From a virus: 64,000 bases of DNA. This document shows, one piece after another, positions 1 to 64,000 of this stretch. The DNA lies in IMG/VR virus record IMGVR_UViG_3300025254_000001. One strand, 5' to 3'. The notes under the pieces were generated by a model. The model made no database searches. It was not told the origin of the DNA and saw nothing but the letters and a program-made list of their open reading frames with translations. Positions within the stretch are counted from its first letter, which is position 1, and every line of letters starts with the position of its first letter. The position numbers were made by a program, and so were the translations under genes.

Positions 1-22
1 AGACAGTGAAAGCAAATTGATC

Positions 23-499
23 ATGTCCGGCCCTCCACCCAAGCCCACCGCCCTGAAGGTGATCGCGGGCAACCCTGGCAAGAAGGCGCTCCCCAAGGGC
101 GAGCCCAAGCCGAAAGTCGAAATGCCGGCGATGCCGCGGCACCTGTCGACCGAGGCGCGCATCGAATGGGAACGTCTCGGGCCTGTGCTGGTGCGCCTGA
201 AGCTGCTCACGCGGCTCGATCGCGCGGCGTTCGCGGCCTACTGCCAGGCTTGGGCGCGCCACGTCGAGGCCGAGGAGCAGATCGCCAAGGCGTCGGCACT
301 GGCCTTCACCGGCAACGGCTACCCGATCGTCAACCCCTGGCACACGATCAGCAAGCAGGCCGTCGACCAGATGAGCAAGTTCCTGGGCGAGTTCGGCCTG
401 ACGCCGGCGGCGCGCACGCGCATCAATGCGCCGCACGTTCCTGACCTGGAACCCGGCAATGAAGAAGACCAGCCCGGCAACGTCCCGTTCGCGTTCTAA
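23..499 (+). CDS. terS: Terminase small subunit (P27-family-like)
   Basis: 158 aa, directly upstream of and overlapping the large terminase. The N-terminal PPKPTALKVIAGNPGKK... and LDRAAFAAYCQAW motifs look like P27-type small terminases. ATG at 23; the ORF track opens at TTG 17. Confidence 0.7.
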   Translation: MSGPPPKPTALKVIAGNPGKKALPKGEPKPKVEMPAMPRHLSTEARIEWERLGPVLVRLKLLTRLDRAAFAAYCQAWARHVEAEEQIAKASALAFTGNGYPIVNPWHTISKQAVDQMSKFLGEFGLTPAARTRINAPHVPDLEPGNEEDQPGNVPFAF

Positions 500-2063
500 G
501 AAGCGCAGCCCTGGCGGGTTCTGGTTCGATGAGGCGGCGGCCGACCGCGCCGTCAAGTTCTTCGAGACGTGCCTCACCCACACCAAGGGCGAACTCGCCG
601 GCAAGCCGCTGATCCTCGACGCCTGGGAGCGCGACCAGGTGGTCCGGCCGCTGTTCGGGTGGAAGCGCAAGGACGGCACGCGCAAGTACCGCAAGGCCTT
701 CGTCTTCGTGCCGCGCAAGAACGGCAAGTCGACGCTGGCCGCCGGCATCGCGCTGTATCTGCTGCACGCCGATCGCGAGATGGGCGCCGAGGTCTACAGC
801 GCAGCGGCCGACCGCGAGCAGGCGGCCATCGTCTTCGACGTGGCCAGGCAGATGGTCCAGCAGTCGCCGCCGCTGCGCGCGCGCAGTGAGGTCTACCGGC
901 GCTCGATGGTTCACCTGGAATCGGCGTCGAGCTACAAGGTGCTCTCGGCCGACGCGTTCACCAAGCACGGCCTGAACGCCAGCGGCGTGGTGGTCGACGA
1001 GGTGCACACGCAGCGCAACCGCGAATTGATCGACGTCCTGACGACGTCGGTCGGCTCGCGCCGCCAGCCCGTCGAGGTCTACATCACGACGGCCGGCTAT
1101 GACCGCCACACGATCTGCTGGGAGCTGTGGGACTACGCGGTGCGCGTGTCCAAGGGGATCATTCAGGACGACGCGTTTCTGCCGGTGCTGTTCTGCGCCG
1201 ACCCGGACGACGACTGGATGGATGAGGCGGTGTGGGCCAAGGCGAACCCTGGCCTGGGCCACTCGATCAAGCTCGACTACCTCCGCGCCGAGTGCAAGAA
1301 GGCGCAGGAGATCGCCGCCTACGAAAACACCTTCAAGCGGCTGCACCTGAACATTTGGACGTCGCAGGAAAACCGCTGGCTGCGCATCGAGCAGACCTGG
1401 GACCCGTGCAACGCCAAGGTGCCGCCGCTGGAGATGCTGCGCGGGCGGCGCGCCTGGCTGGGCGTCGACCTGTCCACCACCACGGACATCAGCGCGGTGG
1501 TGGCGCTGGTGGAGGACCCGGACGACCCGGGCGAGTTCGACATCGTGCCGCTGTTCTTTGTGCCCGGAGAGCGCATCTTGCTGCGCGCGCGGCGCGACCG
1601 CGTGCCCTATGACCTGTGGCGCGATCAGGGCTTCCTGACGGCCACCGAGGGCGACGTCGTCGATTACGACGTCGTGCGCGAGCGCATCCGCGAGCTGGGC
1701 GAACTTCTGGACATCCAGGAGATCGCCATCGACCGCTGGAACTCCACGGGCCTGCAGACGCAGCTTCAGGGCGACGGCTTCACCGTCGTGCAGTTCGGCC
1801 AGGGCTTCGCTTCGATGACCGCACCGACCAAGGAGCTGGAGCGGCTACTGCTGCTCAAGGCGCTGCGTCATGGCGGGCACCCGGTGCTGCGCTGGATGGC
1901 CGACAACGTGGCGATCAGCCAGGACGCGGCCGGAAACATCAAGCCCGACAAGGCCAAGAGCACCGAGCGCATCGACGGGATCGTGGCGCTCGTGATGGCC
2001 ATCGGCCGCGCGACGAGCCATGAGGTCGTCGCCGAGAAGAAGTACCAGGCGTTCTTTCTCTAG
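426..2063 (+). CDS. terL: Terminase large subunit
   Basis: 545 aa with P-loop-like PRKNGKST and Walker B-like VVVDEVH, plus a C-terminal nuclease-type region. Start uncertain (ATG 426 or 459). Confidence 0.9.
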   Translation: MRRTFLTWNPAMKKTSPATSRSRSKKRSPGGFWFDEAAADRAVKFFETCLTHTKGELAGKPLILDAWERDQVVRPLFGWKRKDGTRKYRKAFVFVPRKNGKSTLAAGIALYLLHADREMGAEVYSAAADREQAAIVFDVARQMVQQSPPLRARSEVYRRSMVHLESASSYKVLSADAFTKHGLNASGVVVDEVHTQRNRELIDVLTTSVGSRRQPVEVYITTAGYDRHTICWELWDYAVRVSKGIIQDDAFLPVLFCADPDDDWMDEAVWAKANPGLGHSIKLDYLRAECKKAQEIAAYENTFKRLHLNIWTSQENRWLRIEQTWDPCNAKVPPLEMLRGRRAWLGVDLSTTTDISAVVALVEDPDDPGEFDIVPLFFVPGERILLRARRDRVPYDLWRDQGFLTATEGDVVDYDVVRERIRELGELLDIQEIAIDRWNSTGLQTQLQGDGFTVVQFGQGFASMTAPTKELERLLLLKALRHGGHPVLRWMADNVAISQDAAGNIKPDKAKSTERIDGIVALVMAIGRATSHEVVAEKKYQAFFL

Positions 2064-2085
2064 ACCGCCAGAACCGGAAAACCCA

Positions 2086-2108
2086 AGGCCCGCAACCGCG
2101 GGCCTTTT
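2086..2108 (+). terminator. Intrinsic terminator between terL and the capsid gene
   Basis: GGCCCGC-AACC-GCGGGCC hairpin followed by TTTTT. Confidence 0.6.
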
Positions 2109-2122
2109 TCATTGGAGCGCTC

Positions 2123-4126
2123 ATGAAACGCGCCTATTCGACCCTCGAAATCAAGGCCATTGGCGACGCCGGCGGCAAGCGCACGTTCACCGGCATCGCC
2201 TCGACGCCGTCGACCGACCTGATGGACGACGTCGTGATCCCGACCGGCGCGAAGTTCAAGCTGCCCGTGCCGCTGCTGTGGGGCCATGACTCGGACGACC
2301 CGATCGGCTGGGTGACCGCCGCGCGCATCTCTGCCAAGGGCATCGAGGTGGACTGCGAGGTCTACGACGAGCCCACGCCCGGCGCGCTCAAGGACTGCCT
2401 GGACACCTACTGGCAAATGCTCAAGGCCAAGCTCGTGCGCGGCCTGTCCATCGGCTTCAGCGCGATCGAGACCGCCCGCATCGAGGGCACCTACGGCCTG
2501 AAGTACCTGTCCTGGAACTGGCTCGAATTGTCCTGCGTGACGATCCCCGCCAACCAGGAGGCATCGATCACCGCCATCAAAGCGATCGACCAGGAGCAAC
2601 GACGCGCCGCGTCTGGCGCTGCTCGGGTCGTTCGCCTCAACCGGCCCGTCACGCGGGCCACCAATACACCGCCCGGCGTCTCGGGAATTCATCAATTCTC
2701 GAAAGGAAACGCCGTGAAGATCAGTGAACAAATCGCAGCCTTTGCTGCCAAGCGCGTCACCGCGGAAGAACGCATGGACGCCATCATGGCCAAGAGCGGG
2801 GACGAAGGTACCTCGCTCGACGAGCATGAAAGCGAGGAGTACGACGGCCTCGTCTCCGAAGTCAAGCGCATCGACGAGCACATCGAGCGTCTGAAGACGC
2901 ACGAGGCCCGCGTCGTCGCGCGCGCCACGCCGGTGACGGACCGGACCGTCGGCGGTGCCGGTGGGCAGGAGCAAGGCGGCGTCGAGCTGCGCGGTGGCGT
3001 CATCAGCGTCCGGCCGAACGTGGAGAAAGGCATCGCCTTCGCCCGCTACGCCATCGCGCTGGGCCGCGCCAAGGGCAACATCATGCACGCGGCCGAAATC
3101 GCCAAGCAGTGGAACGACACCACGCCCGAAGTCGCGATGTTCATCAAGCAGATCGTGCAGTACGGCTCGGTCGATGCCCTGATGAAGACCGCGGTGGCCG
3201 CCGGCACCACGTCGGACTCGGCCTGGGCCGGCCCGCTGGTCTACGCGCAGAACATGGTGAGCGAGTTCATCGAGTTCCTGCGCCCGCAGACCATCATCGG
3301 CCGGCTGCCCCAGCTGCGCCGCGTGCCGTTCAACATCCGCATCCCGCGCCAGACCGCTGGCACGTCCGGCACGTTCGTCGGCGAGGGTCTGCCCACTCCG
3401 GTGCAGAAGGCGTCGTTCGACGCGCTGACGCTCACCTGGGCCAAGGCGTCGACCATCGCGGTGCTGACCCAGGAGCTGGTGACGATGAGCAACCCGGCCG
3501 CCGACGCGCTGGTGCGCGCCGACCTGGCCGCGGGCATCGCCGCCTACCTGGACAAGCGCTTCATCGACCCGAGCTACGCGGGCGTGGCCAACGTCTCGCC
3601 GGCCTCGGTCTCGAACGGCGTGGTCTCGCGCCAGGCCAGCGGCGCGACCCTGGCGGCTCTGGACCAGGACGTCGCCTACGTCCTGCAGCAGGTCGCTGCG
3701 GCCGACGTGCCGCTGTCCTCGGCGATCTGGCTGATGTCGCCGAGCGAGGCGATCTCGCTGGGCGCGATCCGCACCGCCTACGGCGATCCGGCGTTCCCGA
3801 ACCTGGGCGTGGATGGTGGCACGTTCAAGGGCCTGCCCGTCATCACGTCCAACAGCGTGGTGTCGAGCGGCTCGCCGGGCGAGCAGCAGATTTTCCTGCT
3901 GGTGCAAGACCAGATCCTGCTGGCCGACGACGGCCAGATGCTTCTGGACATGAGCACCGAGGCGTCCGTGCAGATGAACGATGCGCCGAGCGCTGGCGCG
4001 CAATCGCTGGTTTCGCTCTGGCAGAACGGCATGGTCGGCCTGAAGTGCGACCGCTGGATCAACTGGGCCAAGCGCCGTTCGTCGGCCGTCCAGTACATCG
4101 AGGCCGCGCAGCGCTACGGCTCGTGA
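2123..4126 (+). CDS. Prohead protease / delta-like coiled coil / HK97-fold major capsid protein fusion
   Basis: 667 aa. The N-terminus (MKRAYSTLEIKA...FTGIASTPSTDLMDDVV...LLWGHD) resembles HK97 prohead protease. The middle is charged coiled coil. The C-terminal ~400 aa resemble HK97-family MCP (FIEFLRPQT...TWAKASTIAVLTQELV). SD TGGAG upstream. Confidence 0.8.
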   Translation: MKRAYSTLEIKAIGDAGGKRTFTGIASTPSTDLMDDVVIPTGAKFKLPVPLLWGHDSDDPIGWVTAARISAKGIEVDCEVYDEPTPGALKDCLDTYWQMLKAKLVRGLSIGFSAIETARIEGTYGLKYLSWNWLELSCVTIPANQEASITAIKAIDQEQRRAASGAARVVRLNRPVTRATNTPPGVSGIHQFSKGNAVKISEQIAAFAAKRVTAEERMDAIMAKSGDEGTSLDEHESEEYDGLVSEVKRIDEHIERLKTHEARVVARATPVTDRTVGGAGGQEQGGVELRGGVISVRPNVEKGIAFARYAIALGRAKGNIMHAAEIAKQWNDTTPEVAMFIKQIVQYGSVDALMKTAVAAGTTSDSAWAGPLVYAQNMVSEFIEFLRPQTIIGRLPQLRRVPFNIRIPRQTAGTSGTFVGEGLPTPVQKASFDALTLTWAKASTIAVLTQELVTMSNPAADALVRADLAAGIAAYLDKRFIDPSYAGVANVSPASVSNGVVSRQASGATLAALDQDVAYVLQQVAAADVPLSSAIWLMSPSEAISLGAIRTAYGDPAFPNLGVDGGTFKGLPVITSNSVVSSGSPGEQQIFLLVQDQILLADDGQMLLDMSTEASVQMNDAPSAGAQSLVSLWQNGMVGLKCDRWINWAKRRSSAVQYIEAAQRYGS

Positions 4127-4145
4127 TCGCCTGACGAGCCCCACG

Positions 4146-4188
4146 AGGCCGGCGCGTAGCTCAGGGGCGCGCCGGCCCTTCCTTTTTC
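4146..4188 (+). terminator. Intrinsic terminator after the capsid gene
   Basis: 10-bp GC stem GGCCGGCGCG/CGCGCCGGCC with an 11-nt loop, then CTTCCTTTTTCT. Confidence 0.6.
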
Positions 4189-4203
4189 TGGAGGCCCTCT
4201 TTC

Positions 4204-4623
4204 ATGATGAACAGCTACCAGACTCGACGCCTCATTGCGCTGCGCAACCTTCGCCACGAGGGCCAGAACGCGGCGCCTGGCGACGAGGTCTTCGCGACCC
4301 CCGTCGACGCCGAATACCTCGTGCGCATGGGAGATGCTCGCCATGCAACGGGCGAGCACATCGCTGCCAAGGCGCCCGCGCCCGCCGCCCAGGCGCCCGC
4401 CGCGCCCGCCCGCCGGCGTGGCCGCCCGACCAACGCCGAGCTTGCGGCGCGCGCAGCATCTGCGCCCGCGCCGGCGAGCGAGCCCGCCGCCGATCCCATC
4501 GAGATCGCGGCAGCGGACCCGGACCCGGCGCCCGCCGGCCATGCCGACACGGACATGACGACGGACAACACGAGTGCCCTGGTGCGCGCGTCTGACGTCG
4601 CCGACAGCGCATCGGGGGACTAG
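4204..4623 (+). CDS. Hypothetical Ala/Pro-rich protein with AT-hook-like RRRGRPT motif
   Basis: 139-aa ORF between the capsid and portal genes. Its stop abuts the portal GTG start. Confidence 0.5.
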   Translation: MMNSYQTRRLIALRNLRHEGQNAAPGDEVFATPVDAEYLVRMGDARHATGEHIAAKAPAPAAQAPAAPARRRGRPTNAELAARAASAPAPASEPAADPIEIAAADPDPAPAGHADTDMTTDNTSALVRASDVADSASGD

Positions 4624-6234
4624 GTGCGACTCCTCGGCTTCGACATCAGCCTGCGCCGAAAGAGCGCGGCCCCGGCCGGCCTGGTGCCGCTGGGCTCCGC
4701 GGTCTGGGGCTGGCTCCGAGAGCCGTTCGCGGGTGCCTGGCAGCGCAGCGTGCAGCAGGACGGGCATGAGGCGCTGCTGGCGTTCGCCGCGGTCTTCGCG
4801 TGCGTCTCGCGCATCGCCTCGGACATCGCCAAGCTGCGCGTGCGCCTCGTCCAGCAGGACGGCGCCATCTGGGATGAAGTCACCGCGCAGTCGCCATTCT
4901 GGGGACCACTGCGCAAGCCCAATAGCTACCAGACGCGAATCCAGTTCCTGACGTCGTGGGTGATCTCGAAGCTGCTCTACGGAAACACCTTCGTGCTCAA
5001 GGTGCGCAACGACGCGCGAGGCCTGGTCACCGAGATGCACGTGCTGCATCCGCGCCTGGTCACGCCGCTGGTGGCCGAGGATGGCTCGGTCTACTACCGC
5101 CTGGGCGCCGACATGCTCGCGGAGAAGCCACTCGGCGACACGGTGCCGGCCAGCGAGATCATTCACGACCGCGGCATGACGCTGTTCCACCCGCTGGTGG
5201 GGGTCTCGCCGATCTACGCCTGCGGCGCCGCGGCCACGCAGGGCAACCGCATCCAGAGCAACAGCGCGCGGTTCTTCGAGAACATGAGCCGGCCGTCCGG
5301 CATGCTGACCGCGCCGGCCAGCATCACCGACGAGACGGCTGCGCGCCTGAAGCGCGAATGGGAAGAGAACTTCTCGGCCCAGAACATCGGACGCGTCGCG
5401 GTGCTCGGCGATGGGCTCAAGTACGAGACCATGACCATCGACGCGGTCGACGCGCAGCTGATCGAGCAGCTGCGGTGGACCGGCGAGGACGTCGCGCGCG
5501 CGTTCGGCGTGCCCGGCTACAAGATCGGCGTGGGCCCCATGCCCCTGAACAACAACGTCGAGGCGCTGGAGCAGCAGTATTACACCGGCACCCTGCAGAC
5601 CCTCATCGAGAGCATCGAGGTGCTGCTCGATGAGGGCCTGGAAATGCCCACCGGCATGGGCAGCGAGTTCGATCTCGATGGCCTGCTGCGCATGGACACC
5701 GCCACCATGTACGACTCGCTCGGCAAGGTGGTGGGCGCCGGGATCATGGCGCCCAACGAGGCGCGCGCGCGCGTGAACCTGGCCGGCGTGGCCGGCGGCG
5801 ATACGCCGTACATGCAGCAGCAGAATTGGTCGCTCGCGCAGCTCGATCGCCGCGACATCGTGGCCGACAAGCCGGGCGTCGCCTCGCCGCCGGCGCCGGC
5901 GCCCATGCCCGCCGGCACGCCGGCCGCCGCGCCGCCGCCGCCCGAGCCGAGCAAGGCGCTGGTCGAGAGCGTCGAAAAGACCGTCTCGCAGCTCGGTGAG
6001 CTGACGCAATCTGTCCAGGCTTCGGCCGACCGCTCGGCGCTCGCCGAGGCCTCGGTCAAGTCGATGCTGGAGTCCGCGCTCGCGGACATTCCCGCGGCCG
6101 TCAAGTCGGCCGTGGCCGAGCGCGCGGCCGAATTCGCAGGCCAGCGTGACGAAGACGAGGACGACGGCACCTCGGAGCTTTGCAAGCGCGGCCTGCATGC
6201 GGGCTTCAAGGAGATGCTTTATGCGCCCCGCTGA
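4624..6234 (+). CDS. Portal protein (HK97 family-like)
   Basis: 536 aa with portal-like motifs (LLYGNTFVLK, VSPIYACG, ARFFENMSRPSGML, EDVARAFGVPGYKIG). GTG start immediately after the upstream stop. Confidence 0.85.
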   Translation: MRLLGFDISLRRKSAAPAGLVPLGSAVWGWLREPFAGAWQRSVQQDGHEALLAFAAVFACVSRIASDIAKLRVRLVQQDGAIWDEVTAQSPFWGPLRKPNSYQTRIQFLTSWVISKLLYGNTFVLKVRNDARGLVTEMHVLHPRLVTPLVAEDGSVYYRLGADMLAEKPLGDTVPASEIIHDRGMTLFHPLVGVSPIYACGAAATQGNRIQSNSARFFENMSRPSGMLTAPASITDETAARLKREWEENFSAQNIGRVAVLGDGLKYETMTIDAVDAQLIEQLRWTGEDVARAFGVPGYKIGVGPMPLNNNVEALEQQYYTGTLQTLIESIEVLLDEGLEMPTGMGSEFDLDGLLRMDTATMYDSLGKVVGAGIMAPNEARARVNLAGVAGGDTPYMQQQNWSLAQLDRRDIVADKPGVASPPAPAPMPAGTPAAAPPPPEPSKALVESVEKTVSQLGELTQSVQASADRSALAEASVKSMLESALADIPAAVKSAVAERAAEFAGQRDEDEDDGTSELCKRGLHAGFKEMLYAPR

Positions 6235-7438
6235 CATTGCCGACCTGCTGAAGGCGCTCGCGATCGACGTGCGCGACTTCGTCGGGTCGTCCAGCGACGT
6301 GCTCGCCAAGCGCATCGACGCCTTGGACCAGCGGCTCGGCGAGCTGCCGGCGCCGATGGATTCCGACGCCGTCGCCAAGCTGGTGGACGCCCAGGTCACC
6401 CGCGCCCTCGGCGACTTCGTCGTGCAGGGCCTGGAGCAGGTCATCGAGCGCCTTGCCGCGGTCGAGGCGCGCGCGCCGGTTGACGGCCAGAAGGGAGACA
6501 AGGGCGATCCGGGTGAGCCGGGCGCCGCCGGCGCCGATGGCCAGGACGGACGCGATGCCGACCCCGCGGTGATCGTCGAAGAGGTCCAGCGCGCGGTCGC
6601 GGCGCTGCCCAAGCCCGCGGACGGCAAGGATGCCGACGCTGATGAGATCGCCGGGCGCGTGCTCGCCGAGGTGGTCAAGCAGATCCCGGAGCCGGTCGAC
6701 GGCAAGGATGGCCGCGACGGCGTGGACGGCAAGGATGGCGTGAGCGTCGACCTGGCCGAGATCCAGCGCATGGTGGACGCCGCGGTCGCCGCGCGCCTGG
6801 CCGAAGCGCTGGCCGCGCTGCCGGTGCCCAGGAATGGCCTGGACGGCAAGGACGGGCGCGACGGCAAGGACGGCCGTGATGGGCTCGATGGCGCCGATGG
6901 ACGCGATGCGCTGCAGCTGGAGGTGCTCGACGCGCTCGACGTCGAAAAGCGCTACCCGCGTGGCACCTTCGCGTCCTGGCGCGGCGGCCTCATCCGTTCG
7001 TTCCGGGCGACCGATCCGCTCAAGGACGCGCCCGAGCTGGAAAAGGCCGGCTGGGCGGTCGTCCTCGACGGCTTCGCCGGCCTCGACTCGACCGAGGGGA
7101 GTGACATGCGGAATTTCGGGCTGTGCTTCATCCGCACGACGGGCAAGGAGCAGACGCTGTCGTTCTTCTCGGCGGCGATGATCTGGCGCGGCATCTGGAC
7201 GGCCGAGCGCGACTACGAGCGCGGCGACGCGGTCACCTACGACGGCAGCATCTGGCACTGCGAGCGCCCCACCAGGTCGCGGCCGGGCACGCCGGCGAGC
7301 GCTGACGACTGGAAGCTCAGCGCCAAGCGGGGCCGCGATGGCAAGGACGGCCTCAAGGGCGAGAAGGGCGACCGTGGCGCCGAAGGCCGGCCTGGTCGCG
7401 ACCTCACGCAGCTCGGGTTCGACGGCAAGAAGACATGA
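6221..7438 (+). CDS. Collagen-like (Gly-X-Y) repeat protein with C-terminal CBM5/12-like motif
   Basis: Several GXY runs (GDKGDPGEPGAAGADGQDGRD; GKDGRDGVDGKDG; GLDGKDGRDGKDGRDGLDGADGRD; GRDGKDGLKGEKGDRGAEGRPGRD). Also a GDAVTYDGSIWHC...DDWKL motif. Strong SD AAGGAG 7 nt upstream of ATG 6221. Confidence 0.75.
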   Translation: MRPADIADLLKALAIDVRDFVGSSSDVLAKRIDALDQRLGELPAPMDSDAVAKLVDAQVTRALGDFVVQGLEQVIERLAAVEARAPVDGQKGDKGDPGEPGAAGADGQDGRDADPAVIVEEVQRAVAALPKPADGKDADADEIAGRVLAEVVKQIPEPVDGKDGRDGVDGKDGVSVDLAEIQRMVDAAVAARLAEALAALPVPRNGLDGKDGRDGKDGRDGLDGADGRDALQLEVLDALDVEKRYPRGTFASWRGGLIRSFRATDPLKDAPELEKAGWAVVLDGFAGLDSTEGSDMRNFGLCFIRTTGKEQTLSFFSAAMIWRGIWTAERDYERGDAVTYDGSIWHCERPTRSRPGTPASADDWKLSAKRGRDGKDGLKGEKGDRGAEGRPGRDLTQLGFDGKKT

Positions 7439-8049
7439 CAGCTGCCTTCACGATCGCGCGCCTGTGGCCGGAAGAGACCGTCGCGGTGCTGGCCAGCGGG
7501 CCGAGCATGTCGGCCGACGTCGCCCGCCAGGTGTTCGACGCGATGGTCCCGGCGATCGTCATCAACAACACCTTCCGGCTGGCGCCCTGGGCCGGCATGC
7601 TCTACGCGGCCGATGGCGCCTGGTGGCGCGCGAACCCTGACGCGCTCGCCTTCCGCGGCCTCAAGGTCACGGTCGACGACGTCGCCGGCACGCGCAAGCT
7701 GCGCATCAGCGGTCCCGGCGGGTTCGACCCGCACCCGGGCGCGGTGCGCTCGGGCGGGCACAGCGGCTACCAGGCGGTGCACATCGCGATCCATGGCGGC
7801 GCGCGCCGCATCCTGCTGTGCGGCTTCGACATGCACGGCACGCACTGGCACGGGCCGCACGTCGAGCCCCTGCGCAACACCGCAGCCGGCACCTATGGGC
7901 GCTGGGTCGAGCGCTTCGCCGAGCTACAGGAGCCGGCCCGGGAGCGCGACATCGAGATCCTGAATTGCACGCCGGGCAGCGCGCTCAAGTGCTTCCCGAT
8001 GGTCGACCTGGCCGACGCGCTGGCCGAGCGAACATGCGCCGCGCGCTGA
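7435..8049 (+). CDS. Putative glycosyltransferase-like protein (DUF115/sialyltransferase-like GPS motif)
   Basis: 204 aa. LASGPSMS...VINN...YAADGAWW...SGGHSGYQAVHIAI..LLCGFDM pattern. ATGA overlap with the collagen-like gene stop. The family call is tentative. Confidence 0.4.
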   Translation: MTAAFTIARLWPEETVAVLASGPSMSADVARQVFDAMVPAIVINNTFRLAPWAGMLYAADGAWWRANPDALAFRGLKVTVDDVAGTRKLRISGPGGFDPHPGAVRSGGHSGYQAVHIAIHGGARRILLCGFDMHGTHWHGPHVEPLRNTAAGTYGRWVERFAELQEPARERDIEILNCTPGSALKCFPMVDLADALAERTCAAR

Positions 8050-8795
8050 ACTTGCTGCGTGAGTCGCTCCACTACCGGCGAGGGGCATTCGACGCTGGCC
8101 TGCAGGCGAACGGGTTTCGCCTGACGCACCATCTTCCCGACCCCGAGCCGGGCGACCTGCTGCTGATCTGGAATCGGCACGGCGGCGACCACGAGACCGC
8201 GCTGCGCTTCGAGGCGGCCGGCGCTCGAGTTCTGGTGGCCGAGAACGGCTACCTGGGCAAGAGCTGGCTCGGCGGCAAGTGGTTCGCGCTCGCCTGGAAC
8301 CACCACAACGGCGCGGGCACCTGGCCTGATGGCGGCCCGCAGCGTTGGCAGGCCCTCGGCGTGGAGCTGGCCCCCTGGAAGCTCGATGGCGACGTGAACC
8401 TGGTCTTCGAGCAGCGCGGCATTGGCGAGCCGGGTGTCGCGTCGCCGCGGGGCTGGGCGGGCCGGGTCGCGACGCGCGTGCATGGCCGCATCCGCTGGCA
8501 CCCGGGCGCCGCGGCGCCGGCGGTCAAGCTCGAAGATGAGCTGGCCGACGTCTGGCAATGTTTCACGTGGAATAGTGGAGCAGCGCTGCTCGCGCTGATG
8601 CGCGGCGTGCCGGTGTTCTACGACTGCCCGACCTGGATTGGCGCGGGCGCCGCGCTGCCGCTGTCCGAATTCGGCAAGCAGGAACCGCGGCGCGACGACG
8701 CGGCGCGCTTGGCAATGTTTTGCCGAATGGCCTGGGCGCAATGGACGCTCGACGAGATCCGCAGCGGCGAGGCGCTCTACCGGCTGCTGCGATGA
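8034..8795 (+). CDS. Putative capsule-type (KpsS/KpsC-like) glycosyltransferase
   Basis: 253 aa with an ENGYLGKSW-type motif reminiscent of Capsule_synth proteins. Overlaps the upstream gene by 16 nt. Confidence 0.4.
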   Translation: MRRALNLLRESLHYRRGAFDAGLQANGFRLTHHLPDPEPGDLLLIWNRHGGDHETALRFEAAGARVLVAENGYLGKSWLGGKWFALAWNHHNGAGTWPDGGPQRWQALGVELAPWKLDGDVNLVFEQRGIGEPGVASPRGWAGRVATRVHGRIRWHPGAAAPAVKLEDELADVWQCFTWNSGAALLALMRGVPVFYDCPTWIGAGAALPLSEFGKQEPRRDDAARLAMFCRMAWAQWTLDEIRSGEALYRLLR

Positions 8796-9643
8796 ATCCC
8801 TCGCGTCTTCTCTTCACCGGACGGGGAACCTCCGGCAGCTGGTCCATTCGCGGCGAGCAGCTCGGCCACGCGCTGGGCGCGAACGTGATCCCGGATGCGC
8901 GCCACCTTGGGCGCTTCGACCTGGCGGTGCTGGTCAAACGCGCGACGCCTGACCTGCTGACCTGCCTGCGGCTAGCCAAGATGCCCATCGTCTGGGACAT
9001 CGTCGACAGCTGGCCGCAGCCGCTGGGCAACACCTGGGACAAGTCGGCCTGCCTGGCGTGGCTGCGCCTGCAGGTCAAGCACATCCGGCCGGTCGCCCTG
9101 GTCGCGGCCACCGAGGCGATGGGCCTGGACTGCCAGGAGTTCGGGCTTCCCGTGCTGGTGCTGCCTCACCACGCCCGGCCTGGCCAGCGCGTGAATCCGA
9201 TCCGCGAGCGTGTGCGAGCCGTGGGCTATCAGGGCGGCGTGCAGTACCTGGGCTCGTGGGCCGCGGGGCTCGAAGCGACGTGCCGCGCGCGCGGCTGGCG
9301 CTTCGTGGTCAACCCGGTCGAGCTGGCCGAGCTGGACATCGTGGTGGCCGTGCGCGAGCCGATCGGCTACGCCCCGCGGACCTGGAAGTCGGGCGTGAAG
9401 GCGGCCAATGCCCAGGGCAGCGGAACGCCCTGCGTGCTGAACCGCGAGATGGGCTACATCGAGACCGCGTGCGGCGCCGAGCGCTGGGCGGACACGCCCG
9501 CCGAGATGGACGCCGCGTTCGACTCGCTCATCGAGCACGACACCCGCCTGCGCATTGCCGGCCAGCTTCAGCTGGCGGCGCCGCGCCTGGACGACATCGC
9601 GAGGGCCTACTCGGCGTGGCTAAACGGACTGTCGAGATCCTGA
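8792..9643 (+). CDS. Putative GT-B-like glycosyltransferase
   Basis: 283 aa. ATGA overlap with the upstream stop. The C-terminal region looks like a sugar-nucleotide-binding domain (KAANAQGSGTPCV). Confidence 0.4.
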   Translation: MNPSRLLFTGRGTSGSWSIRGEQLGHALGANVIPDARHLGRFDLAVLVKRATPDLLTCLRLAKMPIVWDIVDSWPQPLGNTWDKSACLAWLRLQVKHIRPVALVAATEAMGLDCQEFGLPVLVLPHHARPGQRVNPIRERVRAVGYQGGVQYLGSWAAGLEATCRARGWRFVVNPVELAELDIVVAVREPIGYAPRTWKSGVKAANAQGSGTPCVLNREMGYIETACGAERWADTPAEMDAAFDSLIEHDTRLRIAGQLQLAAPRLDDIARAYSAWLNGLSRS

Positions 9644-9675
9644 GCGTCAAGCCGCCGTCGCCGGCGGCCGTGCCG

Positions 9676-10413
9676 ATGCTCGACGCGCTCAGGAAGGCGG
9701 CGGTCCAGTGCGGCGACGCGGTGCGGCTGACCAGCCGCTACGAGGGTCGAAGCGACTGGCTCGTGCTGTACGGCGTGGGCTACGGAGCGCACGACGACGC
9801 GCGTCGTCGGCAGGTGCTCCGCGGCGGCCATGCAGCGCTGCTCGATCTGGGCTACTTCGGCAAGGCCAAGGATGGGCTCGGCTACACGCGGGTCTCGGTC
9901 GACCGGGACCACCCGCAGCACCTGCTCGATCGCGCGCCGGCCGACGCGGCGCGCTGGGCGCGCCATGACCTGGCGCTGCGCGATGAGGCGGACCCGGCCG
10001 GCCCCATCGTGCTCGTGGGCCTCGGGCGCAAGTCGCGCGAGTACCTCAAGGCCAGCGATTGGGAGGGCCGCAAGCTGGCCGAGCTGCAGGAGCGGTTTCC
10101 TGGGCGGCGGATTCTCCATCGCCCCAAGCCGAAGCAGGAGTTCGTGAGGCTGAGCTGCGATCGCGACGTCACGACGCCGATCGCGCAGCTGTTGCACGGC
10201 GCCTCGCTGGTGGTCTGCAGGCACTCGAACGTGGCGATCGACGCCGCGGTGGCGGGCGTGCCCATCGAGGTCGAGGACGGCGCAGCGCAGTGGCTCGCGG
10301 CGCGCGAGTTCACGCGCGCCAACCGGCTGGACTTCCTGCAGCGCGTCTCGTGGTTTCAGTGGCAGCCGGGCGAAGCGCCGGAGGCCTGGCAATTCATCAA
10401 GGGGCTCGGATGA
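9676..10413 (+). CDS. Putative glycosyltransferase-like protein
   Basis: About 245 aa. The C-terminal LLHGASLVVCRHSNVAIDAAVAGVPIEV resembles a GT-B C-terminal motif. Start uncertain (GTG 9670 or ATG 9676). Confidence 0.35.
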   Translation: MLDALRKAAVQCGDAVRLTSRYEGRSDWLVLYGVGYGAHDDARRRQVLRGGHAALLDLGYFGKAKDGLGYTRVSVDRDHPQHLLDRAPADAARWARHDLALRDEADPAGPIVLVGLGRKSREYLKASDWEGRKLAELQERFPGRRILHRPKPKQEFVRLSCDRDVTTPIAQLLHGASLVVCRHSNVAIDAAVAGVPIEVEDGAAQWLAAREFTRANRLDFLQRVSWFQWQPGEAPEAWQFIKGLG

Positions 10414-10928
10414 GGCTGAAGTTGAACGTCTGCTGCGGCGGGCGCGTGCTGGCGGGTTGGACGAACATCGACATCGTCGCGAGCGAGGGCGCGCTGGCGC
10501 CCGACATCCTGTGCGACGCGCTGAAGGTGCCCCTGCCCGACGCGTGCGCCGTGGAGATCATGTGCATCCATGGGTTCGAGCACTTCCACCGGTGGGATTG
10601 CGATGCGCTGCTCGAAGAGTGGAAGCGCATGCTCCTGCCTGGCGGCCTGCTAGTGCTGGAGCTGCCCAACCTGGCCAAGTGCTGCGAGAACATCCTCAGC
10701 GGCTTCACGGGCGCGGGCAAGCACCCCGACCAGGCGGGAATGTGGGGCCTGTACGGCGATCCGCGCATGCGCGACCCGTTCATGTGCCACCGCTGGGGCT
10801 GGACGCCTGATTCGCTGCGTGCGATCTTGGCCGAACACGGGTTCGAGAAGATCCGCGAGGAGCCCACGCAGCACCATCCGGCCGGGCGCCTGCACCGCGA
10901 CATGCGCATGGTGGCGCGCCTGCCCTGA
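10410..10928 (+). CDS. Class I SAM-dependent methyltransferase
   Basis: 172 aa. LNVCCGGRVLAGWTNID...LLPGGLLVLELP motifs. ATGA overlap with the upstream stop. Confidence 0.7.
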   Translation: MRLKLNVCCGGRVLAGWTNIDIVASEGALAPDILCDALKVPLPDACAVEIMCIHGFEHFHRWDCDALLEEWKRMLLPGGLLVLELPNLAKCCENILSGFTGAGKHPDQAGMWGLYGDPRMRDPFMCHRWGWTPDSLRAILAEHGFEKIREEPTQHHPAGRLHRDMRMVARLP

Positions 10929-10936
10929 GCGCTCGC

Positions 10937-11608
10937 ATGCTGCACGTCTTTTTCGGCCACGACGAGCGCGCGGAGGCCGGAACCACCGCGTTCATGCACT
11001 CGGTGATCGCGCGCGCGACGCAGCCGCTTGCGTTGACGCCGATCACGCGTCTGGCCACGGCCGGCGTCAAGCAGGGCAGCAACGCGTTCACGTTCCGGCG
11101 CTTCCTGGTGCCGTGGATGCTCGACTACCGCGGCTGGGCGGTGTTCGTCGATGGCGCCGACATGCTGTGCCGTGCCGACATCAGCGAGCTGTTCGACCTG
11201 GTCTATCACAACGATGCGGTGCGGGTGGTCAAGCACGCGTACCGCACGCGGCACCCGCGCAAGTACCTCGGCACGCCGATGGAGTGCGACAACCCGGACT
11301 ATGAGCGCAAGCAGTGGGCCAGCGTGATGCTGATCAATTGCTCGCACTACGCCTGGCGCCACGTGACGCCGGAGTTCGTGGCCGAGTCGAATGCGCTGGA
11401 CCTGCTGCAGCTGCGGTTCATCCCGGCCGAGCGCATCGGGTCGTTGCCCAAGGAGTGGAACTGGCTCTGCGATGAGGACGGCGAGAACGTCGACGCGAAG
11501 CTGCTGCATTTCACCGCGGGCATCCCGGCGTTCCCCGAGCACGCGCGCGCGCCGATGGCCGAGGAGTGGCGCGCGGCGCTGCGCGCCTCGTCCACCGCAA
11601 CAGGCTGA
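10937..11608 (+). CDS. Glycosyltransferase family 8-like protein
   Basis: 223 aa with GT8-like layout (HVFFGHDE..., VFVDGADMLCRADISELF, LLHFTAGIP). Confidence 0.55.
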   Translation: MLHVFFGHDERAEAGTTAFMHSVIARATQPLALTPITRLATAGVKQGSNAFTFRRFLVPWMLDYRGWAVFVDGADMLCRADISELFDLVYHNDAVRVVKHAYRTRHPRKYLGTPMECDNPDYERKQWASVMLINCSHYAWRHVTPEFVAESNALDLLQLRFIPAERIGSLPKEWNWLCDEDGENVDAKLLHFTAGIPAFPEHARAPMAEEWRAALRASSTATG

Positions 11609-11613
11609 AAGCC

Positions 11614-12294
11614 ATGAGCAACCCCAAGATCATCACCTACCCGACCACCGAGCCGATCACGCTCGAAGAGGCGCACCTGCACCTGCGGCTCGATGTCTAC
11701 GACAGCCCGCCGGTGCACCCCGACGATCCGCTGATCCTGGGACAGATCACGGCCGCGCGCGAATGGGTCGAGAAGTTCACCGGCCGCTGCATCGTCCCGT
11801 GCGTGCTGGAGCTGGCGCTCGATGACTTCCCGCACCACCAGCGCAGCAGGCATCGCTTCACGGGCTGGCTCGCCCATGCGTACCACCTGGTCGACGGGGG
11901 CTGCGCGATGCCGATCCGGCTTCCGGGCGGCCCGGTCGTCGCGCTGGAGAGCGTCACCTACGTGGACGCCGCGGGCGTCGAGCAGACCTTGACCGACGTC
12001 CAGTTCGACACCCACGAGGAGCCGGCGCGCGTGCTGCCCGCGGTGGGCGCGACCTGGCCGGTGGCGCAGCAGCAGATGGCGGCCGTGCGCGTGCGCTACG
12101 CCGCCGGCTACAGCGCGCCCGGCGACTCGCCCAACCCGGCCCCGCTGCCCGTGCCGATCAAGATGGCGATGCTGCTGGTGCTCGGGCACCTGTACGAAAA
12201 CCGCGAGAACACGACCGACGTCGCGCTGACCGAGGTGCCGCTGGGCGCCGTCGCGCTCTTGCGGCCCTACCGGCTCGAATCGGCGATGGCCTGA
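11614..12294 (+). CDS. Head-tail connector (gp6-like) protein
   Basis: 226 aa. The N-terminal ITLEEAHLHLRLD motif is typical of gp6-like connector / DNA-packaging proteins. It is the last gene of the head block. Confidence 0.65.
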   Translation: MSNPKIITYPTTEPITLEEAHLHLRLDVYDSPPVHPDDPLILGQITAAREWVEKFTGRCIVPCVLELALDDFPHHQRSRHRFTGWLAHAYHLVDGGCAMPIRLPGGPVVALESVTYVDAAGVEQTLTDVQFDTHEEPARVLPAVGATWPVAQQQMAAVRVRYAAGYSAPGDSPNPAPLPVPIKMAMLLVLGHLYENRENTTDVALTEVPLGAVALLRPYRLESAMA

Positions 12295-12325
12295 CGCCCG
12301 CCGGCGGTCCATCAGCAACCTCTAC

Positions 12326-12500
12326 GCGCCGGCCGCGGCGGTAGGCAAGGGCAATCGATCGGGTTTTCCGATCCTCGCGGCCTGGCGGTAGGCGGCGACT
12401 AGGCAATTCGTCTGGCCTATGCGCGGGCCAGGCACCGTAGGCGGTGCCAATCGGTTGATTTCAGCTAAGTCCGCGGGTTGGCGGTAGGCGGAATCTGTCG
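12326..12500. repeat. Four iteron-like direct repeats, core GGCGGTAGGC
   Basis: Cores at 12337, 12384, 12433 (CACCGTAGGC) and 12480, spaced 47/49/47 bp. Most are followed by CAATCG/CAATTCG. Confidence 0.65.
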
Positions 12501-12605
12501 ATGAATTGCAGCTATAAACGCCGACCTGAATTAGACCGGAGTAATCGGCTCCGGCGGCCAGGGCGCAAAAATAATATCTATCCTCGGCGGCTCGAATTAG
12601 TTCAC

Positions 12606-12804
12606 GCCAAAAATATCGGCGCGCGGATTTAATAGACCTCAGCTTTTGCACAATATTTAAGCGGTGCACTTCTAAGCTATTGATTTAATTGAGAAAAACG
12701 TCTTCGATAGCTGAGTTTTCGCGAGGTGGGTAAGGGGGTTGTGGGGCCAAAGCGAAAAATCGCTTGGCGGGCCTTTACGCGCGTTTTAGCGGGGTGTGAT
12801 TTCG
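12606..12804 (+). repeat. AT-rich non-coding element, copy A (paralog of 56172-56348)
   Basis: Aligns with copy B: GCCAAAAAT..CGGC..TTAA..CTAAGCTnTTGATTT..TCGAnAGC..AGGTGG.AAGGGGTT.T.GGGCC..CGAAAAATCGC..TTTACGC. Indels break any common reading frame. Confidence 0.7.
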
Positions 12805-12907
12805 CACAGTAGTTCGCCGGCGCGCGTCGTGCAATTAATTGAAATCTTGAGCGGAGAGACTTGACAATGGCCGGAATTCGTTGGCGGTTTGCGCGAGTGG
12901 GGTCGGC

Positions 12908-13270
12908 GTGAGGGCCGGCCAGCTCAACGCCCGCCTGGTGGTCGAGCGCCCCGGGGTGTCGCGCGACGACATGGGCTCCGAGCTGATCACGTGGGTGAAG
13001 GTCGCCACCGTCTGGGCGCACATCGCGCCGATCGTTCCCGCGCGCGGGCGCGAGCCGCTGCTGGCCGACCAGCTCCAGGGCCAGGCCGACACCCGGATCA
13101 CGATCCGCTGGTCCGATCAGATCGACGGCATGTCGGCCAAGTGGCGCCTGCGCTTTGCCACGCTCAAGAACCCGATCATCTACAACATCGCGACGCCGCC
13201 CGCGCAGCTCGACATGGGCCAGCGCACGGTCGTCATCATTTGCAAATCCGGCGTCAATGAGGGGCAGTGA
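12908..13270 (+). CDS. Head-tail adaptor (head-closure) protein
   Basis: About 120 aa. AGQLNARLVVERP...WVKVATVWAHI...RITIRW pattern is typical of SPP1 gp16/HK97-like adaptors. GTG 12908 preferred over TTG 12881. Confidence 0.7.
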   Translation: MRAGQLNARLVVERPGVSRDDMGSELITWVKVATVWAHIAPIVPARGREPLLADQLQGQADTRITIRWSDQIDGMSAKWRLRFATLKNPIIYNIATPPAQLDMGQRTVVIICKSGVNEGQ

Positions 13271-13740
13271 TGGCCACCACGCGCAGCGTGCAGGTCTCGG
13301 GCCTGCGTGAACTCGGCGAGTCGCTCAAGAAGCTGGGCACGGATATGCAGTCGCGCGTTGCGCGTCGTTGCACCAATGCAGGCGCCCAGGTCGTCAAGAA
13401 GGCGGCGATTGCGGCGGTCAACGACCCGCGCGCCAAGAAGCCCTACCGGGTCGGGGATGAGCTGGTCTTCCCGGGCAACATCAGCCGCAACATCATCGTC
13501 AAGCGCATCCCGCCGGGGCAGACCGACCTAACGTCTGAGCACATCGTCGCGGTGCGTGGCAAGGCGGCGCATGGCTTCGCGTCTCACATCGCGGCCTGGC
13601 AGGAATTTGGCACCGTGAACATGCCGGCCAAGCCGTTCATGACGCCCGCCTTCGATGCGAGTCAGGGCGACGCGCTCCAGGCGATGACCGACTCGCTGCG
13701 CGAGGACATCGCGGACGGCGTGAAGAAGGCGGGGGCCTGA
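13267..13740 (+). CDS. HK97 gp10-family neck protein
   Basis: 157 aa, positioned after the adaptor. Start overlaps the upstream stop. Confidence 0.65.
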   Translation: MMATTRSVQVSGLRELGESLKKLGTDMQSRVARRCTNAGAQVVKKAAIAAVNDPRAKKPYRVGDELVFPGNISRNIIVKRIPPGQTDLTSEHIVAVRGKAAHGFASHIAAWQEFGTVNMPAKPFMTPAFDASQGDALQAMTDSLREDIADGVKKAGA

Positions 13741-13744
13741 CCTG

Positions 13745-16066
13745 ATGACCGCGCCGCTCATCCTCTATACGGACTGCATCGACGGTCCGACTACGGGGGG
13801 CGAGGGCGGCAAGGGCTGCTACCTCGGCGTCTTCGGCACGGGCTTCGGCACCTTCGCGGATTGGGGCGTCTCCAACCACCTGACTATCGACGGCGTCGAG
13901 GTCGACAACTACCGCTGCCTGGACGCCGCGGTCGGCGTGGCCCTCCATGGCCCGCAGATCCAGCGCCTGGAGGTGCAGGTGGGCGCGCTGGGCGCGCCCG
14001 CGCCCGGCACGCCGCTGGCGATCGACATGACCGTGGGCGGCGTCAGCCCGTCGAACCCGACGTCGGGCGGTTTCCTGCTCGACCCCGTCGATGGCGAGGT
14101 GCTGTCGTTCACGCGTTCGCTCGTGGGGATCGTCTTCGTGGACCCGGCCACGGGCAGCAACTCCAACCCGGGCACGATCGCCTCACCGCTGGCCAACCTG
14201 CAGTCGGCGGACGCAGCCGCAGGGGCGATCCGCGCGGCGTCGGCATCGAACGCCACCGATGGCAGCCCGCCGCAGCACGTCATCCTGCGCGGCGGCTTGC
14301 ACCCGCAGCTCGGCTCCTCATCGACGCCGACTCGCAACTACGGCAGCTTCGCCAACCTGTTTCGCAATAGCGGCGCGCGCCCGCTGGGCGGCGCGAACCA
14401 GGGCAACCTGGTGATCAAGAGCTACCCGGGCCCGGCCGGCGCCAACGCGCCCGAGCTGGCGCGCTTTGAGCCCACCAGCGGCAACCACGCCGGCGCGGGC
14501 ATCCTCGGCAACGATTCCGCACGCGGCTCGCACGCGGGCTCGCCCGAGACCAACCCCTACGATGGCGATCCTGGTTGGGGCCGCGACTGGGTGCTCTCCT
14601 CGGTCAAGATCGCGAGCGCGCCGGACGCGCCGCGCGATGGCGCGCCGGTCAACTTCGATTCCGACGCGGACCGCTGCCGCCTGGTCAACTGCGACCTGGC
14701 CTGGCCCAGCACGCTGGGCACCTCGGGCGGCAACAACGGCGCCAAGGGCGGCGGCTTCACCGGCAACGGGTTCAAGCTGCGGGTCTATGGCCTGTATGTG
14801 CACAACGTCACCAATGGCGACGATGCGAACCAGAACCATGGTGGCTACATCGACGGCTCGAACGTCTGCGCCAAGAACCCGATCGTCGCCTACTGCCGCT
14901 TCGAGGACTGCAGCGGCGGCAACAGCTTCCAGACCTTCGACTCGCAGGCGTCGGACGTCATCACCGACCTGCGCTTCCACCACAACTCGGCGTTGCGCTG
15001 CAACAAGCACAACGTCAACGTCTCGCAGAACACCGAGAGCGGCGAGGTCCACGACAACATCCTGGTCGACGCCGGCGAGGCCAACATCCACGTCGAGGGC
15101 GGCCAGATTGCGGTCGCGGCCGGGGTCAAGTTCTTCAACAACACCTGCGTCGACTGGGGCCGGGTCATCGCTGGCCGGCCGTGCTTCTGGAACGATGGCG
15201 GCACCGGCTCGGGTTCGGTCGATTGGCGCAACAACATCGCGATGCGCCGCGCGGGCGCCGCTGGCACCGGGCCCTTCGTCATCTTCGACATGGACGGCAC
15301 GAACGCGTCCACGCACAACCTCTACTTCGACGCCACGGGCGTGCTGACCGGCGTTCCCGGTGGCGACACCGGCAGCGTCTATGGCGACCCGTTCTTCAGC
15401 GACCCGGCCGCCAACGACTTTTCGATTCAAGCCACCAGCCCGCAGAGCCCTGTGATCGACGCCGGCGCTTCGACGCTGACGGCGCGCACGCTCGCCTACC
15501 TGTTCAACGCGGTCGTGGCCCCGCCCGACGTCGGAGCCTACGAATTCGCGTCCGGCGCGCCCACGCCGTCGCCTTCACCGCCGCCCCCTTCACCGTCACC
15601 GCCGCCATCTCCTTCGCCGCCCCCGTCGCCCACGCCGTCGCCGGCACCCACTCCCGCACCGTCGCCACCTCCGGCGCCCACCCCGATGCCCTCCCTTTCG
15701 GTTCCGCAAGCCATCTTCGCGGCGCTCCGATCGCTGGTCGACGATCGCGTCTACCCGAACACGTTCCCGCAGGGAGACCCGCTGCCTGTGTGGCCCGCGG
15801 TGCGCTACACGATCGTGTCCACCAACCCGGCGCCAACCGTGTGCGGCAGTGACGGCGAGGACATCGATGACGTGACGGTGTTCATCGACGCCGTGGCGGT
15901 GACCTATCCCGCGATGCGGGCGCTGAAGGCGCAGGTGATCGCGGCGCTGGAAGACACCGATCCACCGTGCGTGCGCCAGAGCGGCGGCACCGAGACCTTC
16001 GACGGCGAGACGCGCACGAATCGCGCGATCTTGACCTACCTGTTCCAGCAGTCCTCGGCGCCGTAG
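13745..16066 (+). CDS. Fusion protein: IPT-like domain, right-handed beta-helix, Pro/Ser/Thr linker, DUF3168-like tail-terminator domain
   Basis: 773 aa. Beta-helix-type repeats (NHGGYIDGSN..., RFHHNSALRCNKHNVNV..., HDNILVDAGEANIHVEGG). Linker PSPSPPPPSPSPPPSPSPPPSPTPSPAPTPAPSPPPAPTP. The C-terminal ~125 aa (IFAALRSLVDDRVYPNTFPQ...VFIDAVA) look like DUF3168. Confidence 0.7.
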   Translation: MTAPLILYTDCIDGPTTGGEGGKGCYLGVFGTGFGTFADWGVSNHLTIDGVEVDNYRCLDAAVGVALHGPQIQRLEVQVGALGAPAPGTPLAIDMTVGGVSPSNPTSGGFLLDPVDGEVLSFTRSLVGIVFVDPATGSNSNPGTIASPLANLQSADAAAGAIRAASASNATDGSPPQHVILRGGLHPQLGSSSTPTRNYGSFANLFRNSGARPLGGANQGNLVIKSYPGPAGANAPELARFEPTSGNHAGAGILGNDSARGSHAGSPETNPYDGDPGWGRDWVLSSVKIASAPDAPRDGAPVNFDSDADRCRLVNCDLAWPSTLGTSGGNNGAKGGGFTGNGFKLRVYGLYVHNVTNGDDANQNHGGYIDGSNVCAKNPIVAYCRFEDCSGGNSFQTFDSQASDVITDLRFHHNSALRCNKHNVNVSQNTESGEVHDNILVDAGEANIHVEGGQIAVAAGVKFFNNTCVDWGRVIAGRPCFWNDGGTGSGSVDWRNNIAMRRAGAAGTGPFVIFDMDGTNASTHNLYFDATGVLTGVPGGDTGSVYGDPFFSDPAANDFSIQATSPQSPVIDAGASTLTARTLAYLFNAVVAPPDVGAYEFASGAPTPSPSPPPPSPSPPPSPSPPPSPTPSPAPTPAPSPPPAPTPMPSLSVPQAIFAALRSLVDDRVYPNTFPQGDPLPVWPAVRYTIVSTNPAPTVCGSDGEDIDDVTVFIDAVAVTYPAMRALKAQVIAALEDTDPPCVRQSGGTETFDGETRTNRAILTYLFQQSSAP

Positions 16067-16092
16067 TCGACCCTGCACCACCCGTACCCTCC

Positions 16093-16147
16093 GCCGGCTT
16101 CTTCGCAGTTGCCGGCTCTTTATGCCCGCCTCGTGCGGGCTTTTTTT
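16093..16147 (+). terminator. Tandem intrinsic terminators upstream of the major tail gene
   Basis: GCCGGC...GCCGGC hairpin, then GCCCGC-CTCGT-GCGGGC followed by TTTTTTT. Confidence 0.6.
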
Positions 16148-16171
16148 CGTCCCTTCGAAAGGAGCCCCGAA

Positions 16172-16834
16172 ATGAGCGGCGGCAAGCGATTCAAGTTCCA
16201 AGGCAGCACCATCGCGGTGTCCATCGGCTTCGATGCGGTCTCGCCGTCCAAGGCGATCACCGGCATCAGCAAGGCCAACCCTGCGGTCGTCACCAGCGCG
16301 GGCCACGGCTTCGTCGATGGCGACGTCGTGCTGATCACCGGCGTGGCCGGCATGACCGAGGTCAACGCGGGGGTCTACATCGTGGACGCCTTGTCTTCGA
16401 GCACCTTCGCGCTCGTCGACACCGATTCCACCGCGTGGGGCACCTACACCAGCGGCGGCCACGCGGACGAGGCGCAGTTCTCGAACTGGTGCGAACTCAC
16501 CGGCTACAACCACCAGGGCGGCACCAAGACCGAGAACGACGCGTCGAGCCTGTGCTCGACCGCCAAGGAATACGAGCTGGGCCTGGCCGACTTCGGCACG
16601 ACGCAGTTCGACTTCCACTACGCGCCGCAGACGTCCATCCAGCTCGCGATGGCCGCCTACAACATCAGCGGCGACCCGATCGCATGCAAGGTGACGCTGC
16701 CCAAGTCGGGCGGCGTGCGCACGCAGATCGGCTTCATCACCCAGATGTCCGAGACGGCTTCGGTCAACGGGCTGTGGACGGCCACGATGACCATCCGCAA
16801 CACCGGCAAGCCGTTCGACCAGGCGGGTGCCTGA
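16172..16834 (+). CDS. Major tail (tube) protein
   Basis: 220 aa with SD AAAGGAG upstream. It sits before the chaperone and tape-measure genes and is Thr/Gly-rich like a tube protein. Confidence 0.7.
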   Translation: MSGGKRFKFQGSTIAVSIGFDAVSPSKAITGISKANPAVVTSAGHGFVDGDVVLITGVAGMTEVNAGVYIVDALSSSTFALVDTDSTAWGTYTSGGHADEAQFSNWCELTGYNHQGGTKTENDASSLCSTAKEYELGLADFGTTQFDFHYAPQTSIQLAMAAYNISGDPIACKVTLPKSGGVRTQIGFITQMSETASVNGLWTATMTIRNTGKPFDQAGA

Positions 16835-17163
16835 TGAACCGCGAGGACCTGATCGCGGCGATGCAGGCGACTGCGTCTCCCAAGCCGGTGGCGGTGGAAG
16901 TGCCGGCTTGGGGCACCGTCTACATCAAGCCGCCGACCGTCGAGGAGGTCGATGCGGCTTCCGAGAACGTCGACCCGGACGACGGGAAGAAGCGCCGCCT
17001 GGCGCGGGCCGCCGCGCGCGTGATCTGCGACGAGCAGGGCAACCGGGTCTTCGACCCGGCCTCGGCGCCCGACGTCGAACTCCTCGCGGTGCAGCCATGG
17101 GCAATGCTGCAGCTGGTGCTGGCCGCCGCGGACGGCCGAAAGGCTGGCGACTCGGGAAACTGA
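16834..17163 (+). CDS. Tail assembly chaperone (G-like)
   Basis: 109 aa, immediately upstream of the tape measure. Ends in the slippery site G GGA AAC TGA. Confidence 0.75.
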   Translation: MNREDLIAAMQATASPKPVAVEVPAWGTVYIKPPTVEEVDAASENVDPDDGKKRRLARAAARVICDEQGNRVFDPASAPDVELLAVQPWAMLQLVLAAADGRKAGDSGN

Positions 17164-17480
17164 GTCCGCGCCGCGAATTCCTGTTCGACCTGGCGCTCGC
17201 GCTCGGTCAGCCAGCGGGCGCGTTGGCCCGCGTGCTGCCCGAGTCCGAATTCCGGGACTGGCAGCGATACGCGGCGCGGCGCATGTTGCCCGCGCGCCGG
17301 GTCGAGCTGTACCTCGCCCAGATCGCGCTGCTGATCGACACGAGGCTTGGCAGCGCCAAGGACGTGACGCTCTCGGACTACCTGTTCGACCCGGTCGAGC
17401 CCGATGACGACGACGAACCCACTGCGGATGAAGAGGCGGCCTTCTTCGCCTTCAACCCGCGCAAGCCAAAGGAAACCTGA
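16834..17480 (+). CDS. Tail assembly chaperone -1 frameshift product (G-T-like)
   Basis: The -1 frame stays open from the slippery site to 17480, the tape-measure start. The extension ends in an acidic tail (DPVEPDDDDEPTADEE). Confidence 0.65.
17154..17160 (+). promoter_or_regulatory. -1 programmed ribosomal frameshift heptamer GGGAAAC
   Basis: X XXY YYZ pattern is in the correct zero frame (tcG GGA AAC tga). Confidence 0.7.
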
Positions 17481-20400
17481 TGGGCGCGAACGTAGGCGCG
17501 TTGACCGTAGCGCTCGGACTGGACGCCGCGCAATACACCGAAGGCCTGACCAAGGCCGACGTGCAGGCGCAGCAGTTCGCGCAGCAGCAGACGCGCACCC
17601 AGGCCTCGATCGATAGGACCGTCGCGTCGCTGGCCAAGCAGGCCTCGCAGATCGGCCTGACGACGCGCGAGATCAAGCTGCAGGCGCTCGCGGCCAAGGG
17701 CGCCAGCGACGCGCAGCTCGCCTCGGCCGACGCGTCGCTCAAGGCGCTTGAGGCCGCCGCCGAGGCGCAGAAGAAGAACTCCCATGAGGCCGAGCAGGCC
17801 GGCAGCATTCTGGACCTGTTCGCCGGCAAGACCGCGCGTGCCCGGTCGGAGCTGATCGTTCTTTCGCATGAGCTGTCGCAGGGCAATTTCAAGCGGGCCT
17901 TCGGCTCGTTCCAAGTGCTCGCTGAGTCGGCCGGCGCGACGGGCGCGATCTTCAGCGCGACGTCCGCGATCATCCTGGCCAGCGCCGCGGCGATCGGCAC
18001 GCTGGTCTTCGCCGCGATCAAGGGCGCTGAAGAGAGCCACGCGCTGGCGCGCGCCATCGAAGAGACCGGCAACGCCGCGGGCCTGACCGAGGGCAAGTTC
18101 AACGACTTGGCAACCGCGCAGGCCAAGCAGACGAACACCACGATCGGTGCGACGCGCGAGATCCTGCAGTCGCTGGCGGCCAGTGGTCGCTTCACCGGCC
18201 AGGCGCTGACCGCCGCGGGCACCGCCGCCGCCTTGTTTTCCAAGGCCACCGGCTCTTCCGCCGAGGAGGCCAGCAAGGAATTCGTTGGCCTGGCCGACGA
18301 CATCGTCAATGGCGCCGATCGGATGAATCGGCAGTACCACTTCCTCGACGCGTCGCAGCTGCTGTACATCACGCGGTTGCACGAGCAGGGCGACGAGCAG
18401 AAGGCCTTCGTCGTCGTGGCTGACGCCTTGACCGAACGGCTCAAGGGCGTGTCGACCAACCTGGGAACGCTCGAAACGGCCTGGCAGAAGATCAAGAACG
18501 CGGCCAGCGGCGCCTGGGACTCGATGCTCAACATCGGGCGCACCGAGACGGTGGAGCAAAAGCTCGCCGGCGTGGAAAGTCAGCTCGATGCCGCGCGCAA
18601 GGGTTCGAGCTTCGTCGGCACGCAGCCCTCCAGCACGCGTCCGCCCTCGATCTATGACGTGCAGGCGCCGCCGGCGGGCCGCGCGCCCTCGATCTATGAC
18701 GTCCAGCAGCCGACCGCCGCGCAGCAGGCGTCGATCTACAACACCGGCGGTGCCGTCGCCGAGCTGCAGGCGCGCCAGGCCAGCCTGCAGGATGAGCTGA
18801 AGCTGCAGAACCGCATCGCCGAGTCGCAGGCCGACAAGGTCCGCCACGACGAGGCCGAAATCGCGGTCATGCACCTGAAGGAGGCGAGCCTCACCAAGCA
18901 GGAGAAGCTGACGCGCGACCTGGCCAACGCGAACGCTACCTTCGACCGCGCTGGCCGCGCGCAGGACGACCCCGAGCGCCTGAAGGTGCTGGCCGACATT
19001 CGCGAGAAGGCCTTCCCGGCGCACGATCAGAAGTCGACGCTGGACCTGGACGTCGCCAGGATCAAGGCCGCCGCGCAGGCCGAACAGGAAATCTACAAGA
19101 CGTCCGATCAGGTCTTCAGCGCGCTGCGCGCGGCGGGCTTGATCGACGAGCAGCACTACTACGAGGAAAAGCTCTTCCTGCTCCAGGCCAATGCGGCGGT
19201 GGAAGAGAAGGCGCTGAGCGACGAGATCGCGCGCCGCAAGCAGCAGGTGTTCACCGGCGCCGACGCCGCGAACAAGTCCAACGAGAACGCCAAGGCGATC
19301 ACCGAGGCCGAGGCCAAGCTGGCCAAGGTGCGCAAGGATGCCGCTGCGCAGGAGACCGTGCTCGCCATCGAGAGCGAGGCCGCGCAGCGCCGCCGCGCCG
19401 CCGGCTACCTGGCCGAGGAACTGGCCGCCCAGCAGTCGCTCGATGCGACCAAGCGCGCGCACGCCGAGGAGATCGCGCTCGTGGGCGTCGGTGGCGAGGA
19501 TCGCGTCCGCGCGCAAGCCATCTCGCAGATCACCGACAAGTACCAGGCCGAGATCGACCGCGCCAACGCCGACATCGCCGCCAAGCGCGTGGCCGCCGGC
19601 GGCGCCGCGACCGCCGAGGACGAAGAGGCCTATGCCAAGCGCATCGCGCTGCTGCAGAAGTTCGAGGCTGCGTCGCTGTCCGAGTGGGACGCGTACTACG
19701 CCAAGCTCAAGAAGACCGAGGAAGACGCGAGCAAGGGCTGGCAAAAGGGCCTGGCCGACTACCAGACCAACGTCGGCACCATGGCCGACCGCGTCAGCAA
19801 GGCGGTCGGCGACACGTTCAAGGGCCTGGAGGACGCGCTCGTGACGTTCGTCACGACCGGCAAGACCAGCTTCAAGAGCCTGGCGGACTCCATCGTCGCG
19901 AGCATGGTGCGCATCGCCGTGCAAGAGGAGATCACCAAGCCGCTCGCTGGCTTCCTGCAGGGCGGCTCGGCGGCGACGGCCAACAACCCGAACAGCAGCG
20001 GCCTGCTCCAGAGCTTCCTGAACCTGTTCAGCTCCACCAAGGGCACCACCACCACCGGAGGCGCCGGCGACACGGCCATGGGCAGCGCCGCCGGCGTGCT
20101 CGGTGCCGTCGATTCGCAGGCGGCCAACGCGGCGGCGGCCTCCGAGACCCAGCTCGCGACGTCGTCCACGGCGGCGGCGGCAACCATGACGACGTCGGCA
20201 GCCTCTACCGAGGCGGCGCTGGCCTCGTTGTCGGCGGCGGCGACGTCTGCGGCCTCGGCGCTGGCCACTGTGGCCGCCAACGCGACGGGCTCTTCGGGCG
20301 GTGGCGCCGGTGGCGCGGGCGGCCTCTTGGGGCTGTTCGGCGCGGGGTCCGGCAGCGGCGCGGGCGCGGGCGCGAGTGCCGGCGCGGGCGTCGTCGACAA

Positions 20401-20707
20401 CGGCAGCATCAACCTGTTCGCGGATGCGGCGCCTGGCCTGGCCATCGGCGGCCAGGCGCTGCCCGGCAAGCTGTACCCGGTCAACGAGCGCGGGCCCGAA
20501 GTGCTCGACGTCGGCGGCAAGCAGTACCTCATGACCGGCAGCTCGCGCGCGAACGTGAGCCCACTGTCGACGTCGTCGCAGTCGGCCACGCAGCGGCCGA
20601 TCCAGATCATCCAGAACTTCCCGGCCGGCACCAGCAAGGCCACCGCCGATCAAGCCGCGGCGCTGGCTGGCGCGGCGGTGCGCAAGGCTTACGCGAGGGT
20701 TCGCTGA
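17480..20707 (+). CDS. Tape measure protein
   Basis: 1075 aa, Ala-rich and coiled-coil, with a Gly-rich C-terminal region. Canonical position. Confidence 0.9.
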   Translation: MGANVGALTVALGLDAAQYTEGLTKADVQAQQFAQQQTRTQASIDRTVASLAKQASQIGLTTREIKLQALAAKGASDAQLASADASLKALEAAAEAQKKNSHEAEQAGSILDLFAGKTARARSELIVLSHELSQGNFKRAFGSFQVLAESAGATGAIFSATSAIILASAAAIGTLVFAAIKGAEESHALARAIEETGNAAGLTEGKFNDLATAQAKQTNTTIGATREILQSLAASGRFTGQALTAAGTAAALFSKATGSSAEEASKEFVGLADDIVNGADRMNRQYHFLDASQLLYITRLHEQGDEQKAFVVVADALTERLKGVSTNLGTLETAWQKIKNAASGAWDSMLNIGRTETVEQKLAGVESQLDAARKGSSFVGTQPSSTRPPSIYDVQAPPAGRAPSIYDVQQPTAAQQASIYNTGGAVAELQARQASLQDELKLQNRIAESQADKVRHDEAEIAVMHLKEASLTKQEKLTRDLANANATFDRAGRAQDDPERLKVLADIREKAFPAHDQKSTLDLDVARIKAAAQAEQEIYKTSDQVFSALRAAGLIDEQHYYEEKLFLLQANAAVEEKALSDEIARRKQQVFTGADAANKSNENAKAITEAEAKLAKVRKDAAAQETVLAIESEAAQRRRAAGYLAEELAAQQSLDATKRAHAEEIALVGVGGEDRVRAQAISQITDKYQAEIDRANADIAAKRVAAGGAATAEDEEAYAKRIALLQKFEAASLSEWDAYYAKLKKTEEDASKGWQKGLADYQTNVGTMADRVSKAVGDTFKGLEDALVTFVTTGKTSFKSLADSIVASMVRIAVQEEITKPLAGFLQGGSAATANNPNSSGLLQSFLNLFSSTKGTTTTGGAGDTAMGSAAGVLGAVDSQAANAAAASETQLATSSTAAAATMTTSAASTEAALASLSAAATSAASALATVAANATGSSGGGAGGAGGLLGLFGAGSGSGAGAGASAGAGVVDNGSINLFADAAPGLAIGGQALPGKLYPVNERGPEVLDVGGKQYLMTGSSRANVSPLSTSSQSATQRPIQIIQNFPAGTSKATADQAAALAGAAVRKAYARVR

Positions 20708-20708
20708 C

Positions 20709-21341
20709 ATGGAATTCGTCGACATTGAGTTCCCGCGTCGCATCGCGTTCCATGCGCGGGCCGAGGCCCAGTGGCTGACCGAGCTGACCGCCGTGCTCTC
20801 GGGCTTCGAGGCGACCAACCAGAACTGGGCCCAGACGCGGCACGCCTATGACGCTGGGCTCGCCATCCGCTCGGCCGCGGACTACCTGCAGGTCAAGACG
20901 CACTTTCATGCGATGCGCGGGCGCGCGAAGTCGTTCCCGTTCTTGGACCCGATCGACCATACGGTGACGCAGGCCGCCGGCGTGCTGACCGCGGACGGCT
21001 CGAACTGGCAGATGTTCTACCGCTACGGCTCGGGCGGCAGCGCCTATGACCGCAAGATCACGCGGCCCCGCACCGGCACCATCGCCGTCTTTCGCACGCG
21101 CTCCAGCGTGACGACCAACATCACGGGCTCGGCCACGATCACCTACACGACCGGCGTCGTTGCGATCAGCGGGCACGTCGCCGGCGACACCTACGCCTGG
21201 TCCGGCGAGTTCTTCGTGCCGTGTCGGTACGACATCGATCGCCTGCCCGGCGTGATCGTCGATAAGCACGTGGGCGGCCTGGCCGGCACCGACCTGCTGG
21301 TGGACTGCGATTCCGTGCCGCTGGTGGAGGTGCGCGAATGA
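20709..21341 (+). CDS. Distal tail protein, DUF2460-like (RcGTA g12-like)
   Basis: 210 aa. MEFVDIEFPRRIAF... start is typical of the DUF2460/TIGR02217 family. Confidence 0.7.
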   Translation: MEFVDIEFPRRIAFHARAEAQWLTELTAVLSGFEATNQNWAQTRHAYDAGLAIRSAADYLQVKTHFHAMRGRAKSFPFLDPIDHTVTQAAGVLTADGSNWQMFYRYGSGGSAYDRKITRPRTGTIAVFRTRSSVTTNITGSATITYTTGVVAISGHVAGDTYAWSGEFFVPCRYDIDRLPGVIVDKHVGGLAGTDLLVDCDSVPLVEVRE

Positions 21342-22216
21342 AGACGGTCTCCAGCGCGCTCGCCACGCACCTGGCGGGCAGCGCGCACACGATGGCCACG
21401 TGCTGGCTGGTGACGCGCACCGACTCGCAGGTCTTCGGCTTCACGAGCCACGACCTGCCGCTGGTGATTGGGGGCGTCACCTATGAGGCGTCGCTGGGCA
21501 TCGATCGCAGCGCGGTGGAGACGAACGCCGGTGTCGTGGTCGGAAACGCCTCGGCGCTGGGCTTTCTCAACAGCGATTCGATCACCGAGGAGGATCTGCT
21601 CGCCGGCGTCTGGGATCACGCCGAGATGCGGATCTTCGAAGTCAACTGGGCCGACCTCACGATGGGCGACCTCAAGCAGCTGCGCGGGTGGCTCGGCCAG
21701 GTCACCGTCGAAGGAACGGGCTTCAAGGTCGAACTGCGCGGCATCGCCGACCCGCTGAACAAGAGCATCGGCGAGATCATCGGGCCGTCGTGCACCGCAG
21801 CGCTCGGCGACGCTCGCTGCACGGTGGACCTCACCGACTTCACCACGACGGGCACCGTCACGGCGGCCACCAGCAACCGCGTGTTCGACACCGACCTGTC
21901 TGGCTCCACGGTTCGGCTGACGCCCAGCAGCACCGGCGCGCCTGACGACAACTACTTCGCGGGCGGCCTGCTGACCTGGTCGACGGGCCTGAATGCGACG
22001 CGGCGCATGGAGGTGAAGTACAGCACGGTCGGCGGCACGGTGACGCTGCAGCTGCCCATGGCCGCCGCGGTGACGAACGGCGACACGTTCAGCATCGTCG
22101 CGGGCTGCTCGAAGGCGTTCGAGACCTGCCGCGACCGGTTCAACAACGCCGTCAACTTCCGGGGCTTCAAGGATCTGCCGGGCCTCGACAAGATTCTGAG
22201 GTTCGGTGGCCAATGA
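21338..22216 (+). CDS. DUF2163 / BR0599-like tail protein (RcGTA g13-like)
   Basis: 292 aa. ATCWLVTRTD...FGFTSHD...GVTYEA and C-terminal NFRGFKDLPG motifs. Confidence 0.7.
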   Translation: MKTVSSALATHLAGSAHTMATCWLVTRTDSQVFGFTSHDLPLVIGGVTYEASLGIDRSAVETNAGVVVGNASALGFLNSDSITEEDLLAGVWDHAEMRIFEVNWADLTMGDLKQLRGWLGQVTVEGTGFKVELRGIADPLNKSIGEIIGPSCTAALGDARCTVDLTDFTTTGTVTAATSNRVFDTDLSGSTVRLTPSSTGAPDDNYFAGGLLTWSTGLNATRRMEVKYSTVGGTVTLQLPMAAAVTNGDTFSIVAGCSKAFETCRDRFNNAVNFRGFKDLPGLDKILRFGGQ

Positions 22217-22668
22217 GCACGCTGACCCTCGTCCGCGGCGCCGACGTCGAGCGCGCCGCGCGCCAATTCCTGGGCGTGAGGTGGCGCCACCAGGGCCGCA
22301 CCGCGCAGGGCCTGGACTGCGCCGGCCTGGTGATCCGCGTCGCGCATGACCTTGGCCTGACGGCGTTCGACACCCGCGACTACGGCCGCATCCCCATTGA
22401 CGGCCAGATGCGCGCCGTGATGCAGGAGCAGTGCATCGAGCTGCCGCCCGACACCGAGCCGCGCGCCGGCCATGTCGCGCTGCTGCGCTTCGCGCGCGAG
22501 CCCCAGCATGTGGCCATCGTCGCGACCCATCCGCTGGGCGGCTTGTCGCTGCTGCACGCGCTGACCTTCGAGCGCAAGGTCGTTGAGCACCGTCTCGACC
22601 GTACCTGGCGCAACCGCTTCGTCGCGCTCTATGCGCTGCCTGGCGTCACCTACCCCGAGCAGGCCTGA
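22213..22668 (+). CDS. NlpC/P60-family peptidase (RcGTA g14-like)
   Basis: 151 aa with the catalytic-Cys motif GLDCAGLV and a downstream His. Confidence 0.7.
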   Translation: MSTLTLVRGADVERAARQFLGVRWRHQGRTAQGLDCAGLVIRVAHDLGLTAFDTRDYGRIPIDGQMRAVMQEQCIELPPDTEPRAGHVALLRFAREPQHVAIVATHPLGGLSLLHALTFERKVVEHRLDRTWRNRFVALYALPGVTYPEQA

Positions 22669-22670
22669 GC

Positions 22671-25600
22671 ATGTCGGTGCAACTCGCGTTCACGGTCGTC
22701 GGCTATGCGGTCGGCACCTATTTCGGCTACCCGCAGCTCGGTGCGCTCGTGGGCTCGCTCGTGGGTGCCGAGGTGGCGCAATCGGAGCTTCCCGACTCGA
22801 CGACCTCCGGCCCGCGGCTGACCGACCTCAAGACCCAGACCAGCACCTACGGCGCCGACATTCCGTACCTGTTCGGCTCGAACCGCGTCGCCGGCAACAT
22901 CATCTGGGCGGCTGATCTCATCGAGGTTGAGACGGACACCACCACGTCGGCCGGCGGCAAGGGCAGCGGCCCGACGCAGACCTCGGTCACCTACGCCTAC
23001 TACGGCACCTTCGCCGCGCTGCTGTGCTTCGGCCCGGCGCGCGGCATTCGGCGCATCTGGGGCGATCAGGTGCTGATCTATGACGGCGGCGTCGACCCGC
23101 CGGTGGGCAGCGTGGACTACGCCTTCTACCAGGGCACTGAGACCCAGCTGCCCGACCCGACGATGGAGGCCGCGCTCGGCGTCGGCAACGTGCCGGGCTA
23201 CCGCGGCTACTGCTACGTGGTCTTCAATCGGCTGCCGCTCGACAAGTTCGGCAATCGAATCCCGAATATCACCGTCGAGCTGACGGCTGATGGCGAGTTC
23301 TTCGGTGCCGGAACCGCGCTCGGCCCGAACCCCTATGTTGCCCCCGGCGTCGGGGTCGTCGACTACGGCCACCTCATCATGGGCGGGGCGCAGCGCAGCG
23401 ATGGCCAGGTCGTCATGATGACCTACCCGAACGCGACCAGCCCGAGCCACGCGCCGGGCATCGAACTGAAGGTGATCGACGAGGTGAGTGGGCTGGCGAC
23501 GCTCACCGTCGATGTGACCGTCGAGGGAAGCTACGAGACGGTCAACCAGAACCTGATGTGCTACGTCCCGCCCAGCGACGAAATCTGGGTCAGCGGGACG
23601 GGCGCCAAGGTCTACCGATATAACGCGCAGACGTTCGCGCCCACCGGGACGATCACGCTGTTCGCCGGCGCCGCCAAGCTGGCCTATGAGCCGACCACGC
23701 GCCGCGTCTACTTCCGGCCCAACGCCTCGTGGATCTGCGCGGGCGGCGAGTTCGTCGTGCTTGGCGCGGGCATCTTCAACATCGACGTGCTGCGCCTGCG
23801 GTTTCCAACCGCCAGCCCGTTCTACGTGACTGATTGCGGCTCGATCGGCCTGGACGGGACGATCAACTATGAGTCGATGTCGGCCATCATCGCGACGGTG
23901 CCGCTGGTCTTCCTGACCGATGGTGCTGCGCAGAGCCACCGCGCCTGCTTTGATCCGACGCGCCGCCGCTATGTCGCCGTCGACAGCCGGATCTGGACCA
24001 TCACCGATTCCCTGACGCCGGTCATCGCGGTGCACGCCTACCCGGCGTCGGTGAGCGCCGGCGGTATCGAGTGGATCGCCTACGACGCCGCGACCGACAG
24101 CATCATCATGATGGGCGAGGTCGTCGGCATCGTCACTGTCACGATTCTCGACGCAGAGACGTTCGCGGTGCTCTATCAGGCGGGCGTGACGGGCGACGGC
24201 AGTCTGGGCATCAACTTCGCGTTCCCGCAGGTGGCCGGCAGCCTCCTGGTGCTGGGCTCCTACCAGACCTGGCGCCTGGACTATTTCGCCACGACGGTTG
24301 GGGCCACGGTCGCCCGGCTCTGCACGGTCTCGGGCATGGACTCCAGCGAGTTCAACGTCTCGGAGCTGACGCAGTTGCTGCGCGGCTACCTGATGTCCGC
24401 CATGAGCCCGGCGCGCGGCGCGATCGAGCAGCTGGCGACGGCCTACCTGTTCGAGGGCACCGAGCAGGACGACGTCCTCTATTTCCGGCGCCGGGGCGGC
24501 GCGACGGTCGACACCATCACTGCCGATGAATGCGGCGCCGGCGTCGACAAGTCCGACCCGTTTCCGATCAGCCGGGACCGCGCGCAGGAGGCCGATCTGC
24601 CCGCGCGCCTGTTCGTCGCCGCACCGGACCCGTTCACCGACTACCAGCCTGGCTCGCAGTACGCCGAGCGCCGCGCCGTCGCCGCCGGCGATGACGAGCA
24701 GGTGCAGCTCGCCACCGTGCTGACGGCCACCGAGGCGCGCCGCCTGGCGGACGCCCTGATCTTCGACCGCTGGGCGGGCCGCAACACCAGGAAATGGACG
24801 ACGGCGCGCAAGCACACGCGCCTGGTGCCCACCGACACCGTCTTGCTCGATGGTGAGCGCGTGCGCGTCACGCGTCGCAGCGACGATGGGCCGGTCATCC
24901 ACTGGGAGGGCGTCACCGATGACGCCGACGTCGTCAACCAGCTGGTGACCGGCGTCCAGGGCAGCTTCCCGGGCCAGACCGTTCCGATTCAGGTGCCCTC
25001 GGAGATGCTGCTGGTCGACACCGCGTTGCTGCGCGATGCCGACAACTCGCCCGGGGCTTACGTCAGCGTCTACGGCCTGGCGCCGTTCTATCGCGGCACG
25101 CAGGTCTTCGCGAGCGATGACGGCGGCTCCACCTGGGTTCGCCAGGCGACGATGCCCAAGCCAGGCACGTCGGTCGGCGTCGCGACCAACGCGCTGGGGT
25201 CGTTCGCCGGCGGCTTCGTCTTCGACGAGGACAACTCGATCAACGTCGGGATGCTGAACGGCGCACCCAGCAGCGTGACGCGCGCCGAGGTGCTCGCGGA
25301 CTCCAATGGCGCCGCGGTGCGCTCCGGCAGCACGTGGGAAATCATCCACTACCGCACCGCGACGCTGGAGATGGACGGCACCTACACGCTGCGCGGGCTG
25401 CTGCGCGGCCAGCGCGGCACGGGGTACGCGATCGATGGCCACGCCGCGGGCGACGCGGTGGTGCTGCTGGACGTCACCTCGGTGCGCACGATCAACATCG
25501 AATCCGGCCAGATCGGCGTCACGCGCGCCTACCGCCCGGTCTCGATCGGGGACTCGATCTCGGACACCACGGAGCAGGACCTGGCGATCTCGGCCGAACG

Positions 25601-25946
25601 TCTGAAGCCCTGGAACCCGGTCGACCTGCGCGCCGCGCGCAACGCCAGCAACGACATCACGTTCAGCTGGAAGCGGCGCACCCGCCTGAGCACCCGCTTC
25701 GTCGGCTCGGGCGGCATCAACGTGCCGCTCGGCGAGGCCACGGAAGCCTATGAGGTCGAGGTCTACACGGACGGGACCTACACGACCCTCGTGCGAACGA
25801 TCAGCGGGCTCAGCAGCGCGTCGGCGGCCTATAGCGCGGCCGATCAGACGACGGACGGATTCACCCCGGGCAACCCCATCCCGGTTCGGGTATTTCAGCT
25901 CTCGGCCGTGGTCGGCCGTGGCCATCCACTTGAGGCGCAAGCATGA
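22671..25946 (+). CDS. Host-specificity / central tail fibre protein (RcGTA g15-like)
   Basis: 1091 aa with a hydrophobic Gly-rich N-terminus. Size and position match lambda J / GTA g15-like proteins. Confidence 0.8.
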   Translation: MSVQLAFTVVGYAVGTYFGYPQLGALVGSLVGAEVAQSELPDSTTSGPRLTDLKTQTSTYGADIPYLFGSNRVAGNIIWAADLIEVETDTTTSAGGKGSGPTQTSVTYAYYGTFAALLCFGPARGIRRIWGDQVLIYDGGVDPPVGSVDYAFYQGTETQLPDPTMEAALGVGNVPGYRGYCYVVFNRLPLDKFGNRIPNITVELTADGEFFGAGTALGPNPYVAPGVGVVDYGHLIMGGAQRSDGQVVMMTYPNATSPSHAPGIELKVIDEVSGLATLTVDVTVEGSYETVNQNLMCYVPPSDEIWVSGTGAKVYRYNAQTFAPTGTITLFAGAAKLAYEPTTRRVYFRPNASWICAGGEFVVLGAGIFNIDVLRLRFPTASPFYVTDCGSIGLDGTINYESMSAIIATVPLVFLTDGAAQSHRACFDPTRRRYVAVDSRIWTITDSLTPVIAVHAYPASVSAGGIEWIAYDAATDSIIMMGEVVGIVTVTILDAETFAVLYQAGVTGDGSLGINFAFPQVAGSLLVLGSYQTWRLDYFATTVGATVARLCTVSGMDSSEFNVSELTQLLRGYLMSAMSPARGAIEQLATAYLFEGTEQDDVLYFRRRGGATVDTITADECGAGVDKSDPFPISRDRAQEADLPARLFVAAPDPFTDYQPGSQYAERRAVAAGDDEQVQLATVLTATEARRLADALIFDRWAGRNTRKWTTARKHTRLVPTDTVLLDGERVRVTRRSDDGPVIHWEGVTDDADVVNQLVTGVQGSFPGQTVPIQVPSEMLLVDTALLRDADNSPGAYVSVYGLAPFYRGTQVFASDDGGSTWVRQATMPKPGTSVGVATNALGSFAGGFVFDEDNSINVGMLNGAPSSVTRAEVLADSNGAAVRSGSTWEIIHYRTATLEMDGTYTLRGLLRGQRGTGYAIDGHAAGDAVVLLDVTSVRTINIESGQIGVTRAYRPVSIGDSISDTTEQDLAISAERLKPWNPVDLRAARNASNDITFSWKRRTRLSTRFVGSGGINVPLGEATEAYEVEVYTDGTYTTLVRTISGLSSASAAYSAADQTTDGFTPGNPIPVRVFQLSAVVGRGHPLEAQA

Positions 25947-27391
25947 GCTATCAGCAAGTCGCGGACGGGCAGGTCCACCCGGAAGTGCCGATCAACGAGA
26001 ACATGGCCGCGCTCGGGCAGGCGTTCGTCTTCTCGCACGATGTCACTGCCGACTCGGGCCTGGTGGTGGGGATCAATGGTGGGAATTTCGACGTCGCCAC
26101 GGTGGCCGATACGACCATCACCGCCACGGACAACACGACGAACTATGTCGTCGCCCATCGCACCACCCATGCCGTCACCACCGCGACGGCGACCACGAAC
26201 TGGAACAACACCGGGACGTATGGACGCGTCGGGCGTGCCGTGTTCGCCTCGGGCGTCCTGACCTGGCACGACGAGCGCTATAGCGCGGGCGGGATCTTCG
26301 ACCATGCCGCGACGCTGGGCGGCGGCACTGTCACGAGCGTGGCCGCCACGGTCCCGAGCTGGCTCTCTGTCAGCGGTTCCCCGATCACCAGCAGCGGCAC
26401 GCTCGCCATCACGGCCGCGACGGGACAGGCCGCGAACCAGGTGCTCGCCACGCCGGACGGCTCGACCGGCGCCGCGTCGTTGCGCGCCCTGGTCGCAGCC
26501 GACGTGCCCACCCTCAACCAGAACACGACGGGTTCTGCCGCGACGCTCACGACGTCGCGCAACATCGATGGGCAGGCGTTTAACGGCTCGGCGAACATCA
26601 CGGTCATCGCCCCGGGCACGCACGCGGCCAGCAGCAAGTCGACGCCGGTCGACGCCGATGAGATGCCGCTCGCGGATTCGGCGGCGTCCTTCGTGCTGAA
26701 GAAGCTCACGTGGTTGAACCTCAAGGCCACGCTCAAGACCTACTTCGACACCCTCTATGGCTCTGGCTCGGGTTCGGTGACCAGCGTCGCCGCGACCGTG
26801 CCGAGCTGGCTGTCGGTGAGCGGGTCGCCCATCACGACGTCCGGCACCCTCGCGATCACCGCGGCCAGCGGGCAAACCGCCAATCAGTTCCTCGCCACTC
26901 CCAACGGCTCGACTGGCGCGGTGGGCCTGCGAGCGATCGTGGCGGCCGACGTCCCGACGCTGAACCAGAACACCACGGGCTCGGCGGCCACGCTCACCAC
27001 CGCACGCACGATCGGCGGAACGTCGTTCGATGGCAGCGCCAACATCACGCAGCCGTTCGACGTCCAAGGCTTCTATCCGGGCGTCCCTACGGCATCGGCC
27101 AAGGTCTTGCGGGTGCCGATCGCGCGCGCCGTGACGTTCGCTGCAAATTTCGCCGGATCGTATTTCTCGGCATCGGCCAACGCGACGGGCTCGACGGTGT
27201 TCGATGTCCAGCAGAACGGATCGTCCATCGGATCGATCACCATCGCTGCCGGCACCACGACCGCGACGTTCACCACCACCAGCGGCACGAGCAAGACGTT
27301 CGCGGCTGGCGACGTGTTGATGATCGTCTGCCCCGGCACCCCGGACGCCACGCTGGCCGACCCGGGATTCGTCTTGGCGGGGACGCGTTAA
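25943..27391 (+). CDS. Tail fibre protein with internal tandem duplication
   Basis: 482 aa. A ~90-aa module (VTSVAATVPSWLSVSGSPIT..LNQNTTGSAATLTT.R.I.G..F.GSANIT) occurs twice. Confidence 0.7.
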   Translation: MSYQQVADGQVHPEVPINENMAALGQAFVFSHDVTADSGLVVGINGGNFDVATVADTTITATDNTTNYVVAHRTTHAVTTATATTNWNNTGTYGRVGRAVFASGVLTWHDERYSAGGIFDHAATLGGGTVTSVAATVPSWLSVSGSPITSSGTLAITAATGQAANQVLATPDGSTGAASLRALVAADVPTLNQNTTGSAATLTTSRNIDGQAFNGSANITVIAPGTHAASSKSTPVDADEMPLADSAASFVLKKLTWLNLKATLKTYFDTLYGSGSGSVTSVAATVPSWLSVSGSPITTSGTLAITAASGQTANQFLATPNGSTGAVGLRAIVAADVPTLNQNTTGSAATLTTARTIGGTSFDGSANITQPFDVQGFYPGVPTASAKVLRVPIARAVTFAANFAGSYFSASANATGSTVFDVQQNGSSIGSITIAAGTTTATFTTTSGTSKTFAAGDVLMIVCPGTPDATLADPGFVLAGTR

Positions 27392-28741
27392 ATGTCGATC
27401 ACCCTGCGGGGCAGCGGGACGACTGGCCCTAACAGCCACGCCACCAGCACGTCGATCTCGCTGCCCACCGGCGTCACGACCGGCGACGTCTCGTTCATCA
27501 TCTTCGTTCAGGCCAACAACAGCCCGCTGTCTGGAATGCAGACCCTCACGCCGCCGAGCGGCTGGACGGTCTTGCATAGCAGCGGCGGCGTGGCGGTGGT
27601 GTGGCGAGCCTTCCAGAGTGGGGACGCGACCACCGGGATTACCTGCTCGTCGACCGTCACCGATTGGTGGGAGTCGGCCTGCGTGGCCTACACCGGGCTG
27701 GATACCACCAACCCCATCGACGCCTTCAACTTCTCCAACCAGGTGTCGTTCCAGTCCACGTTCGGGGGCAACAACAACACGGTGGTGTGTCCGTCGATCA
27801 ATCCGAACTATGCGGGCAGCCTCCTGCTGTGCTTCATGGCGGGCGGTGGGTCTTCGAGCGGCACCTTGGCGATTCCGTCCGGGATGACCTCGCGGGCCTC
27901 CGTGGTCTCGGGTCCGATGTGCACGATTTCGGATCTGGCGTTGACCGATGGCACGCCGACCGGCGTCAAGACGGGGTCCACCACCACCAATACGGGGGCG
28001 CTGCACTTCGGGATGCAGGTGGCGCTCAAGGCCTCGGGGGCGGCGGGCACCACGTTGGCGGCGGCCGTGCCGGTGGTCTGTGGCCGGACGAACATCGAGT
28101 CCAACCTGGCCACTCAGACCATCCAGCTCGATTGGATGAACGTCCAGGACAAGGACCTGGTCGTCGTCTGGTACGTGAACGGCGACTCCTCGCACCCCAG
28201 CTACACCATGAGCCCGCCCGCGGGGTGGACCACCCACCTCGGGGCTGCTTCTGGTCAGCTGTTCAGCCGCCTCTGGTCGACCGGGGATTCGAAGACGCCG
28301 TCGTTCACGCAGACCGGCAGCGCGTACCAGAACTATTGCGCAGTGGTCATTCGAAAGACCGGCTCCAGCGCCAACGGTGTCGTGGTGGACCAGGTCTCGG
28401 CCAATGTGACCAGCGGTTCCTCCCCGCAGACCGGCACCACGCCGTCTTTGACGCCCGCTCAGACCCATGAGCTGTTGCTCGTCATGATCGGGGCGAATGT
28501 GACCAGCGCGATGACCTGGTCCTCTGTCACCGGCGGGTTGGACGTCATCGAAGACGTTGCGGTCAACGGCCCGGGATCTCGCTTTAGCTGGCTGCAGACG
28601 CCCGCCAGCCCTACGGGCTCCTTCAGCGCCACGGCCACCATCACGGGAACCATTCCGCTGTCGGCCGTCACGATGCTGGTCAAGATCGGATCGGCCGGCG
28701 GCGGCGCGGTCGTTCGTCCATCGGTCTTCGCCTGCACCTGA
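27392..28741 (+). CDS. Hypothetical virion protein with two-fold internal repeat (receptor-binding candidate)
   Basis: 449 aa. Two ~220-aa halves share PPSGWT/PPAGWT and flanking patterns. It follows the tail fibre directly. Confidence 0.45.
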   Translation: MSITLRGSGTTGPNSHATSTSISLPTGVTTGDVSFIIFVQANNSPLSGMQTLTPPSGWTVLHSSGGVAVVWRAFQSGDATTGITCSSTVTDWWESACVAYTGLDTTNPIDAFNFSNQVSFQSTFGGNNNTVVCPSINPNYAGSLLLCFMAGGGSSSGTLAIPSGMTSRASVVSGPMCTISDLALTDGTPTGVKTGSTTTNTGALHFGMQVALKASGAAGTTLAAAVPVVCGRTNIESNLATQTIQLDWMNVQDKDLVVVWYVNGDSSHPSYTMSPPAGWTTHLGAASGQLFSRLWSTGDSKTPSFTQTGSAYQNYCAVVIRKTGSSANGVVVDQVSANVTSGSSPQTGTTPSLTPAQTHELLLVMIGANVTSAMTWSSVTGGLDVIEDVAVNGPGSRFSWLQTPASPTGSFSATATITGTIPLSAVTMLVKIGSAGGGAVVRPSVFACT

Positions 28742-28802
28742 CGCGCGCGTTATCAAAACGCCGACGTAGCCCGTCCGTAGCCCCTGACTGCGCGGAGGCG
28801 CC

Positions 28803-29201
28803 ATGGCCACCATCATCACCACTCAAGACATCATCGGATGGACAGCTGTGGTCACCGCCACGGTCTCCACCGTTGGGGGCGTCGCGCTCTTGCGGCGCCG
28901 TTTGAGCCGGGATCGAACGGAGATGACCAAGGACCGCGCCGAGAGCGCGTTCATCACGCAGCTGCTCAAGGAACGCGACGCCGCGGTCACCCTCGCGCGC
29001 GACGCCTGGCGCGACCGCCAGACCGATGTCGAATCGATCGCGCGCCTGCAGGCCCAGAACGCCTACCAGCAGTCCGAGATCGAACGGCTCAAGTCCGAGT
29101 TCGGGTCCCTGAAGCGATTGATCGCGCGCCTCTATCCCGAGACGCGCGTGTTCCTGGAGTCGGACTTCCAACGGCTCCCGCCCGATGACGACAAACACTG
29201 A
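28803..29201 (+). CDS. Membrane-anchored coiled-coil protein (lysis-associated, i-spanin-like?)
   Basis: 132 aa with one N-terminal TM segment, then coiled coil. It precedes the holin-like gene and endolysin. Confidence 0.4.
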   Translation: MATIITTQDIIGWTAVVTATVSTVGGVALLRRRLSRDRTEMTKDRAESAFITQLLKERDAAVTLARDAWRDRQTDVESIARLQAQNAYQQSEIERLKSEFGSLKRLIARLYPETRVFLESDFQRLPPDDDKH

Positions 29202-29213
29202 CCGGAGGATGCC

Positions 29214-29705
29214 ATGCTGATGACACTACTTTCCATGGTCGGGGGCGGGATCTTCCGCCTGCTGCCCGAGCTGATCGCGCTGTTCAAGGGCAAGCAGGAC
29301 AACGACCATGAATACCGCATGACCCAGCTGCAGCTGGACATCGACAAGGCGCGCGCGAGCCAGCAGATCGACCTCGCGCATGCGCAGGCCGAGATCGCGG
29401 CCAACGCGGCCGACATGGCGGGGATGGTAGAGGCGCTCAAGGCGCAGGGCACGGCGACCGGAATTACCTGGGTCGACGCGCTCAGCTCCACAGTGCGGCC
29501 GGTGCTGACCTATTGGTGGTGCCTGGTGCTCTACACCGCGTCCAAGACGATCACGGTCATCGTCGCGTGGCAGGCCAAGACCAGCCTGGCCGACATGGCA
29601 CCGATCGTCGTCACGCAGTTCGACGAGGCCGTCATCGGCAGCATCTTCGCCTTCTGGTTCGTGGACCGCGCGCTGCGCAAGCAGAACACGCCGCCGAAGG
29701 CTTGA
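29214..29705 (+). CDS. Holin-like membrane protein
   Basis: 163 aa with hydrophobic N-terminal and C-terminal segments, directly upstream of the endolysin. Confidence 0.5.
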   Translation: MLMTLLSMVGGGIFRLLPELIALFKGKQDNDHEYRMTQLQLDIDKARASQQIDLAHAQAEIAANAADMAGMVEALKAQGTATGITWVDALSSTVRPVLTYWWCLVLYTASKTITVIVAWQAKTSLADMAPIVVTQFDEAVIGSIFAFWFVDRALRKQNTPPKA

Positions 29706-29709
29706 GGCG

Positions 29710-30159
29710 ATGACCGACGACCGCGCCGCCGCCGTCACCGAGCAGCTCGCCGAGCAGTTCGAGGGCTTCCGCGCGCGGCCGTACCTGTGCCCCGCCGGCG
29801 TGGCGACGATCGGCCTGGGCGCGACCAGCTACCTGGATGGCCGGCGCGTGACGATGAGCGATCCACCGATCAGCCGCGAGGCCGGCCAGCAGCTCATGCA
29901 TCGGCAGGTGACGCAGGTCTACCAGCCCGGCACGCGGGCGCTGTGCCCGCGCCTGTCGGGTGACCCACTCGGCGCGATCACCGACTTTGCATTCAATCTT
30001 GGCCTCACGCGCTTGAAAGGATCGACGCTGCGCCGAAGAGTGAATGCGGGCGACATGGCGGGCGCCGCGGTTGAGTTGATGAAGTGGATACGAGGTGGAG
30101 GCCGCGTGCTACCGGGCCTGGTGCTTCGTCGTCGAGCTGAAGCTGGTTTTCTGACCTGA
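29710..30159 (+). CDS. Endolysin, GH24 lysozyme-like
   Basis: 149 aa. EGFRARPYLCPAGVATIGLGAT motif is typical of T4/lambda-type lysozymes. Confidence 0.8.
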   Translation: MTDDRAAAVTEQLAEQFEGFRARPYLCPAGVATIGLGATSYLDGRRVTMSDPPISREAGQQLMHRQVTQVYQPGTRALCPRLSGDPLGAITDFAFNLGLTRLKGSTLRRRVNAGDMAGAAVELMKWIRGGGRVLPGLVLRRRAEAGFLT

Positions 30160-30168
30160 GAGAGTTGA

Positions 30169-30543
30169 ATGAACACGATGACGATTGATCGCCCGAACGT
30201 GTCGCCCGTCAAGGTTGCCGGCATCGTGCCGCTGGTGTCGGAGGCGGCGCTGCCGCTGGGCTATGTGCTGACCGTGCGACGTGCGACGTCGCGCGGGTAC
30301 GAGTTCATCGCCTGCCCCTGGGTGCGTGAGGCCGCGTGCGCCGAGGATCTTGTCGAGGAGATCCGGGCGGCGTGCGGCGGCTATTTCGCGAGCAGCCTGC
30401 CCGAGCAGAACTCGCACGGCCGGCGCACGTGGACCATCCAGCTCGAAGGCGGTCAGCGCGTGGTGCTGGGCGTGATGCCCTGCCTGCCTGCGCCGCAGAT
30501 GCAATTTCCGCGGCTGTTCACGGACTGGGCGCCGCTCGATTGA
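30169..30543 (+). CDS. Hypothetical protein
   Basis: 124-aa ORF between the endolysin and the GH5 gene. No lipobox or TM segment seen. Confidence 0.4.
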   Translation: MNTMTIDRPNVSPVKVAGIVPLVSEAALPLGYVLTVRRATSRGYEFIACPWVREAACAEDLVEEIRAACGGYFASSLPEQNSHGRRTWTIQLEGGQRVVLGVMPCLPAPQMQFPRLFTDWAPLD

Positions 30544-30552
30544 GGAGCAACC

Positions 30553-31563
30553 ATGAAGCGCGTTCTCTGCCTCTTGCTGTCGTTCCTGGTGCTGGGCGCG
30601 AGCGCCGCGCCATTCGCCACGCGCGACAACGTCCTGCTCGATCCGTCCGGCTCACCGTTCATCGTGCGTGGCTTCAACCGCACGCACTACGACAACTGGG
30701 GCACGCCGGCCGACGCGCAGCGCATCGGGGCGAACACGGTTCGCATCGTCTACAACTTCACGAAGCCGGAAGCCAGCAACCTCGCGCTGGCGCAGTCCTA
30801 CGTCGCCGCTGGCATCGTCCCCATTCCGGGCAACTGGACGGGCACCTGCAAGGCTGACCCGGCCATCCTCTCGGCGATCGTCGACACCTGGGTGGCGCAG
30901 GCCGCCACCTGGACGCAGCTGAACCACTCCGGCATGGTCAACATCGCCAATGAATGGGGACCGTCGTCCTGGGTGCAGCAGCTGGTCAAGCCATGGGCGC
31001 GCCTGCCCGTCTACACCTGGCGTGATGCCTACGTCGCCGCGGTGCCGCGGATGCGCGCCGCCGGCTACTTGGGAACGCTGGTGATCGATGCGCCCGCGTG
31101 CGGCCAGGACGCCAATGCGGTGGTCAGGGACGGGGCCGCCATCATTGCCGCCGACCCGCTGAAAAACATCCTGTTCGACCTGCACGTCTATGGTGGCTGG
31201 CACCTGGCCACGCCGACCACGCCGACCCTGTCGTGGCAGCAGGATTATGAGAAGGCGATGCTGGCGCTCAAGGCCAGCGGCCTGCCCATCATCCTGGGTG
31301 AGTTCGGGCCGGGCCGCGGCATCGGGCCGTCGCCGACCATGGTCTCGCCCACGAGGATCATCAGGGACGCCGAGGCCAATGGCTGGGGCTGGATGGCCTG
31401 GTCGGTCGACGACAACAACCTGGCGAACTGCACGGCCGACGACAACTGGTTTTCGATGACCCGCAAGTGCGGGACGTACAGCGGCGCCGCCAGCGACTTG
31501 ACCATCTTCGGCTCGCAGATCGTGCCGCTGCTGCAGGTGCTGGCCAAGCCCGCCAGCATGTAG
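30553..31563 (+). CDS. Secreted glycoside hydrolase family 5 (mannanase/cellulase-like)
   Basis: 336 aa. Signal peptide MKRVLCLLLSFLVLGASAAP. GH5 signatures NIANEWGP (acid/base Glu), HVYGGW and ILGEFGP (nucleophile Glu). Confidence 0.7.
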   Translation: MKRVLCLLLSFLVLGASAAPFATRDNVLLDPSGSPFIVRGFNRTHYDNWGTPADAQRIGANTVRIVYNFTKPEASNLALAQSYVAAGIVPIPGNWTGTCKADPAILSAIVDTWVAQAATWTQLNHSGMVNIANEWGPSSWVQQLVKPWARLPVYTWRDAYVAAVPRMRAAGYLGTLVIDAPACGQDANAVVRDGAAIIAADPLKNILFDLHVYGGWHLATPTTPTLSWQQDYEKAMLALKASGLPIILGEFGPGRGIGPSPTMVSPTRIIRDAEANGWGWMAWSVDDNNLANCTADDNWFSMTRKCGTYSGAASDLTIFGSQIVPLLQVLAKPASM

Positions 31564-31567
31564 GGGG

Positions 31568-31819
31568 CTAGTCCTCGCCGCGCGCGATCTGCCACACCGC
31601 GCGGCCACCGGTCGGCTCCATCTCATCCCAGGTCGCGCGATAGAAGCACTGGCCGGTGGCGGGCGTATCGAGGCGCTCGCCGACCGGCTGGACGTAGCCC
31701 TGCGCGCCCCATTGCCGGGGCTCGGTGACGACAAGGAAGCAGCCTGCGAAGGCCTTGGCCCGGACGTTCTCGGGGTCGAGCTGCATGATGTCGCCCGGTT
31801 CCAGGTCGGCCTTGTTCAT
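31568..31819 (-). CDS. Hypothetical protein
   Basis: 83 aa, last gene of the leftward accessory operon. ATG overlaps the upstream stop. Confidence 0.5.
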   Translation of the reverse strand: MNKADLEPGDIMQLDPENVRAKAFAGCFLVVTEPRQWGAQGYVQPVGERLDTPATGQCFYRATWDEMEPTGGRAVWQIARGED

Positions 31820-32472
31820 GCGAACTGCTGGTCAAGAGCGCGCCGCAGCTCGCGCTGCGCTTGCTCAAGGTGGTGCATGGCCTGGTAGCCCTCCTGCTTG
31901 GCCATGTCCAGCAGGATCGGCAGCCCGCCGGCGATGGACTCCTCGATCTCCTCGCGCGTCGCGCCGCGGCCCTCGGCGAACCACTGCATGGACTCGGCCG
32001 CGCCGATCCGAAAGACGACGCCGCCGTTCGAGCGGTGCGGGCGATAGGTCTTGGTGACCCACACCAGGCACACCCCGGGGTTGCGATCGATCATGACGCC
32101 GCCGGGCGCCTTCTTCTCCTCGGGCATCCCCGCCTCGCGCCGCCTCGCGTGCGGGCGCGACAGGAAGGGGCAGGCCGTCGCCGCGTACCGCGCGCACTCC
32201 AGGTGCGACGGGGGCTCGGCCGAGATCCGGTTGAGCGCGCACATGGGGCCAAGGACGAACGCCTTGAAGACGCCCAGCGCGCCGCCGCAGAGCCAGCAGC
32301 GCGATTCCTTAATGCACGCCTGTAGCGAGCGCGGCTCGACGATGCGGTGGTCGGGCTCGCCGTTGACGATCGCCACGAAGAACGGCACCGGGAAGCCGCG
32401 CTTGTCGATGGGTAGCCCGCGCATCTTCGGGGGCAGGGCGGGCAGGCCCGGCCGCAGCATAGGTTCGGTCAT
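31816..32472 (-). CDS. Hypothetical Cys-containing protein
   Basis: 218 aa. SD GGGAGAG upstream of ATG 32472. CWLCGG...HLECARYAATACPFL motif. Confidence 0.55.
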   Translation of the reverse strand: MTEPMLRPGLPALPPKMRGLPIDKRGFPVPFFVAIVNGEPDHRIVEPRSLQACIKESRCWLCGGALGVFKAFVLGPMCALNRISAEPPSHLECARYAATACPFLSRPHARRREAGMPEEKKAPGGVMIDRNPGVCLVWVTKTYRPHRSNGGVVFRIGAAESMQWFAEGRGATREEIEESIAGGLPILLDMAKQEGYQAMHHLEQAQRELRRALDQQFA

Positions 32473-32500
32473 GGACGTCTCTCCCGTGTCCTGGTGGTGG

Positions 32501-32830
32501 TCAGCGGTGCTCGTTCCAGTACCACATCGCTTCAAGCGCCGCCTGGCGCCGAGTCAGCTCTGGCGGGTCCGGCGGTAGCGTGCCGCCGCAGCATTGGCAT
32601 TGGCCGCGCAGATGGTTGAGGCCGCCGATGACCGTCCGCAGGTGGCATTCGTAGTGCAGCGGGCGCTCGCGCGTCACCGGCGGATCAATGCTCACGTGCG
32701 GCACCAGCAGGCCACCCTCTCCCCAGAGGATCGGCTCGCCGCATCGGTCGCAGTCCTGCCCCACTGGTGTGGGCACGTGCGGCATGTCGGACTCGTAGGG
32801 CGCACCGTAGGCCGGACCAAACCATCTCAT
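32501..32830 (-). CDS. Hypothetical zinc-ribbon-like protein
   Basis: 109 aa. SD AGGAGA. CDRCGEP...CQCCGG cysteine pairs. 4-nt overlap with the upstream stop. Confidence 0.55.
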   Translation of the reverse strand: MRWFGPAYGAPYESDMPHVPTPVGQDCDRCGEPILWGEGGLLVPHVSIDPPVTRERPLHYECHLRTVIGGLNHLRGQCQCCGGTLPPDPPELTRRQAALEAMWYWNEHR

Positions 32831-33129
32831 GGCGAATCTCCTGGAGGTGAGGGCTGTTCGAGGCGGGCGATCCGGGCGCGAAGCTCGGCATCCTGCGCTC
32901 GCCATTTGACCCAGCGGGTTTCGGCGATGTAGATCATCACCACCATCATCGTTCCCGTGAACGCGGCGCTGACCCAACGATCTTGGGCCAGGTTCAAGGT
33001 GGTCGAGATCAGCAGCAGGAGGGCGGACGCGCGCTGCAGCCAGGCGGCCTTGTGCATGCGCTTGTGCGTCACGTCCATTTCCCGAAGCATCTGCGCCGGC
33101 GTTGGCGGTTTCGGCGCCTCGTCGCTCAT
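32827..33129 (-). CDS. Small membrane protein
   Basis: 100 aa with two hydrophobic segments. Overlaps the upstream stop. Confidence 0.5.
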   Translation of the reverse strand: MSDEAPKPPTPAQMLREMDVTHKRMHKAAWLQRASALLLLISTTLNLAQDRWVSAAFTGTMMVVMIYIAETRWVKWRAQDAELRARIARLEQPSPPGDSP

Positions 33130-33518
33130 TGCTTGTGCTCGCGCTTGAGCCCGGTGTGCGTGGCGCCGGTGGCCTCGTCGAATCGCTTCGAGACGTCCAG
33201 CAGGTACATCGCGGCCGATCCGGTCATGACGGCCATTGCCGAGAGCGCACCGAGGGAGGACTCCTGATCCTGCCGCTGCGCCTGCGCGTCGCCGCCGTAG
33301 TCCGCCTTCTTGGACCGCAGGCGAATCACCTGGCCGTCCGGCAGGTCCTCCAGGAGTAGGTTCGACCAGGGCGCCTTCACGTGCAGGATCACCTCGGACT
33401 GCCCGTGCTGGCCGGCCAGCACGACGTGGCCGATCAGGTTGTGGCGCTTCATGACGTCGATGACCTCGGCGCGTGCGCGCAGCAGCTTCTCGCGCTCGTC
33501 TGCTTCCCGGATGTTCAT
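33126..33518 (-). CDS. Hypothetical protein
   Basis: 130 aa, translationally coupled in the operon. Confidence 0.5.
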   Translation of the reverse strand: MNIREADEREKLLRARAEVIDVMKRHNLIGHVVLAGQHGQSEVILHVKAPWSNLLLEDLPDGQVIRLRSKKADYGGDAQAQRQDQESSLGALSAMAVMTGSAAMYLLDVSKRFDEATGATHTGLKREHKQ

Positions 33519-33781
33519 GCGTCGGTTCCCTTCGTGGTTGTCGGATCGGTGTTCTCGCTGCCTAGGTCGACCTTGAAGAGATGGCGCGAGGGCACCATGA
33601 ATGGAGGCATCTCAGCCGCTAGCCGCTCGGCGTCGAGCTTGTTGTCAGGCGTGATCGTCAGCACGTATGCCTCGATCGGAATCCCGGCCGACGTGTATCC
33701 GACCCAGATGCGCACCGGCACCTTGACGCCGTTGATGGGCGCGTCGTACAGCTCGGGCGTGGGTTCGAGTGTGATGTTCAT
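33515..33781 (-). CDS. Hypothetical protein
   Basis: 88 aa, coupled in the operon. Confidence 0.5.
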   Translation of the reverse strand: MNITLEPTPELYDAPINGVKVPVRIWVGYTSAGIPIEAYVLTITPDNKLDAERLAAEMPPFMVPSRHLFKVDLGSENTDPTTTKGTDA

Positions 33782-33785
33782 GGTT

Positions 33786-34049
33786 TCAGGCGCTCTTGTC
33801 TCTGGTCAGCAGCTCCCAGTCCGATTCACCGGGCTTCGGCGGAACCAGCAGGGCGACGTCGGGGTTGGCCGCCATCATCGCGGCGGCAGTGGCGGCCATT
33901 TCGTCCATGAATGCGCGCAGCGCTTCGACCGTCGGATACTTCGCCACAAGCGCGGACAGGATCGCGTCACGCGGCACGTAGGGGCCAACGGTGCGGCTAT
34001 TGGCCAGCATGTCGGCGACCTCATCGAAATAGGGGTCGGGGCTGTTCAC
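33786..34049 (-). CDS. Hypothetical protein
   Basis: 87 aa, coupled in the operon. Confidence 0.5.
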   Translation of the reverse strand: MNSPDPYFDEVADMLANSRTVGPYVPRDAILSALVAKYPTVEALRAFMDEMAATAAAMMAANPDVALLVPPKPGESDWELLTRDKSA

Positions 34050-34273
34050 GCGTAGATCCTCTTGAAGTTGGCCCCGCGCAGGTATTTCTTCGCGGTGGCG
34101 TCGTAGACGGCATTGCCTGGGGCCCGTTGCAGGTAGTCCTGAATGTCTCGCGACGCCTGGGGCATTGAGATCCCGAAGTAGTCCACCAGCGCGCCGCGGT
34201 TGAGCGTGCCGTACTCGTGCAGCAGGAAGTCGATCATCCGCTGGCGCTGCTCCTGGGCGTAGGTCATCGTCAT
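34046..34273 (-). CDS. Small winged-HTH-like DNA-binding protein
   Basis: 75 aa. GALVDYFGISMPQASRDIQDY resembles a DeoR/HTH_11-type helix-turn-helix. Confidence 0.5.
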   Translation of the reverse strand: MTMTYAQEQRQRMIDFLLHEYGTLNRGALVDYFGISMPQASRDIQDYLQRAPGNAVYDATAKKYLRGANFKRIYA

Positions 34274-34635
34274 GTGCTGCTCGCGATCCGTTCGAGTTCG
34301 GCCTTGACCTGCTCGCGCACGATGGCGGCCTCGGCGCGCGCGATGGCGAGGATGAACTTGTGGCCGGCCTCGGCCTGCTCCCACGTGGTGTAGCGCTGCA
34401 TCATGCCGTCGAGTGGCCCATGGAACACGAGGGTCTCGAACCAGAGCGGCGGCCCGCCCCGCCAATGCTGGTGATTGAGGCCGAGAAACACCGTGCTCAC
34501 GCGCATGCCGCCCTCGTCGTCGTCGCCCACGTGCCGCTCGTTCAGGCTGCTGGTCGCTTCGAGCCAGCGCGCCCAGGTCATGAGGTTGCACTCTTTGACC
34601 TGGTGCCCGACGAGGATCGCGTGCCGGGGCTTCAC
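34270..34635 (-). CDS. Hypothetical protein
   Basis: GTG 34635 gives a GTGA overlap with the upstream stop. Alternative start at ATG 34581. Confidence 0.45.
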   Translation of the reverse strand: MKPRHAILVGHQVKECNLMTWARWLEATSSLNERHVGDDDEGGMRVSTVFLGLNHQHWRGGPPLWFETLVFHGPLDGMMQRYTTWEQAEAGHKFILAIARAEAAIVREQVKAELERIASST

Positions 34636-34868
34636 GGCCGCACGCCTGCTGACCCGCGCGCCGCCACGGCGCGCCGCACCGATCCGCGAAGGTGGCTCTC
34701 GAAGGGCGACGCCGGCGCCGAGTCGATGAGCCCGAGCACTTCCGACACCTGCACGCAGCTGTCGCACAGCTCGCACTTCAGCGCCGCCGCGTCGTTGGCG
34801 AACGTGCCACTGGCGTCGATGGTCTTTTGCATTTCGGCGAGATAGGCCCGCACCATGAAGTTGTCCAT
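34632..34868 (-). CDS. Hypothetical protein
   Basis: 78 aa from ATG 34868. Confidence 0.4.
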   Translation of the reverse strand: MDNFMVRAYLAEMQKTIDASGTFANDAAALKCELCDSCVQVSEVLGLIDSAPASPFESHLRGSVRRAVAARGSAGVRP

Positions 34869-34870
34869 GG

Positions 34871-35122
34871 TCAGGCCACCCATTGCTCGCGCGTGAGCGG
34901 GCCGATGAACAGGCATGCTGGAGAGAACCCGGTCGGGTCTAGGGCTCGATCGAGATCCAGGCTGGGCACATGCACGCAGTACACCTTGCCGTCGAACGAC
35001 CGCAGCGGAACTTCCTCCAGTGGATGCTGGGGATCGAACGCGATGTAGTAGCCCGGCCAGGCGAGTACCTGATCGATGGGCACCGTGTGTTGAGCCGGGA
35101 ACCGGCTAGACGCGACCAGCAT
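34871..35122 (-). CDS. Hypothetical protein
   Basis: 83-aa ORF in the operon series. Confidence 0.45.
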   Translation of the reverse strand: MLVASSRFPAQHTVPIDQVLAWPGYYIAFDPQHPLEEVPLRSFDGKVYCVHVPSLDLDRALDPTGFSPACLFIGPLTREQWVA

Positions 35123-35133
35123 GGGCGCTCCCT

Positions 35134-35370
35134 TCAGTGCGTCTCGTCCGTGGACGGCAGCGGCATCGCCGGCGGCAGCGGCGCGCCGTTGGCCACGGTC
35201 AGCTCGCGGTGGATGTCAGCCAGCGTCGGGCCGTACATGAGCATGACGCGGTCGCTGCCGCCCATGGGGCCGAGGTCGACGAAGATCGGCTTGCCGGCCG
35301 TCAGGCGCCGCACGTTCTCGGCGTCGATCCCCAGCACAAACGATCCGTTGCTCAGGCGTGCTCGCAGCAT
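35134..35370 (-). CDS. Hypothetical protein
   Basis: 78-aa ORF in the operon series. Confidence 0.45.
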   Translation of the reverse strand: MLRARLSNGSFVLGIDAENVRRLTAGKPIFVDLGPMGGSDRVMLMYGPTLADIHRELTVANGAPLPPAMPLPSTDETH

Positions 35371-35385
35371 GTTGTCTCCTGGTTC

Positions 35386-35634
35386 TCAGTGGCGTGATGG
35401 TGCAGGTTCAGCGGCCTCGCGCAGCACGGCGTCGAGCTTGTCGCGAAGATAGGTGAGGTAGCCGGCGTCCAGGCTGCCGCAGCGCACGAGGTCGGCCACG
35501 GCGTGCTGTTGTTCGTCACGGGACAGGCCGCCGGCGGCGTGGCCGAGGGCCAGCAGCAGGTCGGCCAACTCCCGCCTGGCCTCGCGCAGGTCGATCTCGG
35601 GCAGCGCCGCTGTCGATTCGACGATCTTGGTCAC
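35386..35634 (-). CDS. Hypothetical protein
   Basis: 82 aa from GTG 35634, with a GTGA overlap with the upstream stop. Confidence 0.4.
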   Translation of the reverse strand: MTKIVESTAALPEIDLREARRELADLLLALGHAAGGLSRDEQQHAVADLVRCGSLDAGYLTYLRDKLDAVLREAAEPAPSRH

Positions 35635-35873
35635 AGCCAGGTCTCCACGATGTGCGGCTCGTCGCCGGGCGACCTGGGAAGGCAGGAAAGCCCTCGGCGG
35701 TAGAACTCGGATCGCACGGCGTCGAGCGTGGACGCCGTGATGACGTCCGGGGTCGCGCGCGGGCCGTCCGGGTGAACCTCCCAGCGGCGCGCGACGATTG
35801 AATCGGGCATGTCGAGCGGGCGGTCGTACACCGTCCACATCGACAGCAGTTGCGTTCGGTCGATCACACCCAT
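35631..35873 (-). CDS. Hypothetical protein
   Basis: 80 aa. SD TGGAG upstream of ATG 35873. Confidence 0.5.
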   Translation of the reverse strand: MGVIDRTQLLSMWTVYDRPLDMPDSIVARRWEVHPDGPRATPDVITASTLDAVRSEFYRRGLSCLPRSPGDEPHIVETWL

Positions 35874-36100
35874 ACGAACTCCAGGCGCACCCAGTTGACC
35901 GCGCTCGGGTCCATCAGCGCGCGCGCATGCGCCATGGCCAGGTCGCGACACTTCTCGAATATGGCCGGCCCGGAGAGGTCGGTGCGATCTGCCTCGCGGT
36001 CCTGCGATCCGTAGTCGATTTGCAGCGTGTATTCGGGCATCGGCTCATCAGGGATGAGCCCTGCAGTCACGGTGAAAAATGCTCTGGCGGTGGCTGGCAT
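35864..36100 (-). CDS. Hypothetical protein
   Basis: 78-aa ORF. Confidence 0.45.
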   Translation of the reverse strand: MPATARAFFTVTAGLIPDEPMPEYTLQIDYGSQDREADRTDLSGPAIFEKCRDLAMAHARALMDPSAVNWVRLEFVWV

Positions 36101-36115
36101 TTCTTGTTCCTCTTC

Positions 36116-36382
36116 TTATTGCTTCTGGCGCAGCTCGATGATCGCCGGCAGGTTGGCGACGAGATCGCGATACACGCCGTCGTCGTCCTGCAGCAGCGGC
36201 ATCGAGCCGGCGAACATGCCGCCGCCCTCGACGTGCAGGGCGCCGTCAAAGCCCAGCACCAGGCTGCGGCCGTTGGTCGAGGCGAGCATCACCATCGCGT
36301 CGATCGTCTGGCCGCAGTAGGTCAGGCGCACGAACTGACCGCGGATGAGCTTAGAAGGGGCAGTCACAGGCAGGGCATCCAT
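36116..36382 (-). CDS. Hypothetical protein
   Basis: 88 aa from ATG 36382. Overlaps the upstream gene by 32 nt. Confidence 0.4.
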   Translation of the reverse strand: MDALPVTAPSKLIRGQFVRLTYCGQTIDAMVMLASTNGRSLVLGFDGALHVEGGGMFAGSMPLLQDDDGVYRDLVANLPAIIELRQKQ

Positions 36383-36620
36383 CGTGGTGGAAGTGAAGGG
36401 GCTCGCCGTGCGGGCAGCAGATGGAGCCGCAGACCGCGCATTCGTCGGTTTCGCACTGAGCGAGCAACGCGTCAACCACGTCGGCGGGCTGCTTCGCCTC
36501 GACCGCGACCTGAATGGCCGCGTGCAGCGCGCACGTCCCCACCGGCGGCATGCGCGAGCCGATCAGGAATTCCGCGATCAGGTCGGCCCCGCTCGGGCGG
36601 TGGTTCGGCGAGTCGTTCAT
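36351..36620 (-). CDS. Cys/His-rich small protein
   Basis: 89 aa. CAVCGSICCPHGEPLHFHHDGCPACDC cluster. Confidence 0.5.
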   Translation of the reverse strand: MNDSPNHRPSGADLIAEFLIGSRMPPVGTCALHAAIQVAVEAKQPADVVDALLAQCETDECAVCGSICCPHGEPLHFHHDGCPACDCPF

Positions 36621-36913
36621 GCTTGGTTGCCTTTCGATGCGACTGCAAGCGCCAGTTGAAGCTCGCGAATCTGGTCAATGAACCCAAGGTTCTCGTGCAG
36701 CACGTTGGCGCCGTCCTGCACGGTCTGGTTCAGCTCCAGGCACAGGAAATCGATCAGCCCGAGAAGGCGGTTCACGCGGGCGATGACAGCGACGGACGTC
36801 GCTGCGTCGACCTGCGCCGCGCGCAGCACGATTGCGATCTCGTCCGCTTTCTTGGTCGCCTCAGCGCGCACCTGGTCGATGTCTTCCATGCCGGTCATTC
36901 GTTGGTCATGCAT
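36617..36913 (-). CDS. Hypothetical coiled-coil protein
   Basis: 98 aa from ATG 36913. Confidence 0.4.
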   Translation of the reverse strand: MHDQRMTGMEDIDQVRAEATKKADEIAIVLRAAQVDAATSVAVIARVNRLLGLIDFLCLELNQTVQDGANVLHENLGFIDQIRELQLALAVASKGNQA

Positions 36914-37175
36914 CACGTCCCCCCATGACTTTTCGGGAGACCTGCTGCAGCAGTTCGAGCTGCCACTGCAGGGCCTTCGGCAGTGCCGCGCGTTCATCGA
37001 CGCGCAGCGCCCGCACCGTCAAATCGGTGTTGAAAATAAGGGGCAACGCGCAGTAGGCGCATATCGAAATGTCGCCACCCTCGGGCGCCCGTTCGTTAAG
37101 CGGGTCGCTCACGCCATCAAGCGACTTGAGGCAGGCCGGGCAGCGCGCGTCAGGGTTGACCTGGTCAGTTCGCAT
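36906..37175 (-). CDS. Zinc-ribbon-like small protein
   Basis: 89 aa. CPAC...CAYC cysteine pairs. Confidence 0.45.
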   Translation of the reverse strand: MRTDQVNPDARCPACLKSLDGVSDPLNERAPEGGDISICAYCALPLIFNTDLTVRALRVDERAALPKALQWQLELLQQVSRKVMGGRDA

Positions 37176-37359
37176 CGCCGCCGTCCCATCGAATGCACGA
37201 CTCCGCAACGATCATCGTTGCCTTGCCCTCGAACCGACAATCGATCGGCGTGCCGTCCATGACCTCGGCTTCCGGGTCAGCGTCGATCCATTCGAATGCG
37301 CAATGCATGCAGCAGCGCATGAGGCCGCCGGACAGCACGCCCAGGTCTTTGCGTTTCAT
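37165..37359 (-). CDS. Cys-rich small protein
   Basis: 64 aa. ATGA overlap with the upstream stop. RCCMHC motif. Confidence 0.4.
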   Translation of the reverse strand: MKRKDLGVLSGGLMRCCMHCAFEWIDADPEAEVMDGTPIDCRFEGKATMIVAESCIRWDGGDAN

Positions 37360-37592
37360 TGCGGCCTCGGGAACGTGGTGAAGGTCAGATCGCAGTGGGG
37401 GCACCGGCAAACCTCAACCGGGTTCGCGGTAGGCGCCATGCCCAGGAATTCGGCGTCGGGATGGCTCCAGCGGTAGCGATCCTTGTCGGCCTCGGCCATC
37501 GGCGCGTCGGCCGTGCAGGTGCGGCGCTGCAGGTGCCCGTACATCCCCTCGTTGAGGATTCGCATGAGGGTGTCGAGATCCGGCTCACTCAT
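37356..37592 (-). CDS. Cys-containing small protein
   Basis: 78 aa. C-terminal CRCPHC motif. Confidence 0.4.
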   Translation of the reverse strand: MSEPDLDTLMRILNEGMYGHLQRRTCTADAPMAEADKDRYRWSHPDAEFLGMAPTANPVEVCRCPHCDLTFTTFPRPQ

Positions 37593-37851
37593 GGTCCGCA
37601 CCTGTTTCCAGAAGGCCGTCTAGAACGCCGTCGCGACGCCGCTGCGCCTTCATGCGCAGCACGATGCGCCAGCGGCGCGCCTCGGGCGTGCGATGCATGG
37701 TTTCCAGGCCCTTGAGCAGCCGGCGGCCGTCGAACATATTGAACGGCCGCGTCTTGGTGGGCGCCGGCGCGCCGCGGCGCCGCAGGCTCCACCTCATCTC
37801 AATGAGGCGTTCGCGCACGTCGCATTCCTTGAAGGGGCGGGACCGGATCAT
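37585..37851 (-). CDS. Basic small protein
   Basis: 88 aa, Arg-rich. Start overlaps the upstream stop. Confidence 0.4.
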   Translation of the reverse strand: MIRSRPFKECDVRERLIEMRWSLRRRGAPAPTKTRPFNMFDGRRLLKGLETMHRTPEARRWRIVLRMKAQRRRDGVLDGLLETGADHE

Positions 37852-38921
37852 TGGGCCTCCGGGCTGCGCAGGCGCGCGGCGCAGTGCATCGCGCCCGCCG
37901 CCATGGCCTCGTGGATCGCCTTGCCGAAGTCGGTCGCGAGCGGCCCCTCGGCGACGCCGCCGAACTCGGCCGCGACCTCGTCGCAGATGGCGGCGGCCTG
38001 CAGGAAGATCGCCTCGGCCGGGAGCGCCGCGGGCGTGGGCGCGAGGTGCTTTCGCCAGACCGTCGCCGCCGCGTAAAGGTCGCTCTGCTCCTGCGATCCG
38101 ATCGGCGTGGCGTCGGCCATGGCGTCCAGGCGATCCGCGAGCGTGGCGCTCGCCGACGCTCGCTCGGCCTGGGGCACTGGATTCACCGGGCAGGGAGCCA
38201 TCGCCACCATGGCGCGGTAGACCTCCCCGAACGCCAGCTGCGGGTCCTTGCCGCCGCGGAGCCTGTCGTCAACGATGTGGCGCGTCTCGGCCAGCTCGGC
38301 GGCGTCGACCATTTCATCGGTCGGCTCGATCGGCACCAGCTTCCAGGCCGCGGGATTTCCATGCCCGGGCACGGGAGGAATCGACGCCCACATGCCGTGC
38401 TTGCACCCGGCCAGCCAGCCTTTCCGCCATTGATCGGTGATTCGATCGGCGTGCGCCGCGGCGAGGACTTCTCGCACCTGATCGTCGGTGTAGAGGGGGA
38501 TGATCTCGTCCGGCGGCTCGTCGTCCCACTCGGTGGGCAACGGGTCGTCGGCGTCGTGGTATTGCGTCCAGCTCCCTTCGCCGTCAGGGCTGGTCCACGA
38601 CACGCGATGCATGAACGGAGCGGGCAGCTGGCCGCGGCCGAGGGCGGCGCCGATGCCGGCCGCGCACTCGCTGTCGTCGCCATCCTTTAGGGCGGCCTGG
38701 AGCCACTCCTTGGTGATGTTGAGTTGCAGCGGCTTGCGAGCCTTGGGCGCCTCGGCGAGCATGGCGCGATACCCATCGGCGGCGCGCTGCAGCTCGTCGA
38801 TATAGTCCAACGCGACGCCCAGGTCATGGTGCGTGTTGCGCCAGGCCGGGTTTTCGGCCTTGGGCTTCGCGCTCGCGTGGGCGCGGCGGATCTGCTCGAT
38901 GCGGATGGGAGTCGTGCTCAT
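37848..38921 (-). CDS. Hypothetical protein (357 aa)
   Basis: ATG 38921 has a 4-nt overlap with the GNAT gene stop. The longer ORF-track version is probably an N-terminal over-extension. Confidence 0.5.
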   Translation of the reverse strand: MSTTPIRIEQIRRAHASAKPKAENPAWRNTHHDLGVALDYIDELQRAADGYRAMLAEAPKARKPLQLNITKEWLQAALKDGDDSECAAGIGAALGRGQLPAPFMHRVSWTSPDGEGSWTQYHDADDPLPTEWDDEPPDEIIPLYTDDQVREVLAAAHADRITDQWRKGWLAGCKHGMWASIPPVPGHGNPAAWKLVPIEPTDEMVDAAELAETRHIVDDRLRGGKDPQLAFGEVYRAMVAMAPCPVNPVPQAERASASATLADRLDAMADATPIGSQEQSDLYAAATVWRKHLAPTPAALPAEAIFLQAAAICDEVAAEFGGVAEGPLATDFGKAIHEAMAAGAMHCAARLRSPEAQ

Positions 38922-39334
38922 GATGCGTGCGCCTGGTCGACCATTTCGGACACCAGCCTGTAGAACGATGGCGATGAGGTCGTCAATGTCGTTTCGGTCC
39001 AGCCCGAGCGCACCAGGTGCTTGGCCAGGCCGTGATCCATGACGCTCTCGATGTAGAGGTAGTCTGGCGGTTCGATCGCCACCTGGGCGACCTCCGCGGC
39101 CGTCTGTAGGAACCGCTTCAGGTGGCCCTTGCCACGCTGCCCCTCGTCGACCACGACGTTGGCGATCACCAGGCACAGGCCCACCAGGCCCTCGCGCAGA
39201 TAGCGATCGTTGAAGCGCACGTAGGCCGTCATGTGCTCGCAGTGCAGCCACTCACGGTGCACGCGGTGCGTGGCGGCCCTGGCCAGGAAGCCCGCGAGCG
39301 CGACGGCGGATTGATCCTGCTGGATGTGGTTCAT
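38918..39334 (-). CDS. GNAT-like N-acetyltransferase
   Basis: 138 aa. VVVDEGQRGKGHLKRFL resembles the acetyl-CoA-binding Q/RxxGxG/A motif. Confidence 0.5.
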   Translation of the reverse strand: MNHIQQDQSAVALAGFLARAATHRVHREWLHCEHMTAYVRFNDRYLREGLVGLCLVIANVVVDEGQRGKGHLKRFLQTAAEVAQVAIEPPDYLYIESVMDHGLAKHLVRSGWTETTLTTSSPSFYRLVSEMVDQAHAS

Positions 39335-39681
39335 GAAGACCTCGATGGCGTTGCCAGCGGCGCGACCTTCTCTTGCAGTCGCCGGACCTGAGCGCGCAGC
39401 CGCTTTTCCTGTTTCTTCAGCTCGGTCAGGCGCTCGTCAATGGCGCGCACCTCGCGCTGCACGTGAGCGTAGCTCTCCCAGGCCCGCTGCAGCGTGCGCG
39501 CGCTGCGCTGCATGAAGTCGAAGGCGTCGAGCGTCGCATCGCACTTGCGGCAGTGGATCGTGCGCTCGTGCTCGTCCAGGATCACCGAGTCGTGGCTGCA
39601 GAACCCGGTCGGGCGCGGCGCGATGCCGATGGGGTTCTCCGGCAGCGGCTCGGCGGTTGGCAGGGTGCGGACGTCGCTCAT
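39331..39681 (-). CDS. Zinc-ribbon plus coiled-coil protein
   Basis: 116 aa. CSHD...HCRKCD, then a heptad-like C-terminus. Confidence 0.45.
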   Translation of the reverse strand: MSDVRTLPTAEPLPENPIGIAPRPTGFCSHDSVILDEHERTIHCRKCDATLDAFDFMQRSARTLQRAWESYAHVQREVRAIDERLTELKKQEKRLRAQVRRLQEKVAPLATPSRSS

Positions 39682-39947
39682 TGCCGAGACTCCTCGCGAT
39701 CGTGGGCTTCCTGTTTCCGCAGCGCCAACGCAAGGATCTCCAACAGCCTCGGATAGTCCTCGGCCAACATGGCGAGCGGGCCGGAGCCTGGGACGCCGTC
39801 AACGCTGAAGGAGAGCTTGCCGGCCTCTTGCATCGCGATCACGATGACCATGCACTTCAGCTGGTTGGCCGCCTGCTCGGTGATCGCGTCCACGAGCCGA
39901 ACCCAGTCCGGGTCGGCGGGAAGCTGGTTCATCGGGCTGCGCATCAT
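39678..39947 (-). CDS. Hypothetical protein
   Basis: 89 aa, coupled in the operon. Confidence 0.4.
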   Translation of the reverse strand: MMRSPMNQLPADPDWVRLVDAITEQAANQLKCMVIVIAMQEAGKLSFSVDGVPGSGPLAMLAEDYPRLLEILALALRKQEAHDREESRQ

Positions 39948-40312
39948 GAGGACACCCGTTGGAGGTGTTCGAGGAATTCGAGTGGAAGCTGACAGTTAGC
40001 CGGCGCGCCCGCGAACATCGGCGCGATGTCGGGCGGCGTGTAGCCGGCCAGGCCGCAGCCGATCGCGGTGACGCGAAAGGTCAGCTCCGGGTGCGCCTGG
40101 GCGAAGACCAGGAACGTGTCGACGTGCCGGCGGATCGCATCGAGCGGCAGCGTGCGCAGCAGCCGGTCCTTGGTCGGGATGCCGTAGGACGAGCCCTGGT
40201 GCCCCTCGGCCTGGCCGTAGCGCGCGCCGTGGTGCATCACGGCATCCTTGGCCGCGCCGCGCCCGTGGCGCCCGGCCAGGTTGCTCCCGAAGACAAAGAC
40301 GCGACGATCCAT
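39944..40312 (-). CDS. Conserved phage protein with FVFGSNLAGRHGRGAA motif (Rossmann/LOG-like fold suspected)
   Basis: 122 aa from ATG 40312. The motif recurs in many phage and bacterial hypotheticals. The fold assignment is a guess. Confidence 0.5.
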   Translation of the reverse strand: MDRRVFVFGSNLAGRHGRGAAKDAVMHHGARYGQAEGHQGSSYGIPTKDRLLRTLPLDAIRRHVDTFLVFAQAHPELTFRVTAIGCGLAGYTPPDIAPMFAGAPANCQLPLEFLEHLQRVSS

Positions 40313-40620
40313 CAGCGAGTCCCCCGAGACAGCGCGCGGATCGCGCGCACGTGGAGCGGCAAGGCCGCCGGCCTGTAGTTCTCCGGCTCCTGCAGCATCT
40401 GCCCGAAACCCAGCACGCCCCAGAAGCGCCGGTCTGCCGGGTTGAAGACGTTCATCTCGGTGCCGCAGCGCGGGCACTTGATGTTCTGCATGACGCCGCC
40501 GCGCGGTCCGGCCAGGTAGCCGGTGCTGTGGCAGCAGGGCCAGCGTCCCCAGCGATACCAGCAGTATTTCTCGTCGGGCGTCAGCTCGCGCCCGCCGGTG
40601 ATGGGGACGGGCTCGCTCAT
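40312..40620 (-). CDS. Zinc-ribbon-like small protein
   Basis: 102 aa. CPRCGTEM motif. 4-nt overlap with the upstream stop. Confidence 0.45.
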   Translation of the reverse strand: MSEPVPITGGRELTPDEKYCWYRWGRWPCCHSTGYLAGPRGGVMQNIKCPRCGTEMNVFNPADRRFWGVLGFGQMLQEPENYRPAALPLHVRAIRALSRGTR

Positions 40621-41288
40621 CTGGCTGCCTCCAGCAGCATCTTGGCCATCGTTCCCCCGCCGTAGGCCGTCGTGGCGGCCGAGTCGATGATCTCGGCCTC
40701 GACGCTGAAGACGATGGCCACCTCGCCGCCCGGATGCTTGTCCGCATCGCACAGGTCGGGATCGCTCTTGACGTGGTATTTGCGGCAGGCCACCGGCCGG
40801 TGCTCGTAGACCTGGCAGGCGCGGTCCTCGCCCAGAAACACGCAGCGCCGATCCTCGACGGGCAGCGCGGCCCACGCCTGGAAGTCGGTCGCCGCTGCCT
40901 GACGTTCGAGGCGCGCCTCGTCGACCACCACGCCGGCCTCGCGCGCCGCGGTGCGCAGCAGCACCGCCTCCTGCGCGAAGACGTCCACGCGCAGGTGGCA
41001 GCAGGAAGCGCAGCCCTTGCGGCACGTCACCTCGGGCCCGTGTGGCGAGGTGGCCAGCATGTGCTGGACGCGCTCGTCGACCACCTGGTGCACGGTGAAG
41101 GCGACGCTCATCGGATCGTTAAATCGCACGCCGTCCCATTGCTGCCACCAATGCGAGAAGCAGTCCCGCGCGAGGGCGCGCTCCTTCGGCGACATGGCCG
41201 CGGTCGCGCCCTTGAGCGTCATGCTGATGTAGCTCAGTGGCGGGCTTTTCGCGGCTCGCGCGAGCCTGCGGCGCTCAGTGCGGTCCAT
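40617..41288 (-). CDS. YkgJ-family (UPF0153) cysteine-cluster protein
   Basis: About 223 aa. CRKGCASCCHLRV and a later RCVFL...ACQVYEHRPVACR. Start uncertain (41288 or 41300). Confidence 0.55.
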   Translation of the reverse strand: MDRTERRRLARAAKSPPLSYISMTLKGATAAMSPKERALARDCFSHWWQQWDGVRFNDPMSVAFTVHQVVDERVQHMLATSPHGPEVTCRKGCASCCHLRVDVFAQEAVLLRTAAREAGVVVDEARLERQAAATDFQAWAALPVEDRRCVFLGEDRACQVYEHRPVACRKYHVKSDPDLCDADKHPGGEVAIVFSVEAEIIDSAATTAYGGGTMAKMLLEAAR

Positions 41289-41868
41289 GGGTCGGATCAT
41301 CCTGGTGCATGGTCATTCGGCCAACCGTCGGGCCCTTGTGAAGCGGCTTGAACTCCGCGCGCCGCTCAGAGCCCTGGCCCGTGATCGGGCAGATGCCCAT
41401 GAAGCTCCGGTCCTTCGTATGCACGGCGATGACCAGCGCCTCGGTGCGGTCGGGATGCTCGCTCAGGTCGTCGCACTCGCAGCCCAGCTGCCGCTCGGCT
41501 TCGCGCAGGTCGGCGGGAATGCGGCCCTTGCGCTGCACGACCCAAATCTCGGACACGTGGACGATCGCGTCCGGCACGAACGGAGCCGATGGCGAAATCT
41601 TGTCGCCCTTCAGCAGCTCGGAGATCAACAGCATGAGGAAGTCCTTCGTGGTGGAGGACTGCTGCAGCATGTTGACGACTTCGGGCTCGATGAACCCGAG
41701 GTGCGCGAGCTTGCCGGGCTCGGCGTCGTCCATCTTGACGAGCGCGAGCTGCGAATGGCACTCGCGCCCTTCGTTGACGATGCCGATTGAGGCTGCTGCG
41801 AAGTGCTGATAGAGCGACGCGATGTCGTCCTCAACCAGCTCGCGCGTGCGAGTGCGGTTGTTGGTCAC
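41275..41868 (-). CDS. Hypothetical protein
   Basis: 197 aa. GTG start with SD GGGAGA. Confidence 0.5.
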   Translation of the reverse strand: MTNNRTRTRELVEDDIASLYQHFAAASIGIVNEGRECHSQLALVKMDDAEPGKLAHLGFIEPEVVNMLQQSSTTKDFLMLLISELLKGDKISPSAPFVPDAIVHVSEIWVVQRKGRIPADLREAERQLGCECDDLSEHPDRTEALVIAVHTKDRSFMGICPITGQGSERRAEFKPLHKGPTVGRMTMHQDDPTHGPH

Positions 41869-41930
41869 CGTCTTTCTCCCTTGGGTGCGCGCCGCCCCTT
41901 CTTTTCGGGGGCGGGCTGGTTGCGCTCGCT

Positions 41931-43097
41931 TTAGATCGGCGTGGCGCCGTTCATGTGCGCGCCGTTGACGGCGAGCTGCGCGAGCTTTTCGCGCAGAGAC
42001 GTCATGCCGCCGTGGCTTTCGACGTAGTGGTGCGTTCGCGCTTTGATGATGTCGGTGTGGCTGTGCGATAGGAAATCGACGAACGCAACTGTGGTGTCCG
42101 CCTTGTCCACCATCGAGCGCAGCTGGTCCTTCGACTCGTGGGCGCCGCAGAACCGCAGGTCCAGCTTGGCGCCGAAGTCGGCTTCGATCAGCGGCACCTG
42201 GCCACCTTTGAGGCCGACAACCAGCACCGATGGAGGTTTGGGCGGGCGGGACTCACGAACGAAAGGGACGTGGGGCATCCTGGTCTCCTCGGAGACGCCC
42301 TGGGGCGCGTGGGCCGGCTGCGCGCCGCCCAGCTTGACCGCCTCCAGGCCGCGTAGGACGCCCTCGGAGACGATGCCGGCGATCTCGTTGACCAATTGTG
42401 AGCGCAGGTTGAGCCACATGCTGCTGTTGAAGATCGAGGCGACGGGGCCGGCGATCGGGCTGGGCGCCAGGGCGGCGACCGGGGCAGCGATGGGCGCCTG
42501 GTCGGGCTCGGCTGCAGGAATTGCAGGTTCAGCAGCAGGGGCGGCGGCGGCAGCGGCGGCTTCCGCCTGGGCCTTGATGATCGCCTCGTCGCGTTCGCGT
42601 TGCGCCACTACTCGGGCCTGCTGCAGTGCGTCGGGATACCAGTCCTTGACCATCGTCATGGCGGCGATGTCGCGCTGCCGGTTCGCCGGCAGCACGAGCT
42701 TCTGCGCCTTGAGCAGCGCGTCGCGCGGGCCACTCGCTTCGAGGCTCACCAGCAGCTGGCCCGCCTTGTTGGCGATGGCCGCCTTCTCGTCGCGAGTCCA
42801 GTAGATGTGTTTCGGGGTTTTGGGCGCGTTTTCCGAGGTCGGAGCTGGTTCGGTACCTTGGGGCTCCTGATCGGCCGTTCCTGGGGCTTCTAGCGCCTCC
42901 AGCGGCCCCTTCAGGATGGGCCCGAGCCATGGCGCCTTGGCGATCGTGTCGATGTCGCGGCGGCGGGCCTTGGGCAGCACGCGCTGGGCGGCGGCGATGA
43001 TGCCAGTCAGGCTCTTGATCTTGCCTGCCTGTCGCACTTTGATCGCCTGGTTGGTAATCGCTTGCCGTTCTTCGGCTGTCCAATACACGTGCGCCAT
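41931..43097 (-). CDS. First gene of the accessory operon: repeat-containing N-terminus plus DUF2325-like C-terminal domain
   Basis: 388 aa. N-terminal duplicated HVYWTAEERQAI/HIYWTRDEKAAI motif. The C-terminal VLVVGLKGGQ...VAFVDFLSHSHTDIIK resembles DUF2325. SD GGGAG 9 nt upstream of ATG 43097. Confidence 0.55.
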   Translation of the reverse strand: MAHVYWTAEERQAITNQAIKVRQAGKIKSLTGIIAAAQRVLPKARRRDIDTIAKAPWLGPILKGPLEALEAPGTADQEPQGTEPAPTSENAPKTPKHIYWTRDEKAAIANKAGQLLVSLEASGPRDALLKAQKLVLPANRQRDIAAMTMVKDWYPDALQQARVVAQRERDEAIIKAQAEAAAAAAAPAAEPAIPAAEPDQAPIAAPVAALAPSPIAGPVASIFNSSMWLNLRSQLVNEIAGIVSEGVLRGLEAVKLGGAQPAHAPQGVSEETRMPHVPFVRESRPPKPPSVLVVGLKGGQVPLIEADFGAKLDLRFCGAHESKDQLRSMVDKADTTVAFVDFLSHSHTDIIKARTHHYVESHGGMTSLREKLAQLAVNGAHMNGATPI

Positions 43098-43425
43098 CGT
43101 TCTCATCTCCCGGGTTGGTTAATTGTCGGTCATAACCCGACGTGGGAATGTATTGCCATAGTCTGCTAAGTATCAGCAGAAGCCGCAAGGCGCGAAGGGT
43201 AATAGATTGCCAGGGACAAACCCGCAGGCGCGGGCCGTGCGGGCCTTGGCGGGGGTGGTGTGGATCGAGTGGGAGGCGTGCGCGGCGCGCAATGCTTTGT
43301 CGCTCGCGGCGCGCCGAACGTGAGCTTCAAGCCGACTTGCGGCTTAGGGGTAAGCGATAACGACGCGTTCGCGCTCGCCGCGCCGGCGGGCGTCCAGATG
43401 ATGGGGTGGAGCCCCGGCCCGATTT

Positions 43426-43449
43426 TCCAGGGAATTTTCCAGGGAATTT
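43426..43449 (+). repeat. Arm-type integrase-binding candidates (P arm): 2 x TTCCAGGGAATT
   Basis: Perfect tandem 12-mers about 95 bp left of the core. Confidence 0.5.
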
Positions 43450-43541
43450 TTCGAGCAATCGACAGGCATCGGCAGGAACGCCGTTTTCACTCTCATAGGT
43501 GGGGTGCCTGTGGATGCCTGCTGATAACCGTCCCGATTGGT

Positions 43542-43564
43542 TTCGAGTCCCATTAGCCACCCCA
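43542..43564 (+). other. attP core candidate: 3' end of tRNA-His (TTCGAGTCCCATTAGCCACCCCA)
   Basis: Matches the T-loop, T-stem, acceptor 3' strand and CCA of proteobacterial tRNA-His as I recall it. The upstream sequence lacks D and anticodon arms, so it is a fragment and not a gene. Confidence 0.6.
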
Positions 43565-43570
43565 CCTCTA

Positions 43571-43594
43571 CGCCCGGTAAAGCCGGGCGTTTTT
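43571..43594 (+). terminator. Hairpin plus T-run after the tRNA-His fragment
   Basis: CGCCCGG-TAAAG-CCGGGCG followed by TTTTT. It would terminate the reconstituted tRNA gene after integration. Confidence 0.5.
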
Positions 43595-44805
43595 CATGGT
43601 CTGGGGAATTCCTGGGGAATTTTCGGGTCGGCGCCCGCTGCCTGGGCTGCCTGGGCCGCGCCCAGCGTGCGTTCGAGCTTGGCCATCTCGACCTGGTCGC
43701 CCGCGCCAGGAATCCACTTGGCGTAGGTGCTGAGAAACACCTCGACGCTGTGGCCCATCTGGCCGGCGCAGAACGCCGGGGTCATGCCCGCCATCAGCAT
43801 CATCGTCGCGTAGGTGTGGCGGGTGTTGTAGGGCTCGCGGTAGCGGATGCCCAGGCGCTTGAGGGTCGGCTTCCAGAACGACCGGCCGTAGGGGCGCACG
43901 CCCTCCCAACGCACGCCGTAGCGCGGATCGTGGAACACGTGCCCGCCGGCCAGGGAGGTGTGGGCCCGCTGGCGCGTCAGCGCGGCCAGCGCTCGGCTGT
44001 TGAGGTGCAGCCGGCGCGCCGTGTCGGTCTTGGTCCGGTCGACCTCCTCGCCCTGGACGACGCCTTCGACGATCGAGACGTAGCCTGAGCGCAGGTCGAC
44101 GTTGGGCCAGCGCAGGCCGAACGCCTCGCTGGTGCGCAGGCCCATGTAGAACTTCGCCTCGGTGAAGTTGACCACCTGGGCGTCGTAGTGCGCGGCCATG
44201 TCGGCGATGATCAGATCCGCCTCGGCCTGCGTGAAGGGGTCGATCTCCGGCCGCTGCCACTTGGCGCGCGGGATGTTCTCGGCCGGGTTGTCCGTCAGCA
44301 GCTTGTCCAGCACCGCGAGCGCGAGCGCCTCGCGCAGCACGCTCACGTAGTTGTTGACGGTCTTGCCCGACAGGCGGCGCTTGGTGGCCAGGGCGAGCAA
44401 GAGGTCGCTGGTCTTGAGGCTGCGCAGCGCTCGCTCGCCGAGCGGCATCTTGGCGCCTTCGGGCTGGGCGTTCGACCAGAACGTGACGGCCGACTTGTAG
44501 CTGTTGTGTGTACTGGTGGCGATGCGCTGGGCGGCCAGCCAATTCTTCAGCTGGGTAGAGAGGGTGGTCTGCGCGGCGCCGGCGCCGCTGGCCGGGAAGA
44601 ATTCGGCCATGCTGAACCGGTCGTGCGCGATGGCATCGCGAATGTCGTCGGCCAGGCGCGCCGCGTACTTGATGTTGGCTGGCGTGGGCGCCATCGGCGC
44701 GCCGTCGACCATCAGCGTGCGCTTGATGGGCGTGCCGTCGAGGATGAATGTCAACCGGAGCGAGTTCTCGCGAATCTCGACGCCCTTGGTCTTGGCCTTG
44801 GTCAT
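43594..44805 (-). CDS. int: Tyrosine integrase
   Basis: 403 aa. RHTYATMMLMAG and LSTYAKWI catalytic-region motifs, with an N-terminal arm-binding-type domain. Confidence 0.9.
   Translation of the reverse strand: MTKAKTKGVEIRENSLRLTFILDGTPIKRTLMVDGAPMAPTPANIKYAARLADDIRDAIAHDRFSMAEFFPASGAGAAQTTLSTQLKNWLAAQRIATSTHNSYKSAVTFWSNAQPEGAKMPLGERALRSLKTSDLLLALATKRRLSGKTVNNYVSVLREALALAVLDKLLTDNPAENIPRAKWQRPEIDPFTQAEADLIIADMAAHYDAQVVNFTEAKFYMGLRTSEAFGLRWPNVDLRSGYVSIVEGVVQGEEVDRTKTDTARRLHLNSRALAALTRQRAHTSLAGGHVFHDPRYGVRWEGVRPYGRSFWKPTLKRLGIRYREPYNTRHTYATMMLMAGMTPAFCAGQMGHSVEVFLSTYAKWIPGAGDQVEMAKLERTLGAAQAAQAAGADPKIPQEFPRP
43601..43622 (+). repeat. Arm-type integrase-binding candidates (P' arm): CTGGGGAATTC, CTGGGGAATTT
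   Basis: Tandem 11-mers related to the P-arm repeats and in the same orientation. They lie within the int 3' end. Confidence 0.5.
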
Positions 44806-45011
44806 GGCGGATCTCCTTCACTGATCGGAACCTTGGCGCGCTCCAGCACCTTGCGGAACCATTTGGCGCCCCCGAGGGCGTGGAACTTCTCTCTCTGCTC
44901 GGGGGTGGCGCGGATCGGGATGATGACCGACTCGACGCCTTCGGCGATCGGCTTGCGGCCTTGCCCGCGGCCGGCGCCGCCGCGCTTGCTCTTGGGTTTC
45001 GCTTCCGTCAT
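44802..45011 (-). CDS. Small basic DNA-binding protein (RHH-like), paralog of 57569-57775
   Basis: 69 aa. GRGQGRKP, then IPIRATPEQREKFHALGGAKWFRKVLERAK. 4-nt overlap with the int start. Confidence 0.55.
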   Translation of the reverse strand: MTEAKPKSKRGGAGRGQGRKPIAEGVESVIIPIRATPEQREKFHALGGAKWFRKVLERAKVPISEGDPP

Positions 45012-45145
45012 GCCGGGGAGATGGTGAGCGCGACCAGCAGCAGGTGGAACACCGGCTTGATGGCGTCGCTGAAGGCCAAGGTGATGAGCGTGATGCCAAC
45101 CAGGGCGGCGGCCACGCGGGCGGCGAGGTGGACGAGCGGCTTCAT
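45008..45145 (-). CDS. Small hydrophobic membrane peptide
   Basis: 45 aa from ATG 45145 with SD GGGAG. Almost entirely hydrophobic. Confidence 0.4.
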   Translation of the reverse strand: MKPLVHLAARVAAALVGITLITLAFSDAIKPVFHLLLVALTISPA

Positions 45146-45180
45146 GTGGACTCCCGTGCGTTGCTTGATTGCGTAATACA

Positions 45181-45189
45181 AGTATACCA
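45181..45189 (-). promoter_or_regulatory. Extended -10 candidate (TGGTATACT on the minus strand)
   Basis: Lies in an AT-rich gap about 36 nt upstream of ATG 45145. Confidence 0.3.
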
Positions 45190-45286
45190 CAATATGTCGC
45201 ACGAAATCAAAGATCGACGCCGAAAGTGTAGTCCAGCGCCGGAGCCGTCTCGCATCGTCAAATGCGAATTGCGAGTCGTATTTGGC

Positions 45287-45502
45287 TCAATGCCGCCCGC
45301 CTTCGATCCACGCCTGGTAGCCGCGCATGCTGATGTAGAGCCGGCCGTCCGGCGCACGGCGCCACTCGCGGCCCTCCACCCAGACGCCCTCGGAAATCTT
45401 GCAGCGGATCGCCTTCTCGGTGAGGCCGGTAGCCGCCGCCGCCGCCTTGATCGTGACGTAGGTCGCCAGCTGCACCGGCGTGTCGTTGCTCTGCGGGCTC
45501 AT
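45287..45502 (-). CDS. xis: Excisionase-like DNA-binding protein
   Basis: 71 aa. YVTIKAAAAATGLTEKAIRCKI..GVWVEGREWRRAPDGRLYI resembles excisionase/AlpA-type winged helix. Positioned near int. Confidence 0.6.
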   Translation of the reverse strand: MSPQSNDTPVQLATYVTIKAAAAATGLTEKAIRCKISEGVWVEGREWRRAPDGRLYISMRGYQAWIEGGRH

Positions 45503-45972
45503 GGCGTCAGCTCCAGGGCCGGCAGCAGCTTGCCCTCGGCCACGTGTTCCAGCACGGTGCGCCCGCTGGGCAGCAGGATCTGCCCGAGGAACGCGCCCTC
45601 GAAGGTCAGGATGCCCGTCTCCACCGCGGTGATCTGGCCCTTGATCCAGTCGCGCAGGATCGAATAGACCGCCACGCTGGCGATCTCCATCGCCTTGCGC
45701 TCGGCGGCCAGGCGCTTGTCCTTGGACCGGCCCGCGGCGATGTCGGTGTTGTAGATGGTGGGCGGGTGCTCGCGCAGGTAGGCCGCCGCGTAGCCGCGGA
45801 TCGACGCCTTGACGCTCACGGGCCGGCCGCGGTATTCGAACTGCACGAGGATCTCTTGGGCCACGTCGTCGGACATGCTGCCGAACTTCGTGCAGCCGAA
45901 GGCGCGCAGCAGCTTCTGAATCTCGCCGAGGGCGCGCTCGCCGCTGGTGGCTTTCTCGTAGGGCAGGGGCAT
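45499..45972 (-). CDS. Hypothetical protein
   Basis: 157 aa. Strong SD GAGGAGA upstream of ATG 45972. Confidence 0.55.
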   Translation of the reverse strand: MPLPYEKATSGERALGEIQKLLRAFGCTKFGSMSDDVAQEILVQFEYRGRPVSVKASIRGYAAAYLREHPPTIYNTDIAAGRSKDKRLAAERKAMEIASVAVYSILRDWIKGQITAVETGILTFEGAFLGQILLPSGRTVLEHVAEGKLLPALELTP

Positions 45973-45985
45973 GATGCCGATCTCC

Positions 45986-46279
45986 TCATGGGGTCGCGGG
46001 CTGCGCGTGCATGACCCGCTCATGGTCCGCCAGGCCGGCGCGCTTGACCAGGCGCCCGCACTTCTCGCAGCGCACCTTGCGGCCTGGCAGGCCCTGCGTC
46101 TCGCGCTCGCCGCAGTCCTGGAAGAACTGGCCAACGCGTTGGATGTCGCGGCCGGCCTGCCTTCGCGCGCGCGCGCAGATCCCGCAGACCAGCGGTACGC
46201 CGAACTCGTCGCCGCCGATGTAGACGCCGCAGCCCTCGCAGTACGTGCCATCGAGCATCCCCTCGGCGATCTCACCCAT
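45986..46279 (-). CDS. Double zinc-ribbon small protein
   Basis: 97 aa. CEGCG...CGIC and CEKCG motifs. Confidence 0.5.
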   Translation of the reverse strand: MGEIAEGMLDGTYCEGCGVYIGGDEFGVPLVCGICARARRQAGRDIQRVGQFFQDCGERETQGLPGRKVRCEKCGRLVKRAGLADHERVMHAQPATP

Positions 46280-46913
46280 GCTGATCGAGGAACGCCTGCG
46301 TGGCGTCCTTCGCCTCGGGCTTGCCGGCGGCACCGCCCACCTCGCGGAAGTCGGGATCGAAGCTGGCGTCGACCACGTCCTCGTCGCCGAACGGCAGCGA
46401 CGTCTCCGAGGGGCCGCTCAGCGTCGCCATGACCTCGCGCTTGAGCATATGCGCGAGGCGGTCGATGACCGGCACGTGCTGGGGCGGCACGCACTGCACC
46501 CGGAAGACCAGGTGGACCGTGCCGCCTTCGAGCGGCTCGATCTTGAGGTTGTTGATCCGGCAGTCGCGCAGCACGATGTCCGACTCGCCGCCGATGCCGT
46601 AGGCCAGCGTGAGCGTGCGTCCGCTCAATTCCTCCACCCAGCGCAGCGCGTCGAGCTGCGGCCAGCGCAGGTTCGGCAGGTCGGGCGGCTCGCCGAGGGC
46701 CAGCTCGCCCTGGTCCTTCGCCGGCTGGTTCTCCAGCTTGCAGAACAGCATCCGGCGCAGCTGCGGATGGAACAGGTCCAGCACCGCGTTGCCGCAGTCC
46801 ATCGAGAACTTGAGGTCGATGGCGGTGACCAGGTCGTCGCCGTGCTGCTCGCTGCGGGTGTTGAGGTGTTCGAGCACGACCGGCGTCGGCTCGGGGAGGG
46901 AAAAGCGGTTCAC
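46272..46913 (-). CDS. Hypothetical protein
   Basis: 213 aa. GTG start with SD AAGGAG. Confidence 0.55.
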   Translation of the reverse strand: MNRFSLPEPTPVVLEHLNTRSEQHGDDLVTAIDLKFSMDCGNAVLDLFHPQLRRMLFCKLENQPAKDQGELALGEPPDLPNLRWPQLDALRWVEELSGRTLTLAYGIGGESDIVLRDCRINNLKIEPLEGGTVHLVFRVQCVPPQHVPVIDRLAHMLKREVMATLSGPSETSLPFGDEDVVDASFDPDFREVGGAAGKPEAKDATQAFLDQHG

Positions 46914-47055
46914 GTCGTGTGCTCCTTGTTGAATAAAAAGCGGGCGCCCGATTGCTCGGGGGTTTGAGGCCGGAGTTGCTAGGAGGGTTGCCGGCCTCGG
47001 TCGCCCTTGGAAAGCGCGGCCCCGCTAGGAGGCGGCCGCGGTTCGCTCGTGCGCT

Positions 47056-47391
47056 CTAGTCAAAGTCCTGATCGAAGCAGACGACCACGTCGCCGACGAT
47101 CTGGTGCGTCGTGCCCGGCTTGCAGTTCGCGTGGTACAGCGCGGTCGCCTTCGGGTTATCCGGCTTGAGCGCGCGAGTGGGGCGTAGCTCGTGGTGACCG
47201 TCGCTGTGCACAATCGTCTCGGTCTCATAGCCCGAGTCATCCAGCACCATGACCTGCAGCGGATACCCGAGGTGACGCAGAGAGACGGTGTCGAGCGTCC
47301 GCGCGCCGATCAGCGCGTGGATCTCGGCCATGGTCGGCGACTTGTCCAGCCGCACCTCGGTGCCGTCGCAGCGGATGATGCGGGCCGTCAT
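47056..47391 (-). CDS. Hypothetical protein
   Basis: 111 aa. Strong SD GAGGAGGTGGA. Overlaps the ParB-like gene stop. Confidence 0.55.
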   Translation of the reverse strand: MTARIIRCDGTEVRLDKSPTMAEIHALIGARTLDTVSLRHLGYPLQVMVLDDSGYETETIVHSDGHHELRPTRALKPDNPKATALYHANCKPGTTHQIVGDVVVCFDQDFD

Positions 47392-48245
47392 TCCACCTCC
47401 TCGCGGAGCTTGAGGTGGTGTCGGCATCCCTTGTTCATTGCCTCGACCATGCCAAGTCCCCACACGCGGGCACCGCCGCGCGCATAGAAGGCAGCGGCAC
47501 GTCCCGATGCATCGAGCAGCCCCTGATATTTGACGCGCAGCACGCGCTCTCGCCATCGGCGCTCGGTCAGGCTTTCGTCGTCTGGCAGGTGCGTCTCGAT
47601 ATAGAACAGGCCCTCGAAGATGCGCTCATGCAGACGGTTTTCTTCGCACACCTCGATGATGAGAGGCCACACCCTGGCGACCGCCTCGCGATTGGACTCG
47701 ATCGCGCGGAGCAGGGAGGTCAGACATGCGACGGTGGTCGGACTCGCGGCTCCGCTCGCGGTCCGGCCGGAACTTTCGATGAGCGAGTTGGCGTAGACGA
47801 TGATCTCCTTCCTGCACGCGAGGTCGGGCCGCCATTTCTCCATCGTCGTCGGCATCCGGCGGTTGGAGTTCACGTCACTGAATCCTTGCGCCTCCTCCAT
47901 GTTGCTCTGGGTCTCGAACACGAGGCAGGGAAGCTGCTGGATGTCTTCGCGCTTGCACGCCGCGAGGACGCGGTGCTGTCCGTCAATCACGTAAAACCTG
48001 TTCGTCCCGATGCGCTGGGCCACCAGAATCACGCCACACGCGATCCATGACCAATCGCGAGCTAGGCGCAGGACCCGGTCGTTCCTCGCATCACGCTGGT
48101 AGGTCGCGTCGACCTCCAGCATGTTCTTGTCGAGATGACAAAGGCGTCCCGGCTTGCCGCGGGTCTTCCATTTGTATAGGTCGATCTTCGACAGGCCCCG
48201 CGCGGAAAATTCGCCCGTCGCCCGCTGTTCGTCTCTGATGTTCAT
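47388..48245 (-). CDS. ParB N-terminal-domain (ParB/Srx-like) protein
   Basis: 285 aa with a VIDGQHRVLA motif. ATGA overlap with the recT stop. Confidence 0.65.
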   Translation of the reverse strand: MNIRDEQRATGEFSARGLSKIDLYKWKTRGKPGRLCHLDKNMLEVDATYQRDARNDRVLRLARDWSWIACGVILVAQRIGTNRFYVIDGQHRVLAACKREDIQQLPCLVFETQSNMEEAQGFSDVNSNRRMPTTMEKWRPDLACRKEIIVYANSLIESSGRTASGAASPTTVACLTSLLRAIESNREAVARVWPLIIEVCEENRLHERIFEGLFYIETHLPDDESLTERRWRERVLRVKYQGLLDASGRAAAFYARGGARVWGLGMVEAMNKGCRHHLKLREEVE

Positions 48246-49384
48246 GCTTCGTCGCTCCACTTGCCGCGATAGACGGTGATGAGGTCATCGAACCGAGCCG
48301 GCCCGAGCACGCTGCGCGCCTCATCGAGCACGATGCTCGCGGCCTCTGCGCCCGGCGCTTGTTGCACGGCCTCGATGTATTGCTCGAAGGTGCGCGGCTC
48401 CATCGGCGGCTCGTCGCGCGGCCGGCCGTCGTCGTCATACTCTTCGGGCCGCGGCGCCGCGGCGCCGCCGGCGGGCGTGGCCTTGCGCGGTCGACCGCGT
48501 TGCGGCGCGGGCGCGGCCTGTGGCGTCGGGGGAGCCGCCGGCGGATCGATCTCGCCGGTGTCCGCGTCGACGTAGGGCGGTGGCACGAATGCGTTGTCGA
48601 TAGCCTCGTGCACGCTGAGCACCTGCTGGCCGCGCGTGGCCGAGTCGTCGAGCGCCAGCGCCATCGCGAGGTCGGTAGACTTCGGCAGGTATTTGCAGAT
48701 CCGGCGCAGCGCGGTCTTGCGCGCCATCTCGCCCCAGTCGGAATCCCAAGGCGTGGTCTTGCCGTAGCGCCTGGCGGTCTGCACGTTCTGGCTGCGGTTC
48801 TTGATGCGCTCGATGTCTTCCAGCGTCATCAGCTCGGCGTGCGAGCCGCCGCCCTTCAGGCGCGCGACCGCGTAGACCAGGCGCACTGGGCCCGGGTCGC
48901 CGTTTAGCCACGGCTTGTGGCGGATGCCCGGCTCGGTGCCCCACTGGACGTCGAAGTCGTCGCGCTCGTAGACCAGGTGGGCCGAGATCGAGTCGACCAG
49001 GCCGGAGCGCCGCACGAGTTCGAGCAGGCCCTGGTAGCCCAGCTGCAGCGTGCACACGTAGCCCTCGTCGCGCTGGCGATAGGGGATGAGGTAGCACTCG
49101 CCCAGGATGCCGGGGCGCAGCCCGAGCTGCGACGCCTGGATCACGCAGGCGAAGACGGACGCCGGCTGGCACTCGGCCAGGCGCGGGTTGATGCGAAAGC
49201 AGGTCAGCGCGACCCGCGTGATGTTGTCGGCGTTCAGGTGCCGGGGCAAGGCGCGCGCGATCTCGCCCTTGTAGGCCTCCAGCATCGCCGGGAAATTGTC
49301 CGGGCGCGGCTGGCGCAGCGAGCCGGCGGATTGACCGGCGGCGACGTCGCGCAGCGTGGTGGTCGGACGTGGGGTGGTGTTCAT
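48242..49384 (-). CDS. recT: RecT-family single-strand annealing protein
   Basis: 380 aa. CFRINPRLAEC...QLGLRPGILGECYLIPY pattern. Paired with the exonuclease gene. Confidence 0.8.
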   Translation of the reverse strand: MNTTPRPTTTLRDVAAGQSAGSLRQPRPDNFPAMLEAYKGEIARALPRHLNADNITRVALTCFRINPRLAECQPASVFACVIQASQLGLRPGILGECYLIPYRQRDEGYVCTLQLGYQGLLELVRRSGLVDSISAHLVYERDDFDVQWGTEPGIRHKPWLNGDPGPVRLVYAVARLKGGGSHAELMTLEDIERIKNRSQNVQTARRYGKTTPWDSDWGEMARKTALRRICKYLPKSTDLAMALALDDSATRGQQVLSVHEAIDNAFVPPPYVDADTGEIDPPAAPPTPQAAPAPQRGRPRKATPAGGAAAPRPEEYDDDGRPRDEPPMEPRTFEQYIEAVQQAPGAEAASIVLDEARSVLGPARFDDLITVYRGKWSDEA

Positions 49385-49575
49385 TCGTGGATTTCCTCTC
49401 GTGCTTTCAACATGGCGTCAGCCATCAGGTAGGCGGCGCTCGCGTACCGCTTGCGTGCGCTGTCGTATTCCTCGCAGCTCGTGGCGTCAGCTGCGATGAA
49501 CGCCGCCACCGCCGCCGTCGCGATCTGGTCTCGCAGGACGGTGAGGTAGGTGCTGGCGCGGTGGTGCTCATCCAT
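49381..49575 (-). CDS. Hypothetical small protein
   Basis: 64 aa from ATG 49575 with SD GAGAGG. Confidence 0.4.
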   Translation of the reverse strand: MDEHHRASTYLTVLRDQIATAAVAAFIAADATSCEEYDSARKRYASAAYLMADAMLKAREEIHE

Positions 49576-49585
49576 GACCGGCCTC

Positions 49586-50518
49586 TCAGTCGGACATGGC
49601 CCAGGCGGGCAGGTCGATGAGCTGCACCTCCTGGCTGTAGCTGGGCCAGGTGCCGCGCAGCAGGCACTCGGCGTAGGTGTCCAGGTTGCGGCGGTAGTCC
49701 GTCTTGCCCTGCGCGCGGCTGCGGTCATCGAGCATCAGCGCGCTGGCCGCATAGGGGTACTCGGACTCGACCGCGACGAACACGAAGCCCATCACGGCGT
49801 CGCCGCTGGCGGCCTGGTAGCCGTCGCTGTAGAACGCGTCCTGCACGTGGTAGCGCTTGCGCGCGACCTGCCGGCGGAACTCGTGGGCGCTCGCGTCCGC
49901 GTAGGTCTTGACGTCCAGCAGCACGACCGCGCGCGGGCCGTAGCGCGCCACCCAGTCGGGCCGGCACCGGCACAGCACGCCGGTCTGCGGGTCCACCCAC
50001 ATGGCCGACACCTCGGGCATCCCGCGCGTGAGCGCGTCGTGGATGTCGTGCAGCCGATGCACGCTGTCGGCCTGGCGCATGGCCACCTCGTACTGGTGGC
50101 CGGTGATGACGGTCTTGCCCTGGTTCAGGCTGTTGAAGTCGCGCCACCAGGCCATCGCGTTGACGCTGTCGGGGCTCGGCTTCGCTGCGTTCCACTGCGC
50201 CTCGGTGGGCCGGCGCGGCGCGTTCGAGGGGATCACGACGTAGCGTTGGCCGAACACGTGCGGCTCCAGGATCGCGCAATGAGCCAGCGTGCCCTCAAGC
50301 TGCCCGGCGCGATCCTTGGGCGTCGGCCGAAGCGGATCGCGGTGCAGCGCGTAGTAGTGCGCCGGGCTGCGGTTGATGTTGTCCAGGCCGGTCTTCGAGA
50401 TCCCCACCATCGCGTGGTAGGCCTCGATCTCGACGTCGTGGCGAATGCCCGGAAAACCTTCGGGCAAGGGCTCCGCTAGCCCGGTCTCGCCGACCGGGCG
50501 CTCAATGATCTCGTTCAT
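49586..50518 (-). CDS. PD-(D/E)XK exonuclease (RecE/YqaJ-like partner of RecT)
   Basis: 310 aa. GTLAHCAILEP, LLDVKTYAD and QDAFYSDGY motifs. Confidence 0.7.
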   Translation of the reverse strand: MNEIIERPVGETGLAEPLPEGFPGIRHDVEIEAYHAMVGISKTGLDNINRSPAHYYALHRDPLRPTPKDRAGQLEGTLAHCAILEPHVFGQRYVVIPSNAPRRPTEAQWNAAKPSPDSVNAMAWWRDFNSLNQGKTVITGHQYEVAMRQADSVHRLHDIHDALTRGMPEVSAMWVDPQTGVLCRCRPDWVARYGPRAVVLLDVKTYADASAHEFRRQVARKRYHVQDAFYSDGYQAASGDAVMGFVFVAVESEYPYAASALMLDDRSRAQGKTDYRRNLDTYAECLLRGTWPSYSQEVQLIDLPAWAMSD

Positions 50519-50533
50519 GACCCGCTTCCTGCG

Positions 50534-50857
50534 CTAGCCCAGCGCGCCGGAGTCTCGCGACTCGACGACATGAGCGAAGAAGATCCACGCCTGCTGCGCG
50601 GTGCCGTAGGAAACGGGATGGCCCTTCAGGACGACACGCTTGTTGCCGACGAAGCACTCGTAGCGATGCGTCGGCGAGCGGCGCACGCTAGCGGTCGGGA
50701 CCGCCGCCAGCACCAGCTGCTTGAAGTTCGGGTCCTTCTGTCGAAAGCGCGCGGTGAAGCGGCCTGCTTCGACGTGTTCGAAATGGGCGAGGGCCTTGGC
50801 GATGTCGTTGACTGCATCGCTGTTCAGGCCGTCCGAGCAGATGGCGAACGTCTCCAT
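50534..50857 (-). CDS. Hypothetical protein, first gene of the leftward early operon
   Basis: 107-aa ORF next to the immunity region. Confidence 0.45.
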   Translation of the reverse strand: METFAICSDGLNSDAVNDIAKALAHFEHVEAGRFTARFRQKDPNFKQLVLAAVPTASVRRSPTHRYECFVGNKRVVLKGHPVSYGTAQQAWIFFAHVVESRDSGALG

Positions 50858-50920
50858 TTTTTGCCGTACTCCCGTTTGATTTTTGACAGCGCGATGAATC
50901 GGGCTGATGGATCAAACGTA

Positions 50921-50932
50921 GCAACGGATTGC
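50921..50932. promoter_or_regulatory. Operator-like site GCAACGGATTGC (near-palindrome)
   Basis: Shares the AACGGATT core with sites at 51427 and 51510 (inverted). Lies upstream of the leftward operon. Confidence 0.45.
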
Positions 50933-51041
50933 GCGCCGTCAAGCAAATTTTTGCCTGAAGGGGCATTCGGAAACGGCCATTTGCGCGTTGGTGTAGACGC
51001 GCGAGCGCGCGGGAAAACCCGCGCTGGGAGAGCGCCGGGGA

Positions 51042-51386
51042 CTAGGCGTCCAGGTCGTCTATCTCGGTCTGCTCGCGGTCTAGGAACGCGCGTTCCACCG
51101 CCTTGTGGAACCGCATGCGGGCCACGCTGTCATGCAGCAGCTCCCAGGGTTCGACCTCTAAGGCGACCGCCAGCTTGTGCAGGTTGGACAGCGTCCCAGA
51201 GGGACAGCTCATGCTCGTGCCGCTGTGGGTGACGCGGTTCGAGGGCCGCAGGAAGTTGCCCACCGTTCGAGGCGAGACGCCGCTGGCGCGAGCGAGCGCG
51301 CTCTCGGACATTGACTGCGCGCGCATCTGGCACTCCAGGTTCGCGGCGATGGATCGAAGGAATTGCGAGACGTTTCGATTGGTCAT
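51042..51386 (-). CDS. CI-like repressor (XRE-family HTH)
   Basis: 114 aa from ATG 51386. MSESALARASGVSPRTVGNFL helix-turn-helix. Divergent from the rightward operon. Confidence 0.65.
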   Translation of the reverse strand: MTNRNVSQFLRSIAANLECQMRAQSMSESALARASGVSPRTVGNFLRPSNRVTHSGTSMSCPSGTLSNLHKLAVALEVEPWELLHDSVARMRFHKAVERAFLDREQTEIDDLDA

Positions 51387-51426
51387 GACGCGTGCCCTCA
51401 AGGGTCCCCCATTCTTAGGGGGTCTA

Positions 51427-51438
51427 GTAACGGATTCC
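51427..51438. promoter_or_regulatory. Operator-like site GTAACGGATTCC
   Basis: Lies in the divergent promoter region. A related TCTAGGGATTCC is at 51484-51495. Confidence 0.4.
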
Positions 51439-51497
51439 CATACCCCCCATTTTGTACGCAGAACCATGACGACGCCAGGGAGTTCTAGGGATTCCTC

Positions 51498-51525
51498 TTG
51501 ACGCGCGGTAATCCGTTGCTACGTT
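51498..51525 (+). promoter_or_regulatory. Rightward early promoter candidate (TTGACG, 16-nt spacer, TACGTT)
   Basis: The spacer contains the inverted operator core AATCCGTTGC (51510-51519). Confidence 0.45.
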
Positions 51526-51533
51526 GCAGAGGG

Positions 51534-51818
51534 GTGAACACCTTCGCACCCCTCGCCGATCTGCCGCTGGATGAAGACGTCCGGCGCCTGCTTGAGGCCC
51601 ATCGCGGCCAGTGGAAAACCATCGCCCATGCCTCGGGCGTGAGCTACTCCTGGCTCTCCAAATTCTCGCGTCGCACGATCTCGAACCCGGGATTCGCGAC
51701 CCTGCAGCGCCTGCGCTTCTGCCTCCTGCAGGCGCCGCTGCCGCCGCGGTTGCCGCCCGTGCCGCCGCCCGCCGCCCGCCTGCCTGCCAACCTGCCCGCC
51801 GTCGCGAGTGCGAAATGA
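51534..51818 (+). CDS. Cro/CII-like HTH protein
   Basis: About 94 aa. WKTIAHASGVSYSWLSKFSRR helix-turn-helix. Start uncertain: GTG 51534 would be near-leaderless; TTG 51498 is the alternative. Confidence 0.5.
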   Translation: MNTFAPLADLPLDEDVRRLLEAHRGQWKTIAHASGVSYSWLSKFSRRTISNPGFATLQRLRFCLLQAPLPPRLPPVPPPAARLPANLPAVASAK

Positions 51819-52737
51819 TCGCGTCGACCTCTCCGGGGGTGACGGCGTGATCGTCGACCCCGACTTCCTCGACCACTGGCGCACTGGCATGGTGGTCGAC
51901 GCGTTGGCCGACCCGATGGCACCGCTGTACATCCTTCGCCTCTGGGCCCATTGCCAGGAGCGCAGGTCGGACACGTTCGTGATGCCGGCGCGCGGCGTCA
52001 AGTCGCAATGCAAGTGCCCGGCCGATGCCGACGTCTTCGAGGCCGCGCTCATCGAGGCCGGCTTCCTGAAGCGCGATGGCGCCACGATCACCGTGCTCGG
52101 CTGGTCTGAGAAGAACGCGTCGCTGCTCGCCGCATGGAAGAACGGCATCAAGGGTGGCCGTCCCAAAAAGAACCCAGATGAAACCCCTGGGAAACCCACC
52201 GGTAACCCAGCCCGAACCCAGCCCGAACCCATGGGCAACCCAGACGAAACCGATAAGAGAAGAGAAGAGAAGAACTCTCCTTCACTACGTTCAGGAGAGG
52301 ACCCGGCGCGCAAGCGCGCTACCCCTGCGCCCGTCGAGATCGTGCCGGCCTCGGTGCTCGTGGCGGCTGGATTCGATGCCAAGACCGCCTCGGACTTCAT
52401 CGCGCACAAGGCTGCGCACAAGGCGCCGCTGACGCCGCGGGCGTGGGCCGACCACCAGCGCGAGGCGCTCAAGGCCGGCTGGACGCCGGTGCAGGCGGCC
52501 GAGAAGGTCATGGCCAAGTCCTGGAAGGGCTTCGAGGCGAAGTACGTCCGTGACGAGCACCCGCCGACGCGCCACGGCCCGCTGATCGAGACCTTCCGCC
52601 AGCGCGACGAGCGCGACGCCGCTGAGAAGGTGGCCTTCCTCACCGGCCGCCTGCCGGGCAATGGCGCGGCCCGCCCGGCGCAAGCCGACTTCATCGACGC
52701 CGAGGTGACCGATGTCACTCCCCGACAGCTGGGTTGA
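51808..52737 (+). CDS. Replication-organiser protein with DnaT-like C-terminal domain
   Basis: About 300 aa. The C-terminal LVAAGFDAKTASDFIAHKAAHKAPLTPRAWADHQREALKAGWT resembles phage DnaT/O-type domains. Start uncertain. Confidence 0.45.
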   Translation: MRNDRVDLSGGDGVIVDPDFLDHWRTGMVVDALADPMAPLYILRLWAHCQERRSDTFVMPARGVKSQCKCPADADVFEAALIEAGFLKRDGATITVLGWSEKNASLLAAWKNGIKGGRPKKNPDETPGKPTGNPARTQPEPMGNPDETDKRREEKNSPSLRSGEDPARKRATPAPVEIVPASVLVAAGFDAKTASDFIAHKAAHKAPLTPRAWADHQREALKAGWTPVQAAEKVMAKSWKGFEAKYVRDEHPPTRHGPLIETFRQRDERDAAEKVAFLTGRLPGNGAARPAQADFIDAEVTDVTPRQLG

Positions 52738-53185
52738 TCGGATCTTCCTGCGCCTGGCCACCACCTACGGCCAGGCGTTCCTTCGCCAGTACGACGGCAT
52801 CGACCTGGCCGAGGTCAAGGCCAACTGGGCGCGCGAGCTGTCGGTGTTCCAGCAGGCGCCCGACGCCATCGCCTACGGCCTGGATCACCTCCCGCCCGAT
52901 CGCGCGCCGACCGTGCTGCAGTTCCGCGACGCGTGCCGCCGGCCGGTCGAACACACGGCCAGCGCGCCACGCCTGCCGGCGCCTGCGCCCGATCCGAAGG
53001 TCGTCCGCGCGATCCGCGAGGCCTGGCGGCCGGTGGGCTCCGGCGGCCCGCGCGCGTGGGCCGATCGGCTGCGCGAGCGCGAGGAGCGCGGCGAGAACCT
53101 GACGCTGTTCCAGCGCGCGGCCTGGCGCGCGGCGCTGGCCACCGAGCTGCAGGCCGAACAGCACGAGCCCGAGGAGGCGCTCTGA
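52712..53185 (+). CDS. Hypothetical protein (replication module position)
   Basis: 157-aa ORF. Confidence 0.5.
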   Translation: MSLPDSWVDRIFLRLATTYGQAFLRQYDGIDLAEVKANWARELSVFQQAPDAIAYGLDHLPPDRAPTVLQFRDACRRPVEHTASAPRLPAPAPDPKVVRAIREAWRPVGSGGPRAWADRLREREERGENLTLFQRAAWRAALATELQAEQHEPEEAL

Positions 53186-53811
53186 TGGAACTTGTCCTCT
53201 ACAACGCGATGTGCCGCACGATCGCCGAATGCCATGCGGTCGACGAAGCCCTCGACATCAAGGACAAAGCGCGCGCGCTGGAGGTCTATGCCATGCAGGT
53301 GCGCAACGTCGAGGCCGAGCGCAAGGCGTGCGATGTGCGCCTTCGGGCTGAGCGGCGCGTCGGCGAGCTGCTGAAGGAGCTTTCGCGCTCAGAGACGGCA
53401 GGCGGTGGCGACGTGAAATCGGCTCCCAAGCGTGCGGAGCCGATCCACCCTTCACCCTATGCCCAGGCGCTTGCGGACACCGGCATCAGCACGCAGAGCG
53501 CGAGCCGCTACCAGCGCCTTGCCGACGTGCCGCAAGCCGAGTTCGAGGAAGCGCTCCGCGCGCCAGAGGTGAAACCGAGCACGACGCGAATCATTGCCCA
53601 GGCCCGCGATCCGGTGCCTCGGATGAGTGAGGACGCCCTGTGGCTGTGGGGTCGCGCACGCGATTTCGAGCGCGGCGGCTTCGCGCAGATGGACGCGCAG
53701 CTGCTGCTGCAGGGAATGACGGACGCGATGCAGGCCGACATGCGCCGCATCGCGCCGGCGATGGCCGATTTCTTCAATGCACTTGCCGAGGTTCCCCATG
53801 AGCTTGCGTGA
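53185..53811 (+). CDS. Conserved phage hypothetical protein
   Basis: 208 aa. SD GAGGAGG. 1-nt TGATG overlap with the upstream gene. Confidence 0.55.
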   Translation: MELVLYNAMCRTIAECHAVDEALDIKDKARALEVYAMQVRNVEAERKACDVRLRAERRVGELLKELSRSETAGGGDVKSAPKRAEPIHPSPYAQALADTGISTQSASRYQRLADVPQAEFEEALRAPEVKPSTTRIIAQARDPVPRMSEDALWLWGRARDFERGGFAQMDAQLLLQGMTDAMQADMRRIAPAMADFFNALAEVPHELA

Positions 53812-54250
53812 AAAGATCCTCCAGCAGATGGCGCGCGCGGTCGACGAAATGCGCGGCGCGATTCGCATCTCGCCGACCACGGTGGCGATGCATGTGTTCG
53901 AGTTCTATTCCCGCAACCCGGGCTTTGATGAACACCTGGCCTACGCCTCGATCGAGCACCTGAAGCAGCTTGCCCGCAGCCTGCTCGCTCGCCAGCATGA
54001 GCCCGAGCAGCGCGCTCGCGTCATGCTCGATGAGCAAGGCGACTTCTTCGGCGAGCTGCTGCAGGATCGCTACCCGATCAAAGTGCCGCGTGGTGAAGAG
54101 CCGCAGTACCAGCTGCGCCAGTTCATGTCCAACGACGACGTGCAGTGGAACGTGATCCGCATGCGCAAGGTCGGTGCATCGCTTCTGCGCCACGCCGACG
54201 CACTGGAAGCCTGGGATCAATCGCGCGGTGGCCATGAGGTGCCGGCGTGA
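53798..54250 (+). CDS. Hypothetical protein
   Basis: 150 aa from ATG 53798. Confidence 0.45.
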   Translation: MSLREKILQQMARAVDEMRGAIRISPTTVAMHVFEFYSRNPGFDEHLAYASIEHLKQLARSLLARQHEPEQRARVMLDEQGDFFGELLQDRYPIKVPRGEEPQYQLRQFMSNDDVQWNVIRMRKVGASLLRHADALEAWDQSRGGHEVPA

Positions 54251-54801
54251 TTTCCTTCGTCATCCTCGGCGAGCCCGCCAGCAAGGCCAACAGCCGCGAG
54301 TTGGCCACGATCGGCCCGAAGGACGCGCGCCGCACGATCCTGCGCAAGTCGGACAAGGCCTTGACCTTCGAGGACGACGCGCGCCGGCAGATCCCGCCCG
54401 CCGCCCGCCAGCGCCTGGTCGGTCCGGTGAGCGTGACGCTGCGGATCTTCTACGCCAGCGAGCGGCCCGACCTGGACGAGTCGATCGTCCTGGACGTCCT
54501 GCAAGACCGCTGGGTGCGCACGCAGGTCCAGCCCGAGCGCCACTCGATCGACGCCGAGGGTCGGCACACCATGACTTCGGCCGTCACCGGACGCGTGCTG
54601 GTGCAAGCCGGCGTCTACCGCAACGACCGCCAGGTGCGCGAGAAGCACGTGTTCCATGGCATCGATCGCGCCAACCCGCGCACCGAGGTCGTCATCGAGC
54701 CGCTGCAGCCGCAGCAGGTGTCGTTCCTTGAGGACGACGGGGTCAGGTCGGTCGCGCGCCCCTTGAAGTCGCGGCCCAACACCGAGAAAGCAACCGCATG
54801 A
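54247..54801 (+). CDS. rusA: RusA-like Holliday junction resolvase
   Basis: 184 aa. GEPASKANSRE and RPDLDESIVLDVLQ patterns. GTGA overlap with the upstream stop. Confidence 0.5.
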   Translation: MISFVILGEPASKANSRELATIGPKDARRTILRKSDKALTFEDDARRQIPPAARQRLVGPVSVTLRIFYASERPDLDESIVLDVLQDRWVRTQVQPERHSIDAEGRHTMTSAVTGRVLVQAGVYRNDRQVREKHVFHGIDRANPRTEVVIEPLQPQQVSFLEDDGVRSVARPLKSRPNTEKATA

Positions 54802-55085
54802 GCTACTCCTTCAAAGTCCGTGGCGTCGACAAGGGCCACACCAAGGATCACGTCGCCGCCGAGCTGCTGCGCGTGGTCGCCACCCAGCCGATGCACCACC
54901 GCGACAGCCAGCTCGCGCTGGCCGCCGCGACCGCCTTCATCGACCTGATCCATGACGACGCCACCAAGGACATCGGCGTCACCGTCAGCGGCTCGCTGGG
55001 ATGGAACGGCTCGTCGCCCGACGAGCAGATCACGACCGGCAACGTCAGCGTGTCGGTCTACCTCGTGGACAAGGACGCTGCCTGA
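54798..55085 (+). CDS. Hypothetical protein
   Basis: 95 aa. ATGA overlap with the upstream stop. Confidence 0.5.
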   Translation: MSYSFKVRGVDKGHTKDHVAAELLRVVATQPMHHRDSQLALAAATAFIDLIHDDATKDIGVTVSGSLGWNGSSPDEQITTGNVSVSVYLVDKDAA

Positions 55086-55088
55086 GCC

Positions 55089-55349
55089 ATGGAGACCTGC
55101 CCGGATTGCGTGGCCGCCAGCAAGCGGCTCTGGGGCCAGTACAGGGCCGACTGCGTGGTGTGCTCTGCACGGCACATCGCGCGCGGCCCGGTCTGCGCCG
55201 AGGCCGCCAAAGCCGGCCGGATCACCTCGCCCTACCGGCGCCAGCTGGAAGACGTCGTGGGCCAGCGGCACTGGTTCGCGCTGCATGGCGTGGTCACCGC
55301 CTGGCTCAACGGCCACGCCCACGATGTGGTGCCGACCTGGCCGTACTGA
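55089..55349 (+). CDS. Hypothetical Cys-containing protein
   Basis: 86 aa. N-terminal CPDCVA...CVVC motif. Confidence 0.5.
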   Translation: METCPDCVAASKRLWGQYRADCVVCSARHIARGPVCAEAAKAGRITSPYRRQLEDVVGQRHWFALHGVVTAWLNGHAHDVVPTWPY

Positions 55350-55351
55350 GG

Positions 55352-55555
55352 ATGGGCGTCGCGATGGTCGCCGTCTCGATGAATCCCCGCGTTGAGCTGG
55401 TCAGCTGCCGTGACGGCTGCGGGCTCCAAGCCACCGCCGAACAAGCCGAACACCAGGGCTGGACGCTGCTGGCCGTGCAAGGTCGGTGGCGCTGCCCAGC
55501 CTGCGCGCTCGCTCTCAGGCGAGCGAGCGAACCCGCCCCGCAACCAGCATCGTGA
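55352..55555 (+). CDS. Small zinc-ribbon-like protein
   Basis: About 67 aa. CRDGCG...CPAC motif. Start uncertain (55352 or 55364). Confidence 0.4.
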   Translation: MGVAMVAVSMNPRVELVSCRDGCGLQATAEQAEHQGWTLLAVQGRWRCPACALALRRASEPAPQPAS

Positions 55556-55568
55556 AGGAGGACTGAAC

Positions 55569-55958
55569 GTGCAGCACGCCATCAACAACGACGACGTCAT
55601 CCTCAACGACTTGCTCGGCCGCTGGCACCGCTGGGCCTGCGATTACCGGACCGCGGTGGGCTACCCCTCCGCTGCCGCATACCTGGCGCAGTACCGGACC
55701 AGCCGCCAGTACGACGACGTCAACGGCGCCCTGGACGGCGACGTCGAGAACTGCATCATGAGCGGCGTGGACGGCTGCCTGAATTCCGTGCCCCAGCCCT
55801 ACCGCAACGCGCTGCACCTGAACGCGCGCAACCTGGTCACCGGCCTGACGGTCTGGCGCTCGCCGCGCCTGCCGGTCGACGACATGGAGCGCGCGCAAAT
55901 GGTGGCCGAGGCCCGCGCGATGCTGATCAAGCGCCTGCGCGTCCGGGAAATGCTGTGA
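55569..55958 (+). CDS. Putative late-gene regulator, Q-like antiterminator (QuuD/phage-82-type pattern)
   Basis: 129 aa. GTG start with strong SD GAAGGAGGA. LLGRWHRWA...YPSAAAYL echoes LERWGAWA...SSIAAGF of Q-type antiterminators. It is the last gene of the early-right operon and is followed by a terminator. Confidence 0.45.
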   Translation: MQHAINNDDVILNDLLGRWHRWACDYRTAVGYPSAAAYLAQYRTSRQYDDVNGALDGDVENCIMSGVDGCLNSVPQPYRNALHLNARNLVTGLTVWRSPRLPVDDMERAQMVAEARAMLIKRLRVREML

Positions 55959-56043
55959 TCGAGCAGCCGGTCGAGTCGTAATTCCCAGCCCGGCGCTTGA
56001 CACGCAGGACCGCGCCGAATTACATTTTCGCCCGAGGCCACCA

Positions 56044-56078
56044 GCCGCGACCACGTCCGACGTGAACGCGGCTTTTTT
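56044..56078 (+). terminator. Intrinsic terminator ending the early-right operon
   Basis: Long imperfect hairpin GCCGCGACCACGTC-C-GACGTGAACGCGGC followed by TTTTTT. Confidence 0.65.
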
Positions 56079-56096
56079 GTGCCCAATTAACCCGTG

Positions 56097-56117
56097 ATTC
56101 GTGGCACAGAAAACGAG
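56097..56117 (-). promoter_or_regulatory. Degenerate copy of the island promoter motif (ATTCGTGGCACAGAAAACGAG)
   Basis: Together with the following ~30 nt it aligns with 56964-57012. The -10 equivalent is weak (ACGAAT). Confidence 0.3.
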
Positions 56118-56171
56118 CCTGCGGGATTAATTTCACCTATGACGCAGCGCCTGGCCGGCCATGCGGGAATT

Positions 56172-56348
56172 GCCCAAAAATGCGGCATTGCCCAATTAAG
56201 TGGCAGGGCATTCCTAAGCTGTTGATTTGGTGGAAGAAAACCCCCTCGACAGCGCTCTTATCGCAAGGGTGGCAAGGGGTTAGTAGGGCCGATCCCGAAA
56301 ATCGCGGTACGCAGGGTTTACGCCCCGATGCGAGGAAGTGTCGATTTT
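56172..56348 (+). repeat. AT-rich non-coding element, copy B (paralog of 12606-12804)
   Basis: Aligns with copy A over about 180 nt. It lies between the + terminator (56044-56078) and the - terminator (56393-56421). Confidence 0.7.
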
Positions 56349-56392
56349 CTATGGGCTGGGCCGTCGTTGCGTTGTCGGCTCGCCGGCAGCTC

Positions 56393-56421
56393 GGCGAAAA
56401 GGAAACCCGCCGCAGCGGGTT
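56393..56421 (-). terminator. Intrinsic terminator (minus strand)
   Basis: AACCCGC-CGCA-GCGGGTT hairpin. The minus strand continues TCCTTTTCG. Confidence 0.55.
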
Positions 56422-56436
56422 GTGCCTGATGGCCTG

Positions 56437-56592
56437 TCAGACCCTCTTGAAAATCCCGGTGCTCTTGACGATGAGCTTCATCTGGTAGCGCAGGGTGGTG
56501 ACTGCCTTGACGTTGCCGATCAGCGGTGCGACTGCGGCGCGGTAGTTGGCGATCTCTTCGGGCGTAGCCGGGCGGGTCGTGCGGGTGGTCAT
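56437..56592 (-). CDS. Small hypothetical protein (51 aa; below the ORF-track length cut-off)
   Basis: My translation: MTTRTTRPATPEEIANYRAAVAPLIGNVKAVTTLRYQMKLIVKSTGIFKRV. SD GAAGGAG upstream. Confidence 0.5.
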   Translation of the reverse strand: MTTRTTRPATPEEIANYRAAVAPLIGNVKAVTTLRYQMKLIVKSTGIFKRV

Positions 56593-56673
56593 TGCGTGGG
56601 CTCCTTCACAGCCAAAGGGAACTGCTCCCCGTGGCTCGACCCCGCCGCAACGGGGTGAAGTGAGCTGGATGGC

Positions 56674-56937
56674 CTATCGTGGGACGTCGCGGGTGACGAC
56701 CCGGTGCTTGCCCAAGCCGGTGTCGATCACCGACTCGAACCTGCACTCAGCCACGCGGGTGCCGGCGGGCGTGTAGCGGTTGATGATCTTGAGCAGGCGG
56801 CACTCAACGATCTGGCCGGCTACGAACTCGTTCTTGGTGAGCCAGACCTTGAACCGAAGGCCGATCGCGCCCTTGGCCATCGGCTCGGCTCGTGCGGCCA
56901 GCTTCGCGTTCTGCTCGTCCTGGGTCATCGCGTACAT
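56674..56937 (-). CDS. Hypothetical protein
   Basis: 87 aa. SD AAGGAGAG. Island promoter motif about 27 nt upstream. Confidence 0.55.
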   Translation of the reverse strand: MYAMTQDEQNAKLAARAEPMAKGAIGLRFKVWLTKNEFVAGQIVECRLLKIINRYTPAGTRVAECRFESVIDTGLGKHRVVTRDVPR

Positions 56938-56963
56938 GCTGCTCTCCTTGCTGCTGATGCTTT

Positions 56964-56985
56964 ATTGTGGCACAGGAAAAGAGCC
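56964..56985 (-). promoter_or_regulatory. Island promoter motif copy (minus strand CTTTTCCTGTGCCACAAT)
   Basis: TGn-extended -10-like CACAAT upstream of gene 56674-56937. Confidence 0.5.
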
Positions 56986-57568
56986 TGCGGCGCTAAATGC
57001 ACCTATGGGCGGACTGCAGCCATCCCAGTTCCTTGATCGGTGCTGGTGGATCGAGGCTCTAGAGGGCCGGACGCGTTTAGAAGCCCGTAGCCGAACTCGA
57101 ATCGGTGGCTGTGGGTAAGGGTTGGGAGGTCGACGATCGCCGTCTACGCGCCCGATACGCGCGTTGGTTTGGCGCCATAGACCGACCTGCCTGGCCTGCT
57201 GGCCGACCTGCACGCCGCGCCCGCCAGCCCACTCGCTCCGGTCCGGTCGCCCAGCCCAGCCCGTCCAGCTCGGCGTCGCCTATCGCTGCTGCTGCACCAT
57301 CTGTGGCCTGGCCATCGCCGCTGCCCGCCCATCCACCCTGCCTATCGGTGGGGGGCCTGCCGCACACCCTGGTCATCCCCACGCTAGAGCGGCGTCGAGG
57401 TGTTGCGCACGTGGCCGAGGGTTGGCGAGGGGGTGGTTTGCAATTGCCCCAGCAAGGCCCATAGGTGGTCCTGCAGTGGGGTCGGTGAGGCGGGCAGGTA
57501 GTCCAGGGGTTGCCTGGGCCTGCCGAGGTCCCGCAGGGCCCATCCCGGGCCTCGGCGGGGCATTGACG

Positions 57569-57775
57569 TCAGAGCCGCTTGGCCTTCTTGTCGATCAGCT
57601 CGCGCAGCCAGTCGGCACCGCCGAGCTGCTCGAACGCCTCGCGTTGCGCGCGGTTGCAGCGCACCCGGATCATGTCGTCCCGGTCGCTGGACTTCGAGCC
57701 CTTGGGCCGGCCGATCTTCTTCGGCTCGGCGGCCGGCTCTGCCTCCGGCTTGGCCTTCTTCGGTTCGGCGATCAT
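57569..57775 (-). CDS. Small basic DNA-binding protein (RHH-like), paralog of 44802-45011
   Basis: 68 aa from ATG 57775 with SD GAAGGAG. KKIGRPKGSK, then IRVRCNRAQREAFEQLGGADWLRELIDKKAK. Confidence 0.55.
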   Translation of the reverse strand: MIAEPKKAKPEAEPAAEPKKIGRPKGSKSSDRDDMIRVRCNRAQREAFEQLGGADWLRELIDKKAKRL

Positions 57776-57824
57776 GGCGCGCGCTCCTTCTGCTGTTGCG
57801 CCTGTGGATGCAGGCTCGATAGAT

Positions 57825-57844
57825 AACTGTAGCACAAGATAAAC
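57825..57844 (-). promoter_or_regulatory. Island promoter motif copy (minus strand TCTTGTGCTACAGTT)
   Basis: TGCTACAGT extended -10-like sequence upstream of the RHH-like gene. Confidence 0.45.
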
Positions 57845-57876
57845 AGACCGATTTCCGCGGGCTAAGCATTGATGCG

Positions 57877-58320
57877 ATGCACGGGGTCCTCCCCGAGAGT
57901 CCTGCTCGTTGCAGGAAGCCCGCTCCACTCCTTCGTCCGATGCCCTGGTCCGCGCCCACCGTCTGCTGTCGGGCTGGTTGCCGAGAGCTGGTCAAGGTGC
58001 CCGGCTACTGCGACGCGCACCGGGCCGAGAACTACCGCGAGTACAACGCCAAGCGCGCTGGCCGCAACCTGCAGACCGACAGGTGGTATCACACGGCGCG
58101 CTGGCAGCGCCTGCGCAAATCGGTCCTGGACGCCGAGCCGCTGTGCCGCATGTGCACCGCTGCTGGCCGGGTGACGCTGGCCGTGCTGGTCGACCACATC
58201 AAGCCGGTCAAGTTCGAGGGCGAGTTCTGGGACCGTGGCAACCTCCAGCCGCTGTGCAACCACTGCCACGAGATCAAGAGCCAGGCCGAGGGATCGCGGT
58301 CGCGGCCGGTTGCGCGTTGA
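57877..58320 (+). CDS. HNH endonuclease
   Basis: CRAGC...YCDAH and LVDHIKPV...NLQPLCNHCHEIK motifs. Start uncertain (ATG 57877 or 57940). Confidence 0.75.
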   Translation: MHGVLPESPARCRKPAPLLRPMPWSAPTVCCRAGCRELVKVPGYCDAHRAENYREYNAKRAGRNLQTDRWYHTARWQRLRKSVLDAEPLCRMCTAAGRVTLAVLVDHIKPVKFEGEFWDRGNLQPLCNHCHEIKSQAEGSRSRPVAR

Positions 58321-58627
58321 GCAGGTCGTCCTGCGCCACCGTGGCCTGGGCGATGGCCTGCGCCGCGATGTCGTCGAACGTTTGCCATGCCAGCGGCATG
58401 ACGTCGAAATGCTGCTGGTAGGCCGCGCGGATCTGCTCCAGCGCCTTCAGCAGTCCCGGAGCGCCGGCCGCCAGCGCGAGGTTCGCGCGCTGCTTGGCCA
58501 CGAGCTGCTCGCCGTTGTGGCGGATGGCCATGAGCCAGCGGCCGTCAGGCGTGAGCAGCACGTACTCGTTCGCGTCACCCTGCTCGCGCACGAGCCATGG
58601 GCCATCCGTGTGGGTGATGGTGGTCAT
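58274..58627 (-). CDS. Hypothetical protein
   Basis: 117 aa. Its 3' end overlaps the HNH 3' end convergently by 47 nt. Confidence 0.5.
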   Translation of the reverse strand: MTTITHTDGPWLVREQGDANEYVLLTPDGRWLMAIRHNGEQLVAKQRANLALAAGAPGLLKALEQIRAAYQQHFDVMPLAWQTFDDIAAQAIAQATVAQDDLLNAQPAATAIPRPGS

Positions 58628-58887
58628 TCGTCGTTCTCCTGCGGCTGGGCGCCGGCGGCCATCGCAGCGGCGCGCGTCACACTGAACTGCGCGAGCGAGT
58701 CGCCTTCGTTGCCGATGGGGTAGGCGTTGACCGTCAGGTCGCCGGCCTGGCTGACATCGATTCGCAGCGCGAAGGCTCCGACGTTCACCCAGCCCGCGCG
58801 CTCGTGCTCGACGCTCTCGCCGTCGAGCCGGCCGTCCAGGCGCACGATGTCGCAGTCTTCGACCTCGAAGGTTCCGTTGGTGCTCAT
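58624..58887 (-). CDS. Hypothetical protein
   Basis: 87 aa. ATGA overlap with the upstream stop. Confidence 0.5.
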   Translation of the reverse strand: MSTNGTFEVEDCDIVRLDGRLDGESVEHERAGWVNVGAFALRIDVSQAGDLTVNAYPIGNEGDSLAQFSVTRAAAMAAGAQPQENDE

Positions 58888-59297
58888 GATGCGTCGCTCC
58901 TGTCGATGGGCGCGAACAGCTGGCGCATCATTTCCATGGCCTGGTCGTAGGCCCGATGGAGCTGCACGGGATCGACGCCGGCGCGCACACCGAGGCCATG
59001 CCAGCCCCGGTCGTGCACGTAGTCGCGCAGCGCCGTGATGCCTTCGGGGCAGAAGTGCGATTGGCCGATCGCCTGGATGGCGCGCGTGACGATGTCGAGC
59101 GGGCCGGCCGAGGCGGGCGCGGCGTCGGGCGTGAGATAGCTCTCGTACTCGTACTCGCCGTCGCCGACCTTGTGGCTCTCGTCGCCGTCTTCGCACTCCT
59201 CCTCGGCCAGCTTCATCGCCTGGTCGTCGGTGTCGCAGCCTCCGATCTCGTAGTGGCGTGTGATCTTCTCGACCACGGTGACGCGGTAGCGGCTCAT
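58884..59297 (-). CDS. Hypothetical acidic protein
   Basis: 137 aa. ATGA overlap with the upstream stop. Confidence 0.5.
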   Translation of the reverse strand: MSRYRVTVVEKITRHYEIGGCDTDDQAMKLAEEECEDGDESHKVGDGEYEYESYLTPDAAPASAGPLDIVTRAIQAIGQSHFCPEGITALRDYVHDRGWHGLGVRAGVDPVQLHRAYDQAMEMMRQLFAPIDRSDAS

Positions 59298-59653
59298 GAT
59301 GGGCTCCTCGGTTGGGTGGTGGGCTTGTCGGTCCAAGCCGCGAACAGCCTTGGGCCGTACACCCGGCTGTTGCGCGTGATGCGAAGGCAGGCGTGCCAGG
59401 TCTGGAAGGAGCTGTAGTCGCCCCACCAGTTCGGATGATCGTCTAGGCGCTGGAAGGCGTCGCCGAGCGTGCTGCGCTGCAGCTCTGTCCTGCGCGGCAT
59501 CGACTCGAACAGCGACACCACGGACGCCGCGATGTCGGCTGGCGAGGTGTTGACGTCGACGACGCGGGCGACCTCCTTGAGGCCGTCGACCAGCTGCCTG
59601 CAGAGCTTGTCGAGCGCGCGCCCGCGCAGCTCGTCGGTGCGATAGCGGCTCAC
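59294..59653 (-). CDS. Hypothetical protein
   Basis: 119 aa from GTG 59653, with a GTGA overlap with the DUF488 gene stop. Confidence 0.45.
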   Translation of the reverse strand: MSRYRTDELRGRALDKLCRQLVDGLKEVARVVDVNTSPADIAASVVSLFESMPRRTELQRSTLGDAFQRLDDHPNWWGDYSSFQTWHACLRITRNSRVYGPRLFAAWTDKPTTQPRSPS

Positions 59654-60033
59654 AGCAGCACTCCCTGCCGGGACTCCGGCCTGGCGATCTCGAACTCCGG
59701 CACCTCGATGTGCAGCTCGCGCTCGAACCACGCCGCGACCAGGCGGCGATGGCACCAGTTCGTCTCGGTGAACGGCGGCTTCTCGTAGCACAGCAGCACC
59801 GGCTCGGCGCCGGCGGCCAGCTCCATCAGCTTGTCGTGCACGACCTTCGGATCGAGCAGCGCCAGCTGTTCGGCGTACAGGCGCTCGTACTCCGGGCGCG
59901 TGACGCTGTTGAACCACGCCCCCGGCGCCAGCGGCTTGAAGATGCGAAAGCCTGCCGGCGTCGAGCGCGGCGGGAAACGCGAGATCGACACGCGACCCGG
60001 GCCGGTGTAGGTGAAGAACGAAGCGGTTTTCAT
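59650..60033 (-). CDS. DUF488-family protein
   Basis: 127 aa. GRVSISRFPPR...LAPGAWF...VLLCYEKP...WCHRRLVAAWF pattern. SD AAAGGA. Confidence 0.6.
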   Translation of the reverse strand: MKTASFFTYTGPGRVSISRFPPRSTPAGFRIFKPLAPGAWFNSVTRPEYERLYAEQLALLDPKVVHDKLMELAAGAEPVLLCYEKPPFTETNWCHRRLVAAWFERELHIEVPEFEIARPESRQGVLL

Positions 60034-60064
60034 GGGGACGGTCCTTTCGTTGCCTGGTAATTGA

Positions 60065-60081
60065 TTGTAGCACAGAAAAGT
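60065..60081 (-). promoter_or_regulatory. Island promoter motif copy (minus strand CTTTTCTGTGCTACAAT)
   Basis: TGCTACAAT extended -10, with TTGCCA 18 nt upstream as a -35. About 32 nt upstream of ATG 60033. Confidence 0.55.
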
Positions 60082-60202
60082 AGATGATGGCAAGGGATCA
60101 GGGGCTTGTGAGACACTTCTCGCACCTGGCTGGACCCCTTCACGGTCTGGCTGGGTAGAAGCCCCGGTACCGTTGGCGCGGAACCGGGGCTTCGTCCTTT
60201 GA

Positions 60203-60940
60203 TCACGCGTTGGCCGTCACCAGCACCGTGTACACCCCGGTGCCGGAGGACTTGAAGGCGCCCTCGGGCAGGGCCTCGATGGTCCCGCCGCGGCGCTCGA
60301 TCTCCGCGCGGAACTCGGTGGTGAGGCGGTCGCTGCGGAACGTGACGCCGGCCGACATCACGGCCACCAGGCGACCGCCCGGCTTCAGGAAGCGCAGGGC
60401 GTGGAGCACGTGCTTGACGTCCTGGCGGTTGCTGAACGGCGGGTTCATGACGATCCGGTCGTACACCGGGCGCGGATCGCAGCTCATGAAGTCTGTCTCC
60501 TGCACGTCGTCGAGCCAGCCCAGCGAGCGCAGGTGCGCCGCGTTGGCCGGCATCTTCTCGATCGCGTCCAGGAACGCGATCCCCTTGAACGGCTGCACCA
60601 GCTTGCCGCGCCCGGCGCTGGGTTCGAGCACGCGCATGCCGCCGCCCACGTCGGCCGCCTCGCACACCCGGTCGACGACAGCCGGCGGCGTCTCGAAAAA
60701 CTCGAACTCGTCCTTCGGCACCACGACGCTGCCGGTCAGGATGATCTGCTCCATGCGCTCGGCGGCGTCGCCCTCGAAGACGTGAGCCTTCGCGCGGCTA
60801 TTCCATCGGCCGCCGGCGGCCATCAGCACCTTGTTCACGCGCACGTACAGGTGCCGATCGAGCTGCTGCTCGATCACCAGGTGCGGGCCGTTCATGCGCG
60901 CGCTGCTCAGCGCGGCCAGGACGTTCGTTTCGATTTCCAT
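60203..60940 (-). CDS. DNA N6-adenine methyltransferase-like protein (NPPF motif)
   Basis: 245 aa. VLEPSAGRGKL (SAM motif I) and IVMNPPFS (motif IV). SD AGGAGAG. Confidence 0.7.
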   Translation of the reverse strand: MEIETNVLAALSSARMNGPHLVIEQQLDRHLYVRVNKVLMAAGGRWNSRAKAHVFEGDAAERMEQIILTGSVVVPKDEFEFFETPPAVVDRVCEAADVGGGMRVLEPSAGRGKLVQPFKGIAFLDAIEKMPANAAHLRSLGWLDDVQETDFMSCDPRPVYDRIVMNPPFSNRQDVKHVLHALRFLKPGGRLVAVMSAGVTFRSDRLTTEFRAEIERRGGTIEALPEGAFKSSGTGVYTVLVTANA

Positions 60941-60963
60941 TTCGCTCTCCTACTTCGTTCGGG

Positions 60964-60999
60964 CACAAAAAAGCCCGCGGCTGGTCGTTCACCGCGGGC
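60964..60999 (-). terminator. Intrinsic terminator (minus strand) after the DUF932 gene
   Basis: GCCCGCGG...CCGCGGGC hairpin. The minus strand continues TTTTTTGTG. Confidence 0.6.
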
Positions 61000-61016
61000 G
61001 CTGGTTGTGGTGGGTA

Positions 61017-62039
61017 TCAGCTGACCGTCGAGGCCAGCAGCTTCAGGGCCTTGTTCTTCATCGCCTCGCCGTCGCCGAACCAGGCGGACGACAGGCGCGT
61101 GTCGTCGCCGCCGCGCGTGTGGTCGACATACTCGGTGACGGCGTTGAGCAGGCCGAACGCCGTGCCCTTGGCTTCGGGCAGATCTGAGCCGATCGCGCCG
61201 CCGTCGAACAGCGCCATGATCGACTTGAACGCGCGCGTCTCTTCCACTGACTTGGGCGGCTTGACGACCTGGCCGGGCTTGGCGTCCTTGGGCGGCGTGG
61301 GCAGCGGCAGCAGCGCCTTCAGGAAGGCCGCGCAGAACGTCTCGTTGACCTGCTGGCGCGCGAGCCGACGCGTGGTGGCGAGGAAGCGCTCCCACTGGTC
61401 GAAGACGATGCCCAGATCCAGGCGCACGTCCTCCGCATTGAACTTCGCGTTGTGCGGCACCTTGATGACGCTGCCGACCTCGTCGTGCTCTGAGGCGCCT
61501 TGCGCCCCGTAGCCCGCGGCCATGGTCAGCGTGTTGTGGCAGACCACGCGCACGCTGGTGAACTTGGCCGTCGTGCTCAGGCTGGCGTCGTAGCTGGTGG
61601 CCAGCAGCACGTAGGGCCGGATCTTGTCCGTTTCGAGCAGACACTCACCGTCGTTGACGCGGGCGAGCGCCCAGATGCGCTTGCCGCCATCGAGCGCGCC
61701 GGCCGTCTCCAGCTCGAACCCGTTGTGCTTGATCAGCTCGGCGAAGAAGCCGAGGACTTCGGCCGGCTGGACCACCTGATACCACTTGGACACGATGCCC
61801 AGCGGCGCGTGCGTGTCGCTGCGATAAAGGACGTCGCGCTCTGGGTAGACGATGACCCCGCCGTCCGGCTTCATGTATTGCACGGCCGTGCGCTGGACGC
61901 TATGGCTCAGGCCCGCCTCGATGGCCCAGGTTTCGATGGGCGCGCCGGGCGTGAGCGCCTTGCCCATCTTGTGCCAGGGCGTCTCGCCGACGTAGGCGAT
62001 GGCGGCGCGGCCGGTGGTTGTGTCGATCATGTGTGCCAT
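61017..62039 (-). CDS. DUF932-family (phage/plasmid-like) protein
   Basis: 340 aa. The start MAHMIDTTTGRAAIAYVGETPWHKMG is typical of DUF932/TIGR03299. Confidence 0.7.
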   Translation of the reverse strand: MAHMIDTTTGRAAIAYVGETPWHKMGKALTPGAPIETWAIEAGLSHSVQRTAVQYMKPDGGVIVYPERDVLYRSDTHAPLGIVSKWYQVVQPAEVLGFFAELIKHNGFELETAGALDGGKRIWALARVNDGECLLETDKIRPYVLLATSYDASLSTTAKFTSVRVVCHNTLTMAAGYGAQGASEHDEVGSVIKVPHNAKFNAEDVRLDLGIVFDQWERFLATTRRLARQQVNETFCAAFLKALLPLPTPPKDAKPGQVVKPPKSVEETRAFKSIMALFDGGAIGSDLPEAKGTAFGLLNAVTEYVDHTRGGDDTRLSSAWFGDGEAMKNKALKLLASTVS

Positions 62040-62050
62040 GGTTTCACTCC

Positions 62051-62302
62051 TTACAGTGCTGTGATGGCGAGCCGTTGGCGCGGCTCGTCAGGGATGGCCG
62101 CGGTTGCGGTCGGTTGGGTACTGGGTGAGGTAAGCGCTTCGAGCCAGTCGCGCACGAAGCACTCACCGCGAACGCCGTGCTCGCGCACGTAGCGCACGCG
62201 CTTCTGCGTGATGTTCATGGACGCGGACAGGCCTCGAATCGTCTTGCCGTTCACGCGCATCAAGCGCTTGACCTGCGGGCCTGTGAGAGTCGTCTTGTCC
62301 AT
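62051..62302 (-). CDS. Small HTH protein, probably translated from a leaderless mRNA
   Basis: 83 aa. IRGLSASMNITQKRVRYVRE helix-turn-helix. The ATG lies 6 nt downstream of the TACAAT -10. Confidence 0.55.
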   Translation of the reverse strand: MDKTTLTGPQVKRLMRVNGKTIRGLSASMNITQKRVRYVREHGVRGECFVRDWLEALTSPSTQPTATAAIPDEPRQRLAITAL

Positions 62303-62307
62303 GTCTT

Positions 62308-62325
62308 AATTGTAGCACAGAAAAG
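62308..62325 (-). promoter_or_regulatory. Island promoter motif copy (minus strand CTTTTCTGTGCTACAATT)
   Basis: Identical 17-mer to the copy at 60065-60081. Confidence 0.55.
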
Positions 62326-62449
62326 CCATGGCGGACTATGGCGCGTGAAGGAATTTTCGATGTCCCACTGCTGCTGTCGCTGCTGCTGCCAGTGCTCTCT
62401 CGCCGAAATCTCGGCACTCCTTGCAACCCTTGTTCAAAAGGTAACCACC

Positions 62450-62704
62450 ATGTCCAACACCATTGACGATCTCGTCACCGCAGTCGCGGCCCAAACCGGC
62501 GAGGTCGCCAGCCTGACGGCGTTCATCGCAGGCCTCGAACAGCAGCTGAAGGACGCGCTGGCGAACGTGACGCTGTCGCCCGAAACCCAGGCCAAGGTCG
62601 ACGCGGTCTTCGCGGGCGTGACGGCCAATTCGCAGGCCATCTCGGACGCCATCGCTTCGAACCCTGGCGCCCCGACGCCGCCCGCTCCCGCGCCGGCGCC
62701 CTAG
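62450..62704 (+). CDS. Hypothetical coiled-coil protein with Pro/Ala tail (lone + strand gene in the island)
   Basis: 84 aa. Third-position GC is high from ATG 62450 onward. Divergent from the 62308 promoter. Confidence 0.45.
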   Translation: MSNTIDDLVTAVAAQTGEVASLTAFIAGLEQQLKDALANVTLSPETQAKVDAVFAGVTANSQAISDAIASNPGAPTPPAPAPAP

Positions 62705-63108
62705 TCGATTTCCCAGGCGCCGTCACGCGCGGTCGTCGGCAGCCGCGACGCGGCTTCCTTGATCGCGTTGACGATCGCCTGGGCCAGCGAGTCGGTGTAG
62801 CTGTCGGCCTCGCACGCCTGATAGGCGTAGCAGCTGCAGCCGTTCACGATCGTGCCCGGCGACGGCAGCTCGGTCACCAGCTCGAAGATCCAGGGGCTGC
62901 TGGTCGAATCGGCGTCCGCGCTCTCGCGACCGTAGCGCGCGGCGATGGCCTCGACGTTGGCCTCGTAGAGGATCTCGCCAGCGATTTCGCAGACGATCGG
63001 GTCGTCGAGCGCGAAGCGCTTGCCGTTGTGCGCGGCGATGATGCCGTTCGCGTGGCCCCAGGACACCAGGGTGCTGATGTGGTGGGAGCTGCAGAGGAAC
63101 GCGCTCAT
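62701..63108 (-). CDS. Hypothetical protein
   Basis: 135 aa. Convergent 4-nt overlap with 62450-62704. Confidence 0.5.
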   Translation of the reverse strand: MSAFLCSSHHISTLVSWGHANGIIAAHNGKRFALDDPIVCEIAGEILYEANVEAIAARYGRESADADSTSSPWIFELVTELPSPGTIVNGCSCYAYQACEADSYTDSLAQAIVNAIKEAASRLPTTARDGAWEID

Positions 63109-63335
63109 GATTGGCTCCTCGGGATCAGGTTCATGGCTTCGGCGTAGGCCACCGCGCAGGGCAGCCAGTCGTCGTCGCTGGGGCGCGGGACGCGAGGCGT
63201 GGGCAGAAAACCGTCTTCGACGGCTGTCGTCACGTCGTCATCCCACAGCTCGAAGATCGTCGGTTGCGCGGCGCTGCCCAGGCTGATGTACTGGCGGTCG
63301 CGCTCGAACCACGTGACGCAGCTGAAATCGGTCAT
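63105..63335 (-). CDS. Hypothetical acidic protein
   Basis: 76 aa from ATG 63335 with SD GGGAGAA. Confidence 0.5.
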   Translation of the reverse strand: MTDFSCVTWFERDRQYISLGSAAQPTIFELWDDDVTTAVEDGFLPTPRVPRPSDDDWLPCAVAYAEAMNLIPRSQS

Positions 63336-63349
63336 GGTGGTTCTCCCGT

Positions 63350-63997
63350 TCAGGCGGCGGCGAGGAGGGCGCTTGCACCCTTCCACTCCGCTTCCAGCCC
63401 GTAGTTCTTCGCGCAGGTCGGGCCGAAGCCCACTGCCGTGCTGTGCTCGTCGGTCAGCTTGGTGTTGCAGAAGCAGCAGCGCCCGGTCAGCGCGCCGTGC
63501 TTCTTGGCCACGCCGGCCGGGTCCTTCGAGAACTCCTGCAGCAGCCGGCGAACGGCGCGCACGTCTTCCTCGGTGATCGAGCGGCTCTGCGTCCAGTTGC
63601 CCGCGGCGTCGACCCGGCCGAACCACACGTTGCTGCCGTAGCTGCCGCCGTCCGTCACCTGCACCTGGCCCTCGTGCTTGCTGCGCGGGCCCGCCAGCGA
63701 GAGGTGCACTGGTTGGTGGTCGATCTGGAGAACGATCTTCGGATAGCGCAGCTTCTGCTTGGCGCGCTGGAACAGCGCCATTACGCCGTTGAAGTCGCCC
63801 ACCGTTTCTGTGGCGGGCTGGTCCGCCGCGGGGTTGGTGGCTCGCTGGGTGAGCTTGTCGACCCACAGCCACTGCTTGTCCGACAGGGAGCGGCGGCGCG
63901 AGAAGGACGTGATGAGGTCGACGGCGAACGCCTGGTCGCCGCCGCTCAGGCGGGGAAGGGCATCCGTCAAGGATGCGACGCGGGTGCTTTCGTTCAT
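63350..63997 (-). CDS. Protein with C-terminal DUF6011-like zinc motif
   Basis: 215 aa. GRCCFCNTKLTDEHSTAVGFGPTCAKNYGL motif. The start is 3 nt from the window edge. Confidence 0.55.
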   Translation of the reverse strand: MNESTRVASLTDALPRLSGGDQAFAVDLITSFSRRRSLSDKQWLWVDKLTQRATNPAADQPATETVGDFNGVMALFQRAKQKLRYPKIVLQIDHQPVHLSLAGPRSKHEGQVQVTDGGSYGSNVWFGRVDAAGNWTQSRSITEEDVRAVRRLLQEFSKDPAGVAKKHGALTGRCCFCNTKLTDEHSTAVGFGPTCAKNYGLEAEWKGASALLAAA

Positions 63998-64000
63998 GGC

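Follow-up and report, generated by a model that had tools for sequence, protein, structure and literature searches.

A six-gene block of glycosyltransferase-like and methyltransferase genes between the portal and head-tail connector genes of a temperate phage

In temperate phages of Gram-negative hosts, phage-encoded glycosyltransferases are found in Gtr-type and other seroconversion cassettes, whose genes specify membrane proteins, are sited close to int/att or to the tail-spike genes, and are expressed in the prophage state. In mycobacteriophages, several soluble glycosyltransferases are instead placed within the structural operon; in cluster O phages (Corndog), the portal gene is immediately followed by genes of an O-methyltransferase and three glycosyltransferases (PMC4351075), and the capsids of Che8 (cluster F1) are reported to bear a shield of covalent glycans (Freeman 2023, as cited in PMC11256854). 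Among bacterial enzymes, Maf proteins, which are flagellin nonulosonic-acid transferases, O-glycosylate Ser/Thr residues of a cytoplasmic protein, and can form Ser/Thr-O-Kdo by using CMP-Kdo (bioRxiv 10.1101/2020.06.03.131540). Here, we compare with these systems a locus found in a 64,000-nucleotide stretch of viral DNA (IMG/VR record IMGVR_UViG_3300025254_000001; hereafter, the window). Our preferred explanation, to which we assign a probability of about 0.45, is that a virion protein is glycosylated late and in the cytoplasm, probably with an acidic sugar supplied in CMP-activated form, for instance Kdo.

The gene map was concordant in three sources, namely the GC3 frame plot, the inspection of start codons and the independent calls on identical public contigs. 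All the genes described lie on the + strand, and the insert is bounded upstream by the portal gene (4624..6234; Pfam Phage_portal, E 4.2e-83; PHROG 2271, E 2.8e-123) and downstream by the head-tail connector gene (11614..12294; Pfam Phage_connect_1, E 1.1e-6; PHROG 442, E 2.3e-22). The six-gene cassette placed at 6221-11608 by an earlier note on this DNA is real, but that span also includes the gene of a collagen-like protein, making seven genes between portal and connector. The linkage by ATGA or short overlaps described in the same note was found as three ATGA sites (7435, 8792 and 10410) and longer overlaps of 14 nt (portal/collagen-like gene), 16 nt (g1/g2) and 28 nt (g3/g4), while gaps of 8 and 5 nt separate g5 from g6 and g6 from the connector gene. 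Between 4000 and 12838 no promoter-like site was detected, and the two terminator-like sites are both weak, shuffled sequences giving more. As part of the preferred explanation, the six genes would share a transcript with the head genes and be translationally coupled to them. The earlier note had also depicted soluble enzymes in a late virion operon, away from int/att and unlike Gtr-type seroconversion genes, and this holds: g1 to g6 show no membrane segment (maximum Kyte-Doolittle 19-residue mean ≤1.29), and the integrase gene (43594-44805), which marks the phage as temperate, lies about 32 kb from the cassette.

The first gene, g1 (7435..8049; 204 aa), is MptE-like/DUF115 (Maf, GT42 sialyltransferase-like) and is matched by PHROG 4603, ‘alpha-2,3-sialyltransferase’ (E 1.2e-41). 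The Pfam MptE-like profile stays under its cut-off on g1 itself (19.2 bits) and matches 26 of the 29 family members (best E 4.5e-7); the g1-family profile in turn matches Cst-II, a GT42 enzyme, at E about 0.015-0.02. The likeness to Cst-II and MptE-like proteins involves an SG...G.(K/R).I.L.G.D segment and an N-terminal GPS motif, and in the family alignment G22, D60 and G130 are invariant and D132 nearly so. On these sequence grounds, g1 is probably an enzyme dependent on a CMP-sugar. It differs from Maf in its size of about 200 aa, corresponding to the catalytic core alone, in the absence of the flanking substrate-binding domains and in assignment scores that are under the Pfam cut-off. Homologs in cultured phages are D3 orf7, PAJU2 ORF010 and P1 PmgO. 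Those of PAJU2 and of Klebsiella phage Eowyn are annotated as ‘structural protein’, which could mean a non-enzymatic role, and in D3-like phages the gene sits between capsid or head-tail adaptor and connector-region genes, with no recognised glycosyltransferase neighbour.

The paralogs g2 (8034..8795; 253 aa) and g4 (9616..10413; 265 aa, with a GTG start after which the N-terminal residues are kept among homologs) align with each other in hhalign with a probability of 98% (E 1.5e-13). Their AlphaFold2 models (pLDDT 92.6 and 94.7, respectively) adopt the fold of the KpsC/WbbB beta-Kdo transferases. For g2, KpsC, KrkA and WbbB account for every one of the best 18 Foldseek matches in the PDB (probability 1.0, TMq 0.37-0.59), and matches in BFVD are a Tetraselmis virus 1 ‘capsule polysaccharide biosynthesis protein’ and a CcrColossus protein; for g4 the best matches are KpsC and WbbB. 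These top structural matches, KpsC (GT107), WbbB (GT99) and KrkA (GT140), are retaining beta-Kdo glycosyltransferases, to which neither g2 nor g4 has detectable sequence similarity. [quoted passage not shown] The (K/R)XHP sequence is the CMP-binding motif common to sialyltransferases and Kdo transferases (PMC12887879), and in the g2 family it is conserved as RxHP (R154 in 70, H156 in 73 and P157 in 72 of 73 sequences), E70, R128, H156 and S181 being invariant. However, KpsC-type enzymes are of about 320-400 aa, against about 250 aa for g2 and g4, and their nucleophilic Asp of QXXXD is absent from the g2 family, in which the motif columns, when counted, showed position 132 to be variable. The HP motif is missing from g4, which has RPKP where RxHP is expected and LVGLGRKSR where the Q-loop would lie. 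Lacking, respectively, the nucleophile and both motifs, g2 and g4 are uncertain in activity and donor.

The other three genes complete the set. The product of g3 (8792..9643; 283 aa) has no Pfam match of its own, and its assignment as a short GT-B protein (GT4/GT1-like) comes from its family of 34 members, with Glyco_trans_1_2 in 19 and Glyco_trans_4_4 in six (best E 6.8e-7). A class I SAM-dependent methyltransferase is encoded by g5 (10410..10928; 172 aa; Pfam Methyltransf_23, E 2.9e-6; Methyltransf_11, E 6.9e-6), with a weak NCBIfam match to MftM, an oligosaccharide methyltransferase (E 0.0028). The g6 protein (10937..11608; 223 aa) is predicted to be a GT8-like GT-A enzyme: it is matched by PHROG 28018 (E 6.3e-28), Pfam GT8 is sub-threshold on it (16.2 bits) and found in 13 of 25 family members (best E 4.4e-6), the g6 profile matches the GT8 domain of WbbM (E 0.0057), and D72, D75 and H191 are invariant in the family. 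Profiles and folds thus agree with the proposal of glycosyltransferase-like proteins accompanied by a SAM methyltransferase, five of the six being glycosyltransferase-like, and the assignments of g1, g3 and g6 are to be read as sub-threshold or family-level.

The degenerate motifs of g2 and g4, together with the D3-like g1 genes and the annotations in PAJU2 and Eowyn, would suit another reading, in which some or all of these proteins are no longer enzymes and have become virion or assembly parts with a retained glycosyltransferase fold, g1 being an accessory protein of the neck or head that binds sugar, and g4 a pseudoenzyme scaffold. We regard this as decidedly improbable: nucleotide- and metal-binding residues are invariant across the deep alignments of the g1, g2 and g6 families, a pattern expected of active enzymes; the methyltransferase and four other glycosyltransferase types are inherited as a block, which points to a pathway; and the ‘structural protein’ label is an annotation whose basis could not be checked.

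The inheritance as a block emerges from a survey of related loci. Relatives of g2 are encoded on 177 IMG/VR contigs; in 47 non-redundant viral loci, the full six-gene cassette is present in 31, g1 and g6 accompany g2 in 44, and g3 and g5, which co-occur, are each found in 33. The block recurs in dozens of independent contigs at 35-70% identity, more than would be expected by chance, and the cassette is a recurrent, uncharacterised feature of many phages of Gram-negative bacteria. Every occurrence surveyed is in a phage context, a further difference of g2 and g4 from KpsC-type enzymes, and the readable flanks are always virion-morphogenesis genes, the cassette following fibre, capsid, connector or tail genes. 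Among species-representative bacterial genomes, 11 phage-like loci are the only ones with g2, so that the family is essentially phage-restricted.

This distribution bears on the possibility that the enzymes modify a glycoconjugate of the host envelope (LPS core, O-antigen or a KpsC-type lipid-linked glycan), either towards the end of infection or in the prophage state; such a change could block adsorption of progeny or competing phages or alter the lysogen surface. GT8 and GT4 enzymes are typical of LPS-core synthesis, and the proteins structurally related to g2 and g4 make capsule linkers and O-antigen caps. Those relatives are peripheral enzymes, devoid of membrane segments and acting on lipid acceptors, so that solubility is no proof of a protein target. 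Moreover, the phage is temperate, and P1 PmgO is behind late and C1-controlled sigma-70 promoters. Nevertheless, envelope modification appears rather unlikely, since the cassette lacks its own promoter and terminator and is translationally coupled to head genes, late-operon expression leaves little time for export ahead of lysis, the g2 family is all but confined to phages, and in the loci surveyed the cassette was never found beside int/att, a flippase, a polymerase or a Gtr-type membrane partner.

From the folds and motifs, solubility, operon position and block conservation observed, we infer donor, order of action, acceptor and effect on the particle in the glycosylation of a virion protein as follows. 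Fed by host nucleotide sugars, g1 and g2 would transfer a CMP-activated acidic sugar, for which Kdo is the most parsimonious candidate because it is made by every Gram-negative host; g6 and g3 would attach hexose-type sugars, g5 would O-methylate one sugar, and g4 may serve g2 as a diverged partner, possibly without catalysis of its own. At least one virion protein (capsid, head fibre or neck) would come to bear a short, partly methylated oligosaccharide, added before or during assembly, in analogy to the glycan coat of some mycobacteriophages.

An acceptor was not identified among the candidates examined. The earlier note had suggested, besides the capsid, the collagen-like, fibre-like protein (6221..7438; 405 aa; PHROG 1289, E 3.2e-50), described as carrying a CBM5/12-like tail. 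Its collagen nature stands (Pfam Collagen, 43.9 bits, E 2.1e-11, above the cut-off): after a helical N-terminal part, four interrupted Gly-X-Y runs (residues 89-112, 161-175, 206-229 and 371-394) total 29 triplets. The CBM_5_12 match is sub-threshold (22 bits against a cut-off of 26.2, E 1.7e-4) and falls in a conserved globular domain at about residues 233-368, which shares 34-38% identity with BP-4795 ORF59 and with the C-terminal portion of proteins annotated as ‘portal’ in Stx phages. Ser/Thr residues are nearly absent from the collagen runs. Nor is the specific pairing with the glycosyltransferases, as previously claimed, supported: of the 74 loci read, only about 30 have a collagen-like fibre gene upstream of g1, the others having a capsid, connector or tail gene, and in E. 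coli phage BP-4795 a fibre homolog that lacks Gly-X-Y repeats occurs in the absence of any glycosyltransferase. The collagen link is thus weaker than had been claimed. A Pro/Ser/Thr linker in the 773-aa neck protein is found in this lineage only, and 96 related loci gave one other Pro/Ser/Thr-rich ORF, unrelated to it.

A different acceptor, a hydroxylated pyrimidine of the phage DNA receiving a sugar chain before packaging and thereby evading restriction, is suggested by phage GT-A (GT8-like) and GT-B enzymes that place mono- to trisaccharides, including Kdo, on DNA 5hmC (bioRxiv 10.1101/2023.12.21.572611), and modification just before packaging would suit a late operon adjoining the portal. 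We consider it very improbable, as the described clusters adjoin genes of C5-methyltransferases, dioxygenases or hydroxymethylases and not head genes, and a Pfam scan of about 35 window ORFs found no cytosine C5-methyltransferase, TET/5mYOX dioxygenase or thymidylate-synthase-like hydroxymethylase; this exclusion is incomplete, as the genome extends some 2 kb beyond the window and the scan did not take in several small ORFs.

The earlier note's statement that it knew of no described proteobacterial siphophage with a collagen-plus-glycosyltransferase arrangement needs qualifying: related, uncharacterised cassettes do occur in cultured Caulobacter phages, and a g1 homolog is found in P1, D3 and PAJU2. 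The Caulobacter giant siphophages (CcrSC, CcrBL9, CcrPW, CcrColossus, Bertelyvirus) are the sole cultured carriers of g2 in the collection surveyed. The six-gene block of CcrSC comprises g1 (32% identity), g2 (40%), a g2 paralog, a g6-like gene, a methyltransferase and one further ORF; unlike the window cassette, it lies outside the head module, after tail-fibre and before lysis genes, in a different gene order and with no g3 detected by tblastn. P1 PmgO, D3 orf7 and PAJU2 ORF010 (27-37% identical to g1, E 1e-18 to 1e-25) sit in late or morphogenetic operons, but g2, g3, g4 and g6 are all absent from these systems. In the P1 pmgL-pmgQ operon a PHROG-annotated glycosyltransferase, PmgQ, lies three genes downstream of PmgO, and lytic growth does not need pmgO, pmgP or pmgQ (PMC10695390); a dispensable gene in a late-promoter operon fits accessory decoration. 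The window cassette shares with the Gtr-type systems a temperate phage of a Gram-negative host, and shows none of their membrane proteins, int/att or tail-spike vicinity, or prophage expression. The analogy drawn earlier with mycobacteriophage virion glycosylation is apt, the portal-adjacent genes of cluster O including an O-methyltransferase, and the window cassette a methyltransferase, in both cases alongside several soluble glycosyltransferases within a structural operon. The two differ in that the window host is Gram-negative and proteobacterial, that the glycan is reported on Che8 capsids and predicted for the window phage, and that the glycosyltransferase families of the window cassette (Maf/GT42-like, two of KpsC fold, GT8-like and a short GT-B) appear distinct from the mycobacteriophage ones.

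The window has a G+C content of about 68% over its 64 kb and is the near-complete genome of a temperate siphophage seen solely in metagenomes; a 66-kb contig in ENA and contigs from Logan and JGI carry identical copies of the region of interest, and a prophage-like contig in Variovorax sp. JS1663 comes closest among isolate genomes. Since the DNA is G+C-rich, reading frames were called from third-position G+C and start codons were inspected. The late genes, on the + strand, comprise the small terminase (17-499), the large terminase (426-2063), a prohead-protease/major-capsid fusion (2123-4126), a 139-aa ORF and the portal (4624-6234), followed by the collagen-like protein of 405 aa (6221-7438) and by the six genes of the cassette, g1 (204 aa, 7435-8049), g2 (253 aa, 8034-8795), g3 (283 aa, 8792-9643), g4 (265 aa, 9616-10413), g5 (172 aa, 10410-10928) and g6 (223 aa, 10937-11608). 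Downstream are the head-tail connector (226 aa, 11614-12294), the head-completion and HK97-gp10-like genes and then the tail tube, tape measure and distal tail genes, while the integrase (43594-44805) and the RecT/exonuclease genes lie on the opposite strand. Independent gene calls on the identical contigs gave the same map, which confirms the cassette, its coordinates and its coupling as the earlier note had described them, except that the genes between portal and connector are seven rather than six, namely the collagen-like gene and g1-g6. The short start/stop coupling consists, from portal to connector, of three ATGA overlaps, three overlaps of 14-28 nt and two gaps of 5-8 nt. Neither in the cassette nor directly before it does a promoter-like site occur, and neither its interior nor its borders show a convincing terminator; on these grounds its interpretation as a separately transcribed moron was rejected; an Rfam scan of 4000-13500 returned no match and no RNA element.

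Other features of the same genome deserve a record. The late operon is interrupted between the connector and the head-completion genes by a non-coding gap of about 590 bp (12295-12880) of lower G+C, also present in the identical contig and devoid of Rfam matches, which contains three exact copies of GGCGGTAGGC (12337, 12384 and 12480) and a degenerate fourth at about 12437, spaced by 47 or 96 nt, as well as the sole sigma-70-like site of the region (12839-12868). The tail-tube protein (16109-16834, +) has an inserted domain at residues 61-121 (Pfam E1_FCCH, E 1.6e-11) that is also found in related contigs. Downstream of the tail genes, a 336-aa ORF (30553-31563, +) has a GH5 cellulase domain (Pfam E 2.8e-14) and its product may act in polysaccharide degradation or in lysis. 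Upstream of the small terminase and just beyond the window edge, the identical contig L003 (1-1386) codes for a product longer than 467 aa that matches the Pfam domains DAM-like-phage1 and GNAT-phage-like and is probably a DNA-modification enzyme.

The KpsC-like fold of g2 and g4 came to light by structure prediction only. Neither protein has a Pfam, NCBIfam or PDB-sequence match, and PDB sequences searched with profiles of g2, g3 and g4 yielded no informative match. The two are paralogs (hhalign probability 98%, E 1.5e-13), and AlphaFold2 models built from alignments of their homologs reached pLDDT values of 92.6 (g2) and 94.7 (g4). In Foldseek comparisons with the PDB, the best 18 matches of the g2 model were all KpsC, KrkA or WbbB (probability 1.0, TMq up to 0.59), and the best 21 of the g4 model were nearly all KpsC, WbbB or KrkA, with one SenB (TMq up to 0.57), so that both stand at a TMq of about 0.5-0.6 and a probability of 1.0 to the retaining beta-Kdo transferases. 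Among viral models, the neighbours included ‘capsule polysaccharide biosynthesis’ proteins of Tetraselmis virus 1 and one CcrColossus protein. As modelled, g2 and g4 have the modified GT-B-like fold of KpsC, WbbB and KrkA (GT107, GT99 and GT140).

Retaining beta-Kdo transferases transfer Kdo from CMP-beta-Kdo with retention, via a covalent adduct. They share two motifs, QXXXD, whose Asp is the nucleophile, and (K/R)XHP, which binds CMP and is common to sialyltransferases (PMC12887879). In an alignment of 73 diverse g2 relatives, with positions equated to the Kdo transferases through motif order and predicted secondary structure rather than superposition, the second motif corresponds to R154-W-H156-P157, in which H156 is invariant and R154 and P157 occur in 70 and 72 of the 73 members; E70, R128 and S181 are also invariant. 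The loop past the preceding strand reads Q127-R-G-I-G, with Q127 in 63/73, and QXXXD is absent from g2: the sole acidic candidate, E132, falls at Q+5, a position that varies (E in 22, P in 17 and S in 17 of the 73), and its role as a Glu stand-in for the nucleophile was discarded, since across the wider family this position is not conserved. To judge from these alignments, g2 keeps the CMP-type nucleotide motif and lacks the nucleophile of the Kdo transferases, and for this reason we keep it apart from the retaining members of that group; it plausibly works in another way, such as by inverting catalysis with E70 as the base. In g4 the (K/R)XHP motif is replaced by R169-P-K171-P and the Q-loop is absent, with neither Q nor an acidic residue, and the protein may use another donor or be non-catalytic.

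The remaining members were recognised mainly through their families. The whole 204 aa of g1 align to the 178-position core profile of PHROG 4603, ‘alpha-2,3-sialyltransferase’ (E 1.2e-41); the window protein scores only 19.2 bits against Pfam PF01973 (MptE-like/DUF115; cut-off 34.6), whereas 26 of 29 family members match MptE-like at E<1 (best 4.5e-7), and the family profile matches the GT42 sialyltransferase Cst-II across the N-terminal GPS motif and the SG...G..I.L.G.D segment (E 0.015-0.02). The Maf flagellin glycosyltransferases also belong to MptE-like and possess flanking domains that bind their protein substrate, flagellin, while g1 consists of the core without them. The window g3 matches neither of the GT-B (GT4/GT1-like) domains Glyco_trans_1_2 and Glyco_trans_4_4, which are found in 19 (best E 4.2e-4) and 6 (best E 6.8e-7), respectively, of its 34 homologs, and g5 is a class I SAM methyltransferase. 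For g6, the match to PF01501 (GT8, a family of retaining GT-A hexosyltransferases) is 16.2 bits in the window protein (cut-off 24.3) and extends to 13 of 25 family members (best E 4.4e-6), and the family profile matches the GT8 domain of WbbM (E 0.0057); the metal-binding pair D72 and D75 and the C-terminal H191 are invariant, and the metal motif reads DGAD in the window protein and DCD, DSD or DGD in distant members. The cassette thus appears to comprise five glycosyltransferase-fold proteins and one methyltransferase, an assignment that supports and sharpens, through profile matches and, for g2 and g4, models and Foldseek, the initial reading of four or five glycosyltransferase-like proteins plus a SAM methyltransferase. 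The reported lack of TM segments also holds, since no hydrophobic segment occurs in g1-g6. KpsC-type enzymes are likewise soluble, yet their substrates are lipids, and for this reason a modification of the host envelope by the cassette enzymes stays in play as an unlikely alternative.

The g2 family is large and unannotated. The 90%-clustered collection contains 1,275 relatives and an exhaustive search of 1.84 billion proteins yielded 2,956 clusters (50% identity), of which 274 reach E <= 1e-30, with names and Pfam domains absent throughout among the matches listed; a scan of IMG/VR found a g2 relative encoded on 177 contigs. Among 47 non-redundant loci with enough flanking DNA, all six genes are present in 31, g1 and g6 accompany g2 in 44, and g3 and g5 occur in 33 each, so that g1, g2 and g6 look like the core and g3 and g5 like an add-on. 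A search of bacterial genomes, one for each species, gave 11 g2 loci in all, every one beside phage portal or capsid genes; all 11 loci being phage-like, bacterial genomes provided no non-phage homolog as a possible clue to the acceptor. The recurrence of the block and its restriction to phage loci therefore identify a conserved, phage-restricted unit and, in the occurrences surveyed, it is confined to virion operons of phages with Gram-negative hosts.

Cultured phages carry parts of this unit, which weakens the claim that nothing like it was known. Homologs of g1 occupy the same operon position in the Pseudomonas phages D3 (orf7), PMG1, IME307 and PAJU2, and PmgO of phage P1 is a further one (27% identity, E 3e-18), encoded in the late-promoter operon pmgL-pmgQ together with PmgQ, an annotated glycosyltransferase; P1 can grow lytically without pmgO, pmgP and pmgQ (PMC10695390). 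Among cultured phages g2 is found only in giant Caulobacter siphophages, in a six-gene block of similar make-up downstream of the tail genes. In the literature searched, no function is described for these cultured-phage genes. D3 orf12, a PAJU2_gp11-like gene near the D3 g1 homolog, was considered as a cassette relative and dismissed, being unrelated to g2, g3, g4 and g6 in profile comparison and having no Pfam match. Two g1 homologs, PAJU2 ORF010 (locus L103, 6492-7061) and one of Klebsiella phage vB_KvM-Eowyn (LR881104.1, 2327-2863), were labelled ‘structural protein’ by their depositors and, should these labels derive from virion proteomics, particles may contain members of the g1 family. 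A non-enzymatic, structural role of the proteins is suggested by the PAJU2 label and by the degenerate motifs of g4, but is improbable given that nucleotide- or metal-binding residues are invariant in other cassette proteins.

The tie between cassette and collagen is only loose. The 405-aa protein matches Pfam Collagen above the cut-off (43.9 bits against 27.2) and has 29 Gly-X-Y triplets in four runs, while the CBM5/12-like tail attributed to it is a sub-threshold match. In relatives with this type of portal the fibre gene lies directly upstream of g1 and its homologs contain 0-153 triplets; in other loci a capsid, connector or head-completion gene precedes g1, and in Caulobacter phage CcrSC a 1,620-aa tail protein does. 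Moreover, the same head module is found in E. coli phage BP-4795, where its ORF59 is homologous to the fibre repeats and C-terminal domain and lacks Gly-X-Y runs, and this phage has no glycosyltransferase whatever. A collagen triple helix glycosylated on Thr in the manner of BclA is also unlikely, as the 29 triplets contain a single Ser/Thr residue. From the varying gene upstream of g1, the case of BP-4795 and the Ser/Thr-poor runs it follows that the fibre is one candidate acceptor of several and no required partner, and the link between collagen and cassette drawn in the earlier note is weakened accordingly.

As for the fibre family itself, in BP-4795 ORF59 (L089, 6026-7411) and IME307 (L002, 4614-5618) it is built of units of about 54 aa, each consisting of a helix and then IP.P.DG.D; E. 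coli and Pseudomonas phages have short DG.D turns, and in metagenomic relatives Gly-X-Y runs of up to 153 triplets stand in their place. This suggests that the collagen repeats arose by expansion of a short turn motif. The collagen-like ORF shares 14 nt with the end of the portal ORF (4624-7438 together), and its frame stays open upstream as far as 6146. In PHROG 2271 (859 positions), as in many annotations of Stx1/Stx2c prophages, portal plus fibre appear as a single ‘portal protein’, which may be a frameshift-fused product or an annotation artefact; BP-4795 (L089, 4665-7411), PAJU2 and IME307 have the two annotated as separate genes. A 773-aa ORF (13745-16066, +) lies between the HK97-gp10-like and tail-tube genes: over its final 108 aa it shares 63% identity with a Tail_completion_gp17 protein of 123 aa that stands alone on the related contig L008, and N-terminal to this domain are about 610 Gly/Asn-rich residues without a Pfam match and a 45-aa Pro/Ser/Thr linker (APTPSPSPPPPSPSPPPSPSPPPSPTPSPAPTPAPSPPPAPTPMPS). 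From its sequence it looks like a neck protein with a large appended domain on a linker of the O-glycosylation type. The linker was not retained as a general acceptor, since the 96 related loci include one other, unrelated Pro/Ser/Thr-rich ORF (L088).

Our main reading, to which we assign a probability of roughly 45%, is a late cytoplasmic pathway by which a virion protein would gain a short, partly methylated oligosaccharide from host nucleotide sugars. It would act in the cytoplasm late in infection, with g1 and g2 transferring a CMP-activated acidic sugar, the likely donor class. Kdo is the obvious candidate, favoured because CMP-Kdo is supplied by every Gram-negative host and no sugar-nucleotide synthesis gene was recognised among the window ORFs scanned. 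As precedents we count the O-methyltransferase and three glycosyltransferases directly downstream of the portal in Corndog-type mycobacteriophages (PMC4351075), the glycans borne by Che8 capsids (as cited in PMC11256854) and the ability of Maf enzymes to make Ser/Thr-O-Kdo (bioRxiv 10.1101/2020.06.03.131540). A narrower version is tentative and rather doubtful: that a phage-restricted pair, the Maf-like core g1 and the KpsC-fold, HP-motif g2 without the canonical Asp nucleophile, puts a Kdo-type or sialic-acid-like sugar on virion proteins of Gram-negative phages, with g6, g3 and g5 extending and methylating it. Overall, virion glycosylation by the cassette is a good hypothesis.

To our knowledge, covalent glycosylation of phage particles has been demonstrated so far in a few mycobacteriophages only, in which it alters antibody recognition. 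If particles are decorated by the cassette, glycosylated virions would be widespread among phages, which bears on phage therapy (immune clearance), adsorption, host range and particle stability, and the cassette would define a large, unannotated, phage-specific glycosyltransferase family that combines a KpsC-like fold and a sialyl/Kdo-type CMP motif with a different catalytic arrangement. Should the acidic-sugar reading of g1 and g2 be true, this would be the first virion glycan system beyond actinobacteriophages and a new mechanistic branch of CMP-ulosonic-acid transferases, and such a coat might serve to shield the particle or to imitate the LPS core of the host. The question is open to direct testing in cultured carriers, namely Caulobacter phages CcrSC and CcrColossus, P1 (PmgO/PmgQ), D3 and PAJU2.

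Among known systems, Gtr-type seroconversion modules encode membrane-embedded GtrA/GtrB/GtrC-like proteins, lie near int/att and are expressed from the prophage; the window cassette differs in its soluble proteins, in its lack of a promoter of its own and in its distance of about 32 kb from the integrase, in line with the separation from such modules originally proposed. DNA-glycosylation clusters link their transferases to enzymes for hydroxylated bases, and glycosylation of phage DNA has real precedent, including Kdo on 5hmC (bioRxiv 10.1101/2023.12.21.572611); no C5-methyltransferase, TET/5mYOX or ThyA-like hydroxymethylase was found by Pfam in about 35 ORFs, a scan that leaves aside some small ORFs and about 2 kb of genome beyond the window, and DNA as the substrate appears highly improbable. 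With bacterial collagen-like proteins, defined by Gly-X-Y repeats above the Pfam cut-off, the 405-aa protein can be grouped. Mycobacteriophage-type cassettes are marked by phage glycosyltransferases, in some cases with a methyltransferase, that lie among virion genes or are expressed together with them, and by gene-dependent covalent glycans on capsid or tail proteins; the window cassette shares the first of these features, as in Corndog (PMC4351075). We place it as a putative member with the phage virion-glycosylation cassettes, to which it adds a notable new enzyme family.

Follow-up and report, generated by a model that had tools for sequence, protein, structure and literature searches.

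The non-coding island at positions 12295–12907 (613 bp, plus strand) is very probably an accessory insertion and not an origin of replication. Comparison of the window (the whole 64-kb stretch of phage DNA that was analysed) with related phage sequences indicates that the island is a recently acquired, dispensable and lineage-specific insertion in one sub-lineage of temperate phages; its function is unproven. It is a mosaic of three modules: an array of repeats (module A), a conserved intergenic element (module B) and a promoter-like region (module C).

Position, distribution and composition of the island

The island exactly fills the space between the stop codon of the head-tail adaptor gene (Ad1, gp6-like; 11614–12294, plus strand; PF05135, phrog_442/40), which forms its left edge, and the start codon of the head-closure gene (Hc1; 12908–13270, plus strand; PF05521). 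The adaptor protein has 226 aa in public assemblies and belongs to a family that takes its name from Burkholderia phage phiE125; the exact 120-aa head-closure product is present on public contigs. The head-closure gene, the start of which was fixed by alignment with L001 and L002, begins with GTG at 12908 in this phage and with ATG in the relatives. The original prediction had placed the region between the head and tail modules. The gene row is indeed interrupted here, but the exact place is between the adaptor and head-closure genes, both of which belong to the connector genes. Downstream of the island, tail genes in the same orientation take up about 16 kb, and the repeat array is situated mid-operon, in an untranslated gap.

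In the phages without the island (L001, L019 and L009–L018) only 4–5 nt separate the adaptor stop from the head-closure start, as in the natural junction TGAcgacATG. The flanking proteins of island-free relatives are 65–92% identical, and in one island-free phage both the adaptor and the head-closure protein are 91–92% identical to those of the phage studied here. With the island in place, the head-closure gene has lost its translational coupling to the adaptor gene. The region had also been described as a possible scar of modular recombination, which holds for its origin, as it is an insertion between genes that lie 4–5 nt apart in the relatives; whether it is only a scar is taken up below.

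The island was found at 100% identity in L006, L007 and L201–L205 and at about 93% identity in L002 and L200. The contig of L008 ends inside the island and contains only its last 83 nt (95% identical). Outside one sub-lineage no relative has the island, and it is known from only two closely related haplotypes, about 93% alike. In sample ERZ27251304, one contig begins at window position 12914 and another ends at approximately 13054; their overlap of 141 nt is the signature of a branch in the assembly graph at the right edge of the island. The restriction to two close haplotypes, together with assemblies that break at the island edge, indicates a recent, dispensable insertion. Deletion of the region had been put forward as a test, and for viability this deletion exists in nature, since island-free relatives exist. 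Conservation of the repeats in related phages, proposed as a second test, gave a divided answer: the other haplotype keeps three of the four repeat cores unchanged, and elsewhere the island is absent.

No DNA similarity to the island was found among 50,697 phage records and 72,556 plasmid records. Exact-pattern scans with strings from the island yielded only contig 3300025250_000017 in IMG/VR and nothing in the JGI metagenomes, and a scan of a genome collection with the head-closure protein gave no match. A MITE or an IS-derived element was rejected, as no inverted repeat is present at the island ends and the junctions share at most CG. The geometry of a 9-nt repeat (ACGCCCGCC, at 12294 and 12927) is not that of an integration.

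The G + C content of the whole island is 0.563, making it the biggest low-GC tract of the window; at 12500–12699 it drops to 0.45, compared to 0.70–0.75 in the flanks. The third-position G + C content (GC3) of all ORFs in the island is 0.50–0.65, against 0.87–0.95 in the neighbouring genes (0.95 in the adaptor gene). Six-frame translations of the island gave no Pfam match at E ≤ 1 and no decayed gene in any frame, and public gene callers placed no gene in the gap. A permissive Rfam search of the island and of a related element at 56 kb (see below) returned only matches at chance level; searches of the island for a tRNA or tmRNA and for a terminator found none. The description of this region as a low-GC tract without a credible ORF was therefore confirmed, as were the duplicated A-rich boxes in its second half, which are of the GCCAAAAAT type. 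On the sense strand the GC skew of the island is +0.14 (+0.20 in the AT-rich half), versus about 0 in the flanks.

The island resembles the morons of phages in its insertion between genes that abut in relatives, its lower G + C content and its promoter-like site. It differs from them in having no gene and no terminator, the cargo being non-coding. A full moron identity was rejected, because no ORF carries the codon signature of the genome and no terminator is present, the promoter-like site being the only shared component.

The three modules

Module A (12330–12520, plus strand) contains four repeat cores, all on the plus strand. Cores 1 (12337–12346, followed by AA), 2 (12384–12393, followed by GG) and 4 (12480–12489, followed by GG) read GGCGGTAGGC, which contains the ops core GGCGGTAG. 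Core 3 (12433–12442) is the variant CACCGTAGGC and lies within the palindrome GCACCGTAGGCGGTGC (12431–12446). The three exact copies and the variant are located where the original prediction had put them, and the palindrome that it described is present as well. In the other haplotype core 2 reads GGTGGTAGGC. The start-to-start spacing is 47, 49 and 47 bp by the originally reported core coordinates, and 47, 51 and 45 bp when the units are set in register on GTAGGC. One more exact copy of GGCGGTAGGC occurs in the 64 kb, on the opposite strand. When the island was shuffled 2000 times with its dinucleotides preserved, 7 shuffles contained a 10-mer that occurred at least three times. The likeness between the units extends past the core (CGCGGnCC..GGCGGTAGGCGG..CAATCG, with a 31-nt stretch that is 61–71% alike), showing that the array is built from four tandem units, which are degenerate and each about 48 bp long. 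Hairpins between the units are not conserved in the other haplotype, in which the inter-unit hairpin at 12411–12430 is broken.

Most of the repeats that a scan of IMG/VR for pairs of GGCGGTAGGC retrieved are coding: their copies are spaced by multiples of 3, and NTAVGY repeats like those of tail fibres are among them. Non-coding arrays were seen only in L115 and L117, and neither shows homology to the island. As explanations of the repeats, CRISPR-repeat mimicry, type III antitoxin arrays and CsrA sponges were rejected (period too short, units too divergent, repeated GGA loops absent). A partition site was rejected as well: a scan of approximately 55 ORFs of the window found no ParA or ParB, and the phage encodes an integrase.

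The IHF consensus WATCAANNNNTTR has three matches in the 64 kb (0.10 expected), two of which are inside the island, both on the minus strand. Site 1 (AATCAACCGATTG, 12448–12460) lies between repeat units 3 and 4. Site 2 (AATCAATAGCTTA, 12673–12685) is followed by an A-tract (AAAAA) at 12694–12698 and is invariant across all copies of the module B element. Both have the IHF consensus with an A/T tract nearby and are candidate binding sites. With its short repeated intergenic mosaic, its IHF site, its location past gene 3' ends and a GTAG motif, the island is reminiscent of the BIME/RIP elements of enterobacteria, in which REP palindromes flank an IHF site. It is distinguished from these by direct instead of inverted repeats, which are non-palindromic except for unit 3 (with GTAG in the loop), and by a very low copy number.

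Module B (12632–12805, plus strand) is an intergenic element of about 175 nt, with weaker similarity extending back to approximately 12560. A paralogue is present at 56174–56349 (plus strand), just past a late-promoter-like site and a terminator and about 90 nt beyond the stop codon of a small gene on the opposite strand; the Smith-Waterman score of the two copies is 95, compared to 26.6 ± 3.7 for shuffles. The block at 56.08–57.87 kb is entirely absent from the island-free relative. Full copies of module B were found with an nhmmer profile only in the island, at 56174–56349, in L102/L103 and in L108. Its stem (AGCTATTGA / TCGATAGCT, 12675–12712, plus strand) encloses IHF site 2 and has a 20-nt A-rich loop. 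The stem has 9 bp in the island and 8 pairs in the consensus fold, and is kept in all five sequences; one pair covaries, being A-T in two, G-C in two and G-T in one. Module B represents a family of conserved intergenic elements that is small and had not been described before. Its members have a covarying stem that encloses an IHF site, and they are found in phage accessory regions and on one contig with bacterial-type housekeeping genes.

Several other features were discarded for this element. An exact lambda-type boxA (CGCTCTTA, 56253–56260) is not kept in the other copies. A scan of a genome collection with CTAAGCTNTTGATTT..AAAAC gave 79 matches, which have only the IHF-type motif in common and are not module B. 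A REP/RAYT link was dropped since the IS200-like gene of L108 has inverted repeats of its own on either side, 25 nt long and unrelated in sequence.

Module C consists of a promoter-like site together with a region that gives the head-closure gene a new ribosome-binding site. A sigma-70-like site (TTGAAA-18-GACAAT, 12839–12868, plus strand), preceded by an AT-rich tract, is located 40 nt upstream of the head-closure start; one such site was found, where 0.1 would be expected. The second haplotype has the same two hexamers and a single change in the spacer, at 12857. An internal promoter or a binding array, offered originally as fallbacks to an origin, are possible; the island has this one sigma-70-like site and two of the three IHF consensus sites of the window.

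It is conceivable, if somewhat doubtful, that the whole island is a functionless scar: a decayed moron or the remnant of a free-standing homing-endonuclease cassette, or foreign intergenic DNA acquired by illegitimate recombination, tolerated since late transcription passes through it, and with repeats left over from a tandem duplication. The island is dispensable, has the low G + C content of foreign DNA, lacks an ORF, a terminator and a match to an RNA family, and has no relative in the phage or plasmid collections; moreover, in L009 an HNH gene has entered this gene row at another point, showing that such insertions occur in this phage group. However, between the haplotypes the island differs at 6.4% of its sites, versus 10–13% at the third codon positions of the three nearest genes, and divergence slower than at neighbouring synonymous sites hints at selective constraint. 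Also at odds with a scar, the core of the module B family is strongly conserved over three or four independent contexts together with its covarying stem, three identical 10-mers have survived while the remainder of the units drifted, and no reading frame retains a trace of a protein. Should the island be only a scar, it would be a case of ordinary phage mosaicism, and the idea of a second origin can go.

Replication, packaging and antisense readings

The original prediction favoured a theta-type origin, with iterons followed by an AT-rich tract; this reading, to which the IHF site would add, is highly improbable. The direct repeats are indeed followed by an AT-rich tract (45% G + C), the IHF sites are present, and there is one match to a relaxed DnaA box (TTWTNCACA), TTTTGCACA at 12644–12652. 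Yet close relatives with the same remaining structural gene row do without the island. The repeats also have the wrong dimensions: iteron origins have units of 17–22 bp that are helically phased at about 22 bp, whereas here a 10-bp core sits in units of about 48 bp that are only 60–70% alike and are spaced 45–49 bp apart. Furthermore, the initiator-like gene (51808–52737), 39 kb from the island, has its own array of unrelated sequence at 52159–52251, made up of eight to nine 11-bp units ((G/A/T)AACCC-N5) in the arrangement of lambda O, and the island has no similarity to plasmid records. What the island shares with the iteron origins of lambda (ori), pSC101 and R6K (gamma) is therefore limited to direct repeats, an AT-rich tract and IHF sites; repeat length and spacing, linkage to an initiator gene, dispensability and the separate array inside the initiator gene set it apart. 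A theta-type origin is therefore not supported, in view of the absence from close relatives, the core spacing and the iteron array elsewhere.

Alternatively, the cores and IHF sites could build a nucleoprotein complex on double-stranded DNA, as a foreign terminase or cos-like site, as arm sites for a recombinase or as the target of a regulator; this is unlikely. The layout, direct repeats with IHF sites, is comparable to that of lambda cosB or of the arms of attP. In lambda cosB (R sites with IHF site I1), too, an IHF site lies among several short repeats; the island, however, is far from the terminase genes, and its motif is not near terS in this phage or in TerS relatives. In Gordonia phages, the 10-mer of the island is the core of the cos overhang, and CGGCGGTAGGC agrees with 11 of the 13 bases of the overhang in cluster CT. 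In addition, GGCGGTAGGCCAAGGCTGGAGG occurs three times in L115, an AT-rich viral contig, within a non-coding tract near a portal gene and 1.7 kb from a probable terminase gene, and the integrase of the phage has an arm-binding domain. Against these points, the motif is absent beside the phage's own terminase genes and from the 2.1 kb of the genome that the window does not cover. A search upstream of terS in 80 TerS relatives did not find it, and it is lacking around the integrase gene, which lies in low-GC surroundings 31 kb away. A second functional cos halfway along the genome would be lethal, and a spacing of 47 bp (4.5 helical turns) puts neighbouring sites on opposite faces of the helix. 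A cos site as such was rejected, the island being 12 kb from terS.

An antisense non-coding RNA cassette, in which module B, read on the minus strand, would act as an upstream regulatory region and drive a minus-strand RNA of about 300 nt that contains the four repeats as GCCUACCGCC and is antisense to the end of the adaptor gene, has an equally low probability. In L108 the reverse complement of the element is located 140 nt upstream of a DUF488 gene, and a 41-nt repeat linked to the 56-kb copy lies 30–70 nt upstream of an 87-aa minus-strand gene. The minus strand of the island also folds better than shuffles (z = −4.1, compared to −1.4 for the plus strand, with only 20 shuffles). Nevertheless, searches of the minus strand found neither a sigma-70-like promoter nor a terminator, and an RNA from this strand would be C-rich and G-poor, hence a good Rho substrate. 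The G-T intermediate in the stem suits a plus-strand and not a minus-strand RNA, and the broken hairpin in the other haplotype (12411–12430) likewise argues against this reading.

ops-like sites in the late operon

The conserved core of the repeats is the portion of the RfaH-recruiting ops element with which RfaH makes contact. The ops sequence is GGCGGTAGCGTG, with consensus GGCGGTAGnnTG (PMC5995543, PMC9562583). For RfaH binding G4, G5, A7 and G8 are indispensable, and loading also takes place on complexes halted at C9 or G10 (PMC5995543, PMC9562583). The T11-G12 pause dinucleotide is common to all validated E. coli ops sites, and T11G is among the most damaging substitutions, being strongly defective in E. 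coli (PMC5995543). Genes for RfaH are widespread in Proteobacteria, also on plasmids and prophages (PMC7593976), and RfaH counteracts the silencing of AT-rich DNA (PMC9765446).

On the non-template (sense) strand of the late operon, GGCGGTAG is present three times (12337, 12384 and 12480) as an exact match, with the positions contacted by RfaH intact, including the C3:G8 pair and G4, G5, T6 and A7. This 8-mer occurs eight times in the window (1.47 expected; none of 100 shuffles reached eight), and three of the eight copies are clustered in the island. As in the ops/JUMPStart elements of the E. coli rfa, rfb, kps, hly and tra operons, the copies belong to the non-template strand of a long operon and are followed by AT-rich DNA and many genes. 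The island differs from these in the missing T11-G12, in having four tandem copies and not one, in its location mid-operon instead of in a leader, and in being part of a phage late operon.

A role for the island as a transcribed-through spacer, which would control elongation and prevent polarity by means of its ops-like sites, is put forward as the leading, though tentative, possibility. In this mechanism the island would be transcribed through within the late operon. An untranslated, AT-rich gap of 600 nt normally invites Rho-dependent polarity and the binding of silencer proteins, and the island would carry its own remedy. RNA polymerase pausing at the ops-like sites would expose GGCGGTAG on the non-template strand, the RfaH-type paralogue of the host would load, and processive transcription would continue over the spacer and the approximately 16 kb of tail genes. 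The G-rich, C-poor sense strand would be a poor Rho substrate, IHF may bend the DNA, and the promoter-like site may add to transcription of the head-closure and tail genes. A bolder version is rather improbable: the island would be a mobile non-coding cassette whose ops-like array lets an RfaH-type NusG paralogue, supplied by the host, join RNA polymerase midway through the late operon and so shield tail-gene transcription from Rho and from silencers.

Several observations weigh against this mechanism. The TG at ops positions 11–12 is absent from all four units, which read GGCGGTAGGCAA or GGCGGTAGGCGG, and unit 3 fails the ops requirement by a change of G4 to C. Known ops sites are single and in promoter-proximal leaders, not in four-copy mid-operon arrays, and the array would be redundant if a Q-like system (55.4–56.1 kb) already makes the late operon resistant to termination. 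The inter-unit hairpins are, as described above, not conserved in the other haplotype. Finally, the ops match is not unique. GGCGGTAGGC also fits an unrelated known motif, CGGCGGTAGGCTT, which is the 3' cos overhang in Gordonia phages of cluster CT, and it heads the array of three copies that an AT-rich viral contig has close to its packaging genes. A tblastn search of the window with RfaH and NusG sequences found no RfaH- or NusG-like ORF.

If the array works, it would be a case of a phage recruiting an RfaH-type factor inside a structural operon, for which a full-text literature search found no earlier case, and it would show how non-coding DNA can settle in a tightly coupled operon without polar damage. 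In the bolder version, a phage would be using the xenogene-activating antiterminator of its host, on an element able to insert into operons without polarity.

Two further points favour the likeness to ops. By their sequence, units 2 and 4 (GGCGGTAGGC followed by GG) still agree with the pause pattern G(−10) Y(−1) G(+1) when it is moved by one base. In the other haplotype, the sole change in a core replaces C3 by T, which leaves a T-G pair with G8.

Position and distribution of the island

The window holds a near-complete temperate siphovirus genome of about 66.1 kb, and the remaining 2.1 kb was found on contig L109, which bridges the window end to the window start. The gene order is terS (17-499), terL (426-2063), a protease-capsid fusion (2123-4126), the portal gene (4624-6234), the adaptor gene (11614-12294), the island (12295-12907, 613 bp), the head-closure gene (12908-13270) and tail genes up to about 28 kb. 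These are followed by the integrase (43594-44805, minus strand) with RecT next in gene order, a replication gene (51808-52737) with RusA next, a Q-like gene without Pfam match (55392-55958), a late-promoter-like site with terminator (55997-56080) and an HNH gene (57877-58320). The island does interrupt the late genes, as originally predicted; its exact site is among the connector genes and not at the boundary of the head and tail modules.

In an IMG/VR relative with a 91% identical head-closure protein the two flanking genes are 4 nt apart (junction ...atggcgTGAcgacATGagggcc...) and the entire island is missing. Every other relative found (12 contigs, head-closure proteins 68-92% identical) has the same tight junction. 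The island was confined to the window's own sub-lineage, in which two haplotypes were distinguished: the window type (seven contigs, L006, L007 and L201-L205, 100% identical) and a second type (L002 and L200), about 93% identical to the first. The island is a mosaic insertion of non-coding DNA, dispensable and specific to this lineage, containing real repeats (module A), two IHF consensus sites, an element of a new small family (module B) and a promoter-like site (module C); it is akin to known kinds, the moron-type insertion and the ops-type signal.

In sample ERZ27251304, a 61.8-kb contig starts at window position 12914 and a 2.2-kb contig with the adaptor gene and the island ends at about 13054. 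As derived from these coordinates, the contig ends overlap by 141 bases at k = 141, the pattern of a branch in the assembly graph, so that variants differing just upstream of the head-closure gene probably coexist in this sample. A 68%-identical relative (L009/L010) has a free-standing HNH_3 endonuclease gene (763-1314, opposite strand) inserted among the methyltransferase genes that precede its adaptor gene, showing that this gene row accepts insertions. A second variable spot in the row is 13745-16066, where a 773-aa ORF matches tail terminator proteins by its C-terminus alone; at this position relatives encode either one protein of 380 aa (PF11367) or separate proteins of 60-69 and 127-139 aa.

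The island is not bounded by terminal inverted repeats or by any convincing target duplication. Between the two haplotypes 6.4% of the island sites differ, against 9.8%, 10.1% and 13.2% of third codon positions in the three nearest genes and 21.5% in the next gene. Long invariant stretches cover unit 1 of the repeats and the hairpin after it, the palindrome, IHF site 1, core 4, IHF site 2 and both hexamers of the promoter-like site. This argues modestly against free drift of the island, and a recent sweep or recombination would give the same picture. A plain recombination scar, compatible with a dispensable insertion and less so with such constraint, is a somewhat doubtful reading.

Composition, repeats and replication

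The lower GC content noticed at the outset was borne out: it falls from 0.70-0.75 to as low as 0.45 (island mean 0.563), and the window has no larger low-GC tract. The repeats were found as described, with GGCGGTAGGC exact at 12337, 12384 and 12480 and the variant CACCGTAGGC at 12433 within the perfect palindrome GCACCGTAGGCGGTGC. Elsewhere in the 64 kb there is one exact copy of GGCGGTAGGC only, on the opposite strand, and a 10-mer was present at least three times in 7 of 2000 dinucleotide shuffles of the island. The units are similar outside the core too and are thus four degenerate tandem units of about 48 bp. Nothing gene-like is present: ORFs in the island have a GC3 of 0.50-0.65 (0.87-0.95 in neighbouring genes), six-frame translations matched no Pfam family, Rfam and ARAGORN gave no matches on the island, and public gene callers leave the gap between the adaptor and head-closure genes empty.

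Iterons followed by an AT-rich tract had led the original prediction to favour a theta-type origin. This was rejected, since the island is dispensable and a separate iteron array lies inside the replication gene (51808-52737), where 52159-52251 (plus strand) consists of eight or nine tandem 11-bp units, (G/A/T)AACCC-N5. In lambda ori the iterons lie inside the initiator gene O, an arrangement like that of this array, which is probably the real iteron origin of the phage. Its sequence shares nothing with GGCGGTAGGC, and the island had no similarity to plasmid records. That the island itself is a replication origin is highly improbable.

The module B family

Self-comparison of the window showed that 12646-12802 in the island is paralogous to 56188-56347 (Smith-Waterman score 95, against 26.6 +/- 3.7 in shuffles). 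The 56-kb copy (56174-56349) lies in a 1.8-kb block, immediately past the late-promoter-like site and terminator. In the island-free relative this block is also missing and the HNH gene directly follows the terminator; in the related phage L200 the 56-kb element and the island co-occur, and the phage without one is without the other. Further copies are present in a related 66.7-kb phage (L102/L103; same small genes alongside, 83% identical to the 56-kb copy) and on JGI contig L108, which has bacterial-type housekeeping genes (79% identical to the island copy). A profile of five module B sequences found no further full copies in 1.3 Mb of fetched DNA.

The copies share an unchanging centre, CTAAGCTnTTGATTT-N8-AAAAC, in which a perfect IHF consensus precedes an A-tract; the stem AGCTnTTGA/TCGAnAGC encloses this centre. 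The consensus WATCAANNNNTTR has three matches in the whole window (0.10 expected), two in the island (12448-12460 and 12673-12685) and one in the 56-kb copy. One stem pair varies from A-T to G-C with a G-T intermediate, among five sequences, too few for a covariation test. An antisense RNA cassette is unlikely; on neither strand of module B was a sigma-70-type promoter or terminator conserved.

In the window's 56-kb copy, L103 and L108 the element follows the stop codon of a small opposite-strand gene at a distance of about 90 nt, and in the window and L103 a 41-nt direct repeat brackets element and small genes, a region that looks like a cassette slot. In the window these repeats (56101-56141 and 56967-57007, 83% identical) enclose the 56-kb copy and two small minus-strand genes (56437-56592 and 56674-56937); in L103 the cargo between them is larger, with five small genes. 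A partial G-rich motif of module B recurs at 57108-57130, and 56253-56260 is an exact lambda-type boxA (CGCTCTTA), lost in the other copies. The adjacent 55989-56080 has a lambda PR'-like layout (TTGACA-18-TACATT, hairpin GCCGCG..CGCGGC, then TTTTTTG), shared by the relatives L020 and L021, and a weak Rfam match to isrK (E = 4.5). On L108 (2638-4143), perfect 25-nt inverted repeats flank an IS200-like Y1 transposase gene whose 5' part is duplicated in tandem (441 bp), about 800 nt from the module B copy; a DUF488 gene is 140 nt away on the other side.

The ops-like motif and other matches of the repeats

Positions 1-8 of the repeated 10-mer, GGCGGTAG, coincide with the invariant portion of ops (GGCGGTAGCGTG; consensus GGCGGTAGnnTG), which on the non-template strand, exposed by paused RNA polymerase, recruits the antiterminator RfaH (PMC5995543; PMC9562583). 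The three exact copies all lie on the late-operon sense strand, which is the non-template strand. A binding array recognised as double-stranded DNA is as improbable as the antisense cassette. The window contains the 8-mer 8 times (1.47 expected; 0 of 100 shuffles reach 8), and the other five copies, mostly on template strands inside genes, look like chance occurrences. G4, G5, A7 and G8, indispensable for RfaH binding (PMC5995543), are unchanged in units 1, 2 and 4. T11, a defining feature of ops, was tested and is missing from the island units. The TG at positions 11-12 serves pausing; RfaH still loads with the pause removed if polymerase is slow, and also on complexes halted at C9 or G10 (PMC5995543). 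Units 2 and 4 retain the G(-10) Y(-1) G(+1) arrangement with a one-base shift.

We tentatively propose that the island is an elongation-control, anti-polarity spacer with ops-like sites. It would be a read-through spacer that needs to avoid polarity, which fits the G-rich, C-poor sense strand (skew +0.14 overall, +0.20 in the AT-rich half) and the AT-rich DNA after the repeat array; RfaH has been reported to counter silencer filaments on AT-rich DNA (PMC9765446). Genes for RfaH are widespread in Proteobacteria, also on plasmids and prophages (PMC7593976). Against the ops-like spacer count the absence of an RfaH- or NusG-like ORF from the window and the fact that known ops sites are single and promoter-proximal, unlike the island's array. 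Taxonomic signals as to the host are mixed (adaptor family names Betaproteobacteria-like, tail proteins alpha-like). We would rank this spacer before the scar, followed by the binding array and the antisense cassette together, and the origin last.

The ops match is not the sole possible meaning of the motif. A full-text search for the 10-mer led to CGGCGGTAGGCTT, the 3' cos overhang of Gordonia cluster CT phages (PMC10652937), which unit 1 matches at 11 of 13 bases. CGGTAGGC was absent from the terS region and the 2.1 kb upstream of terS, and had no consistent position across 80 loci encoding TerS relatives, so that a cos reading would be weak for this phage. An IMG/VR scan for 10-mer pairs gave mainly coding repeats. 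One contig (L115, IMGVR_UViG_3300015214_000314, GC 0.41) has three copies of the 22-mer GGCGGTAGGCCAAGGCTGGAGG at 378-496, in AT-rich non-coding DNA that separates divergent genes, near the portal gene and about 1.7 kb from a probable terminase gene; apart from the shared 10-mer this array is unrelated to the island. In another (L117, IMGVR_UViG_2671180820_000001, GC 0.73), the intergenic 219-320 (reverse complement) has five GGTAGG(C/G) boxes spaced about 10-15 nt, then inverted CCTACCGCCTACCGCC.

Other genes of the window encode a collagen-repeat protein with a carbohydrate-binding module (6146-7438, after the portal gene) and a GH5 cellulase-like protein (30553-31563, after the tail genes). 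Between the HNH gene and terS (58.3-64 kb and L109 3878-5882) lie a minus-strand block (DUF932, DUF488-like, methyltransferase, DUF6011) and then a plus-strand DAM-like/GNAT gene. The contig of the island-free relative stops about 400 nt beyond HNH, and the 80 closest TerS relatives do not include the TerS of that phage, so DNA packaging may differ between the two phages. At the contig end of L020 (4080-4197, IMGVR_UViG_3300006237_000019), about 300-400 nt after HNH, GGTAGGGGAAAACCCC and TAACCCTAACCC repeats may mark the cos region of that phage.
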